Source: Macrostomum lignano | Lineage: Eukaryota | Length of the DNA: 64,000 bases | Direction: 5' to 3' | Assembly: GCA_002269645.1 (NCBI GenBank) | Contig: NIVC01000340.1 | Coordinates: 1 to 64,000, forward strand | In this document: positions 1-64,000 of the stretch, piece after piece | How positions within the stretch are numbered: position 1 is the stretch's first letter | How the letters are laid out: each line of letters opens with the position of its first letter | Translations under genes and position numbers: made by a program | Notes under the pieces: model-generated | Seen by the model: only the letters and a program-made list of their open reading frames with translations | Told to the model about the DNA's origin: nothing | Database searches by the model: none

Positions 1-602
1 ATCTACCTGTGAGCAAGAAGAAGCAAATGAACAAAGCCTGCAGAATTCAAGCCAGGTGACACCTGCCAAGTCACCTGCAAAGCGTCGGTTCTACCACCAC
101 CGTATCGAAGAAGTCGACTACATCGAATGCAGCGCCAGCCTCTATTGAACCGCCGCCCTAAAAAGCAAGTTCGAAAAACGCAGCGTGCAAAACAGCAAAA
201 CAATTCTGCCGAAGCTGGTGCAGATGGCACAGACTGGGTGGAGGCTCCACCAGCAAAGATCTTGGTGAGTACACCTGCTCTGGAACCAGGGTAGCGTCAA
301 GGAGACAGCATTTTAAAGCGTGCTGCTGCGGACGCTACTTACAGCTAGCGTGTCTTCATCGGACGACTCGTACAGCAGCTCTGATGATGAGTAACAAAAT
401 TTTTGACTAATTTTATCCAAGTTTTAACTAACTTATTCCACTATATTTATCAAATTTTGGCTAGGGAAATATTATTTTTTAGGGAAAAGCTCAAAACATT
501 TTTGCTACTCCTTGTACGCTAACCAGGTTTTGTAATTTAATATTAGAATTTACGATAGTATAGTCATGTTTAACTTTTCTTATTATTTATTTTCCGTTTT
601 AG

Positions 603-1160
603 CGACTTGTCCTATTAATAGTTACTGCGAGTCTGAAGCTGCACCCGTTTGAAAAATTTGATTTAAAGCAGACCAAACAGAAGCTACAGACCAGAAACCG
701 GTTTTGCAAACTATTCCTAAGCCGACCAACAATGCTAAAGACAATTTATTCAAATGCTAAAATCCAACTTTATCCAGCAGGAAAACTAACTATATATGGC
801 TGTAAATCAAATTCTCAGATAGTCTCAGTTTTACGATTTATCAACGACACTATTAATTGTGTAGATTTTGATTCAGTAAAAATTCAGAGCAGTACCTATG
901 TCGGCTTTATTGGTCATCTTTGGCCAAAATTCGGTTTCTCTAGTCTAAAAAGATATGCAGGCTACTATTCGAATTATCTGGTTGGATACGATGCAGAAAA
1001 TTTCCCACAAGCAGTTTCTGTTAGATCAGCATCAAAACCAAGGCTTTTTTGTAACATATTTTTTTCGAAAAAGTTTGTTATTATGGGCGTTCAAAACACT
1101 CATGAATTGAATAATATTCTTAACCATGTCAAGGATTTTTTAATCTCTGTTAATAACTAA
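603..1160 (+). CDS. Divergent TATA-binding-protein (TBP)-like protein, complete two-repeat core; the frame is open from 603, and a possible upstream exon lies at 127-264
   Basis: LIVTASL..KFDLKQ, KIQLYPAGKLTIYGCKS, KIQSSTY and YDAENFPQ..KPRLFCNIFFSKKFVIMG..ELNNILNHVKDFL align in order with TBP NIVSTVNL..KLDLK, ALIFSSGKMVCTGAKS, KIQNMVG and YEPELFPG..KPRIVLLIFVSGKVVLTG. An acceptor-like TTTTCCGTTTTAG ends at 602. Confidence 0.75.
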   Translation, partial: RLVLLIVTASLKLHPFEKFDLKQTKQKLQTRNRFCKLFLSRPTMLKTIYSNAKIQLYPAGKLTIYGCKSNSQIVSVLRFINDTINCVDFDSVKIQSSTYVGFIGHLWPKFGFSSLKRYAGYYSNYLVGYDAENFPQAVSVRSASKPRLFCNIFFSKKFVIMGVQNTHELNNILNHVKDFLISVNN

Positions 1161-1381
1161 ACTTAACAAGTAAACAATTGCTGTCAAATCGCAGTTGCGA
1201 TGCATTCTTTTACAAACATTTTGTCTTTTTTTATTTATTTACCAATTGTTTTCTCTAATAGTAAACGTGTCAGCTATACCTATAACTAACCAAATCATCT
1301 TTTCTTACAGCCGCAAATGACAAACCGGATCATCTATTAATATTATGCTCGATACGCTCGTTGTCGAGCTAGGTGCACACA

Positions 1382-2095
1382 ATGCCGCGTGCACAATGCC
1401 AAATCTGCAGAAAAAAGTTCAGTAATCAAGCCGAGCTGCATGCTCACTCGCATGGTGCTTGTTTTTCACCGCAACGATTACTGACCGGATCGCTGCAAAA
1501 CCTGATCGAAAACCCACCAGATGGGTGGTCCATCGCTTTGCGCGAGTCAGCTCATCGTGGTCGGGTAAATTTTGTCGAATTTACTCCCACTCTTGAACAA
1601 CAAGGCAACAGCTCTGGCGAGTTACTTCCTGGCGAGTTGATTGCGTCTTTAAGAGAACCAATATTTAAAATATTGGAAAAAATTGGCTCACCCAGTTTAT
1701 TAATAAGAGTCTGCTTTCACTTGAAAGTGACACTATTTCGACCGAAAACAGCAGCAGACGACAACGATGGCTCGAGCAGCGAAGAGATCATTTCGGTCTA
1801 TTTTAATACCAACATTGCGACAATATCATTTGATGAGACGATTGCAAACAGTGACATGCTGTTATCTCCCGAGGCCTACAATGACTGGTTCGCACGCGTT
1901 ATTAATCAGTTGTTAATAAAAATTGACAATTTTCAATCTCGAGGTAGTAATTGGCAATATAGAGCAATCGAGCAGCTAGACTTGATGCTCTGCGTTTATC
2001 GCAAAAGCCATGCAAGCACACTGTCAACAAATACGTCCCACGGTGGTGTGGGGGCGGGCGGCGGCAGTGGTGGTGGTGGCGGCGGTGGTGGTGGT

Positions 2096-2127
<32 letters not shown>

Positions 2128-2455
2128 GCGCGGGGAGTCCGGTCCAGTCCGGTCCGGTCCAGTCCGGTCCGGTCTGGTTAAGCAGCAATCGTTTAAAGTT
2201 CCAGTCTCAATCGGTCGCAAAGCTGGAGCAGTACTGCTTCTAAAGCCGCACAGAGCAGTTTAAAGCATCAAGACTATTTAAGAGTCTTACACAAGCGACA
2301 ACTTGTGTTTTCGCGCATACAGTCCATTCGTTCTCGAAAACAGAAAGTTTTTTTTGATGCAACAAAGAAAACTTGCACTAAGCTTCTTCGATACGAAGCG
2401 ATCCTGGACAAGTTCAATTAATTCGCTACCCTTTGGACACTGGCACTTGGCTAAT
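1382..2455 (+). pseudogene. Zinc-finger protein with the N-terminal signature of Polinton pPolB (GSxW ... DNxCF), disrupted and truncated
   Basis: N-terminal CQIC..F.....L..H finger; KIDNFQSRGSNW motif; in-frame DNLCF at 2297-2311 reached only after stops at 2261 and 2279; Gly/GGC run at about 2041-2130; no exonuclease or polymerase motifs follow. Confidence 0.5.
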
Positions 2456-2750
2456 TAATTAACAATATGCTCTGATCTCTTTTGTTGTACAAAGTAATAG
2501 CATGCTATAGAAGACTGTAACCCATCATTAATTTTTTCATTGATCATTATTTACAATAAATAAATGATACCGGCATTCGTTTAAATTATAATTTTAGCAC
2601 TTTTTTGTGTTTAATTATTTGAAAAAGTATATTTTTTATAGTTAGATTCTCAAGACTAAGCTTGTGTTTGTAGTAGACGTAAATGTAGTGCTATCGTTCA
2701 TGTTTCAAGAAAAAAAACTTTTTTTTAAACTTTCAGCTACAAGAATCGAC

Positions 2751-3233
2751 ATGAATCCCGAGCAGCAGCAGCAACAACAACTAACTGATCGTAAGCTTTT
2801 AGTTGAACGTCTATACGATTCGGCAACGATTCCGACCCGAAAAACTGTCGGGTCGATCGGGTATGATCTTTGCGCTGGCGTCGATGGTACCATTCCGGCC
2901 TACGAGTCCCGGAGTGTGCGAACCGGACTCAAAATTCGCTTACCGCCTGGTACCTATGGCAGGATAGCGGGACGTTCCAGCATGGCTCTGCACAGCTTAT
3001 TTGTTGGCGGTGGCGTAATCGACCCCGACTATACTGGTGAAATCTGTATAGTCTTGTTTAATTACAGTCCGGAAGACTTTGAGTACTATGCCGGGCTCAG
3101 TATTGCACAACTGGTTCTGGAGCAGGCCGTGCTTGCTTCAGTCTATGTGACTGAAGCAGACAATTCGATTCGGATGATTGAGCCGCCGACCAAGCGGCGC
3201 GGCTTTGGCGGCTTTGGCAGCACTGGCCAATAA
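2751..3233 (+). CDS. dut: Trimeric dUTPase (Maverick cargo)
   Basis: All five motifs present: GSIGYDL, GRIAGRSS, GVIDPDYTGEI, IAQLV, RGFGGFGSTG. ATG at 2751 lies 14 nt after an acceptor-like TTTCAG. Confidence 0.97.
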   Translation: MNPEQQQQQQLTDRKLLVERLYDSATIPTRKTVGSIGYDLCAGVDGTIPAYESRSVRTGLKIRLPPGTYGRIAGRSSMALHSLFVGGGVIDPDYTGEICIVLFNYSPEDFEYYAGLSIAQLVLEQAVLASVYVTEADNSIRMIEPPTKRRGFGGFGSTGQ

Positions 3234-3324
3234 GTATAATAATAATAATAAACTGATTTTTTTCTTTGGTGATTGGTGCACTATGCGAGAGCTTTGTAAA
3301 TACTATAAGCAATTTTAAAAATTT

Positions 3325-3768
3325 ATGCCTAAAATATATGTTGTAAAAATGTCTCCAGCGAAAGATCGAGGTTTTAAAAAGAAAAAGAAGAGCATTCGTA
3401 AAAAGAAGAAATCTATTAGAAAGATTAATAAAAAGCAACAAGGTTATGGTGTCGTAAATTGGTTAATTAATCATTTACCATTTGAAGCACATTTACCCGG
3501 CGGATATCAGTTTTGTGGTCCAGGTACGCAACTGCAAGCTAGGCTAGCAAAAGGACAACGAGGAATTAATCGGCTTGACAATTTGTGCATGCTTCACGAC
3601 GTGGCCTATGATAAAAATTCTGACGTGCAAGAGAGGTTAAAAGCTGATAAGCTATTAGAATCTGGTGCACGAGAGATTGCCCACGATCCGTCTACTGGTT
3701 GGAAAGAAAAACTAGCTGCGAAGTTGGTTACCAAGGTTATGCAAGTTAAGCAACGCTTTGGTGCTTGA
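3325..3768 (+). CDS. Parvovirus-type phospholipase A2 domain protein with basic N-terminus (adintovirus PLA2X-like)
   Basis: HLPGGYQFCGPGT calcium loop, LDNLCMLHDVAY catalytic HD, RLKAD Asp; Lys-rich N-terminal arm. Confidence 0.9.
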   Translation: MPKIYVVKMSPAKDRGFKKKKKSIRKKKKSIRKINKKQQGYGVVNWLINHLPFEAHLPGGYQFCGPGTQLQARLAKGQRGINRLDNLCMLHDVAYDKNSDVQERLKADKLLESGAREIAHDPSTGWKEKLAAKLVTKVMQVKQRFGA

Positions 3769-3770
3769 AA

Positions 3771-4460
3771 ATGCAGCAGCCATACAATATGCAACTAGCT
3801 CACGATTCTACATTTATTATTGCTGGACCTTCAAACTCGGGTAAAACTGAATGGACGTTGCGTTTGTTGACTGAACGAAAAGAATTATTTGATAAAAAAC
3901 CGTGCCGTCTTGTTTGGTGCCATGGATCAAGTTTGAAACCAGACGATCAACAACGAATTAGAACATGCTGGCAAAAAAGCGGTCTTGACCCTATTGTTTT
4001 TGTACCCGAATTCACACCACAGATGATTAATCGTTTTTTACCACACGATTTGGTTGTTGTTGACGACTTGCAAAGCGAGATTGCTAAGTTGCCAGAATTT
4101 ACTAGTATGTTTACAAAGCATGCGCATCATATCCCTTTGACTTGTCTGTACCTTTGTCAAGGTCTTTTTAACAAGTCTGATCCAGAAGCACGCATGCGAA
4201 GTTTATCAGCTAGTTATATTTGTCTAACTCGTAGTGTGCGCGATCGAACCACAGTTGAACATCTCGGTCGACAAATGTATCCGCGTAATAGTAGGTTTCT
4301 AGTGAATGTGTATGAAGACGCAACAAATAACAAACCTTTTTCATATTTATTCATTGACCTGCGGCAAGTGACACCAGATTTTTTACGATTGAGAACAGGA
4401 ATATTTTCTGGTGATGAACAAGTTGTCTATACTCGTGAATGTGATGCAAAGTTTGTGTAA
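3771..4460 (+). CDS. A32/FtsK-like genome-packaging ATPase
   Basis: Walker A GPSNSGKT, Walker B LVVVDDL, HHxxxTCLYLCQ motif, C-terminal PFSYLFIDL..RLRTGIF typical of Maverick ATPases. Confidence 0.93.
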   Translation: MQQPYNMQLAHDSTFIIAGPSNSGKTEWTLRLLTERKELFDKKPCRLVWCHGSSLKPDDQQRIRTCWQKSGLDPIVFVPEFTPQMINRFLPHDLVVVDDLQSEIAKLPEFTSMFTKHAHHIPLTCLYLCQGLFNKSDPEARMRSLSASYICLTRSVRDRTTVEHLGRQMYPRNSRFLVNVYEDATNNKPFSYLFIDLRQVTPDFLRLRTGIFSGDEQVVYTRECDAKFV

Positions 4461-4517
4461 TATTATTATAAGCAAATTATAAACTGTTGTCAATATTAGT
4501 TTGTGTTTTATTTCAAA

Positions 4518-5507
4518 ATGAGTTTTTACGTTTTTTTGCCGTCAAACGATATCAGTTACGAAACCAACTCGCCTAATGAATTTCGAGTGCGACTAACTGA
4601 ACCAATAAATTTATTGAACGGATTCTTCGAGGTTGCACTAGTTGAATTACTGTGCCATGGAGCAATTACGACGCCAAATGCTCATCGTGAGCGTCGATTT
4701 GAAGTTCCATATTTTGCGGACATTGACTCAATAATACGATTAAAGAAAAACTATTGGGGTCGTGTTTGGGCAGAGGCAGACTTGGATGCTTACGTTTCCT
4801 GGCAACCGTCTGGTACAGATGAAAAATTTGCCTGGCTTTTACGAAATTCAGGCGAAAAAACTATTGGATTAGAACTACCAGTTACATTTATGGACGCTTT
4901 CAAATTTGACTCTTGGAAGAAACTTTCTGGACTTGTCTCGGAAAAATTATCAAAACCTGCCGCTGGTAGTGTACAACCACCGGATGGTTCATACTTGGAT
5001 TTGATAAAAAGTCTCGACAATACTCTAGCGCTAGTACCTGAGAACTATTATGTTTTTTATTGTGTTCTATCGCCTGGTGAAGCTATACGACTTGTTTCGC
5101 ATGGAGACTATCTTCGAAAAACGGAAGGAGAAGTGTACATCAAAGTACACCAATATTGGTTGAGAAATCGTGTTTGGCGCATTAACAAAACCTACTTGGA
5201 TGCTGTGCTACCTTCTCCGATGCCTAGTAAAACGGTTTACATGTACTGTTACACAGATATAATCGAGTATCAAGCAGTGGGAAGTACATCAGTACCGTTG
5301 CTTCGAGTTGTGGAACTCCAACAAAAGAAAAACGGAGAACTTATACGCGATAGCAGTGCATTGCAAACACCCTACTACTTGAAAACAAATCGACAACAAA
5401 TTCACGAGATTTCGATTCGACTATCGGACCAGCGCGGAAAACCGTTTAATTTTGATCCGGGAGCACACGTTGTTGTCGTACTGCATTTTAAACATAGGTC
5501 GGACTAA
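4518..5507 (+). CDS. Minor capsid protein (penton, single jelly roll)
   Basis: N-terminal FYVFLPSN..N.PNEFRVRL..I.L..FEVALVE and C-terminal YCYTDIIE.Q.VG..VPLLRVV..YY..I.I.L.DQ.G..VVVLHFK match the Polinton mCP pattern. Confidence 0.85.
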   Translation: MSFYVFLPSNDISYETNSPNEFRVRLTEPINLLNGFFEVALVELLCHGAITTPNAHRERRFEVPYFADIDSIIRLKKNYWGRVWAEADLDAYVSWQPSGTDEKFAWLLRNSGEKTIGLELPVTFMDAFKFDSWKKLSGLVSEKLSKPAAGSVQPPDGSYLDLIKSLDNTLALVPENYYVFYCVLSPGEAIRLVSHGDYLRKTEGEVYIKVHQYWLRNRVWRINKTYLDAVLPSPMPSKTVYMYCYTDIIEYQAVGSTSVPLLRVVELQQKKNGELIRDSSALQTPYYLKTNRQQIHEISIRLSDQRGKPFNFDPGAHVVVVLHFKHRSD

Positions 5508-5563
5508 TTTATAAGCAAAGATTAATTGTGTAATAGAAAATTTTGTGAATTTGTTTTGTAAGA

Positions 5564-5992
5564 ATGAGCGAACTAACAGAAAAAGGAAAACAAAATGCTC
5601 GCTCATTGTGTCAGTGTGCTTTTTTACTACAAATTGTTTATCGGCTAAAGCATCCAAAGCAGAGAAAAAGTTTTTTACAAACACTTTCAGAGTCGGAGAT
5701 ACGATGTCTAGTAGACTTTCTGTTTAATATTATTAGTGGACGTATTAAAATTAGTAACTGTAACAAAAGACGACTTGAGAAGCATCGCAGATATATACGC
5801 CAGCTTTTGGAACAGAAGACTCCAATTACTGCAAAAAGGAAAATACTTGTCCAACACGGAGGATTTTTACCTTTTTTGGCTCCAATTATTGCCGCTCTAC
5901 CTGCTATAAGCACTGCGCTTGGGATAACGTCTGGAGTAGTTGGTACCGCCGCGGGAGCAGCGAATTTAATACGATCAATTCAACGAAAGTAG
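5564..5992 (+). CDS. Conserved Maverick core protein with adenovirus pX-like C-terminus
   Basis: Basic helical body, then QHGGFLPFLAPIIAALPAI..GAANL, resembling adenovirus pX (RGGILPLLIPLIAAAIGA). Confidence 0.6.
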   Translation: MSELTEKGKQNARSLCQCAFLLQIVYRLKHPKQRKSFLQTLSESEIRCLVDFLFNIISGRIKISNCNKRRLEKHRRYIRQLLEQKTPITAKRKILVQHGGFLPFLAPIIAALPAISTALGITSGVVGTAAGAANLIRSIQRK

Positions 5993-6002
5993 TAGGAATA
6001 TA

Positions 6003-6692
6003 ATGCGAACTAACGAGAGTAGTAGTTTTCAACGAATGTATCTAGTACCTGAATCTGTGTATCAATCTGCATGTCAAGGTGCAGAGCAAGGATCGTCACC
6101 AACTGCTGAGACACCTCGAAAAACTGAAGTTTTAGACGCACCGCAAGATGCTCTGGCAAAAAATATGGTGGAAATGAGAGACCAAATGGATAACTTGGAC
6201 AAGGAAATGGAAAAGGAGCCAAATTACACAGCTCAATTGAAACGAAGCAGATTGGAAGACAAACTTTTAAAATTGCGCAAAGTCTATCGCACTGGAGACG
6301 AGGACAATCTGTCACTTGTTCGCAAAGGGACTACTGTAAGAAGTTCATATGCCAGCGAATCAAGGGAAATTCCTAAAGTTTTTTTACCACGTTTCGAAGC
6401 TCTCGCTCAAAACCTATTTTCGGACATGGACAAGAATGCAGAACCAATGCTGGCTAATTTGACTGATGCCGAGATACAAGATCTCATGGAATATGTTGTT
6501 CGAGACAGACCGCTTAAGCGACACGAGACTCAACCGCCTAGTGGACTAAAAACATTTTTAGACTTTCTTCGAAAACGTGGAATCGCAGCAAACCAAATCG
6601 GGCGTCATGTACGAAACGAGCTAATGTCTGCTCCAAAAACTGTTGCAAAGGAGGATCTTAGTCTGTTTGAAAATTATCAAACACTGAATTAA
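6003..6692 (+). CDS. Uncharacterised Maverick protein
   Basis: Intact 229-aa ORF between the pX-like gene and integrase; RMYLVP N-terminus and DL..YV..PPSGLKTFLDFL..IG C-terminus resemble motifs I recall at this position in Mavericks. Confidence 0.5.
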   Translation: MRTNESSSFQRMYLVPESVYQSACQGAEQGSSPTAETPRKTEVLDAPQDALAKNMVEMRDQMDNLDKEMEKEPNYTAQLKRSRLEDKLLKLRKVYRTGDEDNLSLVRKGTTVRSSYASESREIPKVFLPRFEALAQNLFSDMDKNAEPMLANLTDAEIQDLMEYVVRDRPLKRHETQPPSGLKTFLDFLRKRGIAANQIGRHVRNELMSAPKTVAKEDLSLFENYQTLN

Positions 6693-6804
6693 GTTGTTTT
6701 AAAATTACAGATTACGTTTTAACAAAATTGATTCGAGCACTATAAGCTTTTTAAAAAGGTTAATTTTTTGTTTATGAAAAATATATAGTTTAATAAGACA
6801 AACC

Positions 6805-6993
6805 ATGTCATCTATCTTCCAAAAACTTTTGATTCGTCTCTGTGAGTTTTTTTGCATAAAATCTGAATGTGTGCCGTTTCTGGGAAAGGAGCACAACGAG
6901 GATACTGACGGAGATTCGATCGAGGCTTCGTTCTTTTGTTGCAACTGTCAAACGACTAGCATCAATCTAACTGATGATGAAGCGAGTGCGTAA
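6805..6993 (+). CDS. Small Cys-rich ORF of unknown function overlapping the integrase start
   Basis: 62 aa with an ATG start, an amphipathic Cys-containing N-terminus and a position in a compact gene row; no recognisable motif. Confidence 0.3.
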   Translation: MSSIFQKLLIRLCEFFCIKSECVPFLGKEHNEDTDGDSIEASFFCCNCQTTSINLTDDEASA

Positions 6994-8134
6994 GGAAATT
7001 GAAGAATTTTTGACGGATGCTTTTTTTAACTTGAACAGGCCTACTTCATTTAGTGGTAACAAGACTATACTTGTTCGTGAAGTACGTAAAAAGTTTCCAC
7101 AGATTACGAACAAAGTTGCAAAGCGCGAAGTTGATAATTGGGTGCGATCAACAAATGAGCATCATTTATTTCGAAAAACACGACGAAACTTTCCAACTCC
7201 AAAAATTAGTGTGCCACCAGTTGCAAAGTTTCAGTTTCAAATCGATTTGGCAGATTTACCTCAATACAAGACGGAAAATCGAGGTTATCGTTACATACTT
7301 GTTCTTATCGACTGTTTTACTAGAGTTGTACGACTAAGACCATTGCGTACAAAGAAGCCTTCAGAAGTTAGTCAAGTATTACTAGAGATTTTTCGAAGTG
7401 GTTTTAAGCCTGTTTATTTACAAGGTGATGCTGGTATGGAGTTTCTCGGAAGAGCTACACGTCAAATGCTGAAACAGGAAGGAGTTCGATTTTTTGTTAG
7501 CCAAAGCAATTACAAGGCAAGCATGGCTGAACGATTTATCCGCTCGTTAAAGGAACGTCTATTACGATACTTTCGAGCAAAAAATTTACCTCGATGGTTT
7601 GACATTTTACCGCAATTGGAAGATAATTTCAACTCTAGTCCTCATCGATCCTTGAGTGGAGAAACACCAAAACGGGTAGAGACAGACCCGCATTTACAAG
7701 GAATTTTGTGGGACAAAATGTTTGCGAAGTCGTACACTAAAAAGAATGAGAATAAATTTAAAGTTGGTGATTGGGTTAGAATTACACGACGTCGAGGAAC
7801 ATTTGAAAAAGGATACACTACGACTTGGAGTAATTCAAAATATCGCATTCATCGTGTACACTTGACAGACCCGCCAATGTACGAATTAGTGGACCCTGAA
7901 GATGGATTTGAAGTGCTGAAAGGAAGGTTTAACCAAGCGGAACTAATGTTGGTAAACGAGACAGATGAAACACCTAATGAAATTGAAAAAGTTATTGAAA
8001 CTGATCGAGCGAAAAATGGAAGTCGTCTGTATCTAGTAAAATGGAAAGGTATGCCAATCTCAAGAAGTCAGTGGTTAAACGAAAATGATCTTGACGCAAA
8101 GACTGCTAAACTATTTTCTAAAGTGTATAAGTAA
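6974..8134 (+). CDS. Retroviral-like (rve) DDE integrase with SH3-like and C-terminal chromodomain
   Basis: QIDLADL (D), LQGDAGMEF (D), KASMAERFIRSLK (E); FKVGDWVRI..FEKGY..WS; chromodomain EIEKVI..YLVKWKG....WLNENDL. Confidence 0.97.
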   Translation: MMKRVRKEIEEFLTDAFFNLNRPTSFSGNKTILVREVRKKFPQITNKVAKREVDNWVRSTNEHHLFRKTRRNFPTPKISVPPVAKFQFQIDLADLPQYKTENRGYRYILVLIDCFTRVVRLRPLRTKKPSEVSQVLLEIFRSGFKPVYLQGDAGMEFLGRATRQMLKQEGVRFFVSQSNYKASMAERFIRSLKERLLRYFRAKNLPRWFDILPQLEDNFNSSPHRSLSGETPKRVETDPHLQGILWDKMFAKSYTKKNENKFKVGDWVRITRRRGTFEKGYTTTWSNSKYRIHRVHLTDPPMYELVDPEDGFEVLKGRFNQAELMLVNETDETPNEIEKVIETDRAKNGSRLYLVKWKGMPISRSQWLNENDLDAKTAKLFSKVYK

Positions 8135-8175
8135 CACATGAATTGGGATTGCATGACGAAGAGAAGACTGTTGAA

Positions 8176-8634
8176 ATGGATCCTATTTTTGCTTTTTATT
8201 CTGGTCCGAATAGATCTGCTGAAGGTGGAGGTGGATATGGCATTCCTGTTTACGAAGGTTACGGTTTTTTGTCAAATTTGGCGGACAGATTGGTGTATCC
8301 TGTACTACGCAACGCAAAGAAAGATTTCTTGGATCGTGGTCTGGAGTATTTGAAAAGTGCGACAGCAAAAATTGGTATGGGTCGGAAGCGTCACTTGGAC
8401 ACAGAATCGAGCGAAGAGATGTTTAATACAACTGCAGTTTCGAGACCAAAGCGAAGGAAAAGAACCAGTGGAGTGGCTATAAGCTTAGGAAAGAAGAAAC
8501 GGCAAAAGAAACGACGAACAAGACAGTGTGGAAAGGGACGCGTGAACAAAAGAAAACGCAAGAAGACCGGTGGTATAGGAAAACGTCGAACTGCTACTGC
8601 AAGCAAGAAACTTTTTAGTCTGTTTGAAAAGTAG
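8176..8634 (+). CDS. Basic core-like protein (adenovirus pVII-like) upstream of MCP
   Basis: Gly-rich GGGGYG/EGYGF N-terminus followed by an amphipathic helix and a very Arg/Lys-rich C-terminal half; first ATG at 8176. Confidence 0.55.
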   Translation: MDPIFAFYSGPNRSAEGGGGYGIPVYEGYGFLSNLADRLVYPVLRNAKKDFLDRGLEYLKSATAKIGMGRKRHLDTESSEEMFNTTAVSRPKRRKRTSGVAISLGKKKRQKKRRTRQCGKGRVNKRKRKKTGGIGKRRTATASKKLFSLFEK

Positions 8635-8635
8635 C

Positions 8636-9958
8636 ATGAACCATTTGCTTGGACCTGATATTGCTGCTCTTAAAAGTGAATTGTCGCTATTTGATCAAAG
8701 TCCTGTTCAGTTTAGTGTTTTGGATAATCGATATACTAACATTCAACCGCAACATGGTATTACAAAAGGATCACCTATCGAATTTGAAGTTGTGCCTGCA
8801 GGCGATTTGTATTTGGATCTACAAGAAACTGTGCTCACGGTATGCTTCAGCGTTAGTGATAGTGAAGGTGAACCTATAGATGCAACGAAAAATTTTGTTT
8901 GTTTGAATAATTTGGTTATTGGAACATTGTTTGAGGACGTTCAATTTACTATTGGCGATACTGTAGTTGAAGGTGGTAGTTTTATGTATCCATACAAGGC
9001 TATGCTTCTTACATTACTGGAATATGGACATACAGCTCAGAAGGCTGGTTTACTGCCGTGGGGGTTTTACAAGGATACAGCTGGTAAAATGAATGCAACA
9101 AGTGAAAACGATGGACGAACAAAGAGGCAGGCGCTCATTGCTAACAATAGGCGGTGCACTGTATCGGGGCCGTTATTCTTGGATTTGTTTCGTCAGCCTC
9201 GGTATCTACTATCAAAGACACCACTACGGATCAAGCTCATACCGGCAAAAAGTAAATTTGTCCTGAGCGGGTCAACATTAGAAGCTGGTGCGGTTTTAAA
9301 AGACTATGAGATCAAGTTTTTGCGTGCAGAACTACGATTGCGGTTTGTTCAACCCTCGCCGAGTGTTATCAGTGCACATGCTCATGGACTTAAAAGTCAC
9401 AATGCATTATATCCGCACCGAAGTCTAAGCCTTGGTACGTTTACTATACCCCGAGGATCGTCTAGCCATACGCATGAAAATTTGTTTCCTAGTGGGGTAC
9501 CACGGCTTTTATTGATGGCAATCGTAAGCAACAAGGCATTCAATGGAAGCATGGACACAAATCCGTTCAACTTTGAGCATGCAAATGTGAGCAGCATTGG
9601 TGTGTTTGTGAATGGAGACTCGGTACCATCGCGTCCGCTGCAGACAAACTTTGGAGATGATTGTGTGACAGAGTATAATTTTTTGCTACAACAGCTTGGA
9701 ATCTATCTACAGGGACGAGATATTGGATTTAATATGCTGGATTACGCCAATGGTTACTCAATTTTTGCATTCAGTCTTGGAAGTGAACCTGGTGTCGGAC
9801 GGGGAGTGCAACTGTATAAGGAAGGAAATGTAAAACTAGAGTTACGCTTCAATGCTGCAACTAGTACCGTGTACAACGTCATATTTGGAGGTATATTTGA
9901 CAAGCAACTGCAACTGACTGAACTTCGCGACATTGTTCCTGGCACAGTATGGAAGTAA
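8636..9958 (+). CDS. Major capsid protein (double jelly roll)
   Basis: ELSLFDQSPVQ..PIEFEV...DLYLDL.ET, LFxDV, YPYKA, LF.QPRYL, NPFNF, FAFSL and GNVKLELRF motifs typical of Maverick MCP. Confidence 0.92.
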   Translation: MNHLLGPDIAALKSELSLFDQSPVQFSVLDNRYTNIQPQHGITKGSPIEFEVVPAGDLYLDLQETVLTVCFSVSDSEGEPIDATKNFVCLNNLVIGTLFEDVQFTIGDTVVEGGSFMYPYKAMLLTLLEYGHTAQKAGLLPWGFYKDTAGKMNATSENDGRTKRQALIANNRRCTVSGPLFLDLFRQPRYLLSKTPLRIKLIPAKSKFVLSGSTLEAGAVLKDYEIKFLRAELRLRFVQPSPSVISAHAHGLKSHNALYPHRSLSLGTFTIPRGSSSHTHENLFPSGVPRLLLMAIVSNKAFNGSMDTNPFNFEHANVSSIGVFVNGDSVPSRPLQTNFGDDCVTEYNFLLQQLGIYLQGRDIGFNMLDYANGYSIFAFSLGSEPGVGRGVQLYKEGNVKLELRFNAATSTVYNVIFGGIFDKQLQLTELRDIVPGTVWK

Positions 9959-10512
9959 TTGATTCTATCCTAGATCGTGGTGTAACAGATCGCTTCCTTC
10001 GCAATGTTGTATCGAAATTGTGCGCACATTTTTTAAATGTTGTATTTCTTGGTGTTTTTCCTCAAAACTTTGTTGGTGGACTTAGACGCTTACCTTTAGA
10101 CGGTAAAGACTATTTTTTTATCGTTAATACTGACGTCTCCAACCTGCCCGGAAAACATTGGGTATGCGTTTGGGTTTATGGTCATCGAGCAGGTCGCGGT
10201 AGCAAACGACTTGGTGAATATTTTGATTCTCTTGGTCTAGTACCATTGCCAAGAATAGCAAAATGGCTAGGAAAAGAATGTGGAAATTCGAAAAATTGGT
10301 GTTATAGTCGCTTTGCTATCCAAGACCCACAGAGTGGAAGTTGTGGATTTTGGGTAATTTTTTATATTTTTCATAAGTTGACTACCAGAGGAAACCTAGA
10401 GTGTTTTATTCGAAGCGTTTTTAAACGGAATATAATTCGCACTGGTTCGTTTCGATACTTGTATGCTAAATTACGCAATTTTGTTTTACGAGTGCTGCCT
10501 CAATATTTGTAA
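9949..10512 (+). CDS. Adenain-like cysteine maturation protease
   Basis: FLGVFP, IVNTD..PGKHWV (His), EYFDSLG (Asp), QDPQSGSCG (Gln/Cys). Confidence 0.93.
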   Translation: MEVIDSILDRGVTDRFLRNVVSKLCAHFLNVVFLGVFPQNFVGGLRRLPLDGKDYFFIVNTDVSNLPGKHWVCVWVYGHRAGRGSKRLGEYFDSLGLVPLPRIAKWLGKECGNSKNWCYSRFAIQDPQSGSCGFWVIFYIFHKLTTRGNLECFIRSVFKRNIIRTGSFRYLYAKLRNFVLRVLPQYL

Positions 10513-10841
10513 ACTCGCTAATTTGTGCGTCAAATTGTGTTTGTATCTAGTTGAAATATACAATACTGCTTGAAAAGAAGAATTTAAATGCGTTAAGTTA
10601 TACGCGAAATAAGCTTTGTGTCAAATTGAATTTTGGTTGGGCTTGTAATTAGCTGCATTCATTGCGGATAGAATTTAGGTGGATAGACAGGTGTTTGCGT
10701 AAAAGTGATTCAGCTAATTGGTTAATTCATTGCGTAAAAGCTAGTTTGCGTGCACGGCAAATTTCAGACTCTGCCATTTTTTTGGGCCTGTACTTACTAT
10801 GTATTTCGCCATAAGGAAATCGGCTTTGTGTCAAAAAAACG

Positions 10842-10850
10842 TATACTACT
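10842..10850. other. Right terminus of the Maverick (end of the terminal inverted repeat)
   Basis: TATACTACT abuts unrelated simple repeat; repeated TTGCGTAAAAG-like subterminal motifs at about 10695-10750. The TSD candidate CCCTCA cannot be checked because the left end is absent. Confidence 0.65.
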
Positions 10851-11095
10851 CCCTCATTCCCAGTCTCTGTCTCCCTCTCAATCTCAGTCTCTGTCTCCCT
10901 CTCAATCTCAGTCTCCCTTTCAATCTCAGTCTCTGTCTCCCTCTCAATCTCTGTCTCCCTCTCAATCTCAGTCTCCCTCTCAATCTGTCTCCCTCTCAAT
11001 CTAAATTTCTGTCTACTTCTCGTCTGTCTTCCTCGCAACTTCAATCTCAATCTCAATCTCCCTCTCAATCTCTGTCCCCCTCTAAATCACTACTT
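10851..11095. repeat. Hexamer-based CT-rich microsatellite
   Basis: Iterations of TCTCAA/TCTCAG/TCTGTC/TCCC. Confidence 0.9.
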
Positions 11096-11509
11096 TTCTT
11101 AGATGTGTCACCATAAACTCTGCGTCTTACTTCAAGGAGACTCGCCCAATCAGGGACCCAACGGTAGAACGGCTCTTCTCAGACCAAACTCGAAGTGAAG
11201 ATCATCAATCACGTTGGTCCCCAGACTCCCAATCTGCATCCGGTAGTTTAACTACGAGACCACTCTAATCGATGAATAAATTGGATTTGATGATGGCGGC
11301 ACGATGCAGTCTCTGATGCATCAGAAACAGGGCATTAATCGCTTGGTTACATACAGGAAGCAGCCGCGGTAGCTTTAGGCTCTGATAGGTCAATTTGTCA
11401 AGTAGAATATTCATCAGCCTCATCTTCGAGGTTGGTTAGATTCTTCTTGTACTCAAATCATTAAATACACATCAGCATCCGCCTCTCAAAGATGGTGATT
11501 CTCGAGGAT

Positions 11510-12307
11510 GCTGAAGGGTGATTCTCAAAGAGGCTGAAGGGCGATTCTCAAGGATACTGAAAGGCGATTCTCAAAGAGGCTGAAGGGCGATTCTCAAGGA
11601 AACTGAAAGGCGATTCTCAAAGAGGCTGAAGGGCGATTCTCAAGGATACTGAAGGGCGATTCTCAAAGAGGCTGAAGGGCGATTCTCAAGGATACTGAAG
11701 GGCGATTCTCAAAGAGGCTGAAGGGCGATTCTCAAAGAGGCTGAAAGGCGATTCTCGAGGATACTGAAGGGCGATTCTCAAAGAGGCTGAAGGGCGATTC
11801 TCAAGAATTTGCTGAAAGGCGATTCTTAAAGATGCTGAAGGGCGGTTATTATAAAGATGTTGAAAGGCGATTCTCAAGGATGCTGAAGGGCGATTTTCAA
11901 GGATGCTGAAGGGCGATTCTCAAGGATACTGAAGGGCGATTCTCAAAGAGGCTGAAGGGCGATTCTCAAGAATTTGCTGAAAGGCGATTCTTAAAGATGC
12001 TGAAGGGCGGTTATTATAAAGATGTTGAAAGGCGATTCTCAAGGATGCTGAAGGGCGATTTTCAAGGATGCTGAAGGGCGATTCTCAAAGAGGCTGAAGG
12101 GCGATTCTCAAGGATACTGAAGGGCGATTCTCAAAGAGGCTGAAGGGCGATTCTCAAAGACGCTGAAGGGCGATTCTCAAGGATACTGAAGGGCGATTCT
12201 CAAGGATACTGAAGGGCGATTCTCAAAGAGGCTGAAGGGCGATTCTCAAAGACGCTGAAGGGCGATTCTCAAGGATACTGAAGGGCGATTCTCAAGGATG
12301 CTGAAGG
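11510..12307. repeat. 23-bp minisatellite
   Basis: GAAGGGCGATTCTCAA followed by AGAGGCT or GGATACT, in tandem. Confidence 0.95.
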
Positions 12308-12342
12308 CCTTTTACAATGAGACTGAATTGCAATTCTCAATG

Positions 12343-12592
12343 ATAATAATATTTGATTACACCTGCTCTATTGTGCGGCGCATCTGAAGGCTGCCTACAA
12401 CTGTTCAGTCCAAGGAATGGGGGGTCGTCACACACACCCTCAATTACCCCAGCTATTAGCACCCATTTTCACAGCTGGGTGAACTGAAGCAATGCGGAGT
12501 TCTTGCTCAAGGACACAAATTGTTCCGAGTGAGTCGAGAATCGAACCCCCGACCTTTCAGTCGTGAGTCCGACACTCTAACCACAAGGCTAC
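12343..12592 (-). mobile_element. tRNA-derived SINE (MetaSINE-like central domain)
   Basis: Minus strand: A box TAGCCTTGTGGTTAGA, B box GGTTCGATTCTC, then GTGTCCTTGAGCAAG..CTTCAGTTCACCCAGCTGTGAAAATGGGT and an (ATT)n tail; no acceptor stem. Confidence 0.75.
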
Positions 12593-13406
12593 ATTACAAG
12601 GTCAGAAGCTGCTAAGTAACGATTTATTGCCATTAATAATGCACTGATCGAGCTGGGGCTCGTTGTTAAGAGTAGCTTAAGTGTGTGCTGAATTACCGCG
12701 CGCGCGCGCGTGTGATATTGATCAATTTAATTGGCCCGGCCTATATTAGTCAGTCAGTTATTAATGACAAGCCATTACAGGCTTATATATATATCTAGGT
12801 CGATTTTTGAGCAGTATCGCCGGAGGAATAAAGTTCACTATGGTTTTATGATTAGATTATTTGTGTTATTTTATATTATTAATTAATTCCGGCCTTCGAC
12901 ATACTGTAGGTATAATCGAAAGAAACTGTGAGGCCTAACTTTTGATGAGCGGGCGAGAGTTGCCGGTGCAGTTAGGTAATCAGGAACTTCGTCATGAATA
13001 CCCCACGGGGGGCTCGTGTTTGAATATGTTTAGCAAAGAACAAAAAACAACGCCATCCAAATACAAACAAACGTAATCAACGCAAGTTATCGGGCTTAAA
13101 AGAAGTTCTGAAACAGATACAGTATAGTGTAGATCTACCTTCAGTTTGACAATGAAACTCTTAACTTTATTCTCCTATTTATGATCTTTTTCACGAGTCG
13201 TGTGCTATGTAGCTATAACACGTACGTAATACTCTAGTTTCACAGTTCCACACGTATGAATCAAGGGCTACTTACTTAACAACTAATTGTGATCTATGTA
13301 GAAGATAGAGCACGGTGTGAGCCTTATATTGCCCGCTATTCCAAGCAGTTAGTCAAGTTGCGGGCTTTACTTTTCAACCATTTGTCTATGGCTCGATCCC
13401 AACTCC

Positions 13407-13443
<37 letters not shown>

Positions 13444-14632
13444 AATCATATATATGCTATTATATATATGCTCTATATGAGATAAAGCACGCTATTTTCC
13501 GGGCACTATTTTTAGGGCCCGAGAGCCCAAAAGGCTCACACCATGCTCTATGAGCGAACTTAAAGATAAAATTGCAAATGTACCGGTAGACGAAAAACTT
13601 TTACAGATTACCCGGTAAAAAAACATTGAATACTTTGAAAGCCATAGAAAGTAGCTAAAAACATAATAAACTCTCCAAGTACCAGCAACGCCAAGCATTG
13701 AGTACTTTAAAAGTCAATCCAAGTACAAAGTACCAGTGCTGACTTCGAAAGTTTTCAACGTTTTTCTATCGGGTAGGCGTGTCTTTGTCTAATTACATTT
13801 ATGATTTATGAAGTGTGCAGTATACTATTTGGTACTGATCGCGAGTCTCATGAATTATGTACATTTGAATTTTGAAAAATATTTTACCGTACTGTATACA
13901 ATTATTGCATTTTACTGCGTTACTTACTACATTACTACATTTTACTAAATCACTAAATTAAATTACTATACCAAGCTTATATGCACATTTTAATATATAA
14001 ATGTAAAAAAATTAGTGACCACCAATGCAATGCAGTACAGATTCCTAATTAAGGACAATTTAAACGCCTAAAATCATTAAAATATAAATGAAAAAATATA
14101 AAATTTCCATTCATATTATTATCTATATACCGTAAAACGCTACAAAAGTTATAGAACTTAAAACTTATTTAATTATATATAATATAACCTGTATGTAGGA
14201 ATTAACAAATTTAATTAGCAAATTCGTAAAGAATAGCGCATTAAGTACCACAAACGTTTCTGTTTCAAATATTACAATTACTTACTGAATAATACTAAGA
14301 CAAGTTTAAAAAAATTATAATAAATGCGCATGTAAATTAGGCAACATCTTGCAGTAAATCCGAAAAGTAGTAAGTTTAACAAAAATAAATTGCTTTTTTA
14401 TGTAGACTTTAAGTAAATATACAATCAGTTTATTATACAAACAAGAATTATATCTATTAACGACGTTTAAGTGTTTTTAAGAAACCTTCTTGCATAAATA
14501 TGCAATTAGGTGCGACTTTTAATTTCTTGTTTTTTTATCGTGTACGAAACTACGAGTAGCTATAAGAATAGAGTTTATAACTATTCATTTTTAGCAAAAG
14601 TACCAATTATCTACTGCAGAACTTCTTCGAAA

Positions 14633-15802
14633 ATGTTTTTCAGAAAGCAAAGCCTATTCTGCTTGCGGCGAAAAACGCTATTCATGTGCTGCATCGTCGT
14701 CTCTTCTTGCATAATACTTTTGATAAAAACTTTTCCATCAGACTGCTCTGGGGATTATGAATCTATCAGCGACCGCCTGGAGGAATTACAAGAGCCAGCG
14801 CAACTGAATGCACGCATTGAATCGAATTCATCGGAGTTTAATAAACAATATGCCGAACTCCTGCGGCTGCAAGACAGCTCAATGTTTTTCATTCAAAGAC
14901 GGACACGAATGCCTCTTATGCGCCTAGAGGATCAAGAACGTAACTTTAGCTACCGGGCGCAGATCGGTAGACAGTGGATGCTACGTAAGAACGTGGTTTT
15001 TGTGGCAACAGTGCAGAATGCCAGAGTACGCTTGCGGAAAAACATCGACAGCATGCACAGATTGGGAAAGCTATTCAACGACTACTGGCTGATTTTTGTC
15101 GAAAACGATTCAACCGATGGCACGCGCGAGTTGCTCCATGAAGTTCTTCAAAAAAACAACCAAACAGTGATTCTTGGGTGTCAGCCCATTAATTCAAGAG
15201 CGCCTTGCAAAATGAATATTAAATATCGGTCTGGTAAGCTTCACAGACCCGGATGGGGCCAGAAACGCACAGAGCAGGATCGTATAGATCGCGGTGTTGT
15301 AATGAGCGTTCTAAGAAACATGTACTTGGACTATATATACGACAACTTAAAGGAAACCGCGGATCTAGTCATTGTCACCGACCCGGATATTGAATGGAAA
15401 CCCTGGAGTTTAGATAATATCGCCCAGGGAATGTATTACTTTAGCGCCAAGCCGAAACTGGACATCCTGTGCGCTAATACCCGCCTCAACAACGACCTGT
15501 ATGACCCGTGCGCCCGCTCCTACTTCAGCAAGAAACGGTACACCAGCGTCACGGAATATGATCGCAGCATTATAACTGATAAAATTGCTACAGTCCAAAA
15601 CAGCATACCTGTCAAGGTTGAGTCTTGCTTCTCGGCTTTCGCCATCTATAGGGCTAGGAGTATTGCGACGAGCCGGCTGAGACACTACCCGGTGCCTGAG
15701 GAACGAAGCTGCGAGCACAACACGCTGGCAAGGCGGCTACAGGAGATCTACATTGACCCAGCCATGAAGCTGGTAATCAGGTCGCAGTTTGCTCACGCAT
15801 AG
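14633..15802 (+). CDS. Intronless type II membrane GT-A glycosyltransferase, CAP59/GT69-like
   Basis: N-terminal TM segment (LFMCCIVVSSCIILLI); IFVENDSTDGT, LRNMYLD, VTDPDI (DxD), LYDP, VESCFSAFAIY and CEH motifs. Confidence 0.75.
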   Translation: MFFRKQSLFCLRRKTLFMCCIVVSSCIILLIKTFPSDCSGDYESISDRLEELQEPAQLNARIESNSSEFNKQYAELLRLQDSSMFFIQRRTRMPLMRLEDQERNFSYRAQIGRQWMLRKNVVFVATVQNARVRLRKNIDSMHRLGKLFNDYWLIFVENDSTDGTRELLHEVLQKNNQTVILGCQPINSRAPCKMNIKYRSGKLHRPGWGQKRTEQDRIDRGVVMSVLRNMYLDYIYDNLKETADLVIVTDPDIEWKPWSLDNIAQGMYYFSAKPKLDILCANTRLNNDLYDPCARSYFSKKRYTSVTEYDRSIITDKIATVQNSIPVKVESCFSAFAIYRARSIATSRLRHYPVPEERSCEHNTLARRLQEIYIDPAMKLVIRSQFAHA

Positions 15803-16851
15803 AGACCCAGTGGATTTATCAAGTCATTGTTTATCCCATTGCATTAAAAACATACCATTTATAAAATAGTAAACTACACGAAGAAAGACAGCTATGTAAA
15901 ATTGGATCTGTTTCTCTGATAACTCTACCAGTAATCCGAAGTAATATTGAGATTAAGAAGCTATTCAAAGATTTTTTGCGATGGTGGCATAGTGGCATAA
16001 ATTAAATAATTTTTTTATTTGATAAGTTACAAATAAAGTAGGAAACTAAAATTAAAATCAAATAAATGAACAAATAATTGAATTAAAGTTTGCCCCATTG
16101 AAGATAGATGTATACTTACAAGAAACAATTAAGATGCATAACTTATAAGAGATCATGAGTCATGACTTTATTATGTCACTGCATCCAAATCTATAAGTTT
16201 CAGATTTTTCAAACTTTTTTTATCAAAAATGTATATGCTTGTTAGAAATGTTTATAGATCTCTTGCTGGATATCCTTGTTTATGCTCTTTGATAACTATT
16301 CAATTTTCTATCAATTTTTCACGTATATTGTTAGAATACAGTAGGTAATATCACAACTGTTGTCATTATAAAATTTTATAAAATCTTTGCATAAGCCATC
16401 TAGTATGGTTTTTTCTATTATTCTCACTTGAAGAAATTCAAATCTCAAAGTGTTCTGAAATAGTTTTATTATTTCTTACTTTGCATTGGTTACCTGCTGT
16501 AATAACTAATAGTATTGAATAGTTCATGTGTTATGCTATGCAAACAACAATGGTAGCTATTAACTGAGAAGCAAACATAATTTTCTACAGTTTAGTTTTT
16601 CTCTTTTCCCAATTTTAAGGACCAATTTTAACCGACCTTGCTTTTGCACAAATTTTCCATTTGAGTTGTACAGCAGTTTCTTTCATCCATTTGTTAGCTC
16701 GTGGGTTTCTTTTACTCGTATTTAGCCACTCTCGTTTACTTTATCATTACTGCATGGCGTAATCGCAGCTTCTTTAATAGTCCAGATTTAATCGGTCTAT
16801 AGGGACCGATTATAGACAATTATAGAGACCGATAAAATATGGACTAGCTCG

Positions 16852-17618
16852 TGTTGTGCCGTAGTGTACTTTCACTGCCTAGCGATCTCAGGCTTGCAGT
16901 TAATTGGCGCACTGGGACACTGCACTTTCCCTCCTCAGTTGTTTATGCACCACCCACCCCAGTCTGTCTGAGCCAGCCGGCTTTGGCTGGCTGCGCCACC
17001 CCTCTCAGCGCGTCCCCCCCCCAAGTTTTCCGTCTCTTGCGCAGCTGCTGATTGGTACGGGCCGCCTCTCTCACGCGCCGGCCAATCAGCAGCTTTCTCG
17101 CTGTAATGTGCTAAGCTGGTTGTGTGGCTGGTCGGGTGGGCGCGGGGGGTGATACCCCGCGGCCTAGCCGGCCAACCCAAATATATATTTAGCGCGGTGT
17201 AGCGGCAGTGAGGGACCAACTTTGGCTGCTACCTTCCAACCCAACTCAGCTCTGAGATTCCACTGCCCATATCGATTAGAACCGAGACGCCCCTACGGGT
17301 ACGCAACGTCTGAGAATCCGCGCTACCGGCTAGTCCTTCGCCGCCGTGTTCATTCCTCAGTAAGAACTTGAGTCTCGTTGTGTTGTTCATTGTTCGGTAC
17401 GGGACATACTGTATCGGGTACTGCCGTAGGGACGAGCTGCTGGCTAGGAACGAGAGGCGATAGTACGCACCGCCCGACACCGGCAGCTCGGTCAGTGTCG
17501 GACGCCATCACTGGCTCGCCACCCTAGAAGGGGTACTTGTACTCTGGTATTAGTCTTAGGAGGCCGTAGCTGCTCGATGATCACGAGCCGCCCCCCGGAG
17601 ATTTCGCATTACATAACA
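16852..17618 (+). repeat. 5' LTR (767 bp)
   Basis: TGTTGTG...ACATAACA; near-identical to 24419-25189; contains inverted CCAAT boxes (17043-17094) and TATATAT at 17182. Confidence 0.97.
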
Positions 17619-17619
17619 C

Positions 17620-17638
17620 TTGTGCCGTGACCAGGATT
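17620..17638 (+). promoter_or_regulatory. Primer-binding site complementary to the tRNA-His 3' end
   Basis: TTGTGCCGTGACCAGGATT versus expected TGGTGCCGTGACCAGGATT (1 mismatch), 1 nt after the LTR. Confidence 0.8.
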
Positions 17639-17788
17639 TAGGAGTTTAGTTTACTGTAACCTGGGTTGTATTTTTATTTGTCAGCAGCTTGCGCGCCTCT
17701 TAGATCTATGCACTGTTAATCTGTCACTTTCTCTATCCCGGTCAATCTCTTAGTCTTTTCTCCCTGTTAAGTTGTCTTTCGAATCCCG

Positions 17789-18747
17789 ATGGCCAACGTT
17801 GACGACCTCATCAATGCGCTTACAGCTAGAGTGCAGAATAATTTGAACGTAGGGCAAAGAGTGCCCCGACCATCCAAGTTTGTGCTGAGTCAGGATTTTG
17901 CACTGTGGATGCAGCAGTTTACAGCGTATTGTGAGGCTGCAGAGATCCCTGAAGAAGACAGGAAGCAGCACCTAATTAGCCTGATGGACTTCAATACAGC
18001 TTATCGAGCTATTGCCAATCTTGAACTGCCGGACGATCTAGAGTTTGAAGATTTTGTTGAACGCCTTTCACAACGATTCAACCAGCATCACACCCCGCAA
18101 GACAGTAAGATCGAATTGAGGAGTCAGGACCAAAAGAAGGATGAGTCAGTGGAAAGCTATGCCGACGCCCTTCGCGAAATTGTCCGCCGGGCCTATCCGA
18201 ACCTGCCGGCAGATCAGAGAGATGAGTTGGCCAGGGACCGGTTCCCTCTAGGTGCTAGAATTGCCGATAGAGTTCGTGAGCACTTGCTACTGCAGGAGCC
18301 AGAGACCCTCGACGCAACTTGTAGGTGGGTAAGACAGAGTATGGCATCCCTCCGCACAGCTCAGGCAAGCACCGACAAGCCATGGCCATCAGTGAACTCG
18401 TCTGCACTACGCAAGATGAGACAGTCAGACTCCGCGAAAAACTGAAACAGCTGAGATTGGAGCTGCAGGCCTTGAAGGCTAGGCAGGGTGCAGGAGTCAG
18501 CCATCGTGAGCACCCAAATCCCCAACCTACCCAGGCCGCAGCACCGACTCATAGAGCTGTTCAGTGTGGTCGACGCTTTGGGACCAATCACGTGACCCGT
18601 CAGTGTAGGAACCCAATAGTGTGCAGCTACTGCAGAAGGCCGAACCACGTCAAAGCCAGGTGTCAGCAGCTAGCGAGGGATCAACAGATGGGAAACGAGA
18701 GAGGGACCTGGAGGCAGGGCCATCCAGGGTCCCAAGCCAGTCACTAG
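17789..18747 (+). pseudogene. gag: Gypsy gag, one internal frameshift near 18410
   Basis: Capsid-like W..QF..YC..RF..QK..ESVESYADALRE..AYP; zinc knuckles CGRRFGTNHVTRQC and CSYCRRPNHVKARC. Confidence 0.9.
18690..18733 (+). promoter_or_regulatory. Programmed -1 ribosomal frameshift signal (gag to pol)
   Basis: Slippery heptamer G GGA AAC in the gag phase; 6-nt spacer; stem GGGACCTGGA / TCCAGGGTCCC; the -1 frame is the protease frame. Confidence 0.75.
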
Positions 18748-21700
18748 TAGAGGCCCAACCCAGCGCACCGAGCCAGCCCGCCCATGAATCCAGTACAGAA
18801 CTCGGTTTTGTTGACATCCGCTTTTCCGAGAAAGCCAAGATCACGTGTTTGCTCGACACGGGTGCCAGTACACCCCTGTTGAGTGAGAGAGTTTGGAAAA
18901 ATAATCTGCCTAGATCCATGCTAGTGCCGAGTTCCATCGGACCAAACATTTAAGTTGCTAATGGTGATGCGATTGATGTGCTGGGCGAGTGCGTTGTGGA
19001 ATTTTTTATTGGCTCTCTAAAATTCAGTCACAAATTTACAATCGTCTCCAGTCTCTTGAATCCATGCATCCTCGGAGCAGATTTATTTCGTCGTCAAGCA
19101 GCTACGCTAGATTTTGCAAACTTTCAAGTCACCACATCGAACGGTACCTTCCAATTTCGGATGACAACTGAGCGACCTATTCTCTGCCGGATTGTCATCC
19201 CGAAATCGGTAACGGTCCCCAACAATAGATCCCAAATCATTCAGGCCAAATTAAGTCGAAAAGGTGTCCGGAATTTCCAGTTCACAGGAATAACAGAGAC
19301 TCGTTATCAGAATGAAGGATTAGTGTTATTGGCCAGAGCCATTGGCATCCCATCAGCTGAAGGATTTTTGCCGATTAAAGTAACCAACATCTTAGGCGAA
19401 CCAGTGACCCTGCCCAGAGGAAGGCAAGTTGGTTGGTTCACCCCTGTAAACGATAGCCAACCTCCTGCTCAGGAAGTGAAACCTGCAGCACAGGCTAACT
19501 TGGTTACCCTTGACACCAGTTGGGACCCAGTCAGTAATCTCGGCAGCTGGGAGTCAACAGATTTGACACCAGAGCAGCAAGGTTCATTCACTGAATTGAT
19601 TCGCCGAAATCGAGACGTTTTTGCAAAAGATGACAGTGAGTTAGGCGCCACTGATTTAGCAATGCACACCATTGACACCGGCTCAGCGAAGCCGACCCGC
19701 GAGCCCCGCGGCGCATCCCACTTCATCTGCGCCCGGAGATCGACAAGGAGATTGATAGTAGGACTCTAAATGACGTCACCGTTCCTGATCCTTTCCCTCC
19801 ACTTAGGATGGACGAGACGCTTGAAGCTCTATCAGGAAACGCTGTATTCTCCACTCTGGACCTAGCGTCAGGCTACCATCAGTGCCCCCTGGACCGTAGA
19901 GACCAGTTGAAGACAGCGTTTGTCATCCCAAACCGCGGTCAGTTCGCGTGGCGCTATGTTAGTTTTGGGCTGAAAAATGCCCCAGCCACATTTGTAAAGC
20001 TCATGAACCTAGTTATGACTGGCCTGTCATGGAAGGAGTGCCTTGTGTACTTTGATGACATTATAGTTTTTGCGAAGTCCTATGAAGAGCATTTTAAGAG
20101 ACTGCAGCACGTGTTCGACCGGTTCGACCGATTGCGAGCTGCAGGAATCCGTCTGAAAGCAAAGAAGTGCCATTTTCTGTCCAAAGAGGCAAAGTTTTTA
20201 GACCACGTAGTTTCAGCGGAAGGAATAGCTACAGATCCAGCGAAAACGAAAGAGATTAGCGATTGGCCTATTCCGAGTTGTGTCAAAGAGCTACAATCAT
20301 TCCTTGGTCTCTGTTCTTATTACAGAAATTTCATCCGTGATTTCTCGATCATAGCAGCTCCGCTGTACAAACTCCTGCGCCAGAACACCAAGTTCGAGTG
20401 GGGCCGGGAGCAGCAAGGAGCATTCTGTGAATTAAAGAGACTTCTGATTTCGACTGGAGTGATGGCTTACCCAGATTTTTCCGAAACAGCTGGACAGTAT
20501 GTGCTTGACACCGACGCGAGTTCCAAAATAGGAATTGGAGCTGTCCTGTCTCAGGTGCAAGCCGACGGCTCCGAAAAAGTGAGATTGTCTATGGGTCAAG
20601 GACCCTGACAGAGTGTGAAAAGAACTACTGTACGACTAGACTAGAACTTCTTGCGATCGTGCACTTCGTCAAGGCCTACAAATATTACCTCTTGGGGCGC
20701 AAATTTAAAATCCGAACAGATCACAGTGCGTTGTCATGGTTAACGAACCTCAAAGATGTGGAAGGACAGTGCGCTCGATGGCTAGAGACGCTACAGCGTT
20801 TTGAGTTTGAAATAGTTCACAGGAAAGGGATTTTTCACCAGAATGCGGACAGTGTCTCGTAAAGTTCGAAAGCATTGGGCCCAAGAGTCGTGCCCTTCCT
20901 GTAACAGTTCGCCACAAACACCTGAACAAGTGAACGCTGTGTTAGCATCACCTCTCAGCGTCAAGTGCATCAGAGAGGCTCAGAGAATTGACCCAGCTCT
21001 GAAACGAGTAAGGCAGTTACTTGAAGGTGAAGCGCTGCAAAATGAACCGATCAGTAGTTTAGTTGAGAGAGAGAGATCTGGGCCCATAGGACTCGAATAG
21101 TCTTAGAAGATGGGCTACTGCTCCTGACAGTGCCAGAGAACTCACAGAAGAGAATCCTCCTACCAAATTCCCTGTTAGAAGAAGCCGCCAAAATCCTTCA
21201 TGATGGCGTCAGTGGATGCCACCTCGGAGTTAAGAAGACTCAAGGAAAGTTTAAGCAACGCTTTTTGTGGCCTGGTCTGTCTCGTAGAGTTGAGGAGTGC
21301 TGCCGAACATGTCTAGTGTGCTCAAAGTGCAAACCATCGCCAAGAGGCAGGGCACCACTGCAACCCATCCCGAGCTCATTTCCGTTTCAAAGAATCATGT
21401 GCGACATCATTGGTCCTTTGCCGAAGTCCAAGCATGGGTCGAGATTTGTTTTGACAATCCAAGACGCATTCAGTAAATGGCCGTGTGCAATCCCGTTAGC
21501 AAATCAGCGTGCCAAAACAGTAGCCCGTGCAATCTTCACGCACTGGATTTCATCATTCGGTTGTCCACAGGAGATAGTCACTGATCAGGGATCAAATTTT
21601 GAGTCAGCATTGATGAAGAACCTTTGTTCTCTGCTAGACATCCGCAAGTGTCGAACCACTCCGTATCATCCGATGGCGGATGGGCAAGCAGAAAGCTTTA

Positions 21701-22325
21701 ATAGGACTCTAAAGCACATGTTAACGTGTCAGTTAGAGCAGGAGGACAAGGATTGGGAAGACTGCATTGCGCCCGGTTTGCTAGCCTATCGTTCTAGCGT
21801 GCATAGAGGCACAGGCTAGCACTACATTCTGTTTGGTAGGGAAATGCAGCTCCGATCGACATTGAGAATCCGACTGAGAGGGTGCCAGAGAGTTTCTCCA
21901 AGTTCACTCGTCGACTGACTGAAGACCTTCAGCAAGCACACGAGGCTGTGAGGGAGAATCTCAGAACCTATCAGAGGAAGCAAAAGAAGCTTTATGACAG
22001 CCAAGCTCGTGGCGCTCAGATCAATGAAGGTGATCTTGTTCTAGAATACGATCCCGTGATTAAACCGAATGAAATCCCGAAGTTCCACCGCTATTGGAAA
22101 GGCCCGGCCAAAGTCCTAAAAAAGTTTTCCGATGTCAATTACAGAATCCTGCACGATGGTGCGCGAAGGCCTAGGGTAGTCCATTTCAACAACCTAAGGA
22201 AAATCGATGCCAGCTCTAGGTCCCACGTTCCTGCTCAAAGGAGGACTCAGGCAACGGCGGGAACCAGGTCACGTGAGCGATATTCCCGCCCGGAAGCTCC
22301 TAATCCCCCAATGCCAGTTTTTTGA
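18697..22325 (+). pseudogene. pol: Gypsy pol (protease, RT, RNase H, integrase) with stops, frameshifts and an internal RT deletion
   Basis: LLDTGAS and ILGADLF (PR); FSTLDLASGY and YFDD (RT); LDTDAS and IRTDHSAL (RH); HHCC, DIIGP, TDQGSNF, AESFNRTLK and WKGP (IN). About 35 codons are missing between EIDKEID and LNDVT. Confidence 0.95.
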
Positions 22326-22618
22326 ATCTGAGCAGAACAGTGACGCTGAATTGGACCCAGAGCCCATTTGGGCACAGCGCATCACACACCATCAGCCTCG
22401 TGTAGCCGCTCCTCCCGAGCAGGATTTCAATTGTCGCCCTGTTCGTGCGAATCGAGGAATTCCGCCACGTCGATTCGGAGACCCAATCCTCTATTAATCT
22501 GAGCCAATCTGTCCATCAATCGCTCTGGGATGTGCATTTTCTCACCCTTCTCATCGCGCCTCCAAGTTGCTGAGTACAGTACGGGTTCGTATTTTCATCC
22601 AGTTGTAATTGTATTTTC

Positions 22619-22876
22619 ATGCGTTTAGCAAGTTCCATTTTTTGGGGTGCCTGCAAGTTGAACGCTGGCCTTGCAGTGTCGGATCTGCACGACCTGCTCG
22701 GCGTAGCTCAATCAGCTTCACCGAGAGACATAAAGGTGGCCTTCCGTCGGCGCTCACTACTACTTCGCCCCGACAAGGTGGGCGTCGGAAGCACAGGGGC
22801 CTACCAACGGGTGGTATTCGCGTATTCAGTCCTGAGCGACCCGTTTTATAGAGCGCTATACGACAAATTCGGTTAA
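22619..22876 (+). pseudogene. DnaJ J-domain in the env position of the Gypsy element
   Basis: DLHDLLGVAQSAS..DIK.AFRR.SL..RPDK..AYSVLSDP..RALYDKFG; HPD reads RPD (CGC vs CAC); TAA stop where Glu (GAA) is expected. Confidence 0.85.
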
Positions 22877-23572
22877 GCAGCCCTGAGCAACACGCTATCG
22901 TACGCGCAGTTCTTCAGCCCGCCACCCGGAGTCAGTTTTCCGGACGAAATAAGAGCCGGACTCGAGAGCATGGGGATCGTGGTCATCAGTGACGATGAAG
23001 ACGAACCTCCCGCCGTTGATGCGACCCCAATTGCGCCGGCGGGTGGAGTCTTAATGGTCGCGCGATCAGGCCCACCAAGAGTCCCTGAGTCGATTGAGGT
23101 CAGATACAGAAGCCTCCGGAATCACCTGGCCCAGCATCTGCGGATCGGTCGGATCGCTCAGGCGCAGGAATGCATATCAGGACTGGAAGAACTGTTCCTT
23201 TTGGCAGGCCTGGAATCTCGGCGATGGGTCTCCGATTCTCTAGGGGTTGCGCTGAGTTTCATAGCGTCTGATGTGTCACCTCGAAAGCGCCGCCCAGGGT
23301 CATCTAGGCGGGGCCTTCGAGTGCTGTCGAACGAAGCGCTGACTGCATCAATCGGATTTGTAATGACATGCATCAAGAAAATGAGCCTGCTGAACGGCGG
23401 GGCACTCCTGTCAAAACTCCGAGAGCTAACGGTACTAGTGGCCCCGGACTCGAAGTCCAAAGACCAGGCAGAGAAGGCCGTCGATGAAGCGGATTTCCTC
23501 GACCCAGAATGCCCTCAAGAAGACCTAGATGCCCTAGTTGCCCCAGTTGTCCTGGACGGCGTAGTCGCGTAG
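22877..23572 (+). CDS. Middle segment of the Gypsy accessory ORF (SIM, helical region, NLS, start of TatD-like fold)
   Basis: Open and in frame with the J-domain across one stop; IVVISDDEDE, SPRKRRP, FLDPECP. Confidence 0.55.
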   Translation, partial: AALSNTLSYAQFFSPPPGVSFPDEIRAGLESMGIVVISDDEDEPPAVDATPIAPAGGVLMVARSGPPRVPESIEVRYRSLRNHLAQHLRIGRIAQAQECISGLEELFLLAGLESRRWVSDSLGVALSFIASDVSPRKRRPGSSRRGLRVLSNEALTASIGFVMTCIKKMSLLNGGALLSKLRELTVLVAPDSKSKDQAEKAVDEADFLDPECPQEDLDALVAPVVLDGVVA

Positions 23573-23611
23573 AAGCCTGTGTGTCGGTAGTGAATTCACC
23601 GTTCTATTTGA

Positions 23612-24268
23612 GACCGTCAAACCCCGCAACTGCCCGGCTCATGTGACTCTCGGATCCACTTTGCGCTCGGATTGAGGGCGTCAGCGGCACCGCTCATGAC
23701 CACGCTGGCTGCCGACCTGCAGCGTTTCATAGCGGGCGAATGGACAAGGGTAGTGGCTGTCGGTGAAGCCGAGTTGGACGTCCAGAATACTGCAATCAGT
23801 GTGGAGCAACAAATGGCAGCCCTGGAGCTACAGGTTGGGCTAGCAAATAAACGAGATCTACCCCTCCTGGTTCGTTTGCGAGAGCGTAGACGTAGCCCAG
23901 TCGAACCCGGTGGCTCGGCCTGGCACCAGTTCTTACGGTTGCTAGTGTCGTCGGACTTTGCAAACTGTCGCATTCTAGTTGTCGAATCTTCCGACTGGCC
24001 CAAAGACACCCTCAGCCTGTACCTAGCGTCGTTGCCAAGACTGATATTTGAAGTCACCGCCCGGGTCTCCAACAGCCGATGGCATGCCCGATGCGTCGCA
24101 GCGATACCGTCCGACCGGCTGCTAGTCGCATCATCAGCACCATTCGCGGGAAACCCGGGCAAGCCGACTGATGTCCGGAAGGCGGCGACCTGGCTTACTG
24201 AGGAGCGAAGCGACGGGGCTCTACCTGGTCGACTGGCTGCGGCTGCGCGTGAATTTTATAATATTTAA
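23612..24268 (+). CDS. TatD-like (TATDN2-type) TIM-barrel domain with degenerate metal ligands
   Basis: IHFALGLRA, RVVAVGEAELD, QQMAALELQVGLA...LPLLVRLRE, VAAIPSDRLLVASSAPF and AREFYNI map in order and spacing onto TatD GxHP, VAIGEIGLD, Q..F..QL.LA...LP..IH.RE, IP.DRLL.ETDAPY and N...LY. Confidence 0.8.
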   Translation, partial: DRQTPQLPGSCDSRIHFALGLRASAAPLMTTLAADLQRFIAGEWTRVVAVGEAELDVQNTAISVEQQMAALELQVGLANKRDLPLLVRLRERRRSPVEPGGSAWHQFLRLLVSSDFANCRILVVESSDWPKDTLSLYLASLPRLIFEVTARVSNSRWHARCVAAIPSDRLLVASSAPFAGNPGKPTDVRKAATWLTEERSDGALPGRLAAAAREFYNI

Positions 24269-24404
24269 CTGTGTGCAAAATGCCAGCAGACAAATACAAA
24301 TGCTCGTCTCGCCATTGCACTGTCCTTGCACTATTAATCTTTTGTATGGTTCGTCTATGGTACTTTATAGTAATTTTTTTTTCATTTTTGTTTCCTTCTC
24401 TTTT

Positions 24405-24418
24405 GGGAGGGGGGAGGG
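24405..24418 (+). promoter_or_regulatory. Polypurine tract
   Basis: GGGAGGGGGGAGGG immediately before the TG of the 3' LTR. Confidence 0.9.
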
Positions 24419-25189
24419 TGTTGTGCCGTAGTGTAATTTCACTGCCTAGCGATCTCAGGCTTGCAGTTAATTGGCGCACTGGGACACTGCACTTTCCCTC
24501 CTCAGTTGTTTATGCACCACCCACCCCAGTCTGTCTGAGCCAGCCGGCTTTGGCTGGCTGCGCCACCCCTCTCAGCGCGTCCCCCCCCAAGTTTTCCGTC
24601 TCTTGCGCAGCTGCTGATTGGTACGGGCCGCCTCTCTCACGCGCCGGCCAATCAGCAGCTTTCTCGCTGTAATGTGCTAAGCTGGTTGTGTGGCTGGTCG
24701 GGTGGGCGCGGGGGGCGATTCCCCGCGGCCTAGCCGGCCAACCCAAATATATATTTAGCGCGGTGTAGCGGCAGTGAGGGACCAACTTTGGCTGCTACCT
24801 TCCAACCCAACTCAGCTCTGAGATTCCACTGCCCATATCGATTAGAACCGAGACGCCCCTACGGGTACGCAACGTCTGAGAATCCGCGCTACCGGCTAGT
24901 CCTAATTCGCCGCCGTGTTCATTCCTCAGTAAGAACTTGAGTCTCGTTGTGTTGTTCATTGTTCAGTACGAGACATACTGTATCGGGTACTGCCGTAGGG
25001 ACGAGCTGCTGGCTAGGAACGAGAGGCGATGGTACGCACCGCCCGACACCGGCAGCTCGGTCAGAGTGTCGGACGCCATCACTGGCTCGCCACCCTGAAG
25101 GGGTACTTGTACCCTGGTATTTAGTCTTAGGAGGCCGTAGCTGCTCGAGGATCACGAGCCGCCCCCCGGAGATTTTGCATTACACAACA
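24419..25189 (+). repeat. 3' LTR (771 bp)
   Basis: TGTTGTG...CACAACA perfect 7-bp terminal inverted repeat; differs from the 5' LTR by roughly 15-20 small changes counted by eye. Confidence 0.97.
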
Positions 25190-25244
25190 CTAGTAAAAAT
25201 TAGGCTGCAATACATGGACACGCAGTGTACATTTCCTTGGTACA

Positions 25245-26150
25245 TGTACATGTAGCTACCCCCGGGAAGTATTTATCTAGTTGTCCTTGGTACATGTAGC
25301 TACCCCAGGGACACTTTATCCAGTTGACCTTGGGTACACGTAGCTACCCCAGGGACACTTTATCTAGTTGATCTTGGTACACGTAGCTACCCTAGGGACA
25401 CTATCCAGTTGACCTTGGTACACGAAGCTACCCTAGGGACACTATATAGTTGACCTTGGTACATGTAGCTACCCTAGGGACACTTTATCTAGTTGTCCTT
25501 GGTTCATATAGCTACCCCCGGGACACTTTATCCAGTTGACCTTGGTACATGTAGCTACCCCACGGACCCTTTATCCAGTTGACCTTGGTACATGTAGCTA
25601 CCCCAGGGACACTTTATCTAGTTGTTCTGTACATGTAGCTACCCCAGGGACACTTTATCCAGTTGACCTTGGGTACACGTAGCTACCCCAGGGACACTTT
25701 ATCTAGTTGATCTTGGTACACGTAGCTACCCCCGGGACACTTTATCTAGTTGACCTTGGTTCATATAGCTACCCCCGGGACACTTTATCTAGTTGACCTT
25801 GGTTCATATAGCTACCCCAGGGACACTTTATCTAGTTGACCTTGGTACATATAGCTACCCAGGGACACTTTATCTAGTTGTCCTTGGTACACGTAGCTAC
25901 ACTAGGGACATTTTATCCAGTTGTCCTTGGTACACGTAGCTACCCCAGGGACACTTTATCCAGTTGTCCTTGGTACACGTAGCTACCCCAGGGACACTTT
26001 ATCTAGTTGACCTTGGTTCATATAGCTACCCCCGGGAAGTATTTATCTAGTTTTCCTTAGTACACGTAGCTACCCTAGGGACACTTTATCCAGTCGTCCT
26101 TGGTACACGTAGCTACCCCAGGGACACTTATAGATATACTAGTTGGCCTT
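25245..26150. repeat. 43-bp minisatellite
   Basis: GTAGCTACCCCAGGGACACTTTATCTAGTTGACCTTGGTACAC in tandem. Confidence 0.95.
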
Positions 26151-26417
26151 GGTAATTCCAGATGACGAAGTCTTGACAGATCGCCATACATTTTGATTCT
26201 ACTAATTTTTTAAGTTTTAATTGTGGGTGAGGAGAGGGGATGTTATCTAGGCAAATCAAAAGGCACCCGGCACAGCTGACTTCAATGTTCTATACTCATC
26301 TGATAGTAAAGTCGTAGAAATTATATATTTTCTATAGTTTAACCTATATTTACAGACGCTACATTTCTGTTTCGACAGATCTCTCTGATCTACTCTTGTA
26401 GCTACATGCGACTGACA

Positions 26418-26482
26418 GGGTAAACGGCGGGAGTAAATATCGCTGCAACTTCATTTGGGCATGCTTCGCCATCTGATTAGTG
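26418..26482 (+). other. Short 28S rRNA-like fragment (helix 68-71 region)
   Basis: GGGTAAACGGCGGGAGTAA (19/19) and ATGCTTCGCCATCTGATTAGTG (19/22) at the correct 24-nt spacing; the intervening 24 nt are unrelated. Confidence 0.6.
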
Positions 26483-26716
26483 CATATGTATTAAACAAAG
26501 GAAAAAAACAAAAATCTCAACTATTTCAGGATATTTTGCTCCATTAACAGCCATCAGCCGATACAGAAGCACTCCTCTAACAAGCCAATCAAACTATATA
26601 ATTAAGATTGTTACATAACGTTATTAGCGTCAAATTCTTTATATAACATTCCTGACTCGCTCGTCGTACAGTCGTTTCCATGGCAACCGTCGCACAGTCG
26701 GTCTTCTAATTAATGC

Positions 26717-27674
26717 TCATTGGATTTCAGTCACCTGTAAATTTGAATGTATTTTAGACTATGAATTACCAATTTGAGCAAAGGAGTGACGTTCCTAGAT
26801 CAGTGGGATGAGTGGGAAAAAAACAGGAGAGGGGAAGGAGAGAACAGGGAGAGTGAGAGGGGGACGGAGAGTGAGAAGATAGAGGGAGAGAGAAGGATAA
26901 GAGAGGGAGAGGGAGTGAGAGGGAAAGTGAGAGGAGAGGAAGAGGGGAGTGAGAGGAGAGAAAGAGGAGAGGGAGAAGAGAGGAAGAGGAGAGGGAGAGT
27001 GAGATGGAGAGTGAGAGGAGAGGAAGAGGGAGTGAGAGGGAGAGTGAAAGGAGAGTGAGAGGAGAGGGAGAGGGAGTGAGGGGGGTGAGGAGAGGGAGAG
27101 GGAGAGTGAGAGAGAGGAGAGTGAGAGTGAGAGGAGAGGCAGAGGAGAGGAATGTGAGAGTGAGAGAGGGAAAGTGGGAGGTGACACAAAGAGAACAGCA
27201 GAAAGAGGTGAAGTAGTCCCCGGATTTCCGAGACGTGGACAGTGACACGGTGGGAGGGGGAGACTTGAGTGCCACCAACAGACACAGGAAAGCGAGATGC
27301 AGGCAGCGTGAATGCCATAAATAAGTGAGCACCTCAACGCTCAGCTCCATCGCCCGCAGCATCTGACTGGTGACAGGATCAACTTCCAGCTGTTCGGCGT
27401 CGAGAGCGGACACCTCGGGCACGTAGTTGTCCCGCCGTTCGCGCTCCTCCTCCTGCAGACGAATGGAGATGCCGCGCACCGGGCCGCGCTGGATTCGCTT
27501 CATCAGGTGGGTGAGGAAGCCGGCAATTTTGTTGCGCAACGCCTTGGACGGGATGATTGCGACCTCTTCGCAGACGCGCTTGTTGATGTGGAAATCGTTG
27601 CCCAGCCTGGTGTAGTACTTCTCGATGATCACCCGGGCGGCCTTCTTCACAGTTTTGGTGCGGACTCGACCCAT
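26717..27674 (-). CDS. RPS17: 40S ribosomal protein S17 (eS17), 119 aa; exons 27674-27333 and 26734-26717
   Basis: [46 protein letters not shown]; phase-0 intron GT..TTTACAG adds VTEIQ-stop. The exon-1 donor (GAG|GTGCTC) is weak. Confidence 0.93.
26815..27190. repeat. GA-rich low-complexity tract in the RPS17 intron
   Basis: Almost pure G/A; generates spurious ORFs. Confidence 0.9.
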
Positions 27675-27809
27675 GGCTACGGTTGTTCACGATGGGGACT
27701 TAGCGGCTGGAATGGTGAATCATATGAATTGGTGAACTATATGAGTGAATTGGTGAACTGAGTGAATAGCTAACGAGGTGTGTGAATCGTTAAACAAAGT
27801 ATGTGAATC

Positions 27810-28470
27810 GGTGAACTAAGTGAGTGAATCGGTGAACTAAGCGTGTGAATCGGTGAACTAAGCGTGTGAATCGGTGAACTAAGTGTGTGAATCGGTGAAC
27901 TAAGTGTGTGAATCGGTGAACTAAGCGTGTGAATCGGTGAACTAAGTGTGTGAATCGGTGAACTAAGCGTGTGAATCGGTGAACTAAGTGTGTGAATCGG
28001 TGAACTAAGCGTGTGAATCGGTGAACTAAGCGTGTGAATCGGCGAACTAAGTGTGTAAATCGGTGAACTAAGTGTGTGAATCGGTGAACTAAGTGTGTGA
28101 ATCGGTGAACTAAGCGTGTGAATCGGTGAACTAAGCGTGTGAATTGGTGAACTAAGCGTGTGAATCGGTGAACTAAGCGTGTGAATCGGTGAACGAAGCG
28201 TGTGAATCGGTGAACTAAGCGTGTGAATCGGTGAACTAAGTGTGTGAATCGGTGAACTAAGTGTGTGAATCGGTGAACTAAGCGTGTGAATCGGTGAACT
28301 AAGCGTGTGAATCGGTGAACTAAGTGTGTGAATCGGTGAACTAAGCGTGTGAATCGGTGAACTAAGCGTGTGAATCGGTGAACTAAGTGTGTGAATCGGT
28401 GAACTAAGCGTGTGAATCGGTGAACTAAGTGTGTGAATCGGTAAAATAAAGTGAGTGAATCGGTGAAAAT
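27810..28470. repeat. 21-bp minisatellite upstream of RPS17
   Basis: GCGTGTGAATCGGTGAACTAA in tandem. Confidence 0.95.
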
Positions 28471-29147
28471 TTAACGAGTGAATTGTGAAGGGAAGTGAAT
28501 CAGTGAACTAATGGTGAACTATGTCAGTGAAAGTTGACCGATTTGAACGAATCAATGAGCAGTGTTAAGTTAATTGTGAACCAGATAAAGGAATGGTGAA
28601 TTATTCCAGGGCTTAGTAATATATATTTTATTAATAAAATATAGCAGACACAATGGGACAGGTGAAATACTACTTAATCGACTAAAACAAGTACTGATTC
28701 CCGGTTTAAATCATAACATTTTTAGCAAAAATTAAAACAAAAGAGACAGACAATTCTGAGTAATTCTGTAAAAAATATTTTCACTCCAAATCTTGTTTAT
28801 AACTATTTAACTTTAAAGGCAGTTTCAGTGTCTTAAAATAGGCAATAAAGTCAAAGGTACAGTGTAAGCTACGCGCTCATAGTAAACTACTAAAAGTAGA
28901 AACATAGACAAACTTAAGCAGCCATTGCAAAGTAGCGCATGATCGGACAAAAATGCTAATTTAAATATAATCACTCATTTTGGAAAGAGGGACACTGTTT
29001 TTTCGAATAGATATTTATTGCCATTCTTATTTTAAGATGACACGTCACATTTAAAAGGCAATTAAGGGATTTCGTCTAATACGGATTTAGAAAAGGGCAT
29101 TATTATTTTTTTATCACCTCAGATGGCACATAAGGTTTCTAAAATGG

Positions 29148-30643
29148 CACCCTAATAGATCGGAAATGGCACCCTAATAGATTGGAAATGGCACCCTAAT
29201 AGATTGGAAATGGCACCCTAATAGATCGGAAATGGCACCCTAATAGATTGGAAATGGCACCCTAATAGATTGGAAATGGCACCCTAATAGATTGGAAATG
29301 GCACCCTAATAGATTGGAAATGGCACCCTAATAGATTGGAAATGGCACCCCAATAGATCGGAAATGGCACCCTAATAGATTGGAAATGGCACCCTAATAG
29401 ATTGGAAATGGCACCCTAATAGATTGGAAATGGCACCCTAATAGATTGGAAATGGCACCCTAATAGATTGGAAATGGCACCCTAATAGATTGGAAATGGC
29501 ACCCTAATAGATTGGAAATGGCACCCTAATAGATTGGAAATGGCATCCTAATAGATTGGAAATGGCACCCTAATAGATTGGAAATGGCACCCTAATAGAT
29601 TGGAAATGGCACCCTAATAGATTGGAAATGGCACCCTAATAGATTGGAAATGGCACCCTAATAGATTGGAAATGGCACCCTAATAGATTGGAAATGGCAC
29701 CCTAATAGATTGGAAATGGCACCCTAATAGATTGGAAATGGCACCCTAATAGATTGGAAATGGCACCCTAATAGATTGGAAATGGCACCCTAATAGATTG
29801 GAAATGGCATCCTAATAGATTGGAAATGGCACCCTAATAGATTGGAAATGGCACCCTAATAGATTGGAAATGGCACCCTAATAGATTGGAAATGGCATCC
29901 TAATAGATTGGAAATGGCACCCTAATAGATTGGAAATGGCACCCTAATAGATTGGAAATGGCATCCTAATAGATTGGAAATGGCACCCTAATAGATTGGA
30001 AATGGCACCCTAATAGATTGGAAATGGCACCCTAATAGATCGGAAATGGCATCCTAATAGATTGGAAATGGCACCCTAATAGATTGGAAATGGCATCCTA
30101 ATAGATTGGAAATGGCACCCTAATAGATTGGAAATGGCACCCTAATAGATTGGAAATGGCACCCTAATAGATTGGAAATGGCACCCTAATAGATTGGAAA
30201 TGGCACCCTAATAGATCGGAAATGGCATCCTAATAGATTGGAAATGGCACCCTAATAGATTGGAAATGGCACCCTAATAGATCGGAAATGGCATCCTAAT
30301 AGATTGGAAATGGCACCCTAATAGATTGGAAATGGCATCCTAATAGATTGGAAATGGCACCCTAATAGATTGGAAATGGCACCCTAATAGATTGGAAATG
30401 GCACCCTAATAGATCGGAAATGGCATCCTAATAGATTGGAAATGGCACCCTAATAGATTGGAAATGGCACCCTAATAGATTGGAAATGGCATCCTAATAG
30501 ATTGGAAATGGCACCCTAATAGATTGGAAATGGCACCCTAATAGATTGGAAATGGCACCCTAATAGATTGGAAATGGCACCCTAATAGATTGGAAATGGC
30601 ACCCTAATAGATTGGAAATGGCACCCTAATAGATTGGAAATGG
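29148..30643. repeat. 22-bp minisatellite directly downstream of the TTC27 stop; same family as 32845-33340
   Basis: ATTGGAAATGGCACCCTAATAG, highly homogeneous. Confidence 0.97.
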
Positions 30644-30661
30644 CTCCGCCAATATTTAGTC

Positions 30662-33600
30662 TTAAACCGCCGGCTTCAACAGCGAATTGATCGACTCCAG
30701 TTGCTCTCGCAGACGCTGCATCAGCTCAGCCGGAGGCGGCGGCATGGGCGGCCCATCTTCCAGCCGGCGAGCCAGCAGGCCGGTAAGCATCAGCCTGGCC
30801 GACAGCAGACTCTGCGGGCAGTCTTCGGCAAAATCCAAATACCTCTGAGCAATATCGGCCGCCCTATTGAGCACCCTGTCTCGATTGTCGGCTGAGGACT
30901 TGAACCAATCTGACTGTTGAGTGTCGCAGCGGTGGCACTTCTGCAGCGTCTGCAGGATGCGGCCTTTTAACTCCGCGTTCAGACTGGCCTTGCCTGATGA
31001 TGATGGGGTGGATCAACCTGACTCTCACATCTCACCCACTAGCTACCTGACTCTCACCTCACTCATTCACTAGCTACCTGACTCTCACTTCACTCATTCA
31101 CTAGCTACCTGACTCTCACTTCACTCATTCACTAGCTACCTGACTCTCACCTCACATCTCATTCACTAGCTACCTGACTCTCACCTCACATCTCATTCAC
31201 TAGCTACCTGACTCTCACCTCACATCTCATTCACTAGCTACCTGACTCTCACCTCACATCTCATTCACTAGCTACTTGACTCTCACTCTATCAGCTACCT
31301 GACTCACTCTATCAGCTACCTGACTCTCACCTCACATCTCATTCACTAGCTACCTGACTCTCACCTCACATCTCATTCACTAGCTACCTGACTCTCACCT
31401 CACATCTCATTCACTAGCTACCTGACTCTCACCTCACATCTCATTCACTAGCTACCTGACTCTCACCTCACATCTCATTCACTAGCTACTTGACTCTCAC
31501 TCTATCAGCTACCTGACTTTCACTCTACTACCTGACTCTCACTCTATCAGCTACCTGACTCTCACTCTATCCGCTACCTGACTCTCACCTCTTCATATCT
31601 CATTCACTAGCTACCTGACTCTCACTCTATCAGCTACCTGACTCTCACTCTATCCGCTACCTAACTCTCTCCTCACATCTCATTCACTAGCTACCTGACT
31701 TTCACTCTATCAGCTACCTGACTCTCAGCTCACATATCATTCACTAGCTACCTGACTCTCACTCTATCAGCAACCTGACTCTCACTGTATCAGCAACCTG
31801 ACTCTCACTCTATCAGCAACCTGACTCTCACTCTATCAGCAACCTGACTCTCACTCTATCAGCAACCTGACTCTCACTCGATGAGCAACCTGACTCTCAC
31901 TCGATGAGCAACCTGACTCTCACTTTATCAGCTACCTGACTCTCACTCTATCAGCTACCTGACTCTCACTTTATCAGCTACCTGACTCTCACTCTATCAG
32001 CTACCTGACTCTCACTCTATCAGCTACCTGACTCTCACTCTATCAGCTACCTGACTCTCACTCTATCAGCTACCTGACTCTCACTCTATCAGCTACCTGA
32101 CTCTCACATGTCAAAGTAGTCTCACCCCCAGTCACTCACCTGTCTCTCCCTCTTCAGTCAGACTCAGCAGCTTAGCGTACAGCCACCAGAACTCTGCATC
32201 GCCGCTGGACTGCGCAGCCACCCGAGCAAACAGAGTCAACAGGCGCCTGCGCAGGTCTTCCCTTGCAGCGGAATCCTCAATCAGTTCCTCATCAGAAGAA
32301 GCTGCCCGAATGAGCACCCCGGCAGAGTGAGGATCCCAATATTTGGGCCGCAGTTCCAATAATCGATGATAAGCTCGCATGGCCTCATTAAACTGACCAG
32401 TATCGGCGCATACAGCCAGATAATTATCCCAGACGCGCCATTGTTCCCAATTAGATTTGAGCGCTTCGCGGAGCGCCGAACAGGCGCCAATTTTATTGCC
32501 CCGACGAACCATAGCGGTGCCCAAATTGGTCCAGGCCTCGTAGTTGTCCGGTTCCAGTTGAGCGGAGCGGCGGAATGCAAGCTCGGCTTTTTCAATTTCG
32601 CCAGCTTGCAAACAGCAGCAGCCGTAGGTGAACCAGGCCTTCGGCTGCAGGTGATTGGCGGCTAGTGCCAGCTCGAACTGGCGCATAGCTTCGGCGTATT
32701 GCCCGGCTACCATGGCAACGTAGCCTAGGGAACGAGCGGCACGAGCGCATCGACCGTTGGATAGGCGCCAGGCAGTGTGCAGGTGGTTCCAGTCTCTGAC
32801 AGTGGGAGTGGCATGGGGGTGAGTAACAATTTCTCTATGGAACCTCTGGATCGGAAATGGCACCTAATATATCGGAACTGGCACCCTGTCCCTTATAGAT
32901 CGGAAATGGCACCCTAATGAATCGGAAGACATCTAATAGAACGGAAATGGCATCTAATAAATCGAAAATGGCATCTAATAAATCGAAAATGGCATCTAAT
33001 AAATCGAAAATGGCACCCTAAAAGATCGGAATGGCACCCTAATAGATCGGAATGGCACCCTAAAAGATTGGTAATGGCACCCTAAAAGATCGGAAATGGC
33101 ACCCTAATAGATCGGAAATGGCACCCTAATAGATCGGAAATGGAACCCTAATAGATCGGAAATGGCACCCTAATCGATCGGAAATGGCACCCTAACAGAT
33201 AGGAAATGGCACCTTAATAGATCGGAAATGGCACCTAATAGATCAGAATCGGCATCCTAATATAATGGATCGGAAATGACACCTAAAAGATCGGAAATGG
33301 CACCAAATAGATTGGAAATGGCACCTAATAGATTGGGAACACTGTAATGTCAGATTCTTGACGCTGGACACTATCCTTGATCCTGCAGCGGTCATACCGT
33401 TCTCAAAAAACGTCTCTCTCACCTTGTAACCTCGGCAAGCGCGCAGTACAGCTCGGGCGTCTCAGACTCAGCCAATCGATCTCTAATAATCTTCTCCGCT
33501 AAAGCGGGCTTGTCCAATTTCTGATAGCAGGCAATAATTTGAGAATAGCTATCCCAGCGCAGATAGATATCCAAGGCTGAGCTCACGGCTCCAACGGCTG

Positions 33601-36390
33601 CCAGTGCGTCAGCTAAATCCAGCTGGAGTCGCCAGACTGGCGGCAGGCTGCAAGCAAAAAATAATCTACGCCTAAACGGGTAGAATTCCGGGTCGGGCTT
33701 TGCCAGCTGATTGGACAGCTCCTCCAGCTGGTGCAGGGCGCGCTCCAGACGGCGAGATGAAGCGCCACCGCTGCCACCGGATCCGCCTGCGGAGTTTAAG
33801 TTGACATTCATTTTATATTCCATAGTTTCTTTGGGGTTTTTAGATTTGGGATTTTTACATGAGATTTCTCCCCATTGGGGTTTTTAAAGGCGATTTCTCC
33901 CAATGGGAATTTTGGAATTGGGATATTTTTAAATGAGATTTCTCCCCATTGGGATTTTGGATTTTGATTTTTTAAATGAGATTTCTCCCCATTGGGATTT
34001 TGGAATTGGGATTTTTAAAGGCGATTTCTCCCAATGGGAATTTTGGAATTGGGATTTTTAAAGGTGATTTCTCCCAATGGGAATTTTGGAATTGGGATTT
34101 TTAAAGGCGATTTCTCCCAATAGGAATTTTGGAATTTGGATTTTTAAATGAGATTTCTCCCCTTGGGATTTTGGAATTGAGATTTTTAAATGAGATTTCT
34201 CTCAATATTAATTTGAATTGGGATTTTTAAAGGCGATTTCTTACAATGGGAATTTTGGAATTGGGATTTTTAAAGGCGATTTCTCACAATGGGAATTTTG
34301 GAATTGAAATTTTTAAATGAGATTTCTTCCCATTGGGATTTTTAAATGAGATTTCTCCCCATTGGGATTTTGGAATTAGAATCTTTAAACGCAATTTCTC
34401 CCCACTGGGATTTTGGAATTGGAATCTCTAAAGGCTTCGAGATGAATCCCGAAGGTAATGGCTCACCCAGCAGTCCCAGTTCAATGCGACTCCTTCGCAG
34501 CAAGGCCGCAGCAGTCGCAGACCAACTAGTTGGCCTAATCAACAGGGCATTAGCGTAGGCCAATAATTCCTCTTCGATAATGCCGTCAGAAGCGCGACTT
34601 CGCCTGTGACAGTCCGAAGCGGCCAACAGGCAGACCTGCTCAACTGGCGACAGATTAGAGGCGGCTAATCTAGCCAACTCGGCGTCCGAATCGGTCTCCG
34701 AGAATTTCACTGTCGGCAACAAAGTGTCATCTGTAGGGGCAACATCTCTGGGAAGCTGGGATCCAGAGGTCTCCAGCTCAGCTTGATAATCCCGCAGTCC
34801 GGCATGCCTGGCATCGATAGACAGGTACAGTTGGGCATGGCTGGTCTGCTGAAATCGAGTTCGAACTCCGGCAGCCCCGCTCAGACTGGCTGTCAATCCC
34901 AGGCGGGCCTGACACTCGGTCACAATTCGAATAGCATGACGAGATTCGAAATAGGCTAAGCAGAGTTGCGCTAGCAGGAGCTGATGCTCGAAGTAGCGTT
35001 CGAATTTGGCGACAGCTTCTGGCGAGCTGGTCAAATCGTCGTCTGGGTCTGCATGATGGAGCAGTAATTTTAGATTAGCGACGAGCCAAAGCTCGCATAG
35101 CAACAGAAATGAGACGCTGCATAGAAGCGGGTTAGCAACATAAGAAACCAGGTAACAACACAAAACCCGGATAGCTTATCTAGCAACAAAACGCTTAGCA
35201 ACGGATCAGCTTCCTTAGCAACGAACTGTTTAGTCATAGATCAGCAACTTAGGAACAAACTGTAACTGTAACTGAAAGCTTCCTTAGTAACTGCCTAGCA
35301 ACGAAACAAATGCATATCAACGTAAAAGCTACCTTAGTAACTGCCTAGCAACGAAACAGTTAACTTAGCAACTGTTTGGCAACGCAACAACTACCTTAGC
35401 AACTGTCTAGCAACGGAAAACTACCTTAGCAACTGTCTAGCAACATAACAGTTACTTTAACAACTGCCTAGCAACGGGCCAGCCCCCACAATAAACAACA
35501 AACGGTTTAGCTATGAGCTACCCTAGCAACAGGGAAATTTCGATGTGTGCTGAACTAAGAGCAATAAATTCGATCAAGTTGCACCACTGAAACCAACTAA
35601 CCGTCTAATTGAACACCATTCTCAACGATACTCATCAGACGCTTATGAAGAGCCGGAGCTTTATCTTCTAACATATCTTGCAGCAAGCTTATTAGCCTAG
35701 CCGAATACAAGCAATGCATTGGTTGAAATGCCGGCAGCAGCAGACTGTCGACAATAAATTGGCCAAGAGCTAAACAGTGCAAATGCTTTGACTTGACAGA
35801 TACGGGCTCGGAGCAGACTGACTGAAGGTAGGCCTGGCACTTCTTATTGACTGAACCAGGCGTGTCAGAAGCCGCCTCAGACGCGACTGGACCCAAGTAG
35901 TTGCTCTGGATGTAGCTGTCTAATAGATGGTCCAGGTAATTCTCTACACTGCCGTGCCTGCAAATAATGGAAATTTAAGGTATTTGCACTATCGATTAGC
36001 GACTTGTATGAGCAAATCTTTGAGTTCCTACAATAGCTGCTATTGCCCCCCCCCCTGATCCTTTAGTGGGTCACCGCTACCCCTCCATGATCCTTCAGTG
36101 GGTCACCGCTACCCCTCCATGACCCGTCAGTGGGTCAATGCTACCCCTCCCTGATCTTTCAGCGGGTCCCGACACCCTCCTCGATCCTTCAGCGGGTCCC
36201 GCTACTCCATTAAAAGATTAATGAAGAATGAAGAAGAATTTCCTTACTTTTCGCAAATTTCCACCCTTAACTCATCCAAGAATGTGGAATTCTCCGGACA
36301 GTCAGATCCGTCTCCATCGCTTCCCTTTGATGTTGCCGCTTCATTGAACTTGCCAATTATTTGCAGCTCAAATTCGCACAAAGCTGCCAT
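30662..36390 (-). CDS. TTC27: Tetratricopeptide repeat protein 27 (yeast Emw1 orthologue), 810 aa; exons 36390-36248, 35957-35602, 35048-34467, 33786-33423, 32795-32140, 30993-30662
   Basis: YIQSNYLGP, GVRTRFQQ..AQL, RRLERAL, TAWRLS..RCARA.RSLG, AWFTYGCC, EAWTNL, WRVWDNY and SARLML motifs. All five GT-AG junctions are phase-compatible; total 2433 nt. Confidence 0.92.
31015..32105. repeat. 23/34-bp compound minisatellite filling TTC27 intron 5
   Basis: CTCACTCTATCAGCTACCTGACT and CTCACCTCACATCTCATTCACTAGCTACCTGACT units. Confidence 0.95.
32845..33340. repeat. Degenerate 22-bp minisatellite filling TTC27 intron 4
   Basis: GGAAATGGCACCCTAATAGATC units. Confidence 0.9.
33830..34420. repeat. About 43-bp minisatellite filling TTC27 intron 3
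   Basis: GATTTCTCCCAATGGGAATTTTGGAATTGGGATTTTTAAA units. Confidence 0.9.
35170..35530. repeat. Degenerate (T)TAGCAAC-core repeat in TTC27 intron 2
   Basis: More than 10 copies of TAGCAAC at irregular spacing. Confidence 0.75.
36045..36200. repeat. About 31-bp tandem repeat in TTC27 intron 1
   Basis: GATCCTTCAGTGGGTCACCGCTACCCCTCCAT, about 5 copies. Confidence 0.85.
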
Positions 36391-36704
36391 TTATTCTTGA
36401 CTGAAATTTAGATAAGTGTTAATAAATTTTTTAATACTTACGATAAAAAGTTGACAAAAAAGGAACAATTTTCTGAAAAAAGGAAAAAAAGAAAATCAAA
36501 ATCAAAGCCTACTACTTATAGAGTAGTGCATTTTCTATGCCTATATATATTTTACTCTAGTAACAATTTAAATTACAAGCTTTAAAAACATATTTTAACA
36601 AAAATAGCCAGCAGAAGCAAAAAAGCAAGACGTGGAATTAGAGGCTACTATTAGGCTACTATGGGCGGAGTCAATACCAAGTGATCCAGTCTTCTAGGGC
36701 TAGC

Positions 36705-39700
36705 TTAAATCTCATCTAATTCGTCTAATCCCAATTCGGGATAGTCGCCAATGGCGACATCTTTCGGCTTGAAGAAGCCACCATATTTGGGCGGACACTG
36801 GAAGTAGCGCTTGCCGGCTACGCTGCCGTCGTTTTTGCCAAACGGCTCATCAAGACGGACGCCGATCCACCAGCCGGGCTTGAAGCTCGTCTGGCCGACG
36901 AATGCCACCTCGCCGCGACGGGAGGCCTGGCCGGGCACGGACACCTGCGGACGGGGAGGGGGTGACAGCGGTGCTGGGTTAAATATTGACGAGTTAAGGG
37001 GATGAAGCCAGCTGAAGGTTCAGAGGGGATTGGCGTCAGCCAGCTGAAAGTTCAGGGAGAGGATTGGAGCTAGCTGAAGGTTCAGGGAGAGAATTGGCGT
37101 CAGTTGAAGGTTCAGGGAGAGGATTGGCGTCAGTTGAAGGTTCAGGAAGGGAATTGGCGTCAGCTGAAGGTTCAGGGAGAGGATTGGCGTCAGCTGAAGG
37201 TTCTGGGGGGAATTGGCGTCAGTTGAAGGTTCAGGGAGAGGATTAGCGTCAGTTGAAGGTTCAGGGAGAGGATTTGCGTCAGCTGAAGGTTCAAGGGGAG
37301 GATTGGCGTCAGCTGAAGGTTCAGGGAGGGGATGGGTGTCAGCTGAAGGTTCAGGGAGAGGATTGGCGTCAGTTGAAGGTTCAGGAAGGGGATTGGCGTC
37401 AGCTGAAGGTTCAGGGAGAGGATTGGCGTCAGCTGAAGGTTCTGGGGGGAATTGGCGTCAGTTGAAGGTTCAGGGAGAGGATTAGCGTCAGTTGAAGGTT
37501 CAGGGAGAGGATTTGCGTCAGCTGAAGGTTCAAGGGGAGGATTGGCGTCAGCTGAAGGTTCAGGGAGGGGATGGGTGTCAGCTGAAGGTTCAGGGAGAGG
37601 ATTGGCGTCAGTTGAAGGTTCAGGAAGGGGATTGGCGTCAGCTGAAGGTTCAGGGAGAGGATTGGCGTCAGCTGAAGGTTCAGGGGGGAATTGGCGTCAG
37701 TTGAAGGTTCAGGGAGAGGATTGGCGTCAGTTGAAGGTTCAGAAAGGGGATTGGCGTCAGCTGAAGGTTCAGGGGGGAATTGGCGTCAGTTGAAGGTTCA
37801 GGGAGAGGATTGGCGTCAGCTGAAGGTTCAAGGGGAGGATTGGCGTCAGCTGAAGGTTCAGGGAGAGGATTGGCGTCAGTTGAAGGTTCAGGAAGGGAAT
37901 TGGCGTCAGTTGAAGGTTCAGGGAGAGGATTGGCGTCAGCTGAAGGTTCAAGGGGAGGATTGGCGTCAGCTGAAGGTTCAGGGAGGGGATGGGTGTCAGC
38001 TGAAGGTTCAGGGAGGGGATGGGTGTCAGCTGAAGGTTCAGGGAGGGGATGGGTGTCAGCTGAAGGTTCAGGGAGAGGATTGGCGTCAGCTGAAGGTTCT
38101 GGGGGGAATTGGCGTCAGTTGAAGGTTCAGGGAGAGGATTGGCGTCAGCTGAAGGTTCAAGGGGAGGATTGGCGTCAGCTGAAGGTTCAGGAAGGGGATT
38201 GGCGTCAGCTGAAGGTTCAGGGAGGGGATGGGTGTCAGCTGAAGGTTCAGGGAGAGGACTGGTGTCAGCCAACAAAACTTCATGGGTTTCGGGCCAATGA
38301 AGACTGGAATGTCAATTGTTAAGTTTATTTAAATTTCGAATAAGTAGGGTTTGTACAAAAGCAACAACTAACTATCATATGAAGAATGCAAATAAACAGT
38401 AGAATTGGGATCACTGTTTACCTCGCACCGACTGCCAACAGTGATAGTCGCGGCTAGAGCTTTCTCCTCCGCTTCGGCTTCGCGGTTCTTTCGCTCCGCT
38501 TCGGGATCGACTTTAGCAAATTCACCCAATTTATTGGCCTTTTTAAACTGCAGAAACGTGTCGCCCTTCTTTCTGTATTCTTCGTCGCTCATAGTGTAGA
38601 GCGGTTTACCGTCTGCCGAAGCTCCGGCAGCGGCAAAATCAAAAGCACCCTTGGAAGCCGGATCGTTGGCATGAATACGCATGCCGTCCTCGACTGGATA
38701 GGAGCCCAGCATAGCGTCATTGTTAGATAGGGTGCATACTAGTTTGTCCTCGGTGTCGTATAGTTCTAGGGTCATTGTTGAGCAGGAGCATCCCGTCACT
38801 AGTTCGAGTTTGCTCTGCGCAGTCGGGTAAGAGACTTGGTAATTAGCATAATTCTACACCGGCATAGTCTAATATAATGAATCTACTAAACTGTACACGA
38901 TATATTTTGAATCTGCAACAGTTGCCTCTAGCAGACACATAAAAGTAGAATCTTCAACTGCATCAAACTCAGTGCGTGTAATAAGCCAATAACCAGTTAG
39001 ACTGCCTCTTGCCTGCTCGTGTCTGACTGACCTTTCTTCTTACTGCTCTCTGATTGGCTGAGCTAGATTGGGCCTGCCCCACTTAGGCTGCGTTTTGTCT
39101 GTCTGACTTTGAACTCTCTCCTTACTGCTCTCTGATTGGCTGAGCTAGATTGGGCCTGCCCCACTTAGGCTGAGTTTTGTTTGTCTGACTTTGACCTCTC
39201 TCCTTACTGCTCTCTGATTGGCTGAGATTCAGACCTGCTCTCTAGACTGAAATTCATCCATCTTGCATTTACTTGTGTACATTGAGTTAAATTCTTGTTT
39301 TTTTATTCTTAACACTATGTCTAGAAACTAGATAACCCCATATGTCTAGATAACTAGATAATCCCATATCTAGTTATTTCAGCAATTTTAATATTGGTAT
39401 ACCCAACCTAATTTCCTAATTGAATAAAAGGCACCTATTAATTTAAGCTGAAAATTATAATGCAGTTTTAAATCCAATGTTAGAATGCACTAATACATGT
39501 GCAACACCTAGCCAACCTAGCTAGCTAGCAAGGAGCCCAGCCAAGGTAAGTTGCAAAAATGCCTATCTAAAAATAAACATAGTAATTACATGTCTATTAC
39601 ATACTAATTAGATGACAAAGTATTTAGCCTTAAAAAGACAATTATAGTTACTTTTTTATTTTTTTTAGTTACTTTTTGCTTTAGGGTTTCTTTCAATGGA

Positions 39701-42392
39701 AAGATAGTACATAATGTAGTGGCAACCAATACAATATAATATAATATATAATCTAGATCATACCAAGCAAAAGTCTATTTTTTTATTCTATGCTAAAGTA
39801 ACTTGAAAGAGAATTTTTTATATTAACATTAAAGATGATTACATATTGCATATATTCTTTATAATAAATTCTTTTGAAAACAAAGACTTAATAAATTATA
39901 ATGCATCTATTTCTTTTTAAGAAACTATTATCCTTTTTTACTTTCAAGCAAATTTCATACATGAAATTTTCAAAGTCAGGTGTGATTGTGAATGTGAATT
40001 TCTCCTTTATTTACTATGTATACATATATTATGAGCTCAAAAGTTTCAAGTATAAAAAATAACAAAACAAGAAACCATTAGGCCCTCTATAATTATATAT
40101 TAAGTAATAGATACTCAGTAGTATTGTCAAGTCAATTAAATGTAAAATTTATTATTGCTTTGCACATTTATGTTCACATTTTTATTTTAGTAAATCAAAT
40201 AGAAAAGTTATGCCCCCTAATTTAAATAAAAAAGTAAGCAAAAATTCACAACACTATAAATAGGTTTCAAGGAAATCACAATGGTGAAAAAAAGGTCATG
40301 AATTCACAAAACTATGATCACAATTGTGATCATATCCAACCTCTACTTTCTAGACTATGGAATATATTATACCTATAGGCCTATATTAACCACACTCCCA
40401 AGTATATTATTCTGTGGGGGTTATTCCTGCGCACAACTAGGTCTAAAGCTGGGCTGGCTGGCGCGCACCACATGCACAGTGAACCACACGCACTCTGTGC
40501 ATGGTGTGCACTATGCAATGCACACACACTGGCATGGCACATTGGATACCGCACACACCACATAGCACTTTAAAGTTAAAAAAATAATAATAACAATGAC
40601 AAGAAAATTAAAAATTAAAAAACAAAAACTAGCTTACAGAAAATGTGCTTTAAAATGGAAAGATACAAGTATTTTAAAATTTTATAGGTTTTAATGTTTA
40701 CTTTAGACAAAATATTGTTCTTTTGTGTTACAAGAAAGTATTTTATTTAATGTAGTTTAAAGTAGTTTGTTCAATTTGTTGATGGACAAAGAGTCTAGGA
40801 AACCAGATAGGAAAGTGCTAAGTGATCTAAGTAGATAAGTTTACTACTAAATTTACTAAATTTACTGCCTGTTCATTGGCTATCCACTGGTGCTAGAGCT
40901 AGAGCCTGAGTCCAAGTTGAAGGCCAACCAAGAGGCTGCTGCAGGCAACAACTCGTGAATCATCATGCTATGACATGCTGTGACTATGACACGCTGTGAA
41001 GCCTAGAAGGTATTTGTTTATATATTTATCCAAGTCACTCCCTGGTCTGTCTGCATATAACACGGACTGCAGACCCTCCCAGTCTGTCAATGTGCGACAT
41101 GGACCTACCTTCCCAGCCTCTTCCCTTCTGCGTGTAGCATGCATAGCCGGGAGATGTTCCTGCATACACAGTGCATATTCGAGACTATGGTATATTAAAA
41201 ATGGTTTATTAATATTTATATGATCAATATTAAAAAATATTTCTACAAATTGTCTTCAATCTTATATAGGGGGCCTATATAGCTTTGGCTAATTGGTTTT
41301 TACTGACATTGAATTGTTAAAATTTAAATAAAGTTGTATGGTATATAGCTAATGATGTAATGTATAATTAATTGTAAGCCATATATTAAATAAGAAAATG
41401 ATAGAATTTAGCATAATGATTTGCTTACCCCTCAGTCTCACCCTTTGGTCAGCTATCTCATTTTGTTTGTCATCAAGTGGGCAGCCATCTCACTCCCATT
41501 ATGTACATTTTAACATTGGTTTTATGCCATAGTCCAGATCATGGCCTGTACACCAAATTAATTTGGCGTATAATTTGGTGTACAGTCACCCTTTGCTAAC
41601 CCTATTGGCCTATTGGCGTACATTGGCATACAACCAAAAAATTGGGCCCTACCTATTGGTGTGAGTGGCGTATATGCTATTGCTATTGCAACTTGCAATG
41701 TAATGTACATAAACATTGGTATTTTTTAGGAATTTGCACAATAATTAAAAAATGGAATTTATGTTAGAAATAGACTCACTAACAAAATATATTCCCATCT
41801 ATTGTTCAATTGAATAATTTTAATATTCTAATAAAACCTGCTGCTAGATGCATAATACATATTTCACTTGCTTGCAGTATAACAGGGATATATATAACAT
41901 AGGTGTAACTGTATTTAAATTGTGATATTCTCTATTTTTTGTTAAATAGTTTTGAAGTAAGAAATTTGTACCTGTACTGTAGAAGTGGCATACAATTAGG
42001 GAAGGCAGAAAAAATTTGGTATACATTGGCGTATAAACTGTGGATCCATCAAGTTTTAGTTTGGCATGATCCGGACTATGGGTTTTATGTCATTGTCAAT
42101 AAAAACCAATTGGCCAAATTTATACATTCAAAAATGCACTATTCAATTAGAAATCAGGTAGGCCTATTGTTGTTGTTCAATAAAGCATATAAGGTATACT
42201 TAAAAACAATTAATATTTAGAGCCAAAAGGGTCAGTGAAATAGCAAAGAAAATTAATTACCAATAAACAACATATTTACAAATCAGCCAAATCTGCCTAC
42301 CTTGAGTTCAAATATTGTCATGCCTTTTGGAAAGCGTCTTTCACTTGTGAAATCGCTTGCACTTCCAGTAATTTTAATGGTAACAAAGTCAC
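36705..42392 (-). CDS. TBCB: Tubulin-folding cofactor B; exons 42392-42301, 38814-38422, 36944-36705; first (ATG) exon not located
   Basis: Ubl domain (SERRF..MTIFELK|[27 protein letters not shown]); GSRCE|V; CAP-Gly ([27 protein letters not shown]); junctions phase-compatible. Confidence 0.93.
37005..38270. repeat. 30-bp minisatellite filling the last TBCB intron
   Basis: TCAGCTGAAGGTTCAGGGAGAGGATTGGCG, with about 239-bp higher-order blocks. Confidence 0.95.
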
Positions 42393-45300
42393 CTGATAAA
42401 ACAACAAACTGATCACTCATTGTATTTACTAAAATAAAAAAACTTTTTAATGGCAAGAAAAAAATAAATTACAGGCCAAGGCTTTAATGTTTAATAAGCT
42501 GTGTAAATTGTGATGTTAATTTTTGGATACAAAGTTAAATTCTAAAAACAAAAGTTACTAAACCAGACTAAATAGGTAATAATTGTATTGCAATATAGGC
42601 CTTCTCACTATTTAATTGCTTTACTTAATATTAACGAGCTTTATAGCATAGGGGTGCTTCAAAATCAATCGGAGCAAATCACGCGAATGATTCAAAAAAA
42701 TTGTAAGTTCTTATGTGTTTAACAAATTAAACTGTTTTGTTTTGAGGTTTTCACTAAAAAATTAATTTTTGTAAGCTATGAAGTTAATAAACAATTTTAT
42801 CGTCCATAAAATTTAAAACTATAAAACTGCTAAGTTATTTGACTGAGTCGGTTTATAATTTTAACTTCACTTTCTCCTTTTATTTTAATACTCGTCAAAG
42901 CGAGAATTAGTTAGGACTAAACGGAATAGTTTGCACTTGGTTATAAGTCGATCTCATTTTCAATCAAGTGTGCTGAATTTGTGCCATTTCTGTCGTTTAA
43001 ATTAAGAAATTTTATGCATTTAATATCAAATCAGGCAATGATTTAGTAATTGATAGCTGCTTGATTAATCTGTTTTCAAACAGAGACAGGCCACGCAAAG
43101 ATATATGCACTTTTTACTAGTTAATGAAGACAAAGTCTTTTCGCCCCCAGTGAGCTTTGGGGTTGGAATTTTATAATACCTAGTGTTGTATCGATTATTT
43201 AAAGACTTTCAAGGCATTATTAACGCTGATGCTCCTAATATTTTGCGTCGTGTCATACATAAAGTTAGCCTAATAGATAAAGTAGGGCGAGAGTTGTAAA
43301 ATGTCTCTAACGTCAAATGATTTATAGGAAGGGAATTAGGGATGTCGATTCCCCAGGGAATTATCTTATCGGGGACCCCGGTGAAAAGAAAAAATAAGTA
43401 AAAACGGCGGATCACTTAGATTGTAAGTGGAATTTTTTAAACTTTGATTTAAGCTTTGTACTACATGTTCAAGGCGCAGGGGTAAAAATTTTAAACAATG
43501 TTTTTTTAAACTGTATTTGACAATGTGGCATCACGAAATCGTGCGCGCACCTTTATCGGAAAAGTGCATTTGTTGGAATGCATGCTAAACAGCTACGCTC
43601 GTGAGAGGATAATTAATGAATGAGACTGTTTTTATAATCGGAATTTTATTTCTTGCATATATATGTAAATCACCATTTTGTCCTTGTCTAATAGGGAGTA
43701 TATGTATGACACCCCCCTATGCGTCAGTGCCTGACGCATGACGCAGCGCTGCGCCTGCGTCAAGCCGTCAACGCAGACCAACACAGCAGTCACTAGTCAG
43801 TAAGGCTTCTTTTTCCTGACGGGTTTCTTTTCTACGTGCAATTTGCTTGATTGAATGACTTATTAGTGAAAAAACAATCAAACGTGTGTTGTGTTTCAAA
43901 TACATGTAATGCATTGAAATAAGCAATTATGCGGTAAAAGAGCATAGACAGAGTTTCAATCAGCTTTCTGTGAATCAGTTTCTTATTTTAATGGCAAAAA
44001 TTAAGTTACAAATGCATTTTTTCATATTTTTTCTCCCCAGGGTCCCCGGTTAAATTCCCCGGAGAGTATTCCCCGACAAGCTCCCCGGGAGCACTCCCGG
44101 GGTCAACATCCCTAGAAGGGAAACTACGAGCATAAGTTCTGCAACACATATACAAGTAGCTAAGCATTAATAGACGCACTGCACCGATAAAATGTAATGG
44201 AATTGCTCGAATCACCGACACCAAGACCCATAAAACTGGAGAAACTGGCAGGATATAGTAGATACATGTAGGTCAGAATCAGAAGTGATCATGGGTGGGT
44301 GGGTCAAGTGATCATGGGTTCGACCTCGATTGTATTATTCCTTCTTAATCTTATGCAATTAATTGTAAATTAGGTATGAAGTAACAGTAATTATCCTTGA
44401 CCATGCTAGAGTAAAGACAAGTCAAAGTCAAGTTAATAAAAATAGACACACAGTGTAACAATAACAATGGTTTTTAGAGCCATTTTTCTTGTCTGTGTTT
44501 GTCTTTGTACATACATGTACATTTGGGAAGACTTATCTGGACCCAATCCCTTCTTATTCTACATGTACGCTGTTTTGGGTATGGGGGTTAGAGTTGGGCC
44601 GTCTGACACCCCCTCCCCCCCCCTACCATAGTGGACTGGAGAGAAAGAAGCACATGCTATCGCTATTGGCTAGCCTGTCGTTCTCTTTCTCTTTACCTTC
44701 TGTCTTGTGTAGCGTACACTATCCAATGCACAAGGCCCAACTTTCCACTAAAGGAAGGTTCATATAGTCCGCCCATGGGCTTCCTCTTGCTTTCGCGTAC
44801 ACTCAAGGCCACTCACTCTCAACACCAGCCACTAGAGGCTTGTTTTAAATAATCGATCGATAATATTAAATGTACACTTGAAAGCTTGCTTTGGATCCTA
44901 GCAGAAGGGGGAGAAAGTGGCCAAGGCCACCACACCCCACAAGGCAGGCAGGCCGGCCCGAGTGCGATAACGAATGACAAAAAAATAGAAAAGTACAATT
45001 TACACATCAACTTTCAATACAATAAATACAATAATAGGTACGGTATTAATATTAATGACAGTGTATTTTCGCACAAAGTAGCTACGTTCAAACCACCAGC
45101 ACGTAAACAGCTAAAATTTCACTGTTTATGAAATTTTATAAAATTTAACACATCATTTTAGATATTGAAAACTTTTAAAGGAGGGTATTACTGTTGCATG
45201 TGACTATAAAATCGTGGTAGGTATAGCTGATGATGAAACTGGTGATTGGTATCTAGCTTTTTTGATAACTTAGCCGGTTAGACCCCGAAATAGCTATTGT

Positions 45301-46302
45301 AATTTGTAACGCTGGAGCCAAATACAAATACAATGGAGCAATTAGTTTCTCTCAAATCTGTCTCTGCCAGTGCCAGTTTAGTCCATAGTAAGTAACCAAA
45401 GTAAAATACCCATTAGTGGTCCCGTTTCTAATGTTTATAAATATTAAGCTTCAGTTTACTTTTGGCACAGTATGCAATTTTGAAAATTCACCCTAATAAC
45501 GGTTTGCACCAGCAGGAAAGCAACTATTTTGTTGTTGGAAATCGGATTAAGCAGTCAAAAGAGTGTATTTCTATGAAAAAAGGTACTTTTTTTCCATTTT
45601 TTCAAATATTTAAACAGGTTTCGCTCTTTCAATAAAAAAATCATCACAGTACCTTAAAGTACAGTTAGTTTGGAATTAGATGACGGCGTTGAATTGTTTC
45701 TTCCATATTCCAAAAATTATAATGAGCACTTTTCCTCAAATCAGTTTGAGATCATGATTTTTAGTCTTTCGTCGATAACTTTCTGATTTCAAATGTTTAA
45801 GAATTGAAAACTTCCACACTTGTGTATCTTTGAATTGCGCATCAATTGGTGCATAGTATGTATGCTTAACTATTAGCAGTATAGAAAAAAATGCAAAAAA
45901 CTGTAAAAGTACATTTTCAATTTTTGCATTTTTTGCAACCAAAGTGCCAACTTTTTGATACAATTGAAAAAAACAACCCAATAATGTTATGCATCTTAGT
46001 AAGGCGCACCTATAACCCTCGAACATTTTTAGCTCGAGTTTTAATGTGCATGAGGAAATGCACTTTTGTAAAGACATAATCTTAAGACAAACATTTCAAC
46101 TGAAGCCTGTTCCTTTTCTCCGCAGTGAATCCATACAAAACTATACTCGTTAAATAGATCAGATTCTTCTCTTTAAAATGACACCTCACTTGTGAAATTC
46201 GCACTTGTAGTTTTGAAGTTACAGCAGTTTTTGTGAGATTTTTCTTGTCATTTTTTCGATGCACACGTCTCATATTATTATATTCGTCACAAGCCAGACC
46301 AC

Positions 46303-46440
46303 CCAATGCGCTTCGCGCATTGGCTGGCTGTTTGTTCCTCATGCTCGGCACTTTGTGCCTCGCGCGTTCGCTCCGCTCACCCCACAAACCCAAGGACACG
46401 CGCTTCGCGCGTGTCCTTGGGTTTGTGGGTTTCGCGGAGC
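46303..46440. other. Pair of perfect hairpins sharing a GCGC-TTC-GCGC apex
   Basis: 46303-46323 (9-bp arms) and 46381-46429 (23-bp perfect arms, extended by GCTCCGC/GCGGAGC). Confidence 0.9.
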
Positions 46441-46692
46441 TCACTGGGAACTAGACTATTTGGGCTTCTGCGCCGAAAAACCAGGCTATAACCGCATTTA
46501 CAAGTAAGGTTAAACGTTTTATTGGCACACTAAAAAGACCGATAATCTAGTCCAATAGATTTTGCTTAATATGGTCTATATAGCTTTTTTGGCAAAAGAA
46601 ACTGATCAAGGTACAATACAGTAATACAAGTAATATCCTTTGCTTTTTTCCTTTATGCTCCAGCTAAGCTAGCACAGAAACGAAAAGAAAGC

Positions 46693-49600
46693 ATGTCTAA
46701 GGAGATTGTTCGCGCTGTGTCCAGACAGCTGGATCACTACTTACGCGTGCAACGCCTTGAAGATGGCTTCGACCATTCGGGCACACTGAACCCGGCGCCG
46801 CTGCATCCGCCATTGTGGGACGCGTCTGGCAGCCTCATCAGCGCTCGTAGACTACACGACAAACCGTTAAAGCATCAGTTCAGCGATCGGCAACTTCGGT
46901 CGCGACTACGTCGGATGCATCCTAGCGAGGGGAGCCGAAACAGCCACAGCAAAACGGCAGACGAGGTCGAGGAGGAAGGGGAAAGTCAGGCTGACAGTCA
47001 CCGGGGAAGCGAGCGAACCGCGACCAGCTCGGTTAACTTTGCTAAGCGAATCGAAGCTAGATTGGATCGCCAACGGCCACTTGTGCTACCCCAGCCTAGG
47101 CCAAAGCATTCCCTGAGAGGCGGTGGATGTGAGTGCCCGTTTCCGCTAAGTGTTCTGTCCTCTCCACTGTGTCCTCTCCACTGTGCCCTCTGTATCCCCA
47201 CTGTGTCCTCTCCATCCCCAGTGTGTCCTCTCCATCCTCACTGTGTCCTCTCCATCCCCAGTGTGTCCTCTCCATCCTCACTGTGCCCTCTCCATCCCCA
47301 GTGTGTCCTCTCCGTACTCATCTGTGACCTCTCCATCCCCACTGTGTCCTCTCCATCCCCACTGTGCCCTCTCCATCCTCACTGTGTCCTCTCCATCCCC
47401 ACTGTGTCCTCTCCATCCCCACTGTGTCCTCTGTATCCCCACTGTGTCCTCTCTATCCTCACTGTGTCCTCTCTATCCTCACTGTGTCCTCTCTATCCCC
47501 ACTGTGTCCTCTCCATCCCCACTGTGTCCTCTCCATCCTCACTGTGTCCTCTCCATCCTCACTGTGTCCTCTATATCCCCACTGTGCCCTCTACATCCCA
47601 ACTGTGTCCTCTATATCCCCACTGTGTCTTCTCCATCCCCGTACTGTGCCCTCTCCATCCCAACTGTGTCCTCTCCATCCCCACTGTGCCCTCTCCATCC
47701 CCAATGTGTCCTCTCCATCCCCAGTGTGTCCTCTCCATCCTCACTGTGTCCTCTCCATCCCCAGTGTGTCCTCTCCATCCTCACTGTGCCCTCTCCATCC
47801 CCAGTGTGTCCTCTCCGTACTCATCTGTGACCTCTCCATCCCCACTGTGTCCTCTCCATCCCCACTGTGCCCTCTCCATCCTCACTGTGTCCTCTCCATC
47901 CCCACTGTGTCCTCTCCATCCCCACTGTGTCCTCTGTATCCCCACTGTGTCCTCTCTATCCTCACTGTGTCCTCTCTATCCTCACTGTGTCCTCTCTATC
48001 CCCACTGTGTCCTCTCCATCCCCACTGTGTCCTCTCCATCCTCACTGTGTCCTCTCCATCCTCACTGTGTCCTCTATATCCCCACTGTGCCCTCTACATC
48101 CCAACTGTGTCCTCTATATCCCCACTGTGTCTTCTCCATCCCCGTACTGTGCCCTCTCCATCCCAACTGTGTCCTCTCCATCCCCACTGTGCCCTCTCCA
48201 TCCCCACTGTGTCCTCTCCATCCCCAGTGTGTCCTCTCCATCCTCACTGTGCCCTCTCCATCCCCAGTGTGTCCTCTCCGTACTCATCTGTGACCTCTCC
48301 ATCCCCACTGTGTCCTCTCCATCCCCACTGTGCCCTCTCCATCCCAACTGTGTCCTCTCCATCCCAACTGTGTCCTCTATATCCCCACTGTGTCCTCTCC
48401 ATCCCCACTGTGTCCTCTCCATCCCAACTGTGTCCTCTCCATCCCAACTGTGTCCTCTGTATCCCCACTGTGCCCTCTCCATCCCAACTGTGTCCTCTCC
48501 ATCCCCACTGTGTCCTCTGTATCCCCACTGTGTCCTCTCTATCCTCACTGTGTCCTCTCCATCCCCACTGTGTCCTCTCCATCCTCACTGTGCCCTCTAC
48601 ATCCCAACTGTGTCCTCTATATCCCCACTGTGTCTTCTCCATCCCCGTACTGTGCCCTCTCCATCCCAACTGTGCCCTCTCCATCCCCACTGTGTCCTCT
48701 CCATCCCCAGTGTGTCCTCTCCATCCTCACTGTGCCCTCTCCATCCCCAGTGTGTCCTCTCCGTACTCATCTGTGACCTCTCCATCCCCACTGTGTCCTC
48801 TCCATCCCCACTGTGCCCTCTCCATCCCAACTGTGTCCTCTCCATCCCAACTGTGTCCTCTATATCCCCACTGTGTCCTCTCCATCCCCACTGTGTCCTC
48901 TCCATCCCAACTGTGTCCTCTCCATCCCAACTGTGTCCTCTGTATCCCCACTGTGCCCTCTCCATCCCAACTGTGTCCTCTCCATTCCCACTGTGTCCTC
49001 TGTATCCCCACTGTGTCCTCTCTATCCTCACTGTGTCCTCTCCATCCCCACTGTGTCCTCTCCATCCTCACTGTGTCCTCTCCATCCTCACTGTGTCCTC
49101 TCCATCCTCACTGTGCCCTCTCCATCCCAACTGTGTCCTCTCCATCCCAACTGTGTCCTCTCCATCCCAACTGTGCCCTCTATATCCCCACTGTGTCCTC
49201 TCCATCCCCGTACTGTGTCCTCTCCATCCCAACTGTGTCCTCTCCATCCCCACTGTGCCCTCTCCATCCCCACTGTGTCCTCTCCATCCCCGTACTGTGT
49301 CCTCTCCATCCCAACTGTGTCCTCTCTATCCCAACTGTGTCCTCTCCATCCTCACTGTGTCCTCTATATCCCCACTGTGTCCTCTCCATCCCCACTGTGT
49401 CCTCTCCATCCCCAGTGTGTCCTCTCCATCCTCACTGTGCCCTCTCCATCCCCAGTGTGTCCTCTCCGTACTCATCTGTGCCCTCTCCATCCCCACTGTG
49501 TCCTCTCCATCCCCAGTGTGTCCTCTCCATCCTCACTGTGCCCTCTCCATCCCCAGTGTGTCCTCTCCATACTCATCTGTGACCTCTCCATCCTCACTGT

Positions 49601-52376
49601 GTCCTCTCCATCCTCACTGTGTCCTCTCCATCCCCACTGTGTCCTCTCCATCCCACTGTGTCCTCTCCATCCCCACTGTGTCCTCTCCATCCCACTGTGT
49701 TCTCTCCATCCCCGCTGTGTCCTCTCCATTCCACTGTGTCCTCTCCATCCCACTGTGTCCTCTCCATCCCACTGTGTCACTGTGTCCTCTCCATCCCACT
49801 GTGTCCTCTCCATCCCACTGTGTCCTCTCCATCCCCAGTGTGTCCTCTCCATACTCATCTGTGACCTCTCCATCCTCACTGTGTCCTCTCCATCCCCACT
49901 GTGTCCTCTCCATCCCCACTGTGTCCTCTCCATCCCACTGTGTCCTTTCCATCCCCACTGTGTCCTTTCCATCCCCACTGTGTCCTCTCCATCCTTACTG
50001 TGTTCTCTCCATCTCACTGTGTCCTCTCCAGCGCACGAAAATCCCCCCAATCGCTCAAAAAATCCCCAAATCGCACAAAAATCCCCAAATCGCACATAAA
50101 TCCCCGCAATCGCACAAAAATCCCCAAATCGCACAAAAATCCCCAAATCGGACAAAAATCCCCAAGTCGCAAAAAATCCCCAAATCGCACAAAAATCCCC
50201 AAATCGCACAAAAATCCCCAAATCGCACAAAAATCCACAAATCGCACAAAAATCCCCAAATCGCACAAAAATCCCCAAATCGCACAAAAATCCACAAATC
50301 GCACAAAAATCCCCAAATCGCACAAAAATCCCCAAGTCGCGAAAAATCCCCAAGTCGCACAAAAATCCACAAATCGCACAAAAATCCCCAAATCGCACAA
50401 AAATCCCCAAATCGCACAAAAATCCCCAAGTCGCAAAAAATCCCCAAATCGCACAAAAATCCCCAAATCGCACAAAAATCCACAAATCGCACAAAAATCC
50501 ACAAATCGCACAAAAATCCCCAAATCGCACAAAAATCCCCAAGTCGCAAAAAATCCCCAAATCGGAAAAAAATCCCGCACGAAAATCCCACACTTCAGCG
50601 GGCAGCAACGGATTTCTGCGGACGGCGCCGCCAATGCCGTGCAGTCGGCGAGAGCGCGACTTCCTAGTGCGAAGCAGCGGCGAAATTCTCACCTATTTGG
50701 CCGCCGACGGCGACTCCGAAGATGTGGACGGCAAAAGCGGCGGGGACGATGGCAGCGACAGACAGTCGCGCGGGAGGGCCGGCCTGGCCAAAAAGGAGAC
50801 TGTTAAAGTTGCAGCAACCGGTAGAAAAAGGTCGGGCGGTGGTAAAACCGCTGAAGAAGGCGACGGCGACGAAGAAGGTTGTCGTCGCGGAGAAAGTTCG
50901 GAAGCTTCGGTTTACGCAGACGAGGAGCCGCAGGTGGTGCACATCGTAGCGCCACCAGAGGATGCAGCATCGTCACTTAATGGCGGATCTGACGATTTCG
51001 AAAACTACTATAACGATCCTCCGGCTTCGGCTCCTGGTCCTCATTGCTATGACTACACCGTCACCGTGGTGACCGGAGATCGGGTTGGCGCCGGTACGAG
51101 GCACCCGGTGCGGCTCACTCTGTGTGGAGATCGAGGCGCTTCGCAGGTAAGCGGCCGGCTGCTTCTGTTTAACTTTCGATATCCAGTGATTTTAAATTAA
51201 TTCTGAAGTAAAATATCGATACATATCGTCGCAAAGTAAACGCAGCGATTGAAGCTTAGCGTAGAGAGTTATAAATGCTGAAAATAGTGAACCAGATCTC
51301 TGAAAATTTCTAGAGCCTACACGCAGGGGCGTCGCCATGGATTTTATGGTTGGGGGACAAAGCCAAGAATTCTGCACGTACATTTACATGACTAAATTTC
51401 TACATGTACATTATTTGCAGAATCTGTGTTGTCAGCGATCATTTCAGAGCCGCAGGCACTCATTTTAGCGCCGCAGGCACTCATTTTAGCGCCGCAGGCA
51501 CTCATTTTAGCGCCGCAGGCACTCATTTTAGCGCCGCTGGCACTCATTTTAGCGCCGCAGGCACTCATTTTAGCGCCGCAGGCACTCATTTTAGCGCCGC
51601 AGGCACTCATTTTAGCGCCGCAGGCACTCATTTTAGCGCCGCAGGCACTCCTTTTAGCGCCAAAGGCACTCATTTTAGCGCCGCAGGCACTCCTTTTAGC
51701 GCCAAAGGCACTCATTTAGGCGCCGCATGCAGGCACTTTTTTTAGCGCCGCAGGCCCCATTTTTGTCGCCCTGAAGCAAAATTATTGATTTCCATAACAG
51801 GTCAACAAAAGTGGGGTCGGGGGACAAAGCATTGGCATGTCCCCTTGTCCCCCCGCCACCGGTGGCGACGCCCCTGCGGCTATGTACGTTTTTGACTAAA
51901 GGGTTGGACGCGTTATCACTTAGCTATTAGCAGCCCCTGATCGATGGGTTTTGATGGTTTGTTATTTTGGCATGTGGCATTAGAACCGAGCTCCGCTACC
52001 CTTCCCCCGAATGTTGCAGCCGGTACTTCTGTCCAACAGCCGCACCCACCGACGCCAGTTTGCCCGAGGTCGCACCGACAAGTTTTTTCTGACCGGCTTG
52101 CCAAACGTGGGCCAGTTGAGACGCATCAAAGTTGAGCACTTAGCTAATGGTCCAGGAGATTCAGCTTACGCGCACTGGTTTCTGGAGTCGGTGGACATAG
52201 TCGAGCCATCTGGAGAGCGACGAAGATTCCAATGCCAGGCTTGGCTCAGCGCAAAGTCGGTTGATCGTCGAACCGTTCGTTGGCTAAATGTTGAAGCTTC
52301 AAGCGGAGAGGCAATCGATGTGGCTACGGAGGATGAGGAAGACAAAAAGCGTTTAACAAAAAATAACGAACCATAA
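46693..52376 (+). CDS. PLAT/LH2-domain protein, about 446 aa; exons 46693-47128, 50599-51146, 52020-52376
   Basis: PLAT motifs YTVTVVTGD..GAGT..V.LTL.G..G|..F.RG.TDKF..VG.L.RIKV.H..WFLESV.I..F.C..WL split by a phase-0 intron. GTGAGT and GTAAGC donors; phases consistent. The 3' end could continue. Confidence 0.8.
47150..50030. repeat. 20-bp C-rich minisatellite with about 480-bp higher-order repeats (PLAT gene intron 1)
   Basis: CTCTCCATCCCCACTGTGTC units; recurring variant blocks. Confidence 0.97.
50035..50590. repeat. 19-bp minisatellite abutting the previous array
   Basis: CGCACAAAAATCCCCAAAT units. Confidence 0.95.
51324..51876. mobile_element. Non-autonomous DNA transposon (MITE-like) with an internal 21-bp minisatellite
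   Basis: Perfect 14-bp TIRs CAGGGGCGTCGCCA / TGGCGACGCCCCTG; flanked by CG on both sides (2-bp TSD candidate); internal TTTTAGCGCCGCAGGCACTCA array. Confidence 0.85.
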
Positions 52377-53499
52377 CGAACTATAAAAAATAACGATTAG
52401 TGCAGTGACGGTTGAAAAACTGAAACCATAGTTTGCATGAAATCTAAGTAAGGCTAAAATTCAGTCAAATTGACGATCAAATTAAGGTGATGTCGGCTCC
52501 AATTAAAGATCAAAGAATAGTGATGCAAGGACCACTAGAATATTACGTTACGTTACGTTAATTAGTCTCTGGAGTGATGTCGGCTCAATTAAAGATCAAA
52601 GAGGGTTGGTGTCGGCCCATTTAAAGATCAAAGAGAGGCCAGTGTCGGTCCAATTTAAGATAACAAAGGGCAGGTTCATTTGAGATTTGATTTTTCAAAG
52701 GTCAATTTATCATCACGATTTGTTGTGGACCTTGTAGGATGTTTATCTATAGTATGGTGGTACGAATTATTCAATTTTCTTTATGATATTTTGCTCTAGA
52801 TTACAAATTTATAATGGAAATGACCAATTTTATTGATGCGGTATTAGAATCTTCTTTTGTATCATCTGCTGTCCTCTTCTTGGTATTATTTTCTCTATTT
52901 TGCGAAAGACATTTTTATAACAAAGCTTAAAATGGACTTTAAAGATTTTTTGCGCCTTTATTGCGCTCTTATAGATTTTTCTTATCTGCTAAAATGCTAA
53001 ATGAGATGTCAATTTGAATAGAAAACCGGGTTAGATGAATTTACATCATGAGCATTTTTCAAACGATGTGAAATTCTAAGCTACCTTTCTGAAACGCAAC
53101 TATAGCTGCGTGTGGTTTGAATTTTGCTTCTTTTGATCAAAAACAGTTTGACTTTCTCTGCTGCCAATGCTGCCCAATACGAGCGCGTACCATTACTTTT
53201 TTTATTTTCTACTTAGTCCTCTGTAACAATCATTTCACTATTCTCTTGCTGATATTAAACTCTGGAAATGTATTTTTCACATGCACTGACTTAATGTAGT
53301 CAATGGCTATTAATTTGTAATACATAAATATCCACACATCACGCTCGTATTGAACATATCAGTAGCTTTTTCAATTCCTAGAATTTCAGTATCGGTTCTG
53401 TTTTTTCTTTTTCCGAGTCATGGAGCAGTACAAATTTTACTGGTAAATTCACTAAAAACTTGTAGATCTAGAAAAACCACATGCAGCTATGCACCAACA

Positions 53500-54120
53500 C
53501 CCCACCCATTCATACCTCCTCACCTCCTGCCTCAACACCCCGCACCCCTTGCCTCCTCACCTCACACCCAACACCTCACACCCCGTTCCTCCTCACCCCA
53601 TGCCCTAACACCTCACACCCCTTGCCTCCTCACCTCCTGCCCCAACACCCCACACCCCGTTCCTCCTCACCCCCTGCCCCAACACCCCACACCCCGTTCC
53701 TCCTCACCTCCTGCCCCAACACCCCACACCCCGTTCCTCCTCACCTCCTGCCCCAACACCCCACACCCCGTTCCTCCTCACCTCCTGCCCCAACACCCCT
53801 TGCCCTTTCACCCCTGCCCCAACAACTCACACCCAACACCTCACACCCCGTTCCTCCTCACCCCATGCCCTAGGGCCTAACACCTCACACCCCTTGCCTC
53901 CTCACCTCCTGCCCCAACACCCCACACCCCGTTCCTCCTCACCCCCTGCCCCAATACCCCACACCCCGTTCCTCCTCAACTGCCCCAACACCCCGTTCCT
54001 CCTCACCCCTGCCCCAACACCTCACACCCCGTTCCTCCTCACTTCCTGCCCCAACACCCCATGCACCCTCCTCTCCCCCTGCCCAACACCCCATGTTACC
54101 ACCTTTCTCCCTGCCCCAAC
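53500..54120. repeat. About 37-bp C-rich minisatellite
   Basis: TCCTCACCTCCTGCCCCAACACCCCACACCCCGTTCC units. Confidence 0.9.
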
Positions 54121-54275
54121 ACCATGCTGTTTCACGCACACTATTGACTTCACGAGAAATTTAGACTTACGCTCGTATTTCCCTTCAATTTCCTTTTAAT
54201 AGTACTACTGGACTATTGGCTTCGGTTTAGTAGTAAAAATGGATATTTTCAAGCGTATATTTCGGCAAATTGCAG

Positions 54276-57200
54276 ACTGATCAGAAGGCAGAATCGCAGC
54301 AGCAGCAACCAATGAGAGCGCAGCTGCGAGCAACTTTAGTCACTGTCCGCATGGAGCAGCAGAGAGCTGGCAAGAACGATTGCTTGAGCGACTCAAACGA
54401 CCCATTCTCAGTTAAGGATTCTGCATCAAGCAAGCTTCATCCTCATCGGCTTCTATTACTAAACGACTACGGATCTCAGCAGGTAGCTGCATCGAGTATG
54501 GCAACAAATCGAACAAGACCTCGCTTGCTGCCGCCGCCTGTGCCAGATAGAAGTGAGTTAACAATATGCAGTTTGATTTTCTTGGCCAATAAACAGCAAA
54601 GTAGTTGATACGCTTTTATTATCAGCGATTGAGAAGTTTATACACAATAATAATTTGCAGCGAAAATCTACAGTTCTATATGTACTTTCAATCTGACCAG
54701 ATAACTAATGGTACATGTAAGTATGCTGGTCGGAAACTACGCTTTCTGCTTCCTAGAAAAAATTAAACGCACGAAGTCTTAAATAGCGCATTGCTACTTA
54801 AAAATGAGACTTCATTTTTGTATGTATTGCAAGCACATCTTTTTATTTTTATTTTACTTTGCTCCAGAAAAATCACTCCTTTAAAAAATTAATGGAGATT
54901 GGGAATGGTCGTTAAAATTGGTTAAAAGCAAGGAGGGGTAGCTTTCTAAAATAAATGGCAGTGGAGGTTTGCCTGTATAAAATTATTGGGTAGGAGGGGC
55001 GGCTGTCTAAAATAACTGGGGTTGAGGGGCGGCTGTCAAAAATAACTGGGGTGGGGGGCGGCTGTCAAAAATAACTGGGGTGGGGGGGGCGGCTGTCAAA
55101 AATAACTGGGGTGGGGGGCGGCTGTCAAAAACAACTGGGGTTGAGGGGCGGCTGTCTAAAATAACTGGGGTTGAGGGGCGACTGTCTAAAATAACTGTGG
55201 TGGAGGGGCTGCTGTCTAAAATAACTGGGGAGGAGGGGCGGCTGTCTAAAATAACTGGGGAGGAGGGGCGGCTGTCTAAAATAACTGGGGTGGGGGGCGG
55301 CTGTCAAAAATAACTGGGGTGGGGGGCGGCTGTCAAAAATAACTGGGGTGGAGGGGTGGCTGCCTATAATAACTGGGGAGGAGGGGTGACAGTCTAAAAT
55401 AACTGGGGAGGAGGGGTGGCTGTCTATAATAACTGGGGTGGGGGGCGGCTGTCAAAAATAACTGGGGTGGGGGGCGGCTGTCAAAAATAACTGGGGTGGA
55501 GGGGTGGCTGCCTATAATAACTGGGGAGGAGGGGTGACAGTCTAAAATAACTGGGGAGGAGGGGTGGCTGTCTATAATAACTGGGGTGGGGGGCGGCTGT
55601 CTAAAATAACTGGGGAGGAGGGGTGGCTGTCTATAATAACTGGCGAGGAGGGGCGGCTGTCTAAAATAACTGGGGAGGAGGGGTGGCTGTCTATAATAAC
55701 TGGGGAGGAGGGGCGGCTGTCTATAATAACTGGGGAGGAGGGGTGGCTGCCTATAATAACTGGGGAGGAGGGGTGGCTGTCAAAAATAATTGGGGAGGAG
55801 GGGCAGCTGTCTAAAATAAGTAGGAGAGGGTGGTCCTCAAGGCATCAAAGAATAATGGGAGGAAGCGATTTATAATGAAGAAAGTGTATTTTTAATGCTT
55901 TTATTATCTATACCTGCATGCATGTCACGGTGTAAATGTTTACAGCTAAAGCACATTTTTTATCATTATTTATCTTCCAAAAGCACAAATTCATTTGATC
56001 ACCAATCAGCACTGCTATACTGACTAAATGTTAATTTAAAAGCTGCACGCAAGACGATTTCATTCAGATGCAATTTAAAGTATCTAAGCAAAGTTATTTA
56101 ATTTTTGTACAGATTTCAGATCGCTTCTCACAACTGATGGAAGCGATTCTCTATTGGAAACAGAAATTGAAGAGCTTAAAAAGCGTTGCGATTCGTTGTT
56201 ACTGTCCAGGTAAAATAAATTGACAGTATTAACAGGTTGAGATGAAATAACTAATTAATAACTTTTACTACACAATTTATTTAAGAATACTAATAACTAT
56301 ATTAACTAACCGTCATCTGAAGTTTTGTATCTTATAATAAGTGTCTAAAAATCATAGCTACTAACCAAATTTTCTGAAGTTTCTACCTCACGTAATAAAG
56401 CTACATAAAAATGCATTGGCAAGATGTAGAAGTTTTCATCCGATTTGTTTTACCGGATTACCTAATCGAGAAGAATAATTGGAAAAGTATCAAAAGTTGC
56501 GTTTTCTAAGCGGGTTTTGCGAAAATTAGCTTTCTGTCTTAACGATGAATGGGGTTTTGCCATAGACGAATTCGCCCAAGAAAAATCTGCGACCGCGACT
56601 CTATACAATTATTCATTTCTTAGTTCATCTGCACTTGTCTCTGTTTACTCTGATTTCTGTCCCGCTCTGTCTAGCTCAGTCTTGTTATTTTCTCTCTCTC
56701 CCTCGCTGCCTTCTGATTGGCTCTTCGATCTCGCCTCTTTTTTCGTCGCCCACTCCACCCCTCTTTGTCTTATCTACACTGAACCCCCCTCTAATTAAAT
56801 CTCAATATGCCTTATAAATATTACTCATTTTGGGCCCTTGCCCAAACAAACTCTAATTAATTAGTCTTTTTTTTACTACTTTAGATTAGGAACAGCTAGC
56901 TGAGAAAAAAGCTTCGTGTCTCGCTTAATGTGTTTTACAGTCCTGCTCTTGCAGTTGTCCATATTTGTACTTTCAATTGCGTAACAGTACACATTTTGGA
57001 CGGACAGAAAAATCAGCAATAGGCTCAATGGAGAGAAGTCCTATAATTACTATGTGAATACAGTGTTCTTTTTAAGCTCCCATAGAAATTGTTTCAAACG
57101 GCATGACGATTTTAGGATGGAGCAAAACACTGCATGAAGGAAACCATTAACCAATCTAAGCGCGTACTTACCTAAGCAGCCCATTGTAGTCGGAAGGCCG

Positions 57201-60200
57201 CATAGGCAATTAAAAGCTCTTTACGTGTAGCAGCCAAAGAGACTGGGAACCAGGATCTGGAGTTTACCGTCAGCAGATGGACGAGATTCTGCTGTGTTCT
57301 TCTGCAGGGCTGTCTCGTGAGCCACCCCCCCCCCCAAGTTATCATATTTTAGCGCAAATTTAGCGTCAGAAATTTGGCGCCACAGTTGAGACTTTAGCGC
57401 CGGAAAATGGTGATTTAAAAATAGAAATGCAACTCCCAATTCTGGTCTACGATTTCCTTGGATACAATTCTGTATTATTCTACACCCCTTCTCGCATGCA
57501 TTTTGCTGCTCCAATGAGGGCAGGCTGCAAAAACAAAAGAAAAGAGGGGGGGTTGAGAGAGAGGAACAGATGGAAATAAAAGCAATGGGAAAAGGTTGGA
57601 GAGAAGCACCGGAGGCAGAAAAGGCAGTTCCGCTGTTCCGACTTGGGAATTGGAAAAACAGCCATATATTGAGCCATCCCGGAGGTGCTAATTAATGTCT
57701 ACGGGAAGCAGTCAGACCACTTGCACGAGTCGAACCTGCGACCGCAATTCGGCATTAATTATCCAGTCGGTGCAGTTGCGCAGATCCCGGAGACTTCATT
57801 TCGATCCTTCTCCAACAGTCGAAGAAGACGAGGCCGACCATCAAGCGGATGATGGAGAGTCGCGCGAATATCGAAGGCTGCTGGCTGACTTTCGTAGACG
57901 GTTGGCCACTCTGGCTGCGGCGGCTGCGACAGCTGAGGTCGGCGAAGATGTCGCATCCCACAGACAGCCGGACGAAGATGACGCTAACCTCTCGGAGATG
58001 ATTGATCTAGATGAAGGCAGCAGTGTGGCCTCTTTGAGCCTTGCTAACAAAGGAAAATTATGGTGAGGGAAATCTGTAAAAGGCATAACCTGCCTTTTTT
58101 TCTGCAACAGCCTGCAATCTGGGTCAATCAATCTTTCAATATATTAATATCAATCAATTAATCAAATAATCTCTGTATAAATCTATCAATTCGTCAATCT
58201 CTATCAAACTCTTGATCTCTTTATCAATCTATCAATGTCTGTATGAGTCAATGACAATCTATATATTATTTCATTATTTTTACTACTAAACCATTAATCT
58301 CCATCAATAAATCAATCTCTCATCTATCAATCAATCAATCAATCTATCCATGCTATCAGTCAATGAAATGATCTATCAATCTACATTAATTTATCAATCT
58401 TTCCATTAATCAGTCAATCAATCAATCAATCAATATATCTATCAATCTACCAATCTATCAATGAATCCACCAATCCATTAGTCTCACAATCAATCTGTCG
58501 ATCTCTCTATCAACCAATCAAGTCTCTCCCTCCCCTAATTCAAATTTTCAATCTGCAATTAACCCACATTAGCTTTACAAATCGCTATGACCAGCTGGAT
58601 ATGCATGCTAGACTTGTAGAGAGCTCAAAGAGGTTGCAGTCCCTACTGACACAATATGCTTGTTCCTCCGTCCTTCATCAATCACTGTCAACCGTGCTTT
58701 GACTTCACGCAATATCGCATACAACCGGTGCACTCAAGAATCTTGGCTCTCAATATTTATGTATGCAAACTTTCTTTTGCATGAAACGTCATTTCATTTT
58801 ACCTGACGGCACATTGTAGCAAAAGCGTAAAAATTTGATGGCTTTTCAGAGGAAGCAGTGTCGTAGCTCCGTAGCTTTTTTTCCTCAGTACACCTGGCTG
58901 TATTGTTTGGGAGAGCGTAGCATTGATAACTAAGCTAACCAATAGACGGAATGGCGCCCCTTGGAATGAAATGGCGCCCCCTCAAAAATGGTGCTCCCTC
59001 ATATTAAAAATGGCGCCCATTAAAATGAAATGGCGCCCCTCTCAAAAGAAATGGCGCCCTCTCAAATGAAATGGCGCCCGTCTCAAATGAAATGGCGCTC
59101 CCTCAAAAGAAATGGCGCCTCTCTCAAATGAAATGGCGCTCCCTCAAAAGAAATGGCGCCCCTCTCAAAAGAAATGGCGCCCCTCTCAAAATAAATAGCG
59201 CTACCTCAAAAGAATTGGCGCTTCCTAAGAAATGGCGCCCCTCTCAAAAGAAATGGTGCCATTATCAAATGAAATGGCGCCCCTCTCAAAAGAAATGGCG
59301 CTCCCTCAAAAGAAATGGCGCTCCCACAAAAGAAATGGCGCCCTCTAAAGTGAAATGGCGCCCGTCTCAAATGAAATGGCGCTCCCTCAAAAGAAATGGC
59401 GCCCCTCTCAAATGAAATGGCGCTCCCTCAAAAGAAATGGCGCCCCTCTCAAAAGAAATGGCGCCCCTCTCAAAATAAATCGCGCTACCTCAAAAGAATT
59501 GGCGCTTCCTAAGAAATGGCGCCCCTCTCAAAAGAAATGGTGCCATTATCAAATGAAATGGCGCCCCTCTCAAAAGAAATGGCGCTCCCTCAAAAGAAAT
59601 GGCGCTCCCACAAAAGAAATGGCGCCCTCTAAAGTGAAATGGCGCCCGTCTCAAATGAAATGGCGCTCCCTCAAAAGAAATGGCGCCCCTCTCAAATGAT
59701 CGAAATGGCACCCCCCTCGAAAGAAATGGCGCCCCCCTCGAATGTAATGGCGCTCCTCAAACGAAAGATCGTATCTACCACCCCTGGATCAAACGGGAGT
59801 TTTACCACAGACTTAATCTCGTGTCCCGAAGCCGCCGTTATCACTGTTGCTAGTGGCTACCTAAAAGTGCAAGCTATATTGTCAGTTATTCTTACCAGAA
59901 ACTTTAAGCTCCTAACTGCCGTATGCAAGTCCTGAGCAATCCGTATATGTACAGTATGAATAGTTCATGAGATGTGACTCTTTGGTTAATATTAATGCGG
60001 AATATTGTCTCTGATAGATGTGGAATATATAAGAAATGTGCCAATCCCATACTTAACGGACTCAGCACAAGCAAAAGAATGGCTTCGTCAAAAGGTCGAC
60101 GATTTCAGCTAATTGGCTATCAGCATCATCTGGAGATGATGATGAGCTCGACAAGTGCAATTGAGCAGAAGCAGTTATCAGCTGCTAGTGGCTGGTTGCC

Positions 60201-63200
60201 TGAAATTCGAGAGAAGAACCACAGACTGTGCTGCCAGTCTGAGTTGACAGTGCAGGAGGCTACAATCGAGTGCAAGTGCCGGCTGCTGGTGGGCAGCTTG
60301 CTGGTGACTCGACTGTTTGGCCAGAAAGTTGCCACCGCTGCTGGTGAACCAGCTGATGCAGACAGTTTAACGGCGCTGTGAGCACGGACCCCCCCTGCAA
60401 AGCATCCATTTTTTGTGGCGTCATGTAGCGATCCCATTTTTGGAGCTATAGTTTCCATGTTGGCGCCCCCAGTCCCATTTTAGCACCATAGATCCCATTT
60501 TTTTGGCGCCACCGATCTCAGTTTGGCGCCATAGATCCCATTTAAGCGCCACTATCCCATTTTGGCGCAGGATCTCATTCTGGCGTCATAGATCCCATTT
60601 TGGCGCCATAGATCCCATTTTGGCGCCATAGATCCCATTTTGGCGCCATAGTTCCCATTTTGGCGCCATAGATCCCATTTTGGCACCATAGATCCCATTT
60701 TGGCGCCATTGATCCCATTTTATCGCCACCAATCCCATTTTGCCGCCACCGATCGCATTATTGCCATCTAATTCAACAAACAATTCCTGTTACTATAACT
60801 ATATAATAATAGATCAAGTTATTGTTATCGCCAATTACATGTAGTTTGGGATAAGTACGATAAATAAAAAACCAGTAACTTCAGAAATCAAGAAGCCATT
60901 AAAAGTACACGCTTATATCAACTAAGCTACCACTAACCCAAAGTTTCTATAATCAAGTAGATTTTCGATGGAAACACAAATTTCGCAATCCAACTATAAT
61001 CTATTCAAATCCTAATTATTTTTCAAGCTCGGGAGCACTGATCAAAGGCGATGGCGCAAAATCGTCTCACAGGATGGCCAACGCGCCGCAACAGCAGGCG
61101 ACTCTTCAGCGCCCTCCGCCGCCGCCCACTCACTCCCGAGTGCTGCTCAGGGGCAGCAATCGAACCCTGGACCTCGCTGGAATCGGCTTCGGACTGGCAA
61201 ATGGATCCGCGATGGCGGCTAGCGGCACCCCCGAGCAGTGGAGGCTGTGGAATAAGGGGAAAAATCCAAAGCAGTCGAGCTCGCAACGAGCAATGGGGCT
61301 TCGAGACTCCAGCGTGTTTAGTGAGTTGTAAAGCATTTCCTCATCACGGGTGTTGTTCCATTGACAGGTGTGATTCTGTCAGCTAGTTCTGTCTGACAGG
61401 TGTGATTCTGTCAGCTGGTTCTGTCTGACAGGTGTGATGCTGTCAGCTGGTTCTGTCTGACAGGTGTGATTCTGTCAGCTGTTTCTGTCTGACAGGTGTG
61501 ATTCTGTCAGCTGGTTCTGTCTGACAGGTGTGATTCTGTCAGCTGGTTCTGTCTGACAGGTGAGATTCTGTCAGCTGGTTCTGTCTGACAGGTGAGATTC
61601 TGTCAGCTGGTTCTGTCTGACAGGTGTGATTCTGTCAGCTGGTTCTGTCTGACAGGTGTGATTCTGTCAGCTGGTTCTGTCTGACAGGTGAGATTCTGTC
61701 AGCTGGTTCTGTCTGACAGGTGTGATTCTGTCAGCTGGTTTTGTCTGACAAGTGAGATTGCACGCAAAAGCAACACAGGCTGATAATAAAAACCACAAAT
61801 TCCAATCAGGCGACGCAGCAGTTACAGGCGCAACAGGGGACAGTTCAACTGCAGAAGAGACCGCCAGCTATCCGCCAATTAGCGACTCTCAGATGATGGG
61901 CGCTCCGACCAGCCAGCAACAGCAGCAGCAGCAACAACAACAGCACAAACAGGCGTTAAGCAACAACAGAAGAGCTCTGCAGCGGCCAAGCTACGCCAGG
62001 CTACAGCAGACTGGCGGCGGGCAAAACTCGAGACTGAATCAGCAGGCCAACTCAGATGGTGAGAATTTGTGGCACCCTGCGTGAACAGACAGCAGGGCGA
62101 AGCCACACTTATGAGCCTGACGATTAGAAAGTCAAGTGTACACTCGCAGGCACTCAATTTAGCGCAGCAGGCACTCAATTTAGCGCTGCAGGCACTCAAT
62201 TTAGCGCTGCAGGCACTCAATTTGGCGCTGCAGGCACTCAATTTGGCGCCGCAGGCACTCAATTTAGCGCAGCAGGCACTCAATTTGGCGCCGCAGGCAC
62301 TCAATTTAGCGCAGCAGGCACTCAATTTAGCGCCGCAGGCACTCAATTTAGCGCCGCAGGCACTCAATTTGGCGCCACAGGCACACTCAATTTGGCACCG
62401 CAGGCACACTCAATTTAGCGCCGCAGGCACACTCAATTTAGCGCCACAGGCACACTCAATTTGGCGCCGCAGGCACACTCAATTTAGCGCCACAGGCACA
62501 CTCAATTTAGCGCCGCAGGCACTCAATTTAGCGCCACAGGCACTCAATTTGGCGCCACAGGCACACTCAATTTAGCGCCACAGGCACACTCAATTTAGCG
62601 CCGCAGGCACTTAATTTAGCGCCACAGGCACTCGATTTGGCGCCACAGGCACACTCAATTTGGCGCCGCAGGCACACTCAATTTAGCGCCACAGGCACAC
62701 TCAATTTGGCGCCGCAGGCACTCAATTTGGCGCCACAGGCACACTCAATTTGGCGCCGCAGGCACACTCAATTTAGCGCCACAGGCACACTCAATTTGGC
62801 GCCGCAGGCACACTCAATTTAGCGCCACAGGCACTCAATTTGGCGCCACAGGCACACTCAATTTAGCGCCACAGGCACACTCAATTTAGCGCCGCAGGCA
62901 CTCAATTTAGCGCCACAGGCACTCAATTTGGCGCCACAGGCACACTCAATTTGGCGCCGCAGGCACACTCAATTTAGCGCCACAGGCACACTCAATTTGG
63001 CGCCGCAGGCACACTCAATTTAGCGCCGCAGGCACACTCAATTTAGCGCCGCAGGCATACTCAATTTAGCGCCGCAGGCATACTCAATTTAGCGCCGCAG
63101 GCACTCATTTTGGTGCCCTGAAGCAAAATGATCGATTTCCATAAAAAGTCACAAGGTGTGGTGGGGAAAGGACAAAGCATTGGCATGTCCTCCCCGGTGA

Positions 63201-63720
63201 CGACGCCCCTGGAGGTGCTCAAACTGCTGTCAGTTCAACAGTCCAACACGTATATGTATTACTGTATTAATGTGCATGCATTTGTGGGCACCCTGGCGTA
63301 ACGGCTTAGGCGAAATCCATCTCGAAACCTGAACACCTACAAGCGCGCCAATACTGTACGCAGGCACGCAATAATACACACGCTCACACAGGGTGTACCG
63401 CGGTCCCCCGACTTTCTACTGGTCAAGCGTGTACACTTAGAGGTTGGCCCTTATAGGTGTGAATCGCACAAAAACCCTGTGATATCTAGGAAATCTTGAC
63501 CCTTATAGGTGTGAATCGCACAAAAAACCCTGTGATATCTAGGAAATCTTGAGCCTAAACACTGGTCTCTATCACTGCAGAGGAGAGGTACCGATTCGCC
63601 GAGGCGGCCATCGGAGGCCCGGCATCGTTCGTACAGCGATTAGTGGAGATGTCGGCTTTAGAAGCCGAGACAATTCGACATGAACGGACGAAAGCGTCGA
63701 GAAGAAAGGCGAAAAATTGA
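54276..63720 (+). CDS. Uncharacterised 7-exon gene, about 591 aa; exons 54276-54552, 56113-56209, 57712-58062, 60066-60377, 61028-61320, 61753-62058, 63581-63720; start unresolved
   Basis: Six GT-AG junctions give one continuous frame (1776 nt) ending RLVEMSALEAETIRHER..stop. Low-complexity, coiled-coil and poly-Q content. Some acceptors are weak. Confidence 0.55.
54990..55820. repeat. 30-bp G-rich intronic minisatellite
   Basis: GGGGCGGCTGTCTAAAATAACTGGGGAGGA units. Confidence 0.93.
58140..58530. repeat. Degenerate (TCAA/CTAT)n microsatellite
   Basis: Runs of ATCAATCAATC interspersed with ATCTATC. Confidence 0.8.
58945..59760. repeat. 20-21-bp minisatellite with 284-bp higher-order period
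   Basis: AAATGGCGCCCCTCTCAAAAG units; near-identical blocks start at 59071, 59355 and 59639. Confidence 0.93.
60430..60770. repeat. 20-bp minisatellite
   Basis: CCCATTTTGGCGCCATAGAT units. Confidence 0.9.
61362..61750. repeat. 32-bp intronic minisatellite containing CTGACAG|GT
   Basis: GACAGGTGTGATTCTGTCAGCTGGTTCTGTCT, about 12 copies. Confidence 0.95.
62146..63211. mobile_element. Second, left-truncated copy of the minisatellite-bearing MITE with an expanded 21/23-bp array
   Basis: The right end (GCCCTGAAGCAAAA..GATTTCCATA..GGACAAAGCATTGGCATGTCC..GACGCCCCTG) matches 51765-51876; the array is about three times longer. Confidence 0.85.
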
Positions 63721-64000
63721 CGATTTGAGATGTATGAATGCGATGAGATGATGCAGCTAGACGGCTTGTTACTTCCAGGATGTATATAGCGCTATATTTT
63801 CTTCAAGTTAAATATTGCCTTTTCAATTAAAAAATCGATGACAGATTTTGCATCTTGCCAAACTTTTTTTCTTCATTCACTCATTAAAACAAACCTGTGC
63901 CCTCATGACTATATAATTAACTATATTAACTAGTAAAATGCATAGAATACTCGTAGCATGACTAACAAATATATACACAGTTACATGCGCGTGAACTACA

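Follow-up and report, generated by a model that had tools for sequence, protein, structure and literature searches.

A TBP-fold exon in a Maverick lineage of Macrostomum lignano as a candidate late-promoter factor

Introduction

At the start of one contig of Macrostomum lignano, a frame resembling a TATA-binding protein (TBP) lies on the same strand as a row of viral genes. Does this frame encode a TBP fold, does it belong to a Maverick/Polinton element or to the host, and what would such an element use it for? These questions were addressed computationally on a window of 64,000 nucleotides (contig NIVC01000340.1 of assembly GCA_002269645.1, positions 1 to 64,000, forward strand).

Giant viruses and herpesviruses are known to encode TBPs. 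Among Polinton-like elements, just one figure-legend label was found in the literature consulted, namely a TBP-like gene in the legend to Figure 5 of Starrett et al. 2021 (PMC8502044; preprint 10.1101/697771), for MELD viruses with an adintovirus-like PolB. The text consulted does not say which element carries it and leaves its sequence, spread, promoter and splicing unanalysed; one supplement that was searched gave no TBP match. TBP goes unmentioned in the main text of four recent Maverick/Polinton surveys.

Results

The frame encodes a TBP fold and is an exon

The stop-to-stop frame 603–1160 (+) is translated into 185 amino acids. Pfam family PF00352 matched it in two stretches (E 2.2e-7, 31 bits, cut-off 22.9), and its best PDB sequence matches were TBPs. 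An AlphaFold2 model, built on a 15-row alignment, had a pLDDT of 95.3 and a pTM of 0.81 and contained the strand/helix order of TBP twice. When this model was compared with the PDB by Foldseek, 47 matches were obtained at E <=0.001; among ranks 1–44, the rows listed were TBP-containing entries (E 1e-9 to 2e-6, TM about 0.7). Giant-virus TBP-like proteins were the top matches in a library of viral structures (BFVD). In the ESM Atlas, TBP clusters scored 0.95–0.96, with a recognition value below the Atlas threshold. Judged by its predicted structure, the product is a TBP-fold domain with two saddle repeats. The complete two-lobed core that an initial annotation had described was thus borne out by PF00352, the model and Foldseek, the searches proposed there having returned a TBP fold.

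The same annotation had noted that the frame is open from position 603 and longer than the listed open reading frame. The 185-aa frame is indeed present, but its start is a splice acceptor. A pyrimidine tract and AG, in phase 0, abut the first Arg codon in 6/6 subfamilies of the element, and the first ATG comes no earlier than codon 44. Hence, the frame is counted as an exon.

The exon belongs to a Maverick element and is conserved

The window begins at the first base of its contig, and the left end of the element is not within it. Downstream of the exon follow a polymerase remnant, dUTPase, PLA2-like gene, ATPase, minor capsid gene, pX-like gene, integrase with chromodomain, major capsid gene, protease and a terminal repeat reaching to 10850 (Table 1). 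In other copies the left terminal repeat was found 4.5–6.2 kb upstream of the TBP exon. In the copy on contig C877 the exon lies between both terminal repeats, and the element is flanked by a 6-bp target duplication; the copy on contig C84 is without such a duplication. The gene therefore sits inside the element, as had been proposed, and not beyond its left repeat. The Maverick characters found were terminal inverted repeats, the 6-bp duplication (C877), a retroviral-type integrase, and capsid, ATPase and protease genes. The capsid and ATPase names are presumed, and the order shared by 25 of 30 metagenome loci supports them.

Table 1. Features of the element, in window positions
Feature	Position	Strand	Remarks
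3' part of exon 2 of upstream gene	1..394	+	Basic linker, acidic tail; small indels in this copy; possible viral ssDNA-binding protein
Predicted alternative 5' splice donor, phase 0	265..270	+	At L|VS codons of upstream gene
Predicted alternative intron, 338 nt	265..602	+	Unspliced, upstream protein ends with acidic tail
Polypyrimidine tract and AG acceptor, phase 0	586..602	+	Kept in 6/6 subfamilies
TBP-like exon	603..1160	+	185 codons, complete two-lobed core; PF00352, AlphaFold model, Foldseek
N-terminal remnant of protein-primed DNA polymerase gene	1373..2263	+	45% identical to start of 1272-codon frame of a sister family; polymerase name presumed from motifs
dUTPase	2646..3233	+	PF00692, E 2e-29
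TATAAG box before PLA2-like gene	3304..3309	+	Motif scan
PLA2-like virion gene	3319..3768	+	PF08398, E 3.6e-9
Packaging ATPase (presumed)	3750..4460	+	Name from Walker motifs and the Maverick gene set; no Pfam match above cut-off; in this copy TATAAG is absent within 200 nt
TATAAG box before minor capsid gene	4467..4472	+	Motif scan
Minor capsid protein (presumed)	4500..5507	+	No Pfam match
TATAAG box before pX-like core gene	5510..5515	+	Motif scan
Adenovirus pX-like core gene	5549..5992	+	PF05829, E 2.5e-6; TATAAG at 5905 inside, before next gene
Conserved 240-codon Maverick gene	5970..6692	+	–
TATAAG box before short frame and integrase	6741..6746	+	Motif scan
Retroviral-type integrase with chromodomain	6971..8134	+	PF00665, PF00385; TATAAG at 8126 overlaps last codons
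Basic core-like gene	8131..8634	+	TATAAG at 8478 inside, before major capsid gene
Major capsid protein (presumed)	8579..9958	+	No Pfam match; TATAAG at 9815 inside, before protease
Adenovirus-type maturation protease	9922..10512	+	Weak PF00770 match below cut-off, E 0.043
Right terminal inverted repeat, about 104 bp	10747..10850	.	Matching left repeat present in other copies

When the genome was searched with the exon, 83 matches were obtained, 22 of them identical and full length; these counts are possibly inflated by duplicated haplotypes, the host TBP itself being present three times. Synteny was examined across related Mavericks, as the annotation had suggested, and the order upstream gene, TBP exon, (kinase), polymerase is kept in six subfamilies at 39–46% identity. 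The exon is an open frame in all six. Among the distant pairs, only subfamilies B and C had a moderate dS (the others being saturated or above 2.5); their dN was 0.217 against a dS of 1.45. By these codon comparisons the exon is under purifying selection across this Maverick lineage.

The polymerase of the window's subfamily consists of the N-terminal part only, whereas long frames are present in sister families. In the subfamily with the most identical copies the polymerase body is gone (window 1373–2700), while TBP exon, capsid and integrase are intact. The window's subfamily is likely to be a recently spread non-autonomous form. In five sister subfamilies (L025, L027, L029, L032, L034) a deoxynucleoside kinase gene (PF01712) directly follows the TBP exon; in subfamily F the kinase and the exon share a reading frame and a TBP-kinase read-through is predicted, and the window's subfamily has no kinase. 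It may be noted that, outside the element, the window holds a 430-codon intronless glycosyltransferase-like frame (14510–15802; weak CAP59 and GT2 matches, under cut-off) and a frameshifted LTR-retrotransposon gag-pol set (17771–22325), with protease, reverse transcriptase and integrase motifs recognized by eye.

TBP-like genes are widespread in Mavericks

A Pfam search of the genome, in which 150 of 330 candidates were scored, returned the host TBP, a TRF2-like gene and more than 100 multi-copy matches. Of 20 stretches taken around the latter, 16 carried either polymerase/ATPase genes belonging to a distant Maverick lineage or some other gene typical of Mavericks. TBP-like frames were also present in further capsid-defined families (8 frames in 10 loci pairs), and each of four Maverick lineages in this genome has a TBP-like gene. 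When 1.84 billion representatives were searched with a profile, 144 matches resulted, 4 of them close; about 45 share Y-x-G-R-P-x-M-L where the first Phe stirrup would be. The Polinton-clade proteins span dozens of 50%-identity clusters. Thirty metagenome loci, several of them near-copies, were fetched using a 13-row subset; a Maverick hallmark gene (E <=1e-5) was found at 25, and the remaining 5 loci are 1.4–4.6 kb long. In these relatives the TBP-like gene has its own Met and adjoins a protease or PLA2 gene, not an ssDNA-binding (SSB) protein gene. The annotation had treated TBP as unusual Maverick cargo; it is element-borne, but it is no one-off, since such genes are common in Mavericks. 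These dozens of clusters, together with four lineages in one genome, suggest that the standard Maverick gene list misses a common gene.

In a tree of 62 rows, a branch with 99/94 support placed the query, its subfamilies, the metagenome proteins and the fourth lineage apart from host TBP and TRF2, and host TRF2 fell with cellular TBPs, far from the query. A clade of the query group with host TBP was rejected (p-AU 0.0008, in a test with long branches and a group chosen after the first tree). Host TBP matched the query with an HH probability of 96.7, and the Polinton-clade profile matched far more strongly (E 7e-22). The phylogeny that the annotation had called for thus puts the gene in a Polinton clade. 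Together with the TBP-like genes of four Maverick lineages in this genome, it speaks against the ordinary host paralogue that had been named as the alternative.

The other lineages show features of their own. In those numbered 2 and 3 (L072–L090, L155, L166), the TBP-like genes bring a start codon of their own and share a Y-P-x-G turn, and the lineage 2 genes keep the basic helix. The separate branch of these two lineages may mean that TBP entered Mavericks more than once. The frame of lineage 4 (L153, L157, L159, L163, L167, L171) is shorter and very divergent and, by eye, is without both second Phe. Genes that, judged by a motif, resemble the coactivator PC4 occur in other Maverick lineages (L124:5573-6232, L128:5630-6355, L115:1313-2558, L097:197-1244), and in metagenome elements a PC4-like gene stands directly upstream of the TBP-like gene; those scanned had no Pfam or PHROG match.

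Repeat 2 is conserved and repeat 1 is altered

Residue correspondences were taken from an alignment with host TBP, and invariance from the lineage alignment. The exon is about 21% identical to host TBP and 15% to host TRF2. Repeat 2 retains F134, P135 and F153, all invariant in the lineage, so that the annotated retention of both intercalating Phe holds. In repeat 1, Y57 occupies the second Phe place, Y57-P58 replacing Phe-Ser, and position 57 is invariably aromatic; the DNA face bears Q55 and T63, and the stirrup is without Phe. By the four-Phe test of a canonical TBP, F134 and F153 are kept, Y57 stands for one, and the first repeat-1 place has no Phe. That place depends on the aligner, being S40 in one alignment and the F38 region in another. 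In the strand register of the model the repeat-1 stirrup is two residues shorter, P42 matches P135 and R41 stands at the Phe place; residue 41 is Arg or Lys in 6/6 subfamilies. The lost Phe was probably replaced, as the model has it, by Arg41 rather than Pro. The annotation had assigned Pro and Tyr to the two repeat-1 sites: the loss of Phe and the Tyr stand, while the Pro is probably one residue off.

The Asn and Thr pairs of yeast TBP contact bases in DNA. Part of this is given in PMC12529657. In the exon the corresponding places hold L4, S96, Y65 and M161, both Asn and both Thr being replaced, in agreement with the annotation.

On the TFIIB side, the acidic pair D130 and E132 of the C-terminal stirrup was invariant in 9/9 rows, and E132 was present in 15/15 rows once two further lineages were added. 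According to passages of PMC7221094, TFIIB is bound at these acidic positions, their conservation among viral TBPs is only about 40%, and most such viruses bring a TFIIB of their own. A search of 64 element loci with one host TFIIB fragment gave no TFIIB-like match, and neither did Pfam among 14 window frames. On the regulator side, the helix-2 segment has 1–3 Lys/Arg in 5/6 subfamilies (2 in the window copy) compared with 7 in host TBP, and the basic N-lobe patch is retained in just 1/6. This patch is the contact site of TFIIA, TAF1, Mot1 and Brf in passages of the same source (PMC7221094).

A TATAAG box precedes the virion genes

The annotation had asked for a shared motif upstream of capsid genes, and a scan revealed TATAAG(CAA). 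In the window's element TATAAG occurs 8 times in the sense orientation, each time before a gene of the virion/integrase block, and once in antisense. It ranked first among all 6-mers: of the 33 windows taken upstream of virion genes, 22 contain it, against a mean of 1.39 and a maximum of 5 over 200 shuffles. These windows represent six subfamilies at seven loci, after omission of a near-copy and a rearranged locus; the subfamilies share ancestry, so the 22 box-bearing windows are not independent. Over 17 loci, near-copies included, 84 sense sites were counted against 6 antisense ones, and 46 distinct sites extend the box to TATAAG-C-A-A. The intergenic boxes lie mostly 45–60 nt upstream of the start. 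Two boxes overlap conserved codons (the integrase end and Leu-Tyr-Lys of the capsid) and could be held by protein sequence instead. The Foldseek listing includes a wild-type TBP structure on the G(-26) TATA variant, which is presumably the TATAAG box.

The box was found before dUTPase in four subfamilies, but in 0/5 windows before the TBP exon and polymerase. In metagenome Polintons with a TBP of the same clade, TATAAG was present in 3/29 windows (shuffles 1.9), which is not an enrichment, and no other 6-mer survived correction there. Therefore, the protein and the box do not travel together everywhere. Nor is the box generic to every Maverick of this host, since a second lineage, read by eye, has no TATAAG before its virion genes.

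The exon may be spliced to the upstream gene

A GTRAGY donor in phase 0 is present at L|VS near the end of the upstream gene in 6/6 subfamilies, 260–620 nt before the acceptor. Other Val-Ser pairs of the same frames had GTRAGY codons in 0/8 cases, and the chance of finding it in 6/6 from codon usage is about 4e-5, if independent. Donor and acceptor were both intact in 19/19 near-identical copies checked. From this pairing of a conserved phase-0 donor with a phase-0 acceptor we predict alternative splicing, giving either the upstream protein with its acidic tail or a phase-0 fusion to the TBP core. The leads of the upstream gene in the ESM Atlas were DUF2738, DUF5871 and Pox_I3, all below 0.9; its domain is possibly a viral ssDNA-binding protein of the DUF2738/poxvirus I3 type.

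Contigs of four sequencing runs, presumed to be RNA, had two GT-AG joints in the left arm, of which the first intron of the upstream gene was seen in 3/4 runs. Contigs cover the TBP exon, and none of those from the four runs lists a joint into it; those from runs X1, X4 and X6 pass unspliced through the donor or the acceptor. The other joint (751 to 1102, 4/4 runs) belongs to a spliced gene near the left terminal repeat (L041:600-1612), the exon-2 frame of which had no Pfam match. In the same copy a short degenerate repeat array upstream of the possible SSB gene (L041:3450-4200) might have a regulatory function. Tracts that resemble acceptors, with CAG at the end, precede the polymerase remnant and dUTPase genes (window 1300–1318 and 2725–2736), as expected for spliced or trans-spliced left-arm transcripts.

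A stand-alone TBP of 186 residues could also arise, alongside the cis fusion, if a host leader with a terminal AUG were trans-spliced to the phase-0 acceptor. We consider this possible but doubtful. The published spliced leader has 35 nt and ends in ATG (PMC8629364, passages), and in flatworms translation can begin at a leader AUG (PMC9851317, passages). The 3'-most 21 nt of the published leader occur at 61 places in the genome, and a GTAAG donor follows the leader exon in 2/2 tandem copies read, in contrast to 0/3 dispersed copies; the latter (L144–L146) resemble processed, leader-bearing insertions. Phase 0 sets the leader AUG in frame with the exon in 6/6 subfamilies. However, trans-splicing leaves the conserved cis donor unexplained, and according to passages of PMC8629364 it prevails where the acceptor has no upstream cis donor, whereas the TBP acceptor has a predicted one.

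Discussion

The box keeps a 5' TATA and has a changed 3' half, while the protein keeps repeat 2 and has a changed repeat 1. Cellular TBP uses repeat 2 to contact both the 5' TATA half and TFIIB. This correspondence suggests a late-promoter factor, and on balance we think it probable that the TBP-fold domain binds TATAAG(CAA) and recruits host TFIIB and Pol II. The proposed target would be the late-box DNA TATAAGCA. Repeat 2 retains its two Phe, the Pro that follows the first of them and its acidic stirrup; we would expect it to recognize the 5' TATA half, which is unaltered, and to be the docking site of TFIIB. A preference for T as the first base of the box is ascribed to the conserved Pro (PMC12529657, passages). 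For repeat 1, in which the stirrup is shorter, Arg probably takes the place of Phe, the DNA face is polar and the basic helix is missing, the expected target is the altered 3' half (AGCA), and host TBP regulators would be avoided. Herpesvirus TBP mimics, which drive late genes from TATT boxes (PMC12529657, passages), serve as an analogy. A promoter-specificity factor had been expected from the annotation as a non-TATA, TRF2-like protein; a matching box before the virion genes agrees with the role, but the box is TATA-like and the protein stands apart from TRF2 and TBP. With all Asn and Thr lost, binding could also be weak or not sequence-specific.

The TBP domain would be made mostly as a fusion to the upstream gene's product. 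If the upstream domain binds ssDNA, the fusion would, speculatively, tie late transcription to genomes replicating by strand displacement. More generally, many animal Mavericks might have a one-gene late switch, a half-rewired TBP acting with host TFIIB on a private TATA variant, here splice-fused to a viral SSB so that one gene gives SSB and SSB-TBP and capsid genes come on only in replicating genomes. We put this wider picture forward tentatively.

The candidate promoter role has to be weighed against other uses of the fold. Host TBP may read TATAAG itself, with the viral fold reused for replication or genome handling, as in bending of the terminal repeats or as a tether for the ssDNA-binding domain. 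The place of the exon in the replication arm, between the possible SSB gene, the nucleoside kinase (PF01712, in sister families) and the polymerase, would suit such a reuse, as would the predicted fusion to the possible SSB gene, the clade relatives that are without the box and the missing Asn/Thr pairs. We find it unlikely all the same, for the invariant acidic TFIIB pair would be superfluous for replication, and metagenome relatives, with a Met of their own, stand beside protease or PLA2 rather than SSB genes. A decoy would need those acids: bound to TFIIB (or Brf1) through the kept stirrup, it would dampen host transcription without reading a promoter, and the loss of one Phe and four polar DNA contacts would be no hindrance. 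However, F134, P135, F153 and the aromatic 57 are invariant, as expected if DNA intercalation matters, and a strong shared box lies upstream of the virion genes; this role seems quite improbable to us. The annotation had considered a dominant-negative for TFIIA, TFIIB and TAFs. The TFIIA/TAF version is weakened by the loss of the repeat-1 basic helix in 5/6 subfamilies, and with the TFIIA/TAF1/Mot1 patch gone these factors are unlikely targets, so that a TFIIB decoy alone is possible.

Two further explanations concern the origin of the box and of the gene. TAAG, contained in the box, is the baculovirus late core, and the box might thus be the late promoter of a helper DNA virus, the TBP-like protein being incidental; virophages and certain Polinton-like viruses reportedly have promoter motifs in common with the helper viruses. 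Spliceosomal introns in the left-arm genes point instead to nuclear host Pol II, and a spacing of 45–60 nt is what a TATA box followed by a short leader would give, which makes a helper's promoter very improbable. We know of no helper virus for this element. That the exon is an ordinary or decaying host TBP paralogue, recently captured, is hardly credible: host TBP is a clear homologue by its HH probability, but a recent capture is contradicted by the dN/dS, by the stronger Polinton-clade profile match and by the p-AU value, at an identity of about 21%.

The late-promoter factor proposed here can be set beside known systems. It shares with cellular TBP and TRF2/TBPL1 (PF00352; PDB 1cdw, 1ytb) the saddle (TM about 0.7), the repeat-2 Phe/Pro/Phe and the acidic TFIIB stirrup. 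It differs in its roughly 20% identity, its shorter stirrup without the first repeat-1 Phe, the replaced Asn/Thr and the lost basic helix 2, and in being borne by a mobile element in a separate clade. Passages of PMC12529657 describe beta/gamma-herpesvirus TBP mimics such as KSHV ORF24, which are alike in the viral TBP fold, the polar DNA face, a non-canonical TATA-like late box and the use of host Pol II. ORF24 keeps four Phe, is without the TFIIB acids and works in a six-protein complex, whereas the Maverick protein keeps the acids and has lost one Phe, and no herpesvirus-type complex partners were found among the element frames scanned. Giant-virus TBPs (PMC7221094, passages) are likewise divergent viral folds that have lost the N-lobe regulator signature, but in giant viruses the acidic pair varies and TFIIB is mostly encoded by the virus itself, while no TFIIB was found in this Maverick of about 15–20 kb. 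The element itself shares with Mavericks, Polintons and adintoviruses the terminal repeats, 6-bp duplication, integrase, PLA2-like and pX-like genes, protease, capsid and ATPase, and the window's subfamily differs from a typical Maverick in that most of the polymerase is absent.

How a Maverick switches from quiet insertion to capsid making is the question to which a small factor and a box of 6–9 bp would speak. Unlike the TBPs of herpesviruses and giant viruses, the Maverick protein appears to be built for host TFIIB. With one lobe conserved and the other rewired, this protein would be a natural experiment on how the lobes of a TBP read the two halves of TATA. If the proposal is true, it would be the smallest known viral late-transcription device.

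What the first reader, a model, noticed from the sequence alone, without database searches (positions are those of the whole stretch)
22619..24268. Ty3/Gypsy element carries a J-domain-SIM-pseudoTatD fusion gene in the env position
Seen in sequence: three ORFs between the integrase and the PPT are all in the same frame. The J-domain ORF joins the next across a single TAA (one change from GAA). The TatD-like part joins through two compensating shifts, at about 23563 and at 23644 (ATGTGAC, consistent with loss of one TG from ATGTGTGAC). The shifted stretch reads VEACVSVVNSP, like the EGC..VFCDP strand of TATDN2-type proteins. Reconstruction gives one protein of about 550 aa: J-domain, acidic SIM, helical region with NLS, and a full TatD barrel. 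Established: J-domains recruit Hsp70; TatD proteins are metal-dependent nucleases; env-position ORFs in Gypsy elements are usually fusogens or unknown proteins. Inference: this is a captured, re-engineered accessory protein, possibly a nuclear counter-defence or capsid/cDNA chaperone factor. I do not know this architecture from any retrotransposon but cannot exclude prior reports of TE-linked TatD genes.
Basis: partly seen in the sequence, partly recalled or inferred. Interest (0 to 1): 0.92.

Follow-up and report, generated by a model that had tools for sequence, protein, structure and literature searches.

The report
Dead J-like/TatD-like gene in Gypsy retrotransposon
A decayed Ty3/Gypsy retrotransposon carries, where an envelope gene would sit, one broken gene for a soluble protein built from a degenerate J-like domain and a catalytically dead TatD-nuclease fold; its only detectable relatives are intact proteins of the flatworm Macrostomum lignano, so it is a previously undescribed kind of retrotransposon accessory gene rather than an artefact.

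Summary
Window 16852-25189 is an 8.3-kb Ty3/Gypsy LTR retrotransposon with LTRs 97.7% identical. Between the end of pol and the polypurine tract lies one gene, 22619-24268. It has a J-domain match (Pfam 5e-12), a variable helical middle and a TatD-fold domain (Pfam 1.6e-7; hhalign 98.7%; Foldseek top 13 hits are TatD proteins).

In this copy the gene is broken three times: one stop and two compensating frameshifts. That is the same break density as gag-pol, which has at least ten breaks. All pieces, including the out-of-frame stretch, are collinear with uninterrupted proteins of Macrostomum lignano (35-39% identity). These were the only specific relatives among 1.8 billion representative proteins.

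Both lineages lack the J-domain HPD histidine and nearly all TatD metal ligands. The protein is therefore a pseudo-enzyme and a J-like protein, not a nuclease or a proven Hsp70 activator. It has no transmembrane segment, so it is not an envelope protein. The proposed SIM and NLS lie in the unconserved middle.

I found no sibling copies and could not see the genomic context of the M. lignano genes. Whether this is an established element gene or a one-off capture stays open. No report of TatD or DnaJ genes in LTR retrotransposons was found. Verdict: new variant of a known kind (non-env ORF3); moderate interest.

The parts
16852..17618 (+). 5' LTR (TG...CA, 767 bp)
   Evidence: 97.7% identical to the 3' LTR over 776 aligned columns, with 5 small indels. 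Ends read directly.
17789..22497 (+). gag-pol (capsid/PNMA-like gag, CCHC knuckle, protease DTG motif, RT, RNase H, integrase with H2C2 zinc domain, rve core and p58 C-terminal domain). Broken: at least 8 frameshifts and at least 2 in-frame stops.
   Evidence: Pfam: PNMA/Retrotrans_gag, RVT_1 1.8e-24, RT_RNaseH 3.4e-11, Integrase_H2C2 1.3e-15, rve 2.1e-12, Integrase_p58_C 6.1e-10. Minimum-path break count. One of the shifts could be a natural gag/pol frameshift; this was not resolved.
22619..24268 (+). Accessory gene (ORF3) in the env position: J-like domain, conserved post-J motif, variable helical middle, TatD-like pseudo-enzyme domain. Broken: 1 in-frame stop and 2 frameshifts (net zero).
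   Evidence: Collinear with intact M. lignano proteins P0038 and P0039.
22682..22864 (+). J-like domain (Pfam DnaJ, profile positions 1-63 of 63); the HPD histidine is replaced by arginine
   Evidence: Pfam 5.1e-12. Best solved relative is the DNAJB12 J-domain, 1.7e-11, with the HPD of the known domains aligned to RPD.
22901..22954 (+). Short aromatic/proline-rich motif directly after the J-like domain, conserved with M. lignano
   Evidence: Alignment A3 and the tblastn HSP that runs through it.
22970..23470 (+). Variable, mostly helical middle region (holds the acidic 'SIM'-like and basic 'NLS'-like strings)
   Evidence: No significant similarity to P0038. No Pfam hit. Single-sequence AlphaFold2 model is helical but of low confidence (pLDDT 57).
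23473..24265 (+). TatD-like TIM-barrel domain (approximate 5' bound inferred by collinearity with M. lignano); metal ligands lost except one glutamate
   Evidence: Pfam TatD_DNase on 23711-24166. hhalign of the module against canonical TatD: 98.7%, E 3.4e-16, from strand 1 to the C-terminus. AlphaFold2 pLDDT 79.9, and the Foldseek top 13 PDB hits are all TatD family, TM up to 0.82. Residue comparison.
24405..24418 (+). Polypurine tract abutting the 3' LTR
   Evidence: Read directly from the sequence.
24419..25189 (+). 3' LTR (771 bp)

Best explanation
The 22619-24268 gene is the third gene (a non-envelope ORF3) of a Ty3/Gypsy retrotransposon lineage. It encodes a soluble protein of about 550 residues. 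The protein has an N-terminal J-like domain without an intact HPD motif, a fast-evolving helical linker and a C-terminal TatD-fold barrel that has lost its metal-binding and catalytic residues. Shown: the gene architecture, its position and strand inside the element, the homology of both domains, the loss of catalytic residues in two lineages that are only 35-39% identical, and the absence of membrane segments. Inferred: the protein acts as a binder or adaptor and not as an enzyme. The dead TatD barrel may keep the family's nucleic-acid-binding groove. TatD proteins act on single-stranded DNA and RNA, and TATDN2 acts on the RNA of RNA-DNA hybrids. The barrel could therefore hold or shield the element's RNA or cDNA intermediates. 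The J-like domain would provide a protein-protein contact, possibly to the Hsp70/J-protein system without stimulating the ATPase. Also inferred: it would be expressed from a spliced subgenomic RNA, as ORF3s usually are. The copy in this window is a dead insertion. gag-pol and ORF3 have decayed at the same rate since insertion, so nothing is functional here now.
For: Position: same strand, 121 nt after the pol stop, own ATG, and it ends 136 nt before the PPT. There are no flanking repeats or poly(A) that would mark a nested insertion or a retrocopy. Break density is 3 in 1.65 kb, against at least 10 in 4.7 kb of gag-pol (1.8 vs 2.1 per kb). The LTRs themselves differ by 5 indels in about 770 bp, so all genes may have been open at insertion. 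Domain homology. Conservation as one unit: intact M. lignano proteins P0038 and P0039 carry the same J-like, motif, linker and TatD-like order. Those two copies are 97.5% identical to each other, and a third gene model (P0042) shares the same start, each with unrelated sequence upstream. Not an ordinary conserved host gene: an exhaustive phmmer search of 1.84 billion representatives gave only these two M. lignano proteins and two ordinary TatD proteins. Shared loss of TatD ligands and of the HPD histidine in both lineages shows that the non-catalytic state is old and was kept in an open reading frame. No hydrophobic segment reaches transmembrane level (maximum Kyte-Doolittle 19-residue mean 1.37). 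Precedent for enzyme-derived non-env ORF3s shared between retroelement classes: PMC5408684.
Against: Only one copy, and a decayed one, was seen. No sibling copy was found in the window or in any searchable collection. The genomic context of the M. lignano genes could not be retrieved, so no second example of the gene inside a Gypsy element exists. The M. lignano gene models show no Gypsy domains, and the multiple copies there could be homeologues of a polyploid genome. ORF3 is richer in G+C (57%) than gag-pol (50%), which is compatible with a recent foreign origin. Four distant Gypsy relatives (IN 37-44% identical) carry no such gene; only three of these loci hold sequence downstream of the integrase, because L003 ends at it. 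Nucleic-acid binding, the chaperone contact and splicing are all untested.
Confidence: 0.5

Rival explanations
1. One-off or lineage-limited capture. A host gene of a rare J-like/TatD-like family was copied into the 3' part of one Gypsy lineage, for example by template switching during reverse transcription. It rides along with no role for the element, and the M. lignano proteins are the host-gene relatives.
For: G+C of ORF3 is 57%, against 50% for gag-pol. The M. lignano gene models have no Gypsy domains. No other Gypsy element with this gene was found. Gene capture by LTR retrotransposons is well known (PMC5408686, listed; title and abstract only, not read).
Against: No poly(A) remnant, no intron remnants and no repeat-flanked insert borders. 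The gene is no more decayed than gag-pol. A host gene would be expected in other annotated animal proteomes, but only M. lignano has it. There it occurs in at least three gene models that share sequence only from two codons before the ATG and sit among transposon-derived sequence.
Confidence: 0.3
2. The J-like/TatD-like unit is itself a mobile or shared module that associates with different retroelement classes, as GDSL and DEDDy ORFs do in bdelloid rotifers. It joined this Gypsy element secondarily.
For: In M. lignano gene model P0039 the module begins about 60 residues after the end of a non-LTR-type RNase H and zinc-knuckle ORF, and a transposase-like sequence follows it (my reading of the sequence; no Pfam hit). 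Three M. lignano models have different upstream sequence right up to the module's start. Precedent: PMC5408684.
Against: P0039 is a 3511-residue chimeric gene prediction, so adjacency in it proves little. No terminal repeats or target duplications surround the module in the window. No DNA context is available.
Confidence: 0.12
3. Chance: unrelated ORFs in G+C-rich spacer DNA that happen to resemble J and TatD domains.
For: The region is G+C-rich and also carries a spurious 181-codon antisense ORF.
Against: Both Pfam hits exceed curated cut-offs. There are collinear matches to an intact homologue across all pieces with E down to about 1e-23 and an hhalign probability of 98.7%.
Confidence: 0.01

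Closest known systems
Non-envelope ORF3s of bdelloid-rotifer LTR retrotransposons (GDSL esterase/lipase, DEDDy exonuclease; Rodriguez, Kenefick and Arkhipova 2017, PMC5408684)
   Same: An extra gene downstream of pol in Ty3/Gypsy-like elements. It derives from a cellular enzyme family that includes a nucleic-acid hydrolase, is not an envelope protein, and may be shared with other retroelement classes.
   Different: The folds differ (TatD TIM barrel and J-like domain). The rotifer ORFs keep their catalytic residues, whereas here nearly all are replaced. The rotifer ORFs were documented in many intact, transcribed copies; here there is one dead copy.
TatD-family metal-dependent nucleases (PF01026: E. 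coli TatD/YcfH/YjjV, human TATDN1/2/3)
   Same: Sequence and predicted fold.
   Different: Of the conserved metal-ligand and catalytic positions (both His of the HxH pair, His-Pro, Glu, His, His, Glu-x-Asp), only the Glu of the GE motif is kept. This holds in both the window and M. lignano. The domain is fused to an N-terminal J-like domain and sits inside a retrotransposon. No specific link to TATDN2 was found.
J-domain proteins (PF00226); nearest solved relative is the DNAJB12 J-domain (2ctp)
   Same: Full-length match to the 63-position J-domain profile, four-helix pattern, conserved C-terminal helix.
   Different: The HPD histidine is arginine in the window. The M. lignano domain scores only 16.8 bits and has no histidine in that loop. 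By established knowledge the HPD is needed to stimulate Hsp70 ATPase, so this is a J-like domain.
Errantivirus and other Ty3/Gypsy envelope genes (F-type and HSV gB-type; PMC13524379)
   Same: Same slot between integrase and 3' LTR as in GAG-POL-ENV elements.
   Different: No transmembrane segment or signal-like hydrophobic core. There is no similarity to fusion glycoproteins. According to that paper, flatworm errantiviruses carry gB-type env in GAG-ENV-POL order.
Macrostomum lignano uncharacterised proteins A0A1I8I457, A0A1I8I0H8, A0A1I8HEH7 (auto-named 'J domain-containing protein' and 'ribonuclease H')
   Same: The same domain order, 35-39% identity in both conserved domains, and the same missing catalytic residues. 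These are the only true family members found.
   Different: They are uninterrupted, their genomic context is unknown, and they are embedded in long, probably chimeric gene predictions.

Membership tests
Ty3/Gypsy (Metaviridae) LTR retrotransposon | Pair of long terminal repeats with TG...CA ends | tested here: met
   16852-17618 and 24419-25189, 97.7% identical.
Ty3/Gypsy (Metaviridae) LTR retrotransposon | Domain order gag, PR, RT, RNase H, IN (integrase after RT) | tested here: met
   Pfam hits in that order. The protease is seen only as a DTG motif in the translation.
Ty3/Gypsy (Metaviridae) LTR retrotransposon | Polypurine tract before the 3' LTR, primer-binding site after the 5' LTR, target-site duplication | tested here: inconclusive
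   The PPT is clear. A PBS candidate follows the 5' LTR but was not compared with a tRNA, because none is in the window. The 4-bp flanks match at 3 of 4 positions.
J-domain (PF00226) | Significant full-length match to the J-domain profile | tested here: met
   E 5.1e-12, 46.2 bits against a cut-off of 27.8. 58 PDB J-domains with E up to 0.01.
J-domain (PF00226) | Intact His-Pro-Asp motif between helices II and III | tested here: not met
   The window has Arg-Pro-Asp aligned to the HPD of DNAJB12, SIS1 and DNAJB1. The M. lignano homologue has no His there.
TatD_DNase (PF01026) | Sequence and fold of the TatD TIM barrel | tested here: met
   Pfam 1.6e-7, above the cut-off. hhalign 98.7%. Foldseek top 13 hits are TatD proteins. 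The model used a TatD alignment, so the fold result is not independent.
TatD_DNase (PF01026) | Conserved metal-binding and catalytic His/Glu/Asp residues | tested here: not met
   Only the GE glutamate is kept. The other invariant positions of 13 canonical TatD proteins are replaced in both the window and M. lignano.
TATDN2-type TatD | Closer to TATDN2 than to other TatD clades | not tested
   No TATDN2 sequence or structure appeared among the hits. No tree was made.
Retroelement envelope (env) protein | Signal peptide, transmembrane anchor, fusion-protein fold | tested here: not met
   Maximum 19-residue Kyte-Doolittle hydropathy is 1.37. The domains are cytosolic-type.
Established accessory ORF3 of an LTR-retrotransposon family | Present at the same position in several copies or families, with open frames in some | not testable with these tools
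   No eukaryotic genome collection could be searched. Protein and contig searches found no sibling.

The most novel reading that the evidence does not exclude
The J-like/dead-TatD protein is an old, selectively maintained retroelement accessory factor of flatworms, shared between LTR and non-LTR retroelements. It is a pseudo-nuclease that binds but does not cut the replication intermediates (RNA, cDNA or RNA-DNA hybrid), coupled to a J-like handle that ties it to the host chaperone system. That would make it a new class of retrotransposon-encoded protection or counter-defence protein.
Probability: 0.2. Interest if true: 0.75.

Novelty: new variant of a known kind. Interest (0 to 1): 0.55.

Why it matters
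Extra genes of LTR retrotransposons show what such elements need beyond gag and pol. So far they are mostly envelope genes, with a few enzymes. A conserved pseudo-nuclease fused to a J-like domain would add a non-enzymatic type that may bind nucleic acid or chaperones. It would also define a protein family that automatic annotation currently labels only as 'J domain-containing'. If the same module also accompanies non-LTR elements in Macrostomum, it would be a second animal example of gene sharing between retroelement classes. The copy in this window is dead, so its value is as a pointer to the family.

Tried and rejected
(1) Word-indexed protein search with the TatD piece found nothing. With the integrase it found no sibling; the best hits were 61% identity over 61% of the query and 48% over 90%. 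With a profile of the module it found only one more M. lignano fragment plus ordinary bacterial TatD proteins.

(3) Exact-product look-ups for P0038, P0042 and a host ORF of the window found no contig. The M. lignano context and the source organism therefore stay unknown.

(4) Metagenome and IMG/VR scans with the window piece and the M. lignano module found no relative.

(5) Four loci with distant Gypsy integrases, including one from the flatworm Heterobilharzia, contain no J/TatD module.

(6) The middle region has no Pfam hit, no similarity to the homologue and only a low-confidence helical model. I rejected the SIM and NLS as established features.

(7) A nested-insertion signature around ORF3 was not found.

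(8) No heat-shock elements occur in the LTRs, unlike some M. lignano LTR elements (PMC12801592).

(9) Rfam and tRNA scans of the window were empty.

(10) The alignment tools print a majority line by themselves. These lines were not used, copied or saved.
Full report
**The element**

Window 16852-25189 is an LTR retrotransposon. Its LTRs are 767 and 771 bp long, have TG...CA ends and are 97.7% identical, with five small indels between them. A polypurine tract at 24405-24418 abuts the 3' LTR.

The internal region gives Pfam hits in the order gag (PNMA/Retrotrans_gag), zinc knuckle, RT (1.8e-24), RNase H, then integrase with its H2C2, rve and p58 C-terminal domains. A protease DTG motif is visible in the translation. 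This is the Ty3/Gypsy order.

gag-pol (17789-22497) is not open. The cheapest path through it needs at least 8 frameshifts and 2 stops. One of these shifts could be a natural gag/pol frameshift.

The element is about 50-58% G+C, in flanks of 39%. No second copy lies in the window.

**The observation**

Three ORFs in the same frame lie between the pol stop and the PPT.
- The first piece matches Pfam DnaJ over the whole 63-position profile (5.1e-12, 46 bits).
- The third piece matches TatD_DNase (1.6e-7, 31.4 bits).

Both scores are above the curated cut-offs. The span needs one stop and two frameshifts that cancel each other.

**Outside evidence that it is one gene**

The word-indexed search with the TatD piece found nothing. 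An exhaustive phmmer search of 1.84 billion representative proteins found four proteins. Two are ordinary TatD hydrolases. The other two are long proteins, P0038 (1229 aa) and P0039 (3511 aa), matched at 3e-16 and 4e-14.

Both long proteins are from the free-living flatworm Macrostomum lignano, UniRef A0A1I8I457 and A0A1I8I0H8. A third gene model, P0042 (A0A1I8HEH7), holds the N-terminal part of the module.

P0038 and P0039 contain an uninterrupted module of about 437-440 residues with the same order as the window gene:
- a degenerate J-like domain;
- a short aromatic/proline-rich motif;
- a linker;
- a TatD-like domain.

tblastn of the module against the window gives two collinear matches in the frame of the three ORFs. 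One runs from the J-like domain through the stop into the second piece (38-39% over 94-101 aa, E about 1e-13 to 1e-15). The other covers the third piece (37-38% over 178-190 aa, E about 1e-20 to 1e-23).

The 25-codon stretch that is open only in another frame matches P0038 residues 563-577, just upstream of the TatD match (E 0.001 for that single comparison). At the aligned positions the homologue reads straight through. Hence the three pieces are one gene, broken three times in this copy.

**The TatD-like domain**

A profile of the M. lignano domain plus the window piece aligns to 13 canonical TatD proteins with 98.7% probability (E 3.4e-16). The alignment runs from the first strand to the C-terminal helix. 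The intact family member therefore has a complete barrel.

In the window, the first strands of the barrel fall in the end of the second piece and in the shifted stretch. This is my reading of collinearity, and it is not significant on its own.

An AlphaFold2 model of the third piece has pLDDT 79.9 and pTM 0.80. Its 13 best PDB matches are TatD proteins: P. putida 3rcm, E. coli YcfH and YjjV, the S. aureus DNase, human TATDN1 and TATDN3 and others, with TM-scores up to 0.82. The model was built on a TatD alignment, so this result is not independent of the sequence evidence.

The conserved metal ligands of TatD proteins are mostly gone. The His-Pro, the two barrel histidines and the Glu-x-Asp are replaced in both the window and M. 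lignano. The HxH pair is replaced in M. lignano. Only the glutamate of the GE motif is kept. Because the two lineages share only 35-39% identity, this loss is old and did not arise by decay in this copy. The domain is a pseudo-enzyme.

**The J-like domain**

The window domain aligns end to end with the J-domains of DNAJB12, SIS1 and DNAJB1. It has arginine where these have the histidine of HPD. The M. lignano domain reaches only 16.8 bits and has no histidine in that loop. By established knowledge the HPD motif is required to stimulate Hsp70. Recruitment of Hsp70 therefore cannot be assumed.

**The middle region**

The roughly 170 residues between the conserved motif and the barrel show no Pfam hit, no similarity to M. 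lignano and only a low-confidence helical model. The acidic SIM-like string and the basic NLS-like string lie in this region, so they are not conserved features.

**Not an envelope protein**

No 19-residue window exceeds a Kyte-Doolittle mean of 1.37. Both domains are of cytosolic type.

**Element gene or passenger?**

In favour of an element gene:
- The placement and orientation are exact, and the gene has its own ATG.
- There is no poly(A), no repeat or nesting signature.
- The break density equals that of gag-pol: 1.8 against 2.1 per kb. With the LTR indel rate, this fits all genes having been open at insertion.
- The family is absent from every other annotated proteome searched.
- It is present in M. 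lignano in at least three gene models, full-length in two and as an N-terminal fragment in the third, that share sequence only from two codons before the start. One of them follows a non-LTR-type RNase H ORF.

Against:
- There is only one copy here, and it is dead.
- No sibling was found anywhere.
- The M. lignano context is unavailable, and no Gypsy domains occur in those models.
- M. lignano polyploidy could explain the duplicates.
- ORF3 has higher G+C than gag-pol.
- Four loci with distantly related integrases carry no such module.

I put an established ORF3 at about 0.5, a one-off capture at about 0.3 and a module shared among retroelement classes at about 0.12.

**Mechanism**

What is shown is a soluble two-domain protein without the residues needed for TatD catalysis or canonical J-domain action, conserved as a unit. 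What follows is inference. It would act as an adaptor whose dead barrel keeps the family's affinity for single-stranded nucleic acid or RNA-DNA hybrids. TatD proteins are 3'-5' exonucleases, and human TATDN2 cuts the RNA of R-loops (PMC10711561). The J-like domain would mediate a protein contact. Such a protein could shield or escort reverse-transcription intermediates. It would most likely be made from a spliced subgenomic RNA, as ORF3s generally are (PMC5408684). None of this was testable here.

**Comparison with what is known**

Non-envelope ORF3s derived from cellular enzymes are known in bdelloid-rotifer LTR retrotransposons. Examples are GDSL esterase and DEDDy exonuclease, and these are also shared with Penelope-like elements. 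Additional ORFs are also reviewed for plants.

According to PMC13524379, flatworm errantiviruses carry gB-type env in gag-env-pol order. A survey of 137 M. lignano LTR families does not mention such a gene (PMC12801592).

Full-text searches combining TatD, DnaJ or J domain with LTR retrotransposons found no report. I therefore rate this as a new variant of a known kind: a new ORF3 type and an undescribed protein family.

**Source organism**

The source organism is not established. The RPS17 exon is typically metazoan (my own knowledge of the family). The only homologues of ORF3 are from a flatworm.

**Verdict**

Interest is moderate (0.55), limited by the single dead copy and by the unknown context of the intact relatives.

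Noticed in passing
window 700-10500 (+): A run of same-strand ORFs that looks like part of a Maverick/Polinton-type element, not a retrotransposon. It includes an integrase core plus chromodomain (6974-8134), a dUTPase (2664-3233, 1.8e-29) and a parvovirus-type phospholipase A2-like domain (3325-3768, 3.4e-9). There are weak P-loop ATPase (3765-4460) and adenoviral-protease (9949-10512, E 0.038) hits, plus several unassigned ORFs. No protein-primed polymerase was seen in the window. A TBP-like hit (732-1160, 2.3e-7) sits at its left edge.
   Followed up: partly
window 25246-26200: An array of about 22 copies of a 43-bp tandem repeat begins about 55 bp after the 3' LTR.
   Followed up: no
window 11369-12445: Two blocks of 23-bp tandem repeats, each about 0.5 kb.
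   Followed up: no
window 37136-38193: A tandem repeat of about 240-300 bp. Each of its five units carries a perfect heat-shock-element-like motif (5 matches against 1 expected). The LTRs of the Gypsy element have none.
   Followed up: no
window 46693-50667: A 1324-codon ORF with several overlapping long ORFs, in a strongly C-rich stretch (GC skew down to -0.6). It has no credible Pfam hit and is probably low-complexity repeat DNA rather than a gene.
   Followed up: no
window 14510-15802 (+), 26766-27674 (-), 32132-32863 (-): Host-type genes flank the element: a single-exon CAP59-like mannosyltransferase ORF (2.8e-6, just under the Pfam cut-off), the first exon of ribosomal protein S17e followed by a CT-rich microsatellite, and a TPR-repeat protein.
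   Followed up: partly
window 22619-24268 and P0038/P0039: In the window copy, the histidine of the J-domain HPD and two of the TatD histidines are all replaced by arginine. M. lignano has arginine or lysine at the two TatD positions and no histidine in the HPD loop. Whether this reflects a shared constraint or a mutational bias was not examined.
   Followed up: no
P0039 (M. lignano A0A1I8I0H8), residues about 1600-2430 and 2870-3511: This 3511-residue gene model strings together two non-LTR-type RNase H regions, the J-like/TatD-like module and a transposase-like tail. It is almost certainly a chimeric prediction across a transposon-rich region.
   Followed up: partly
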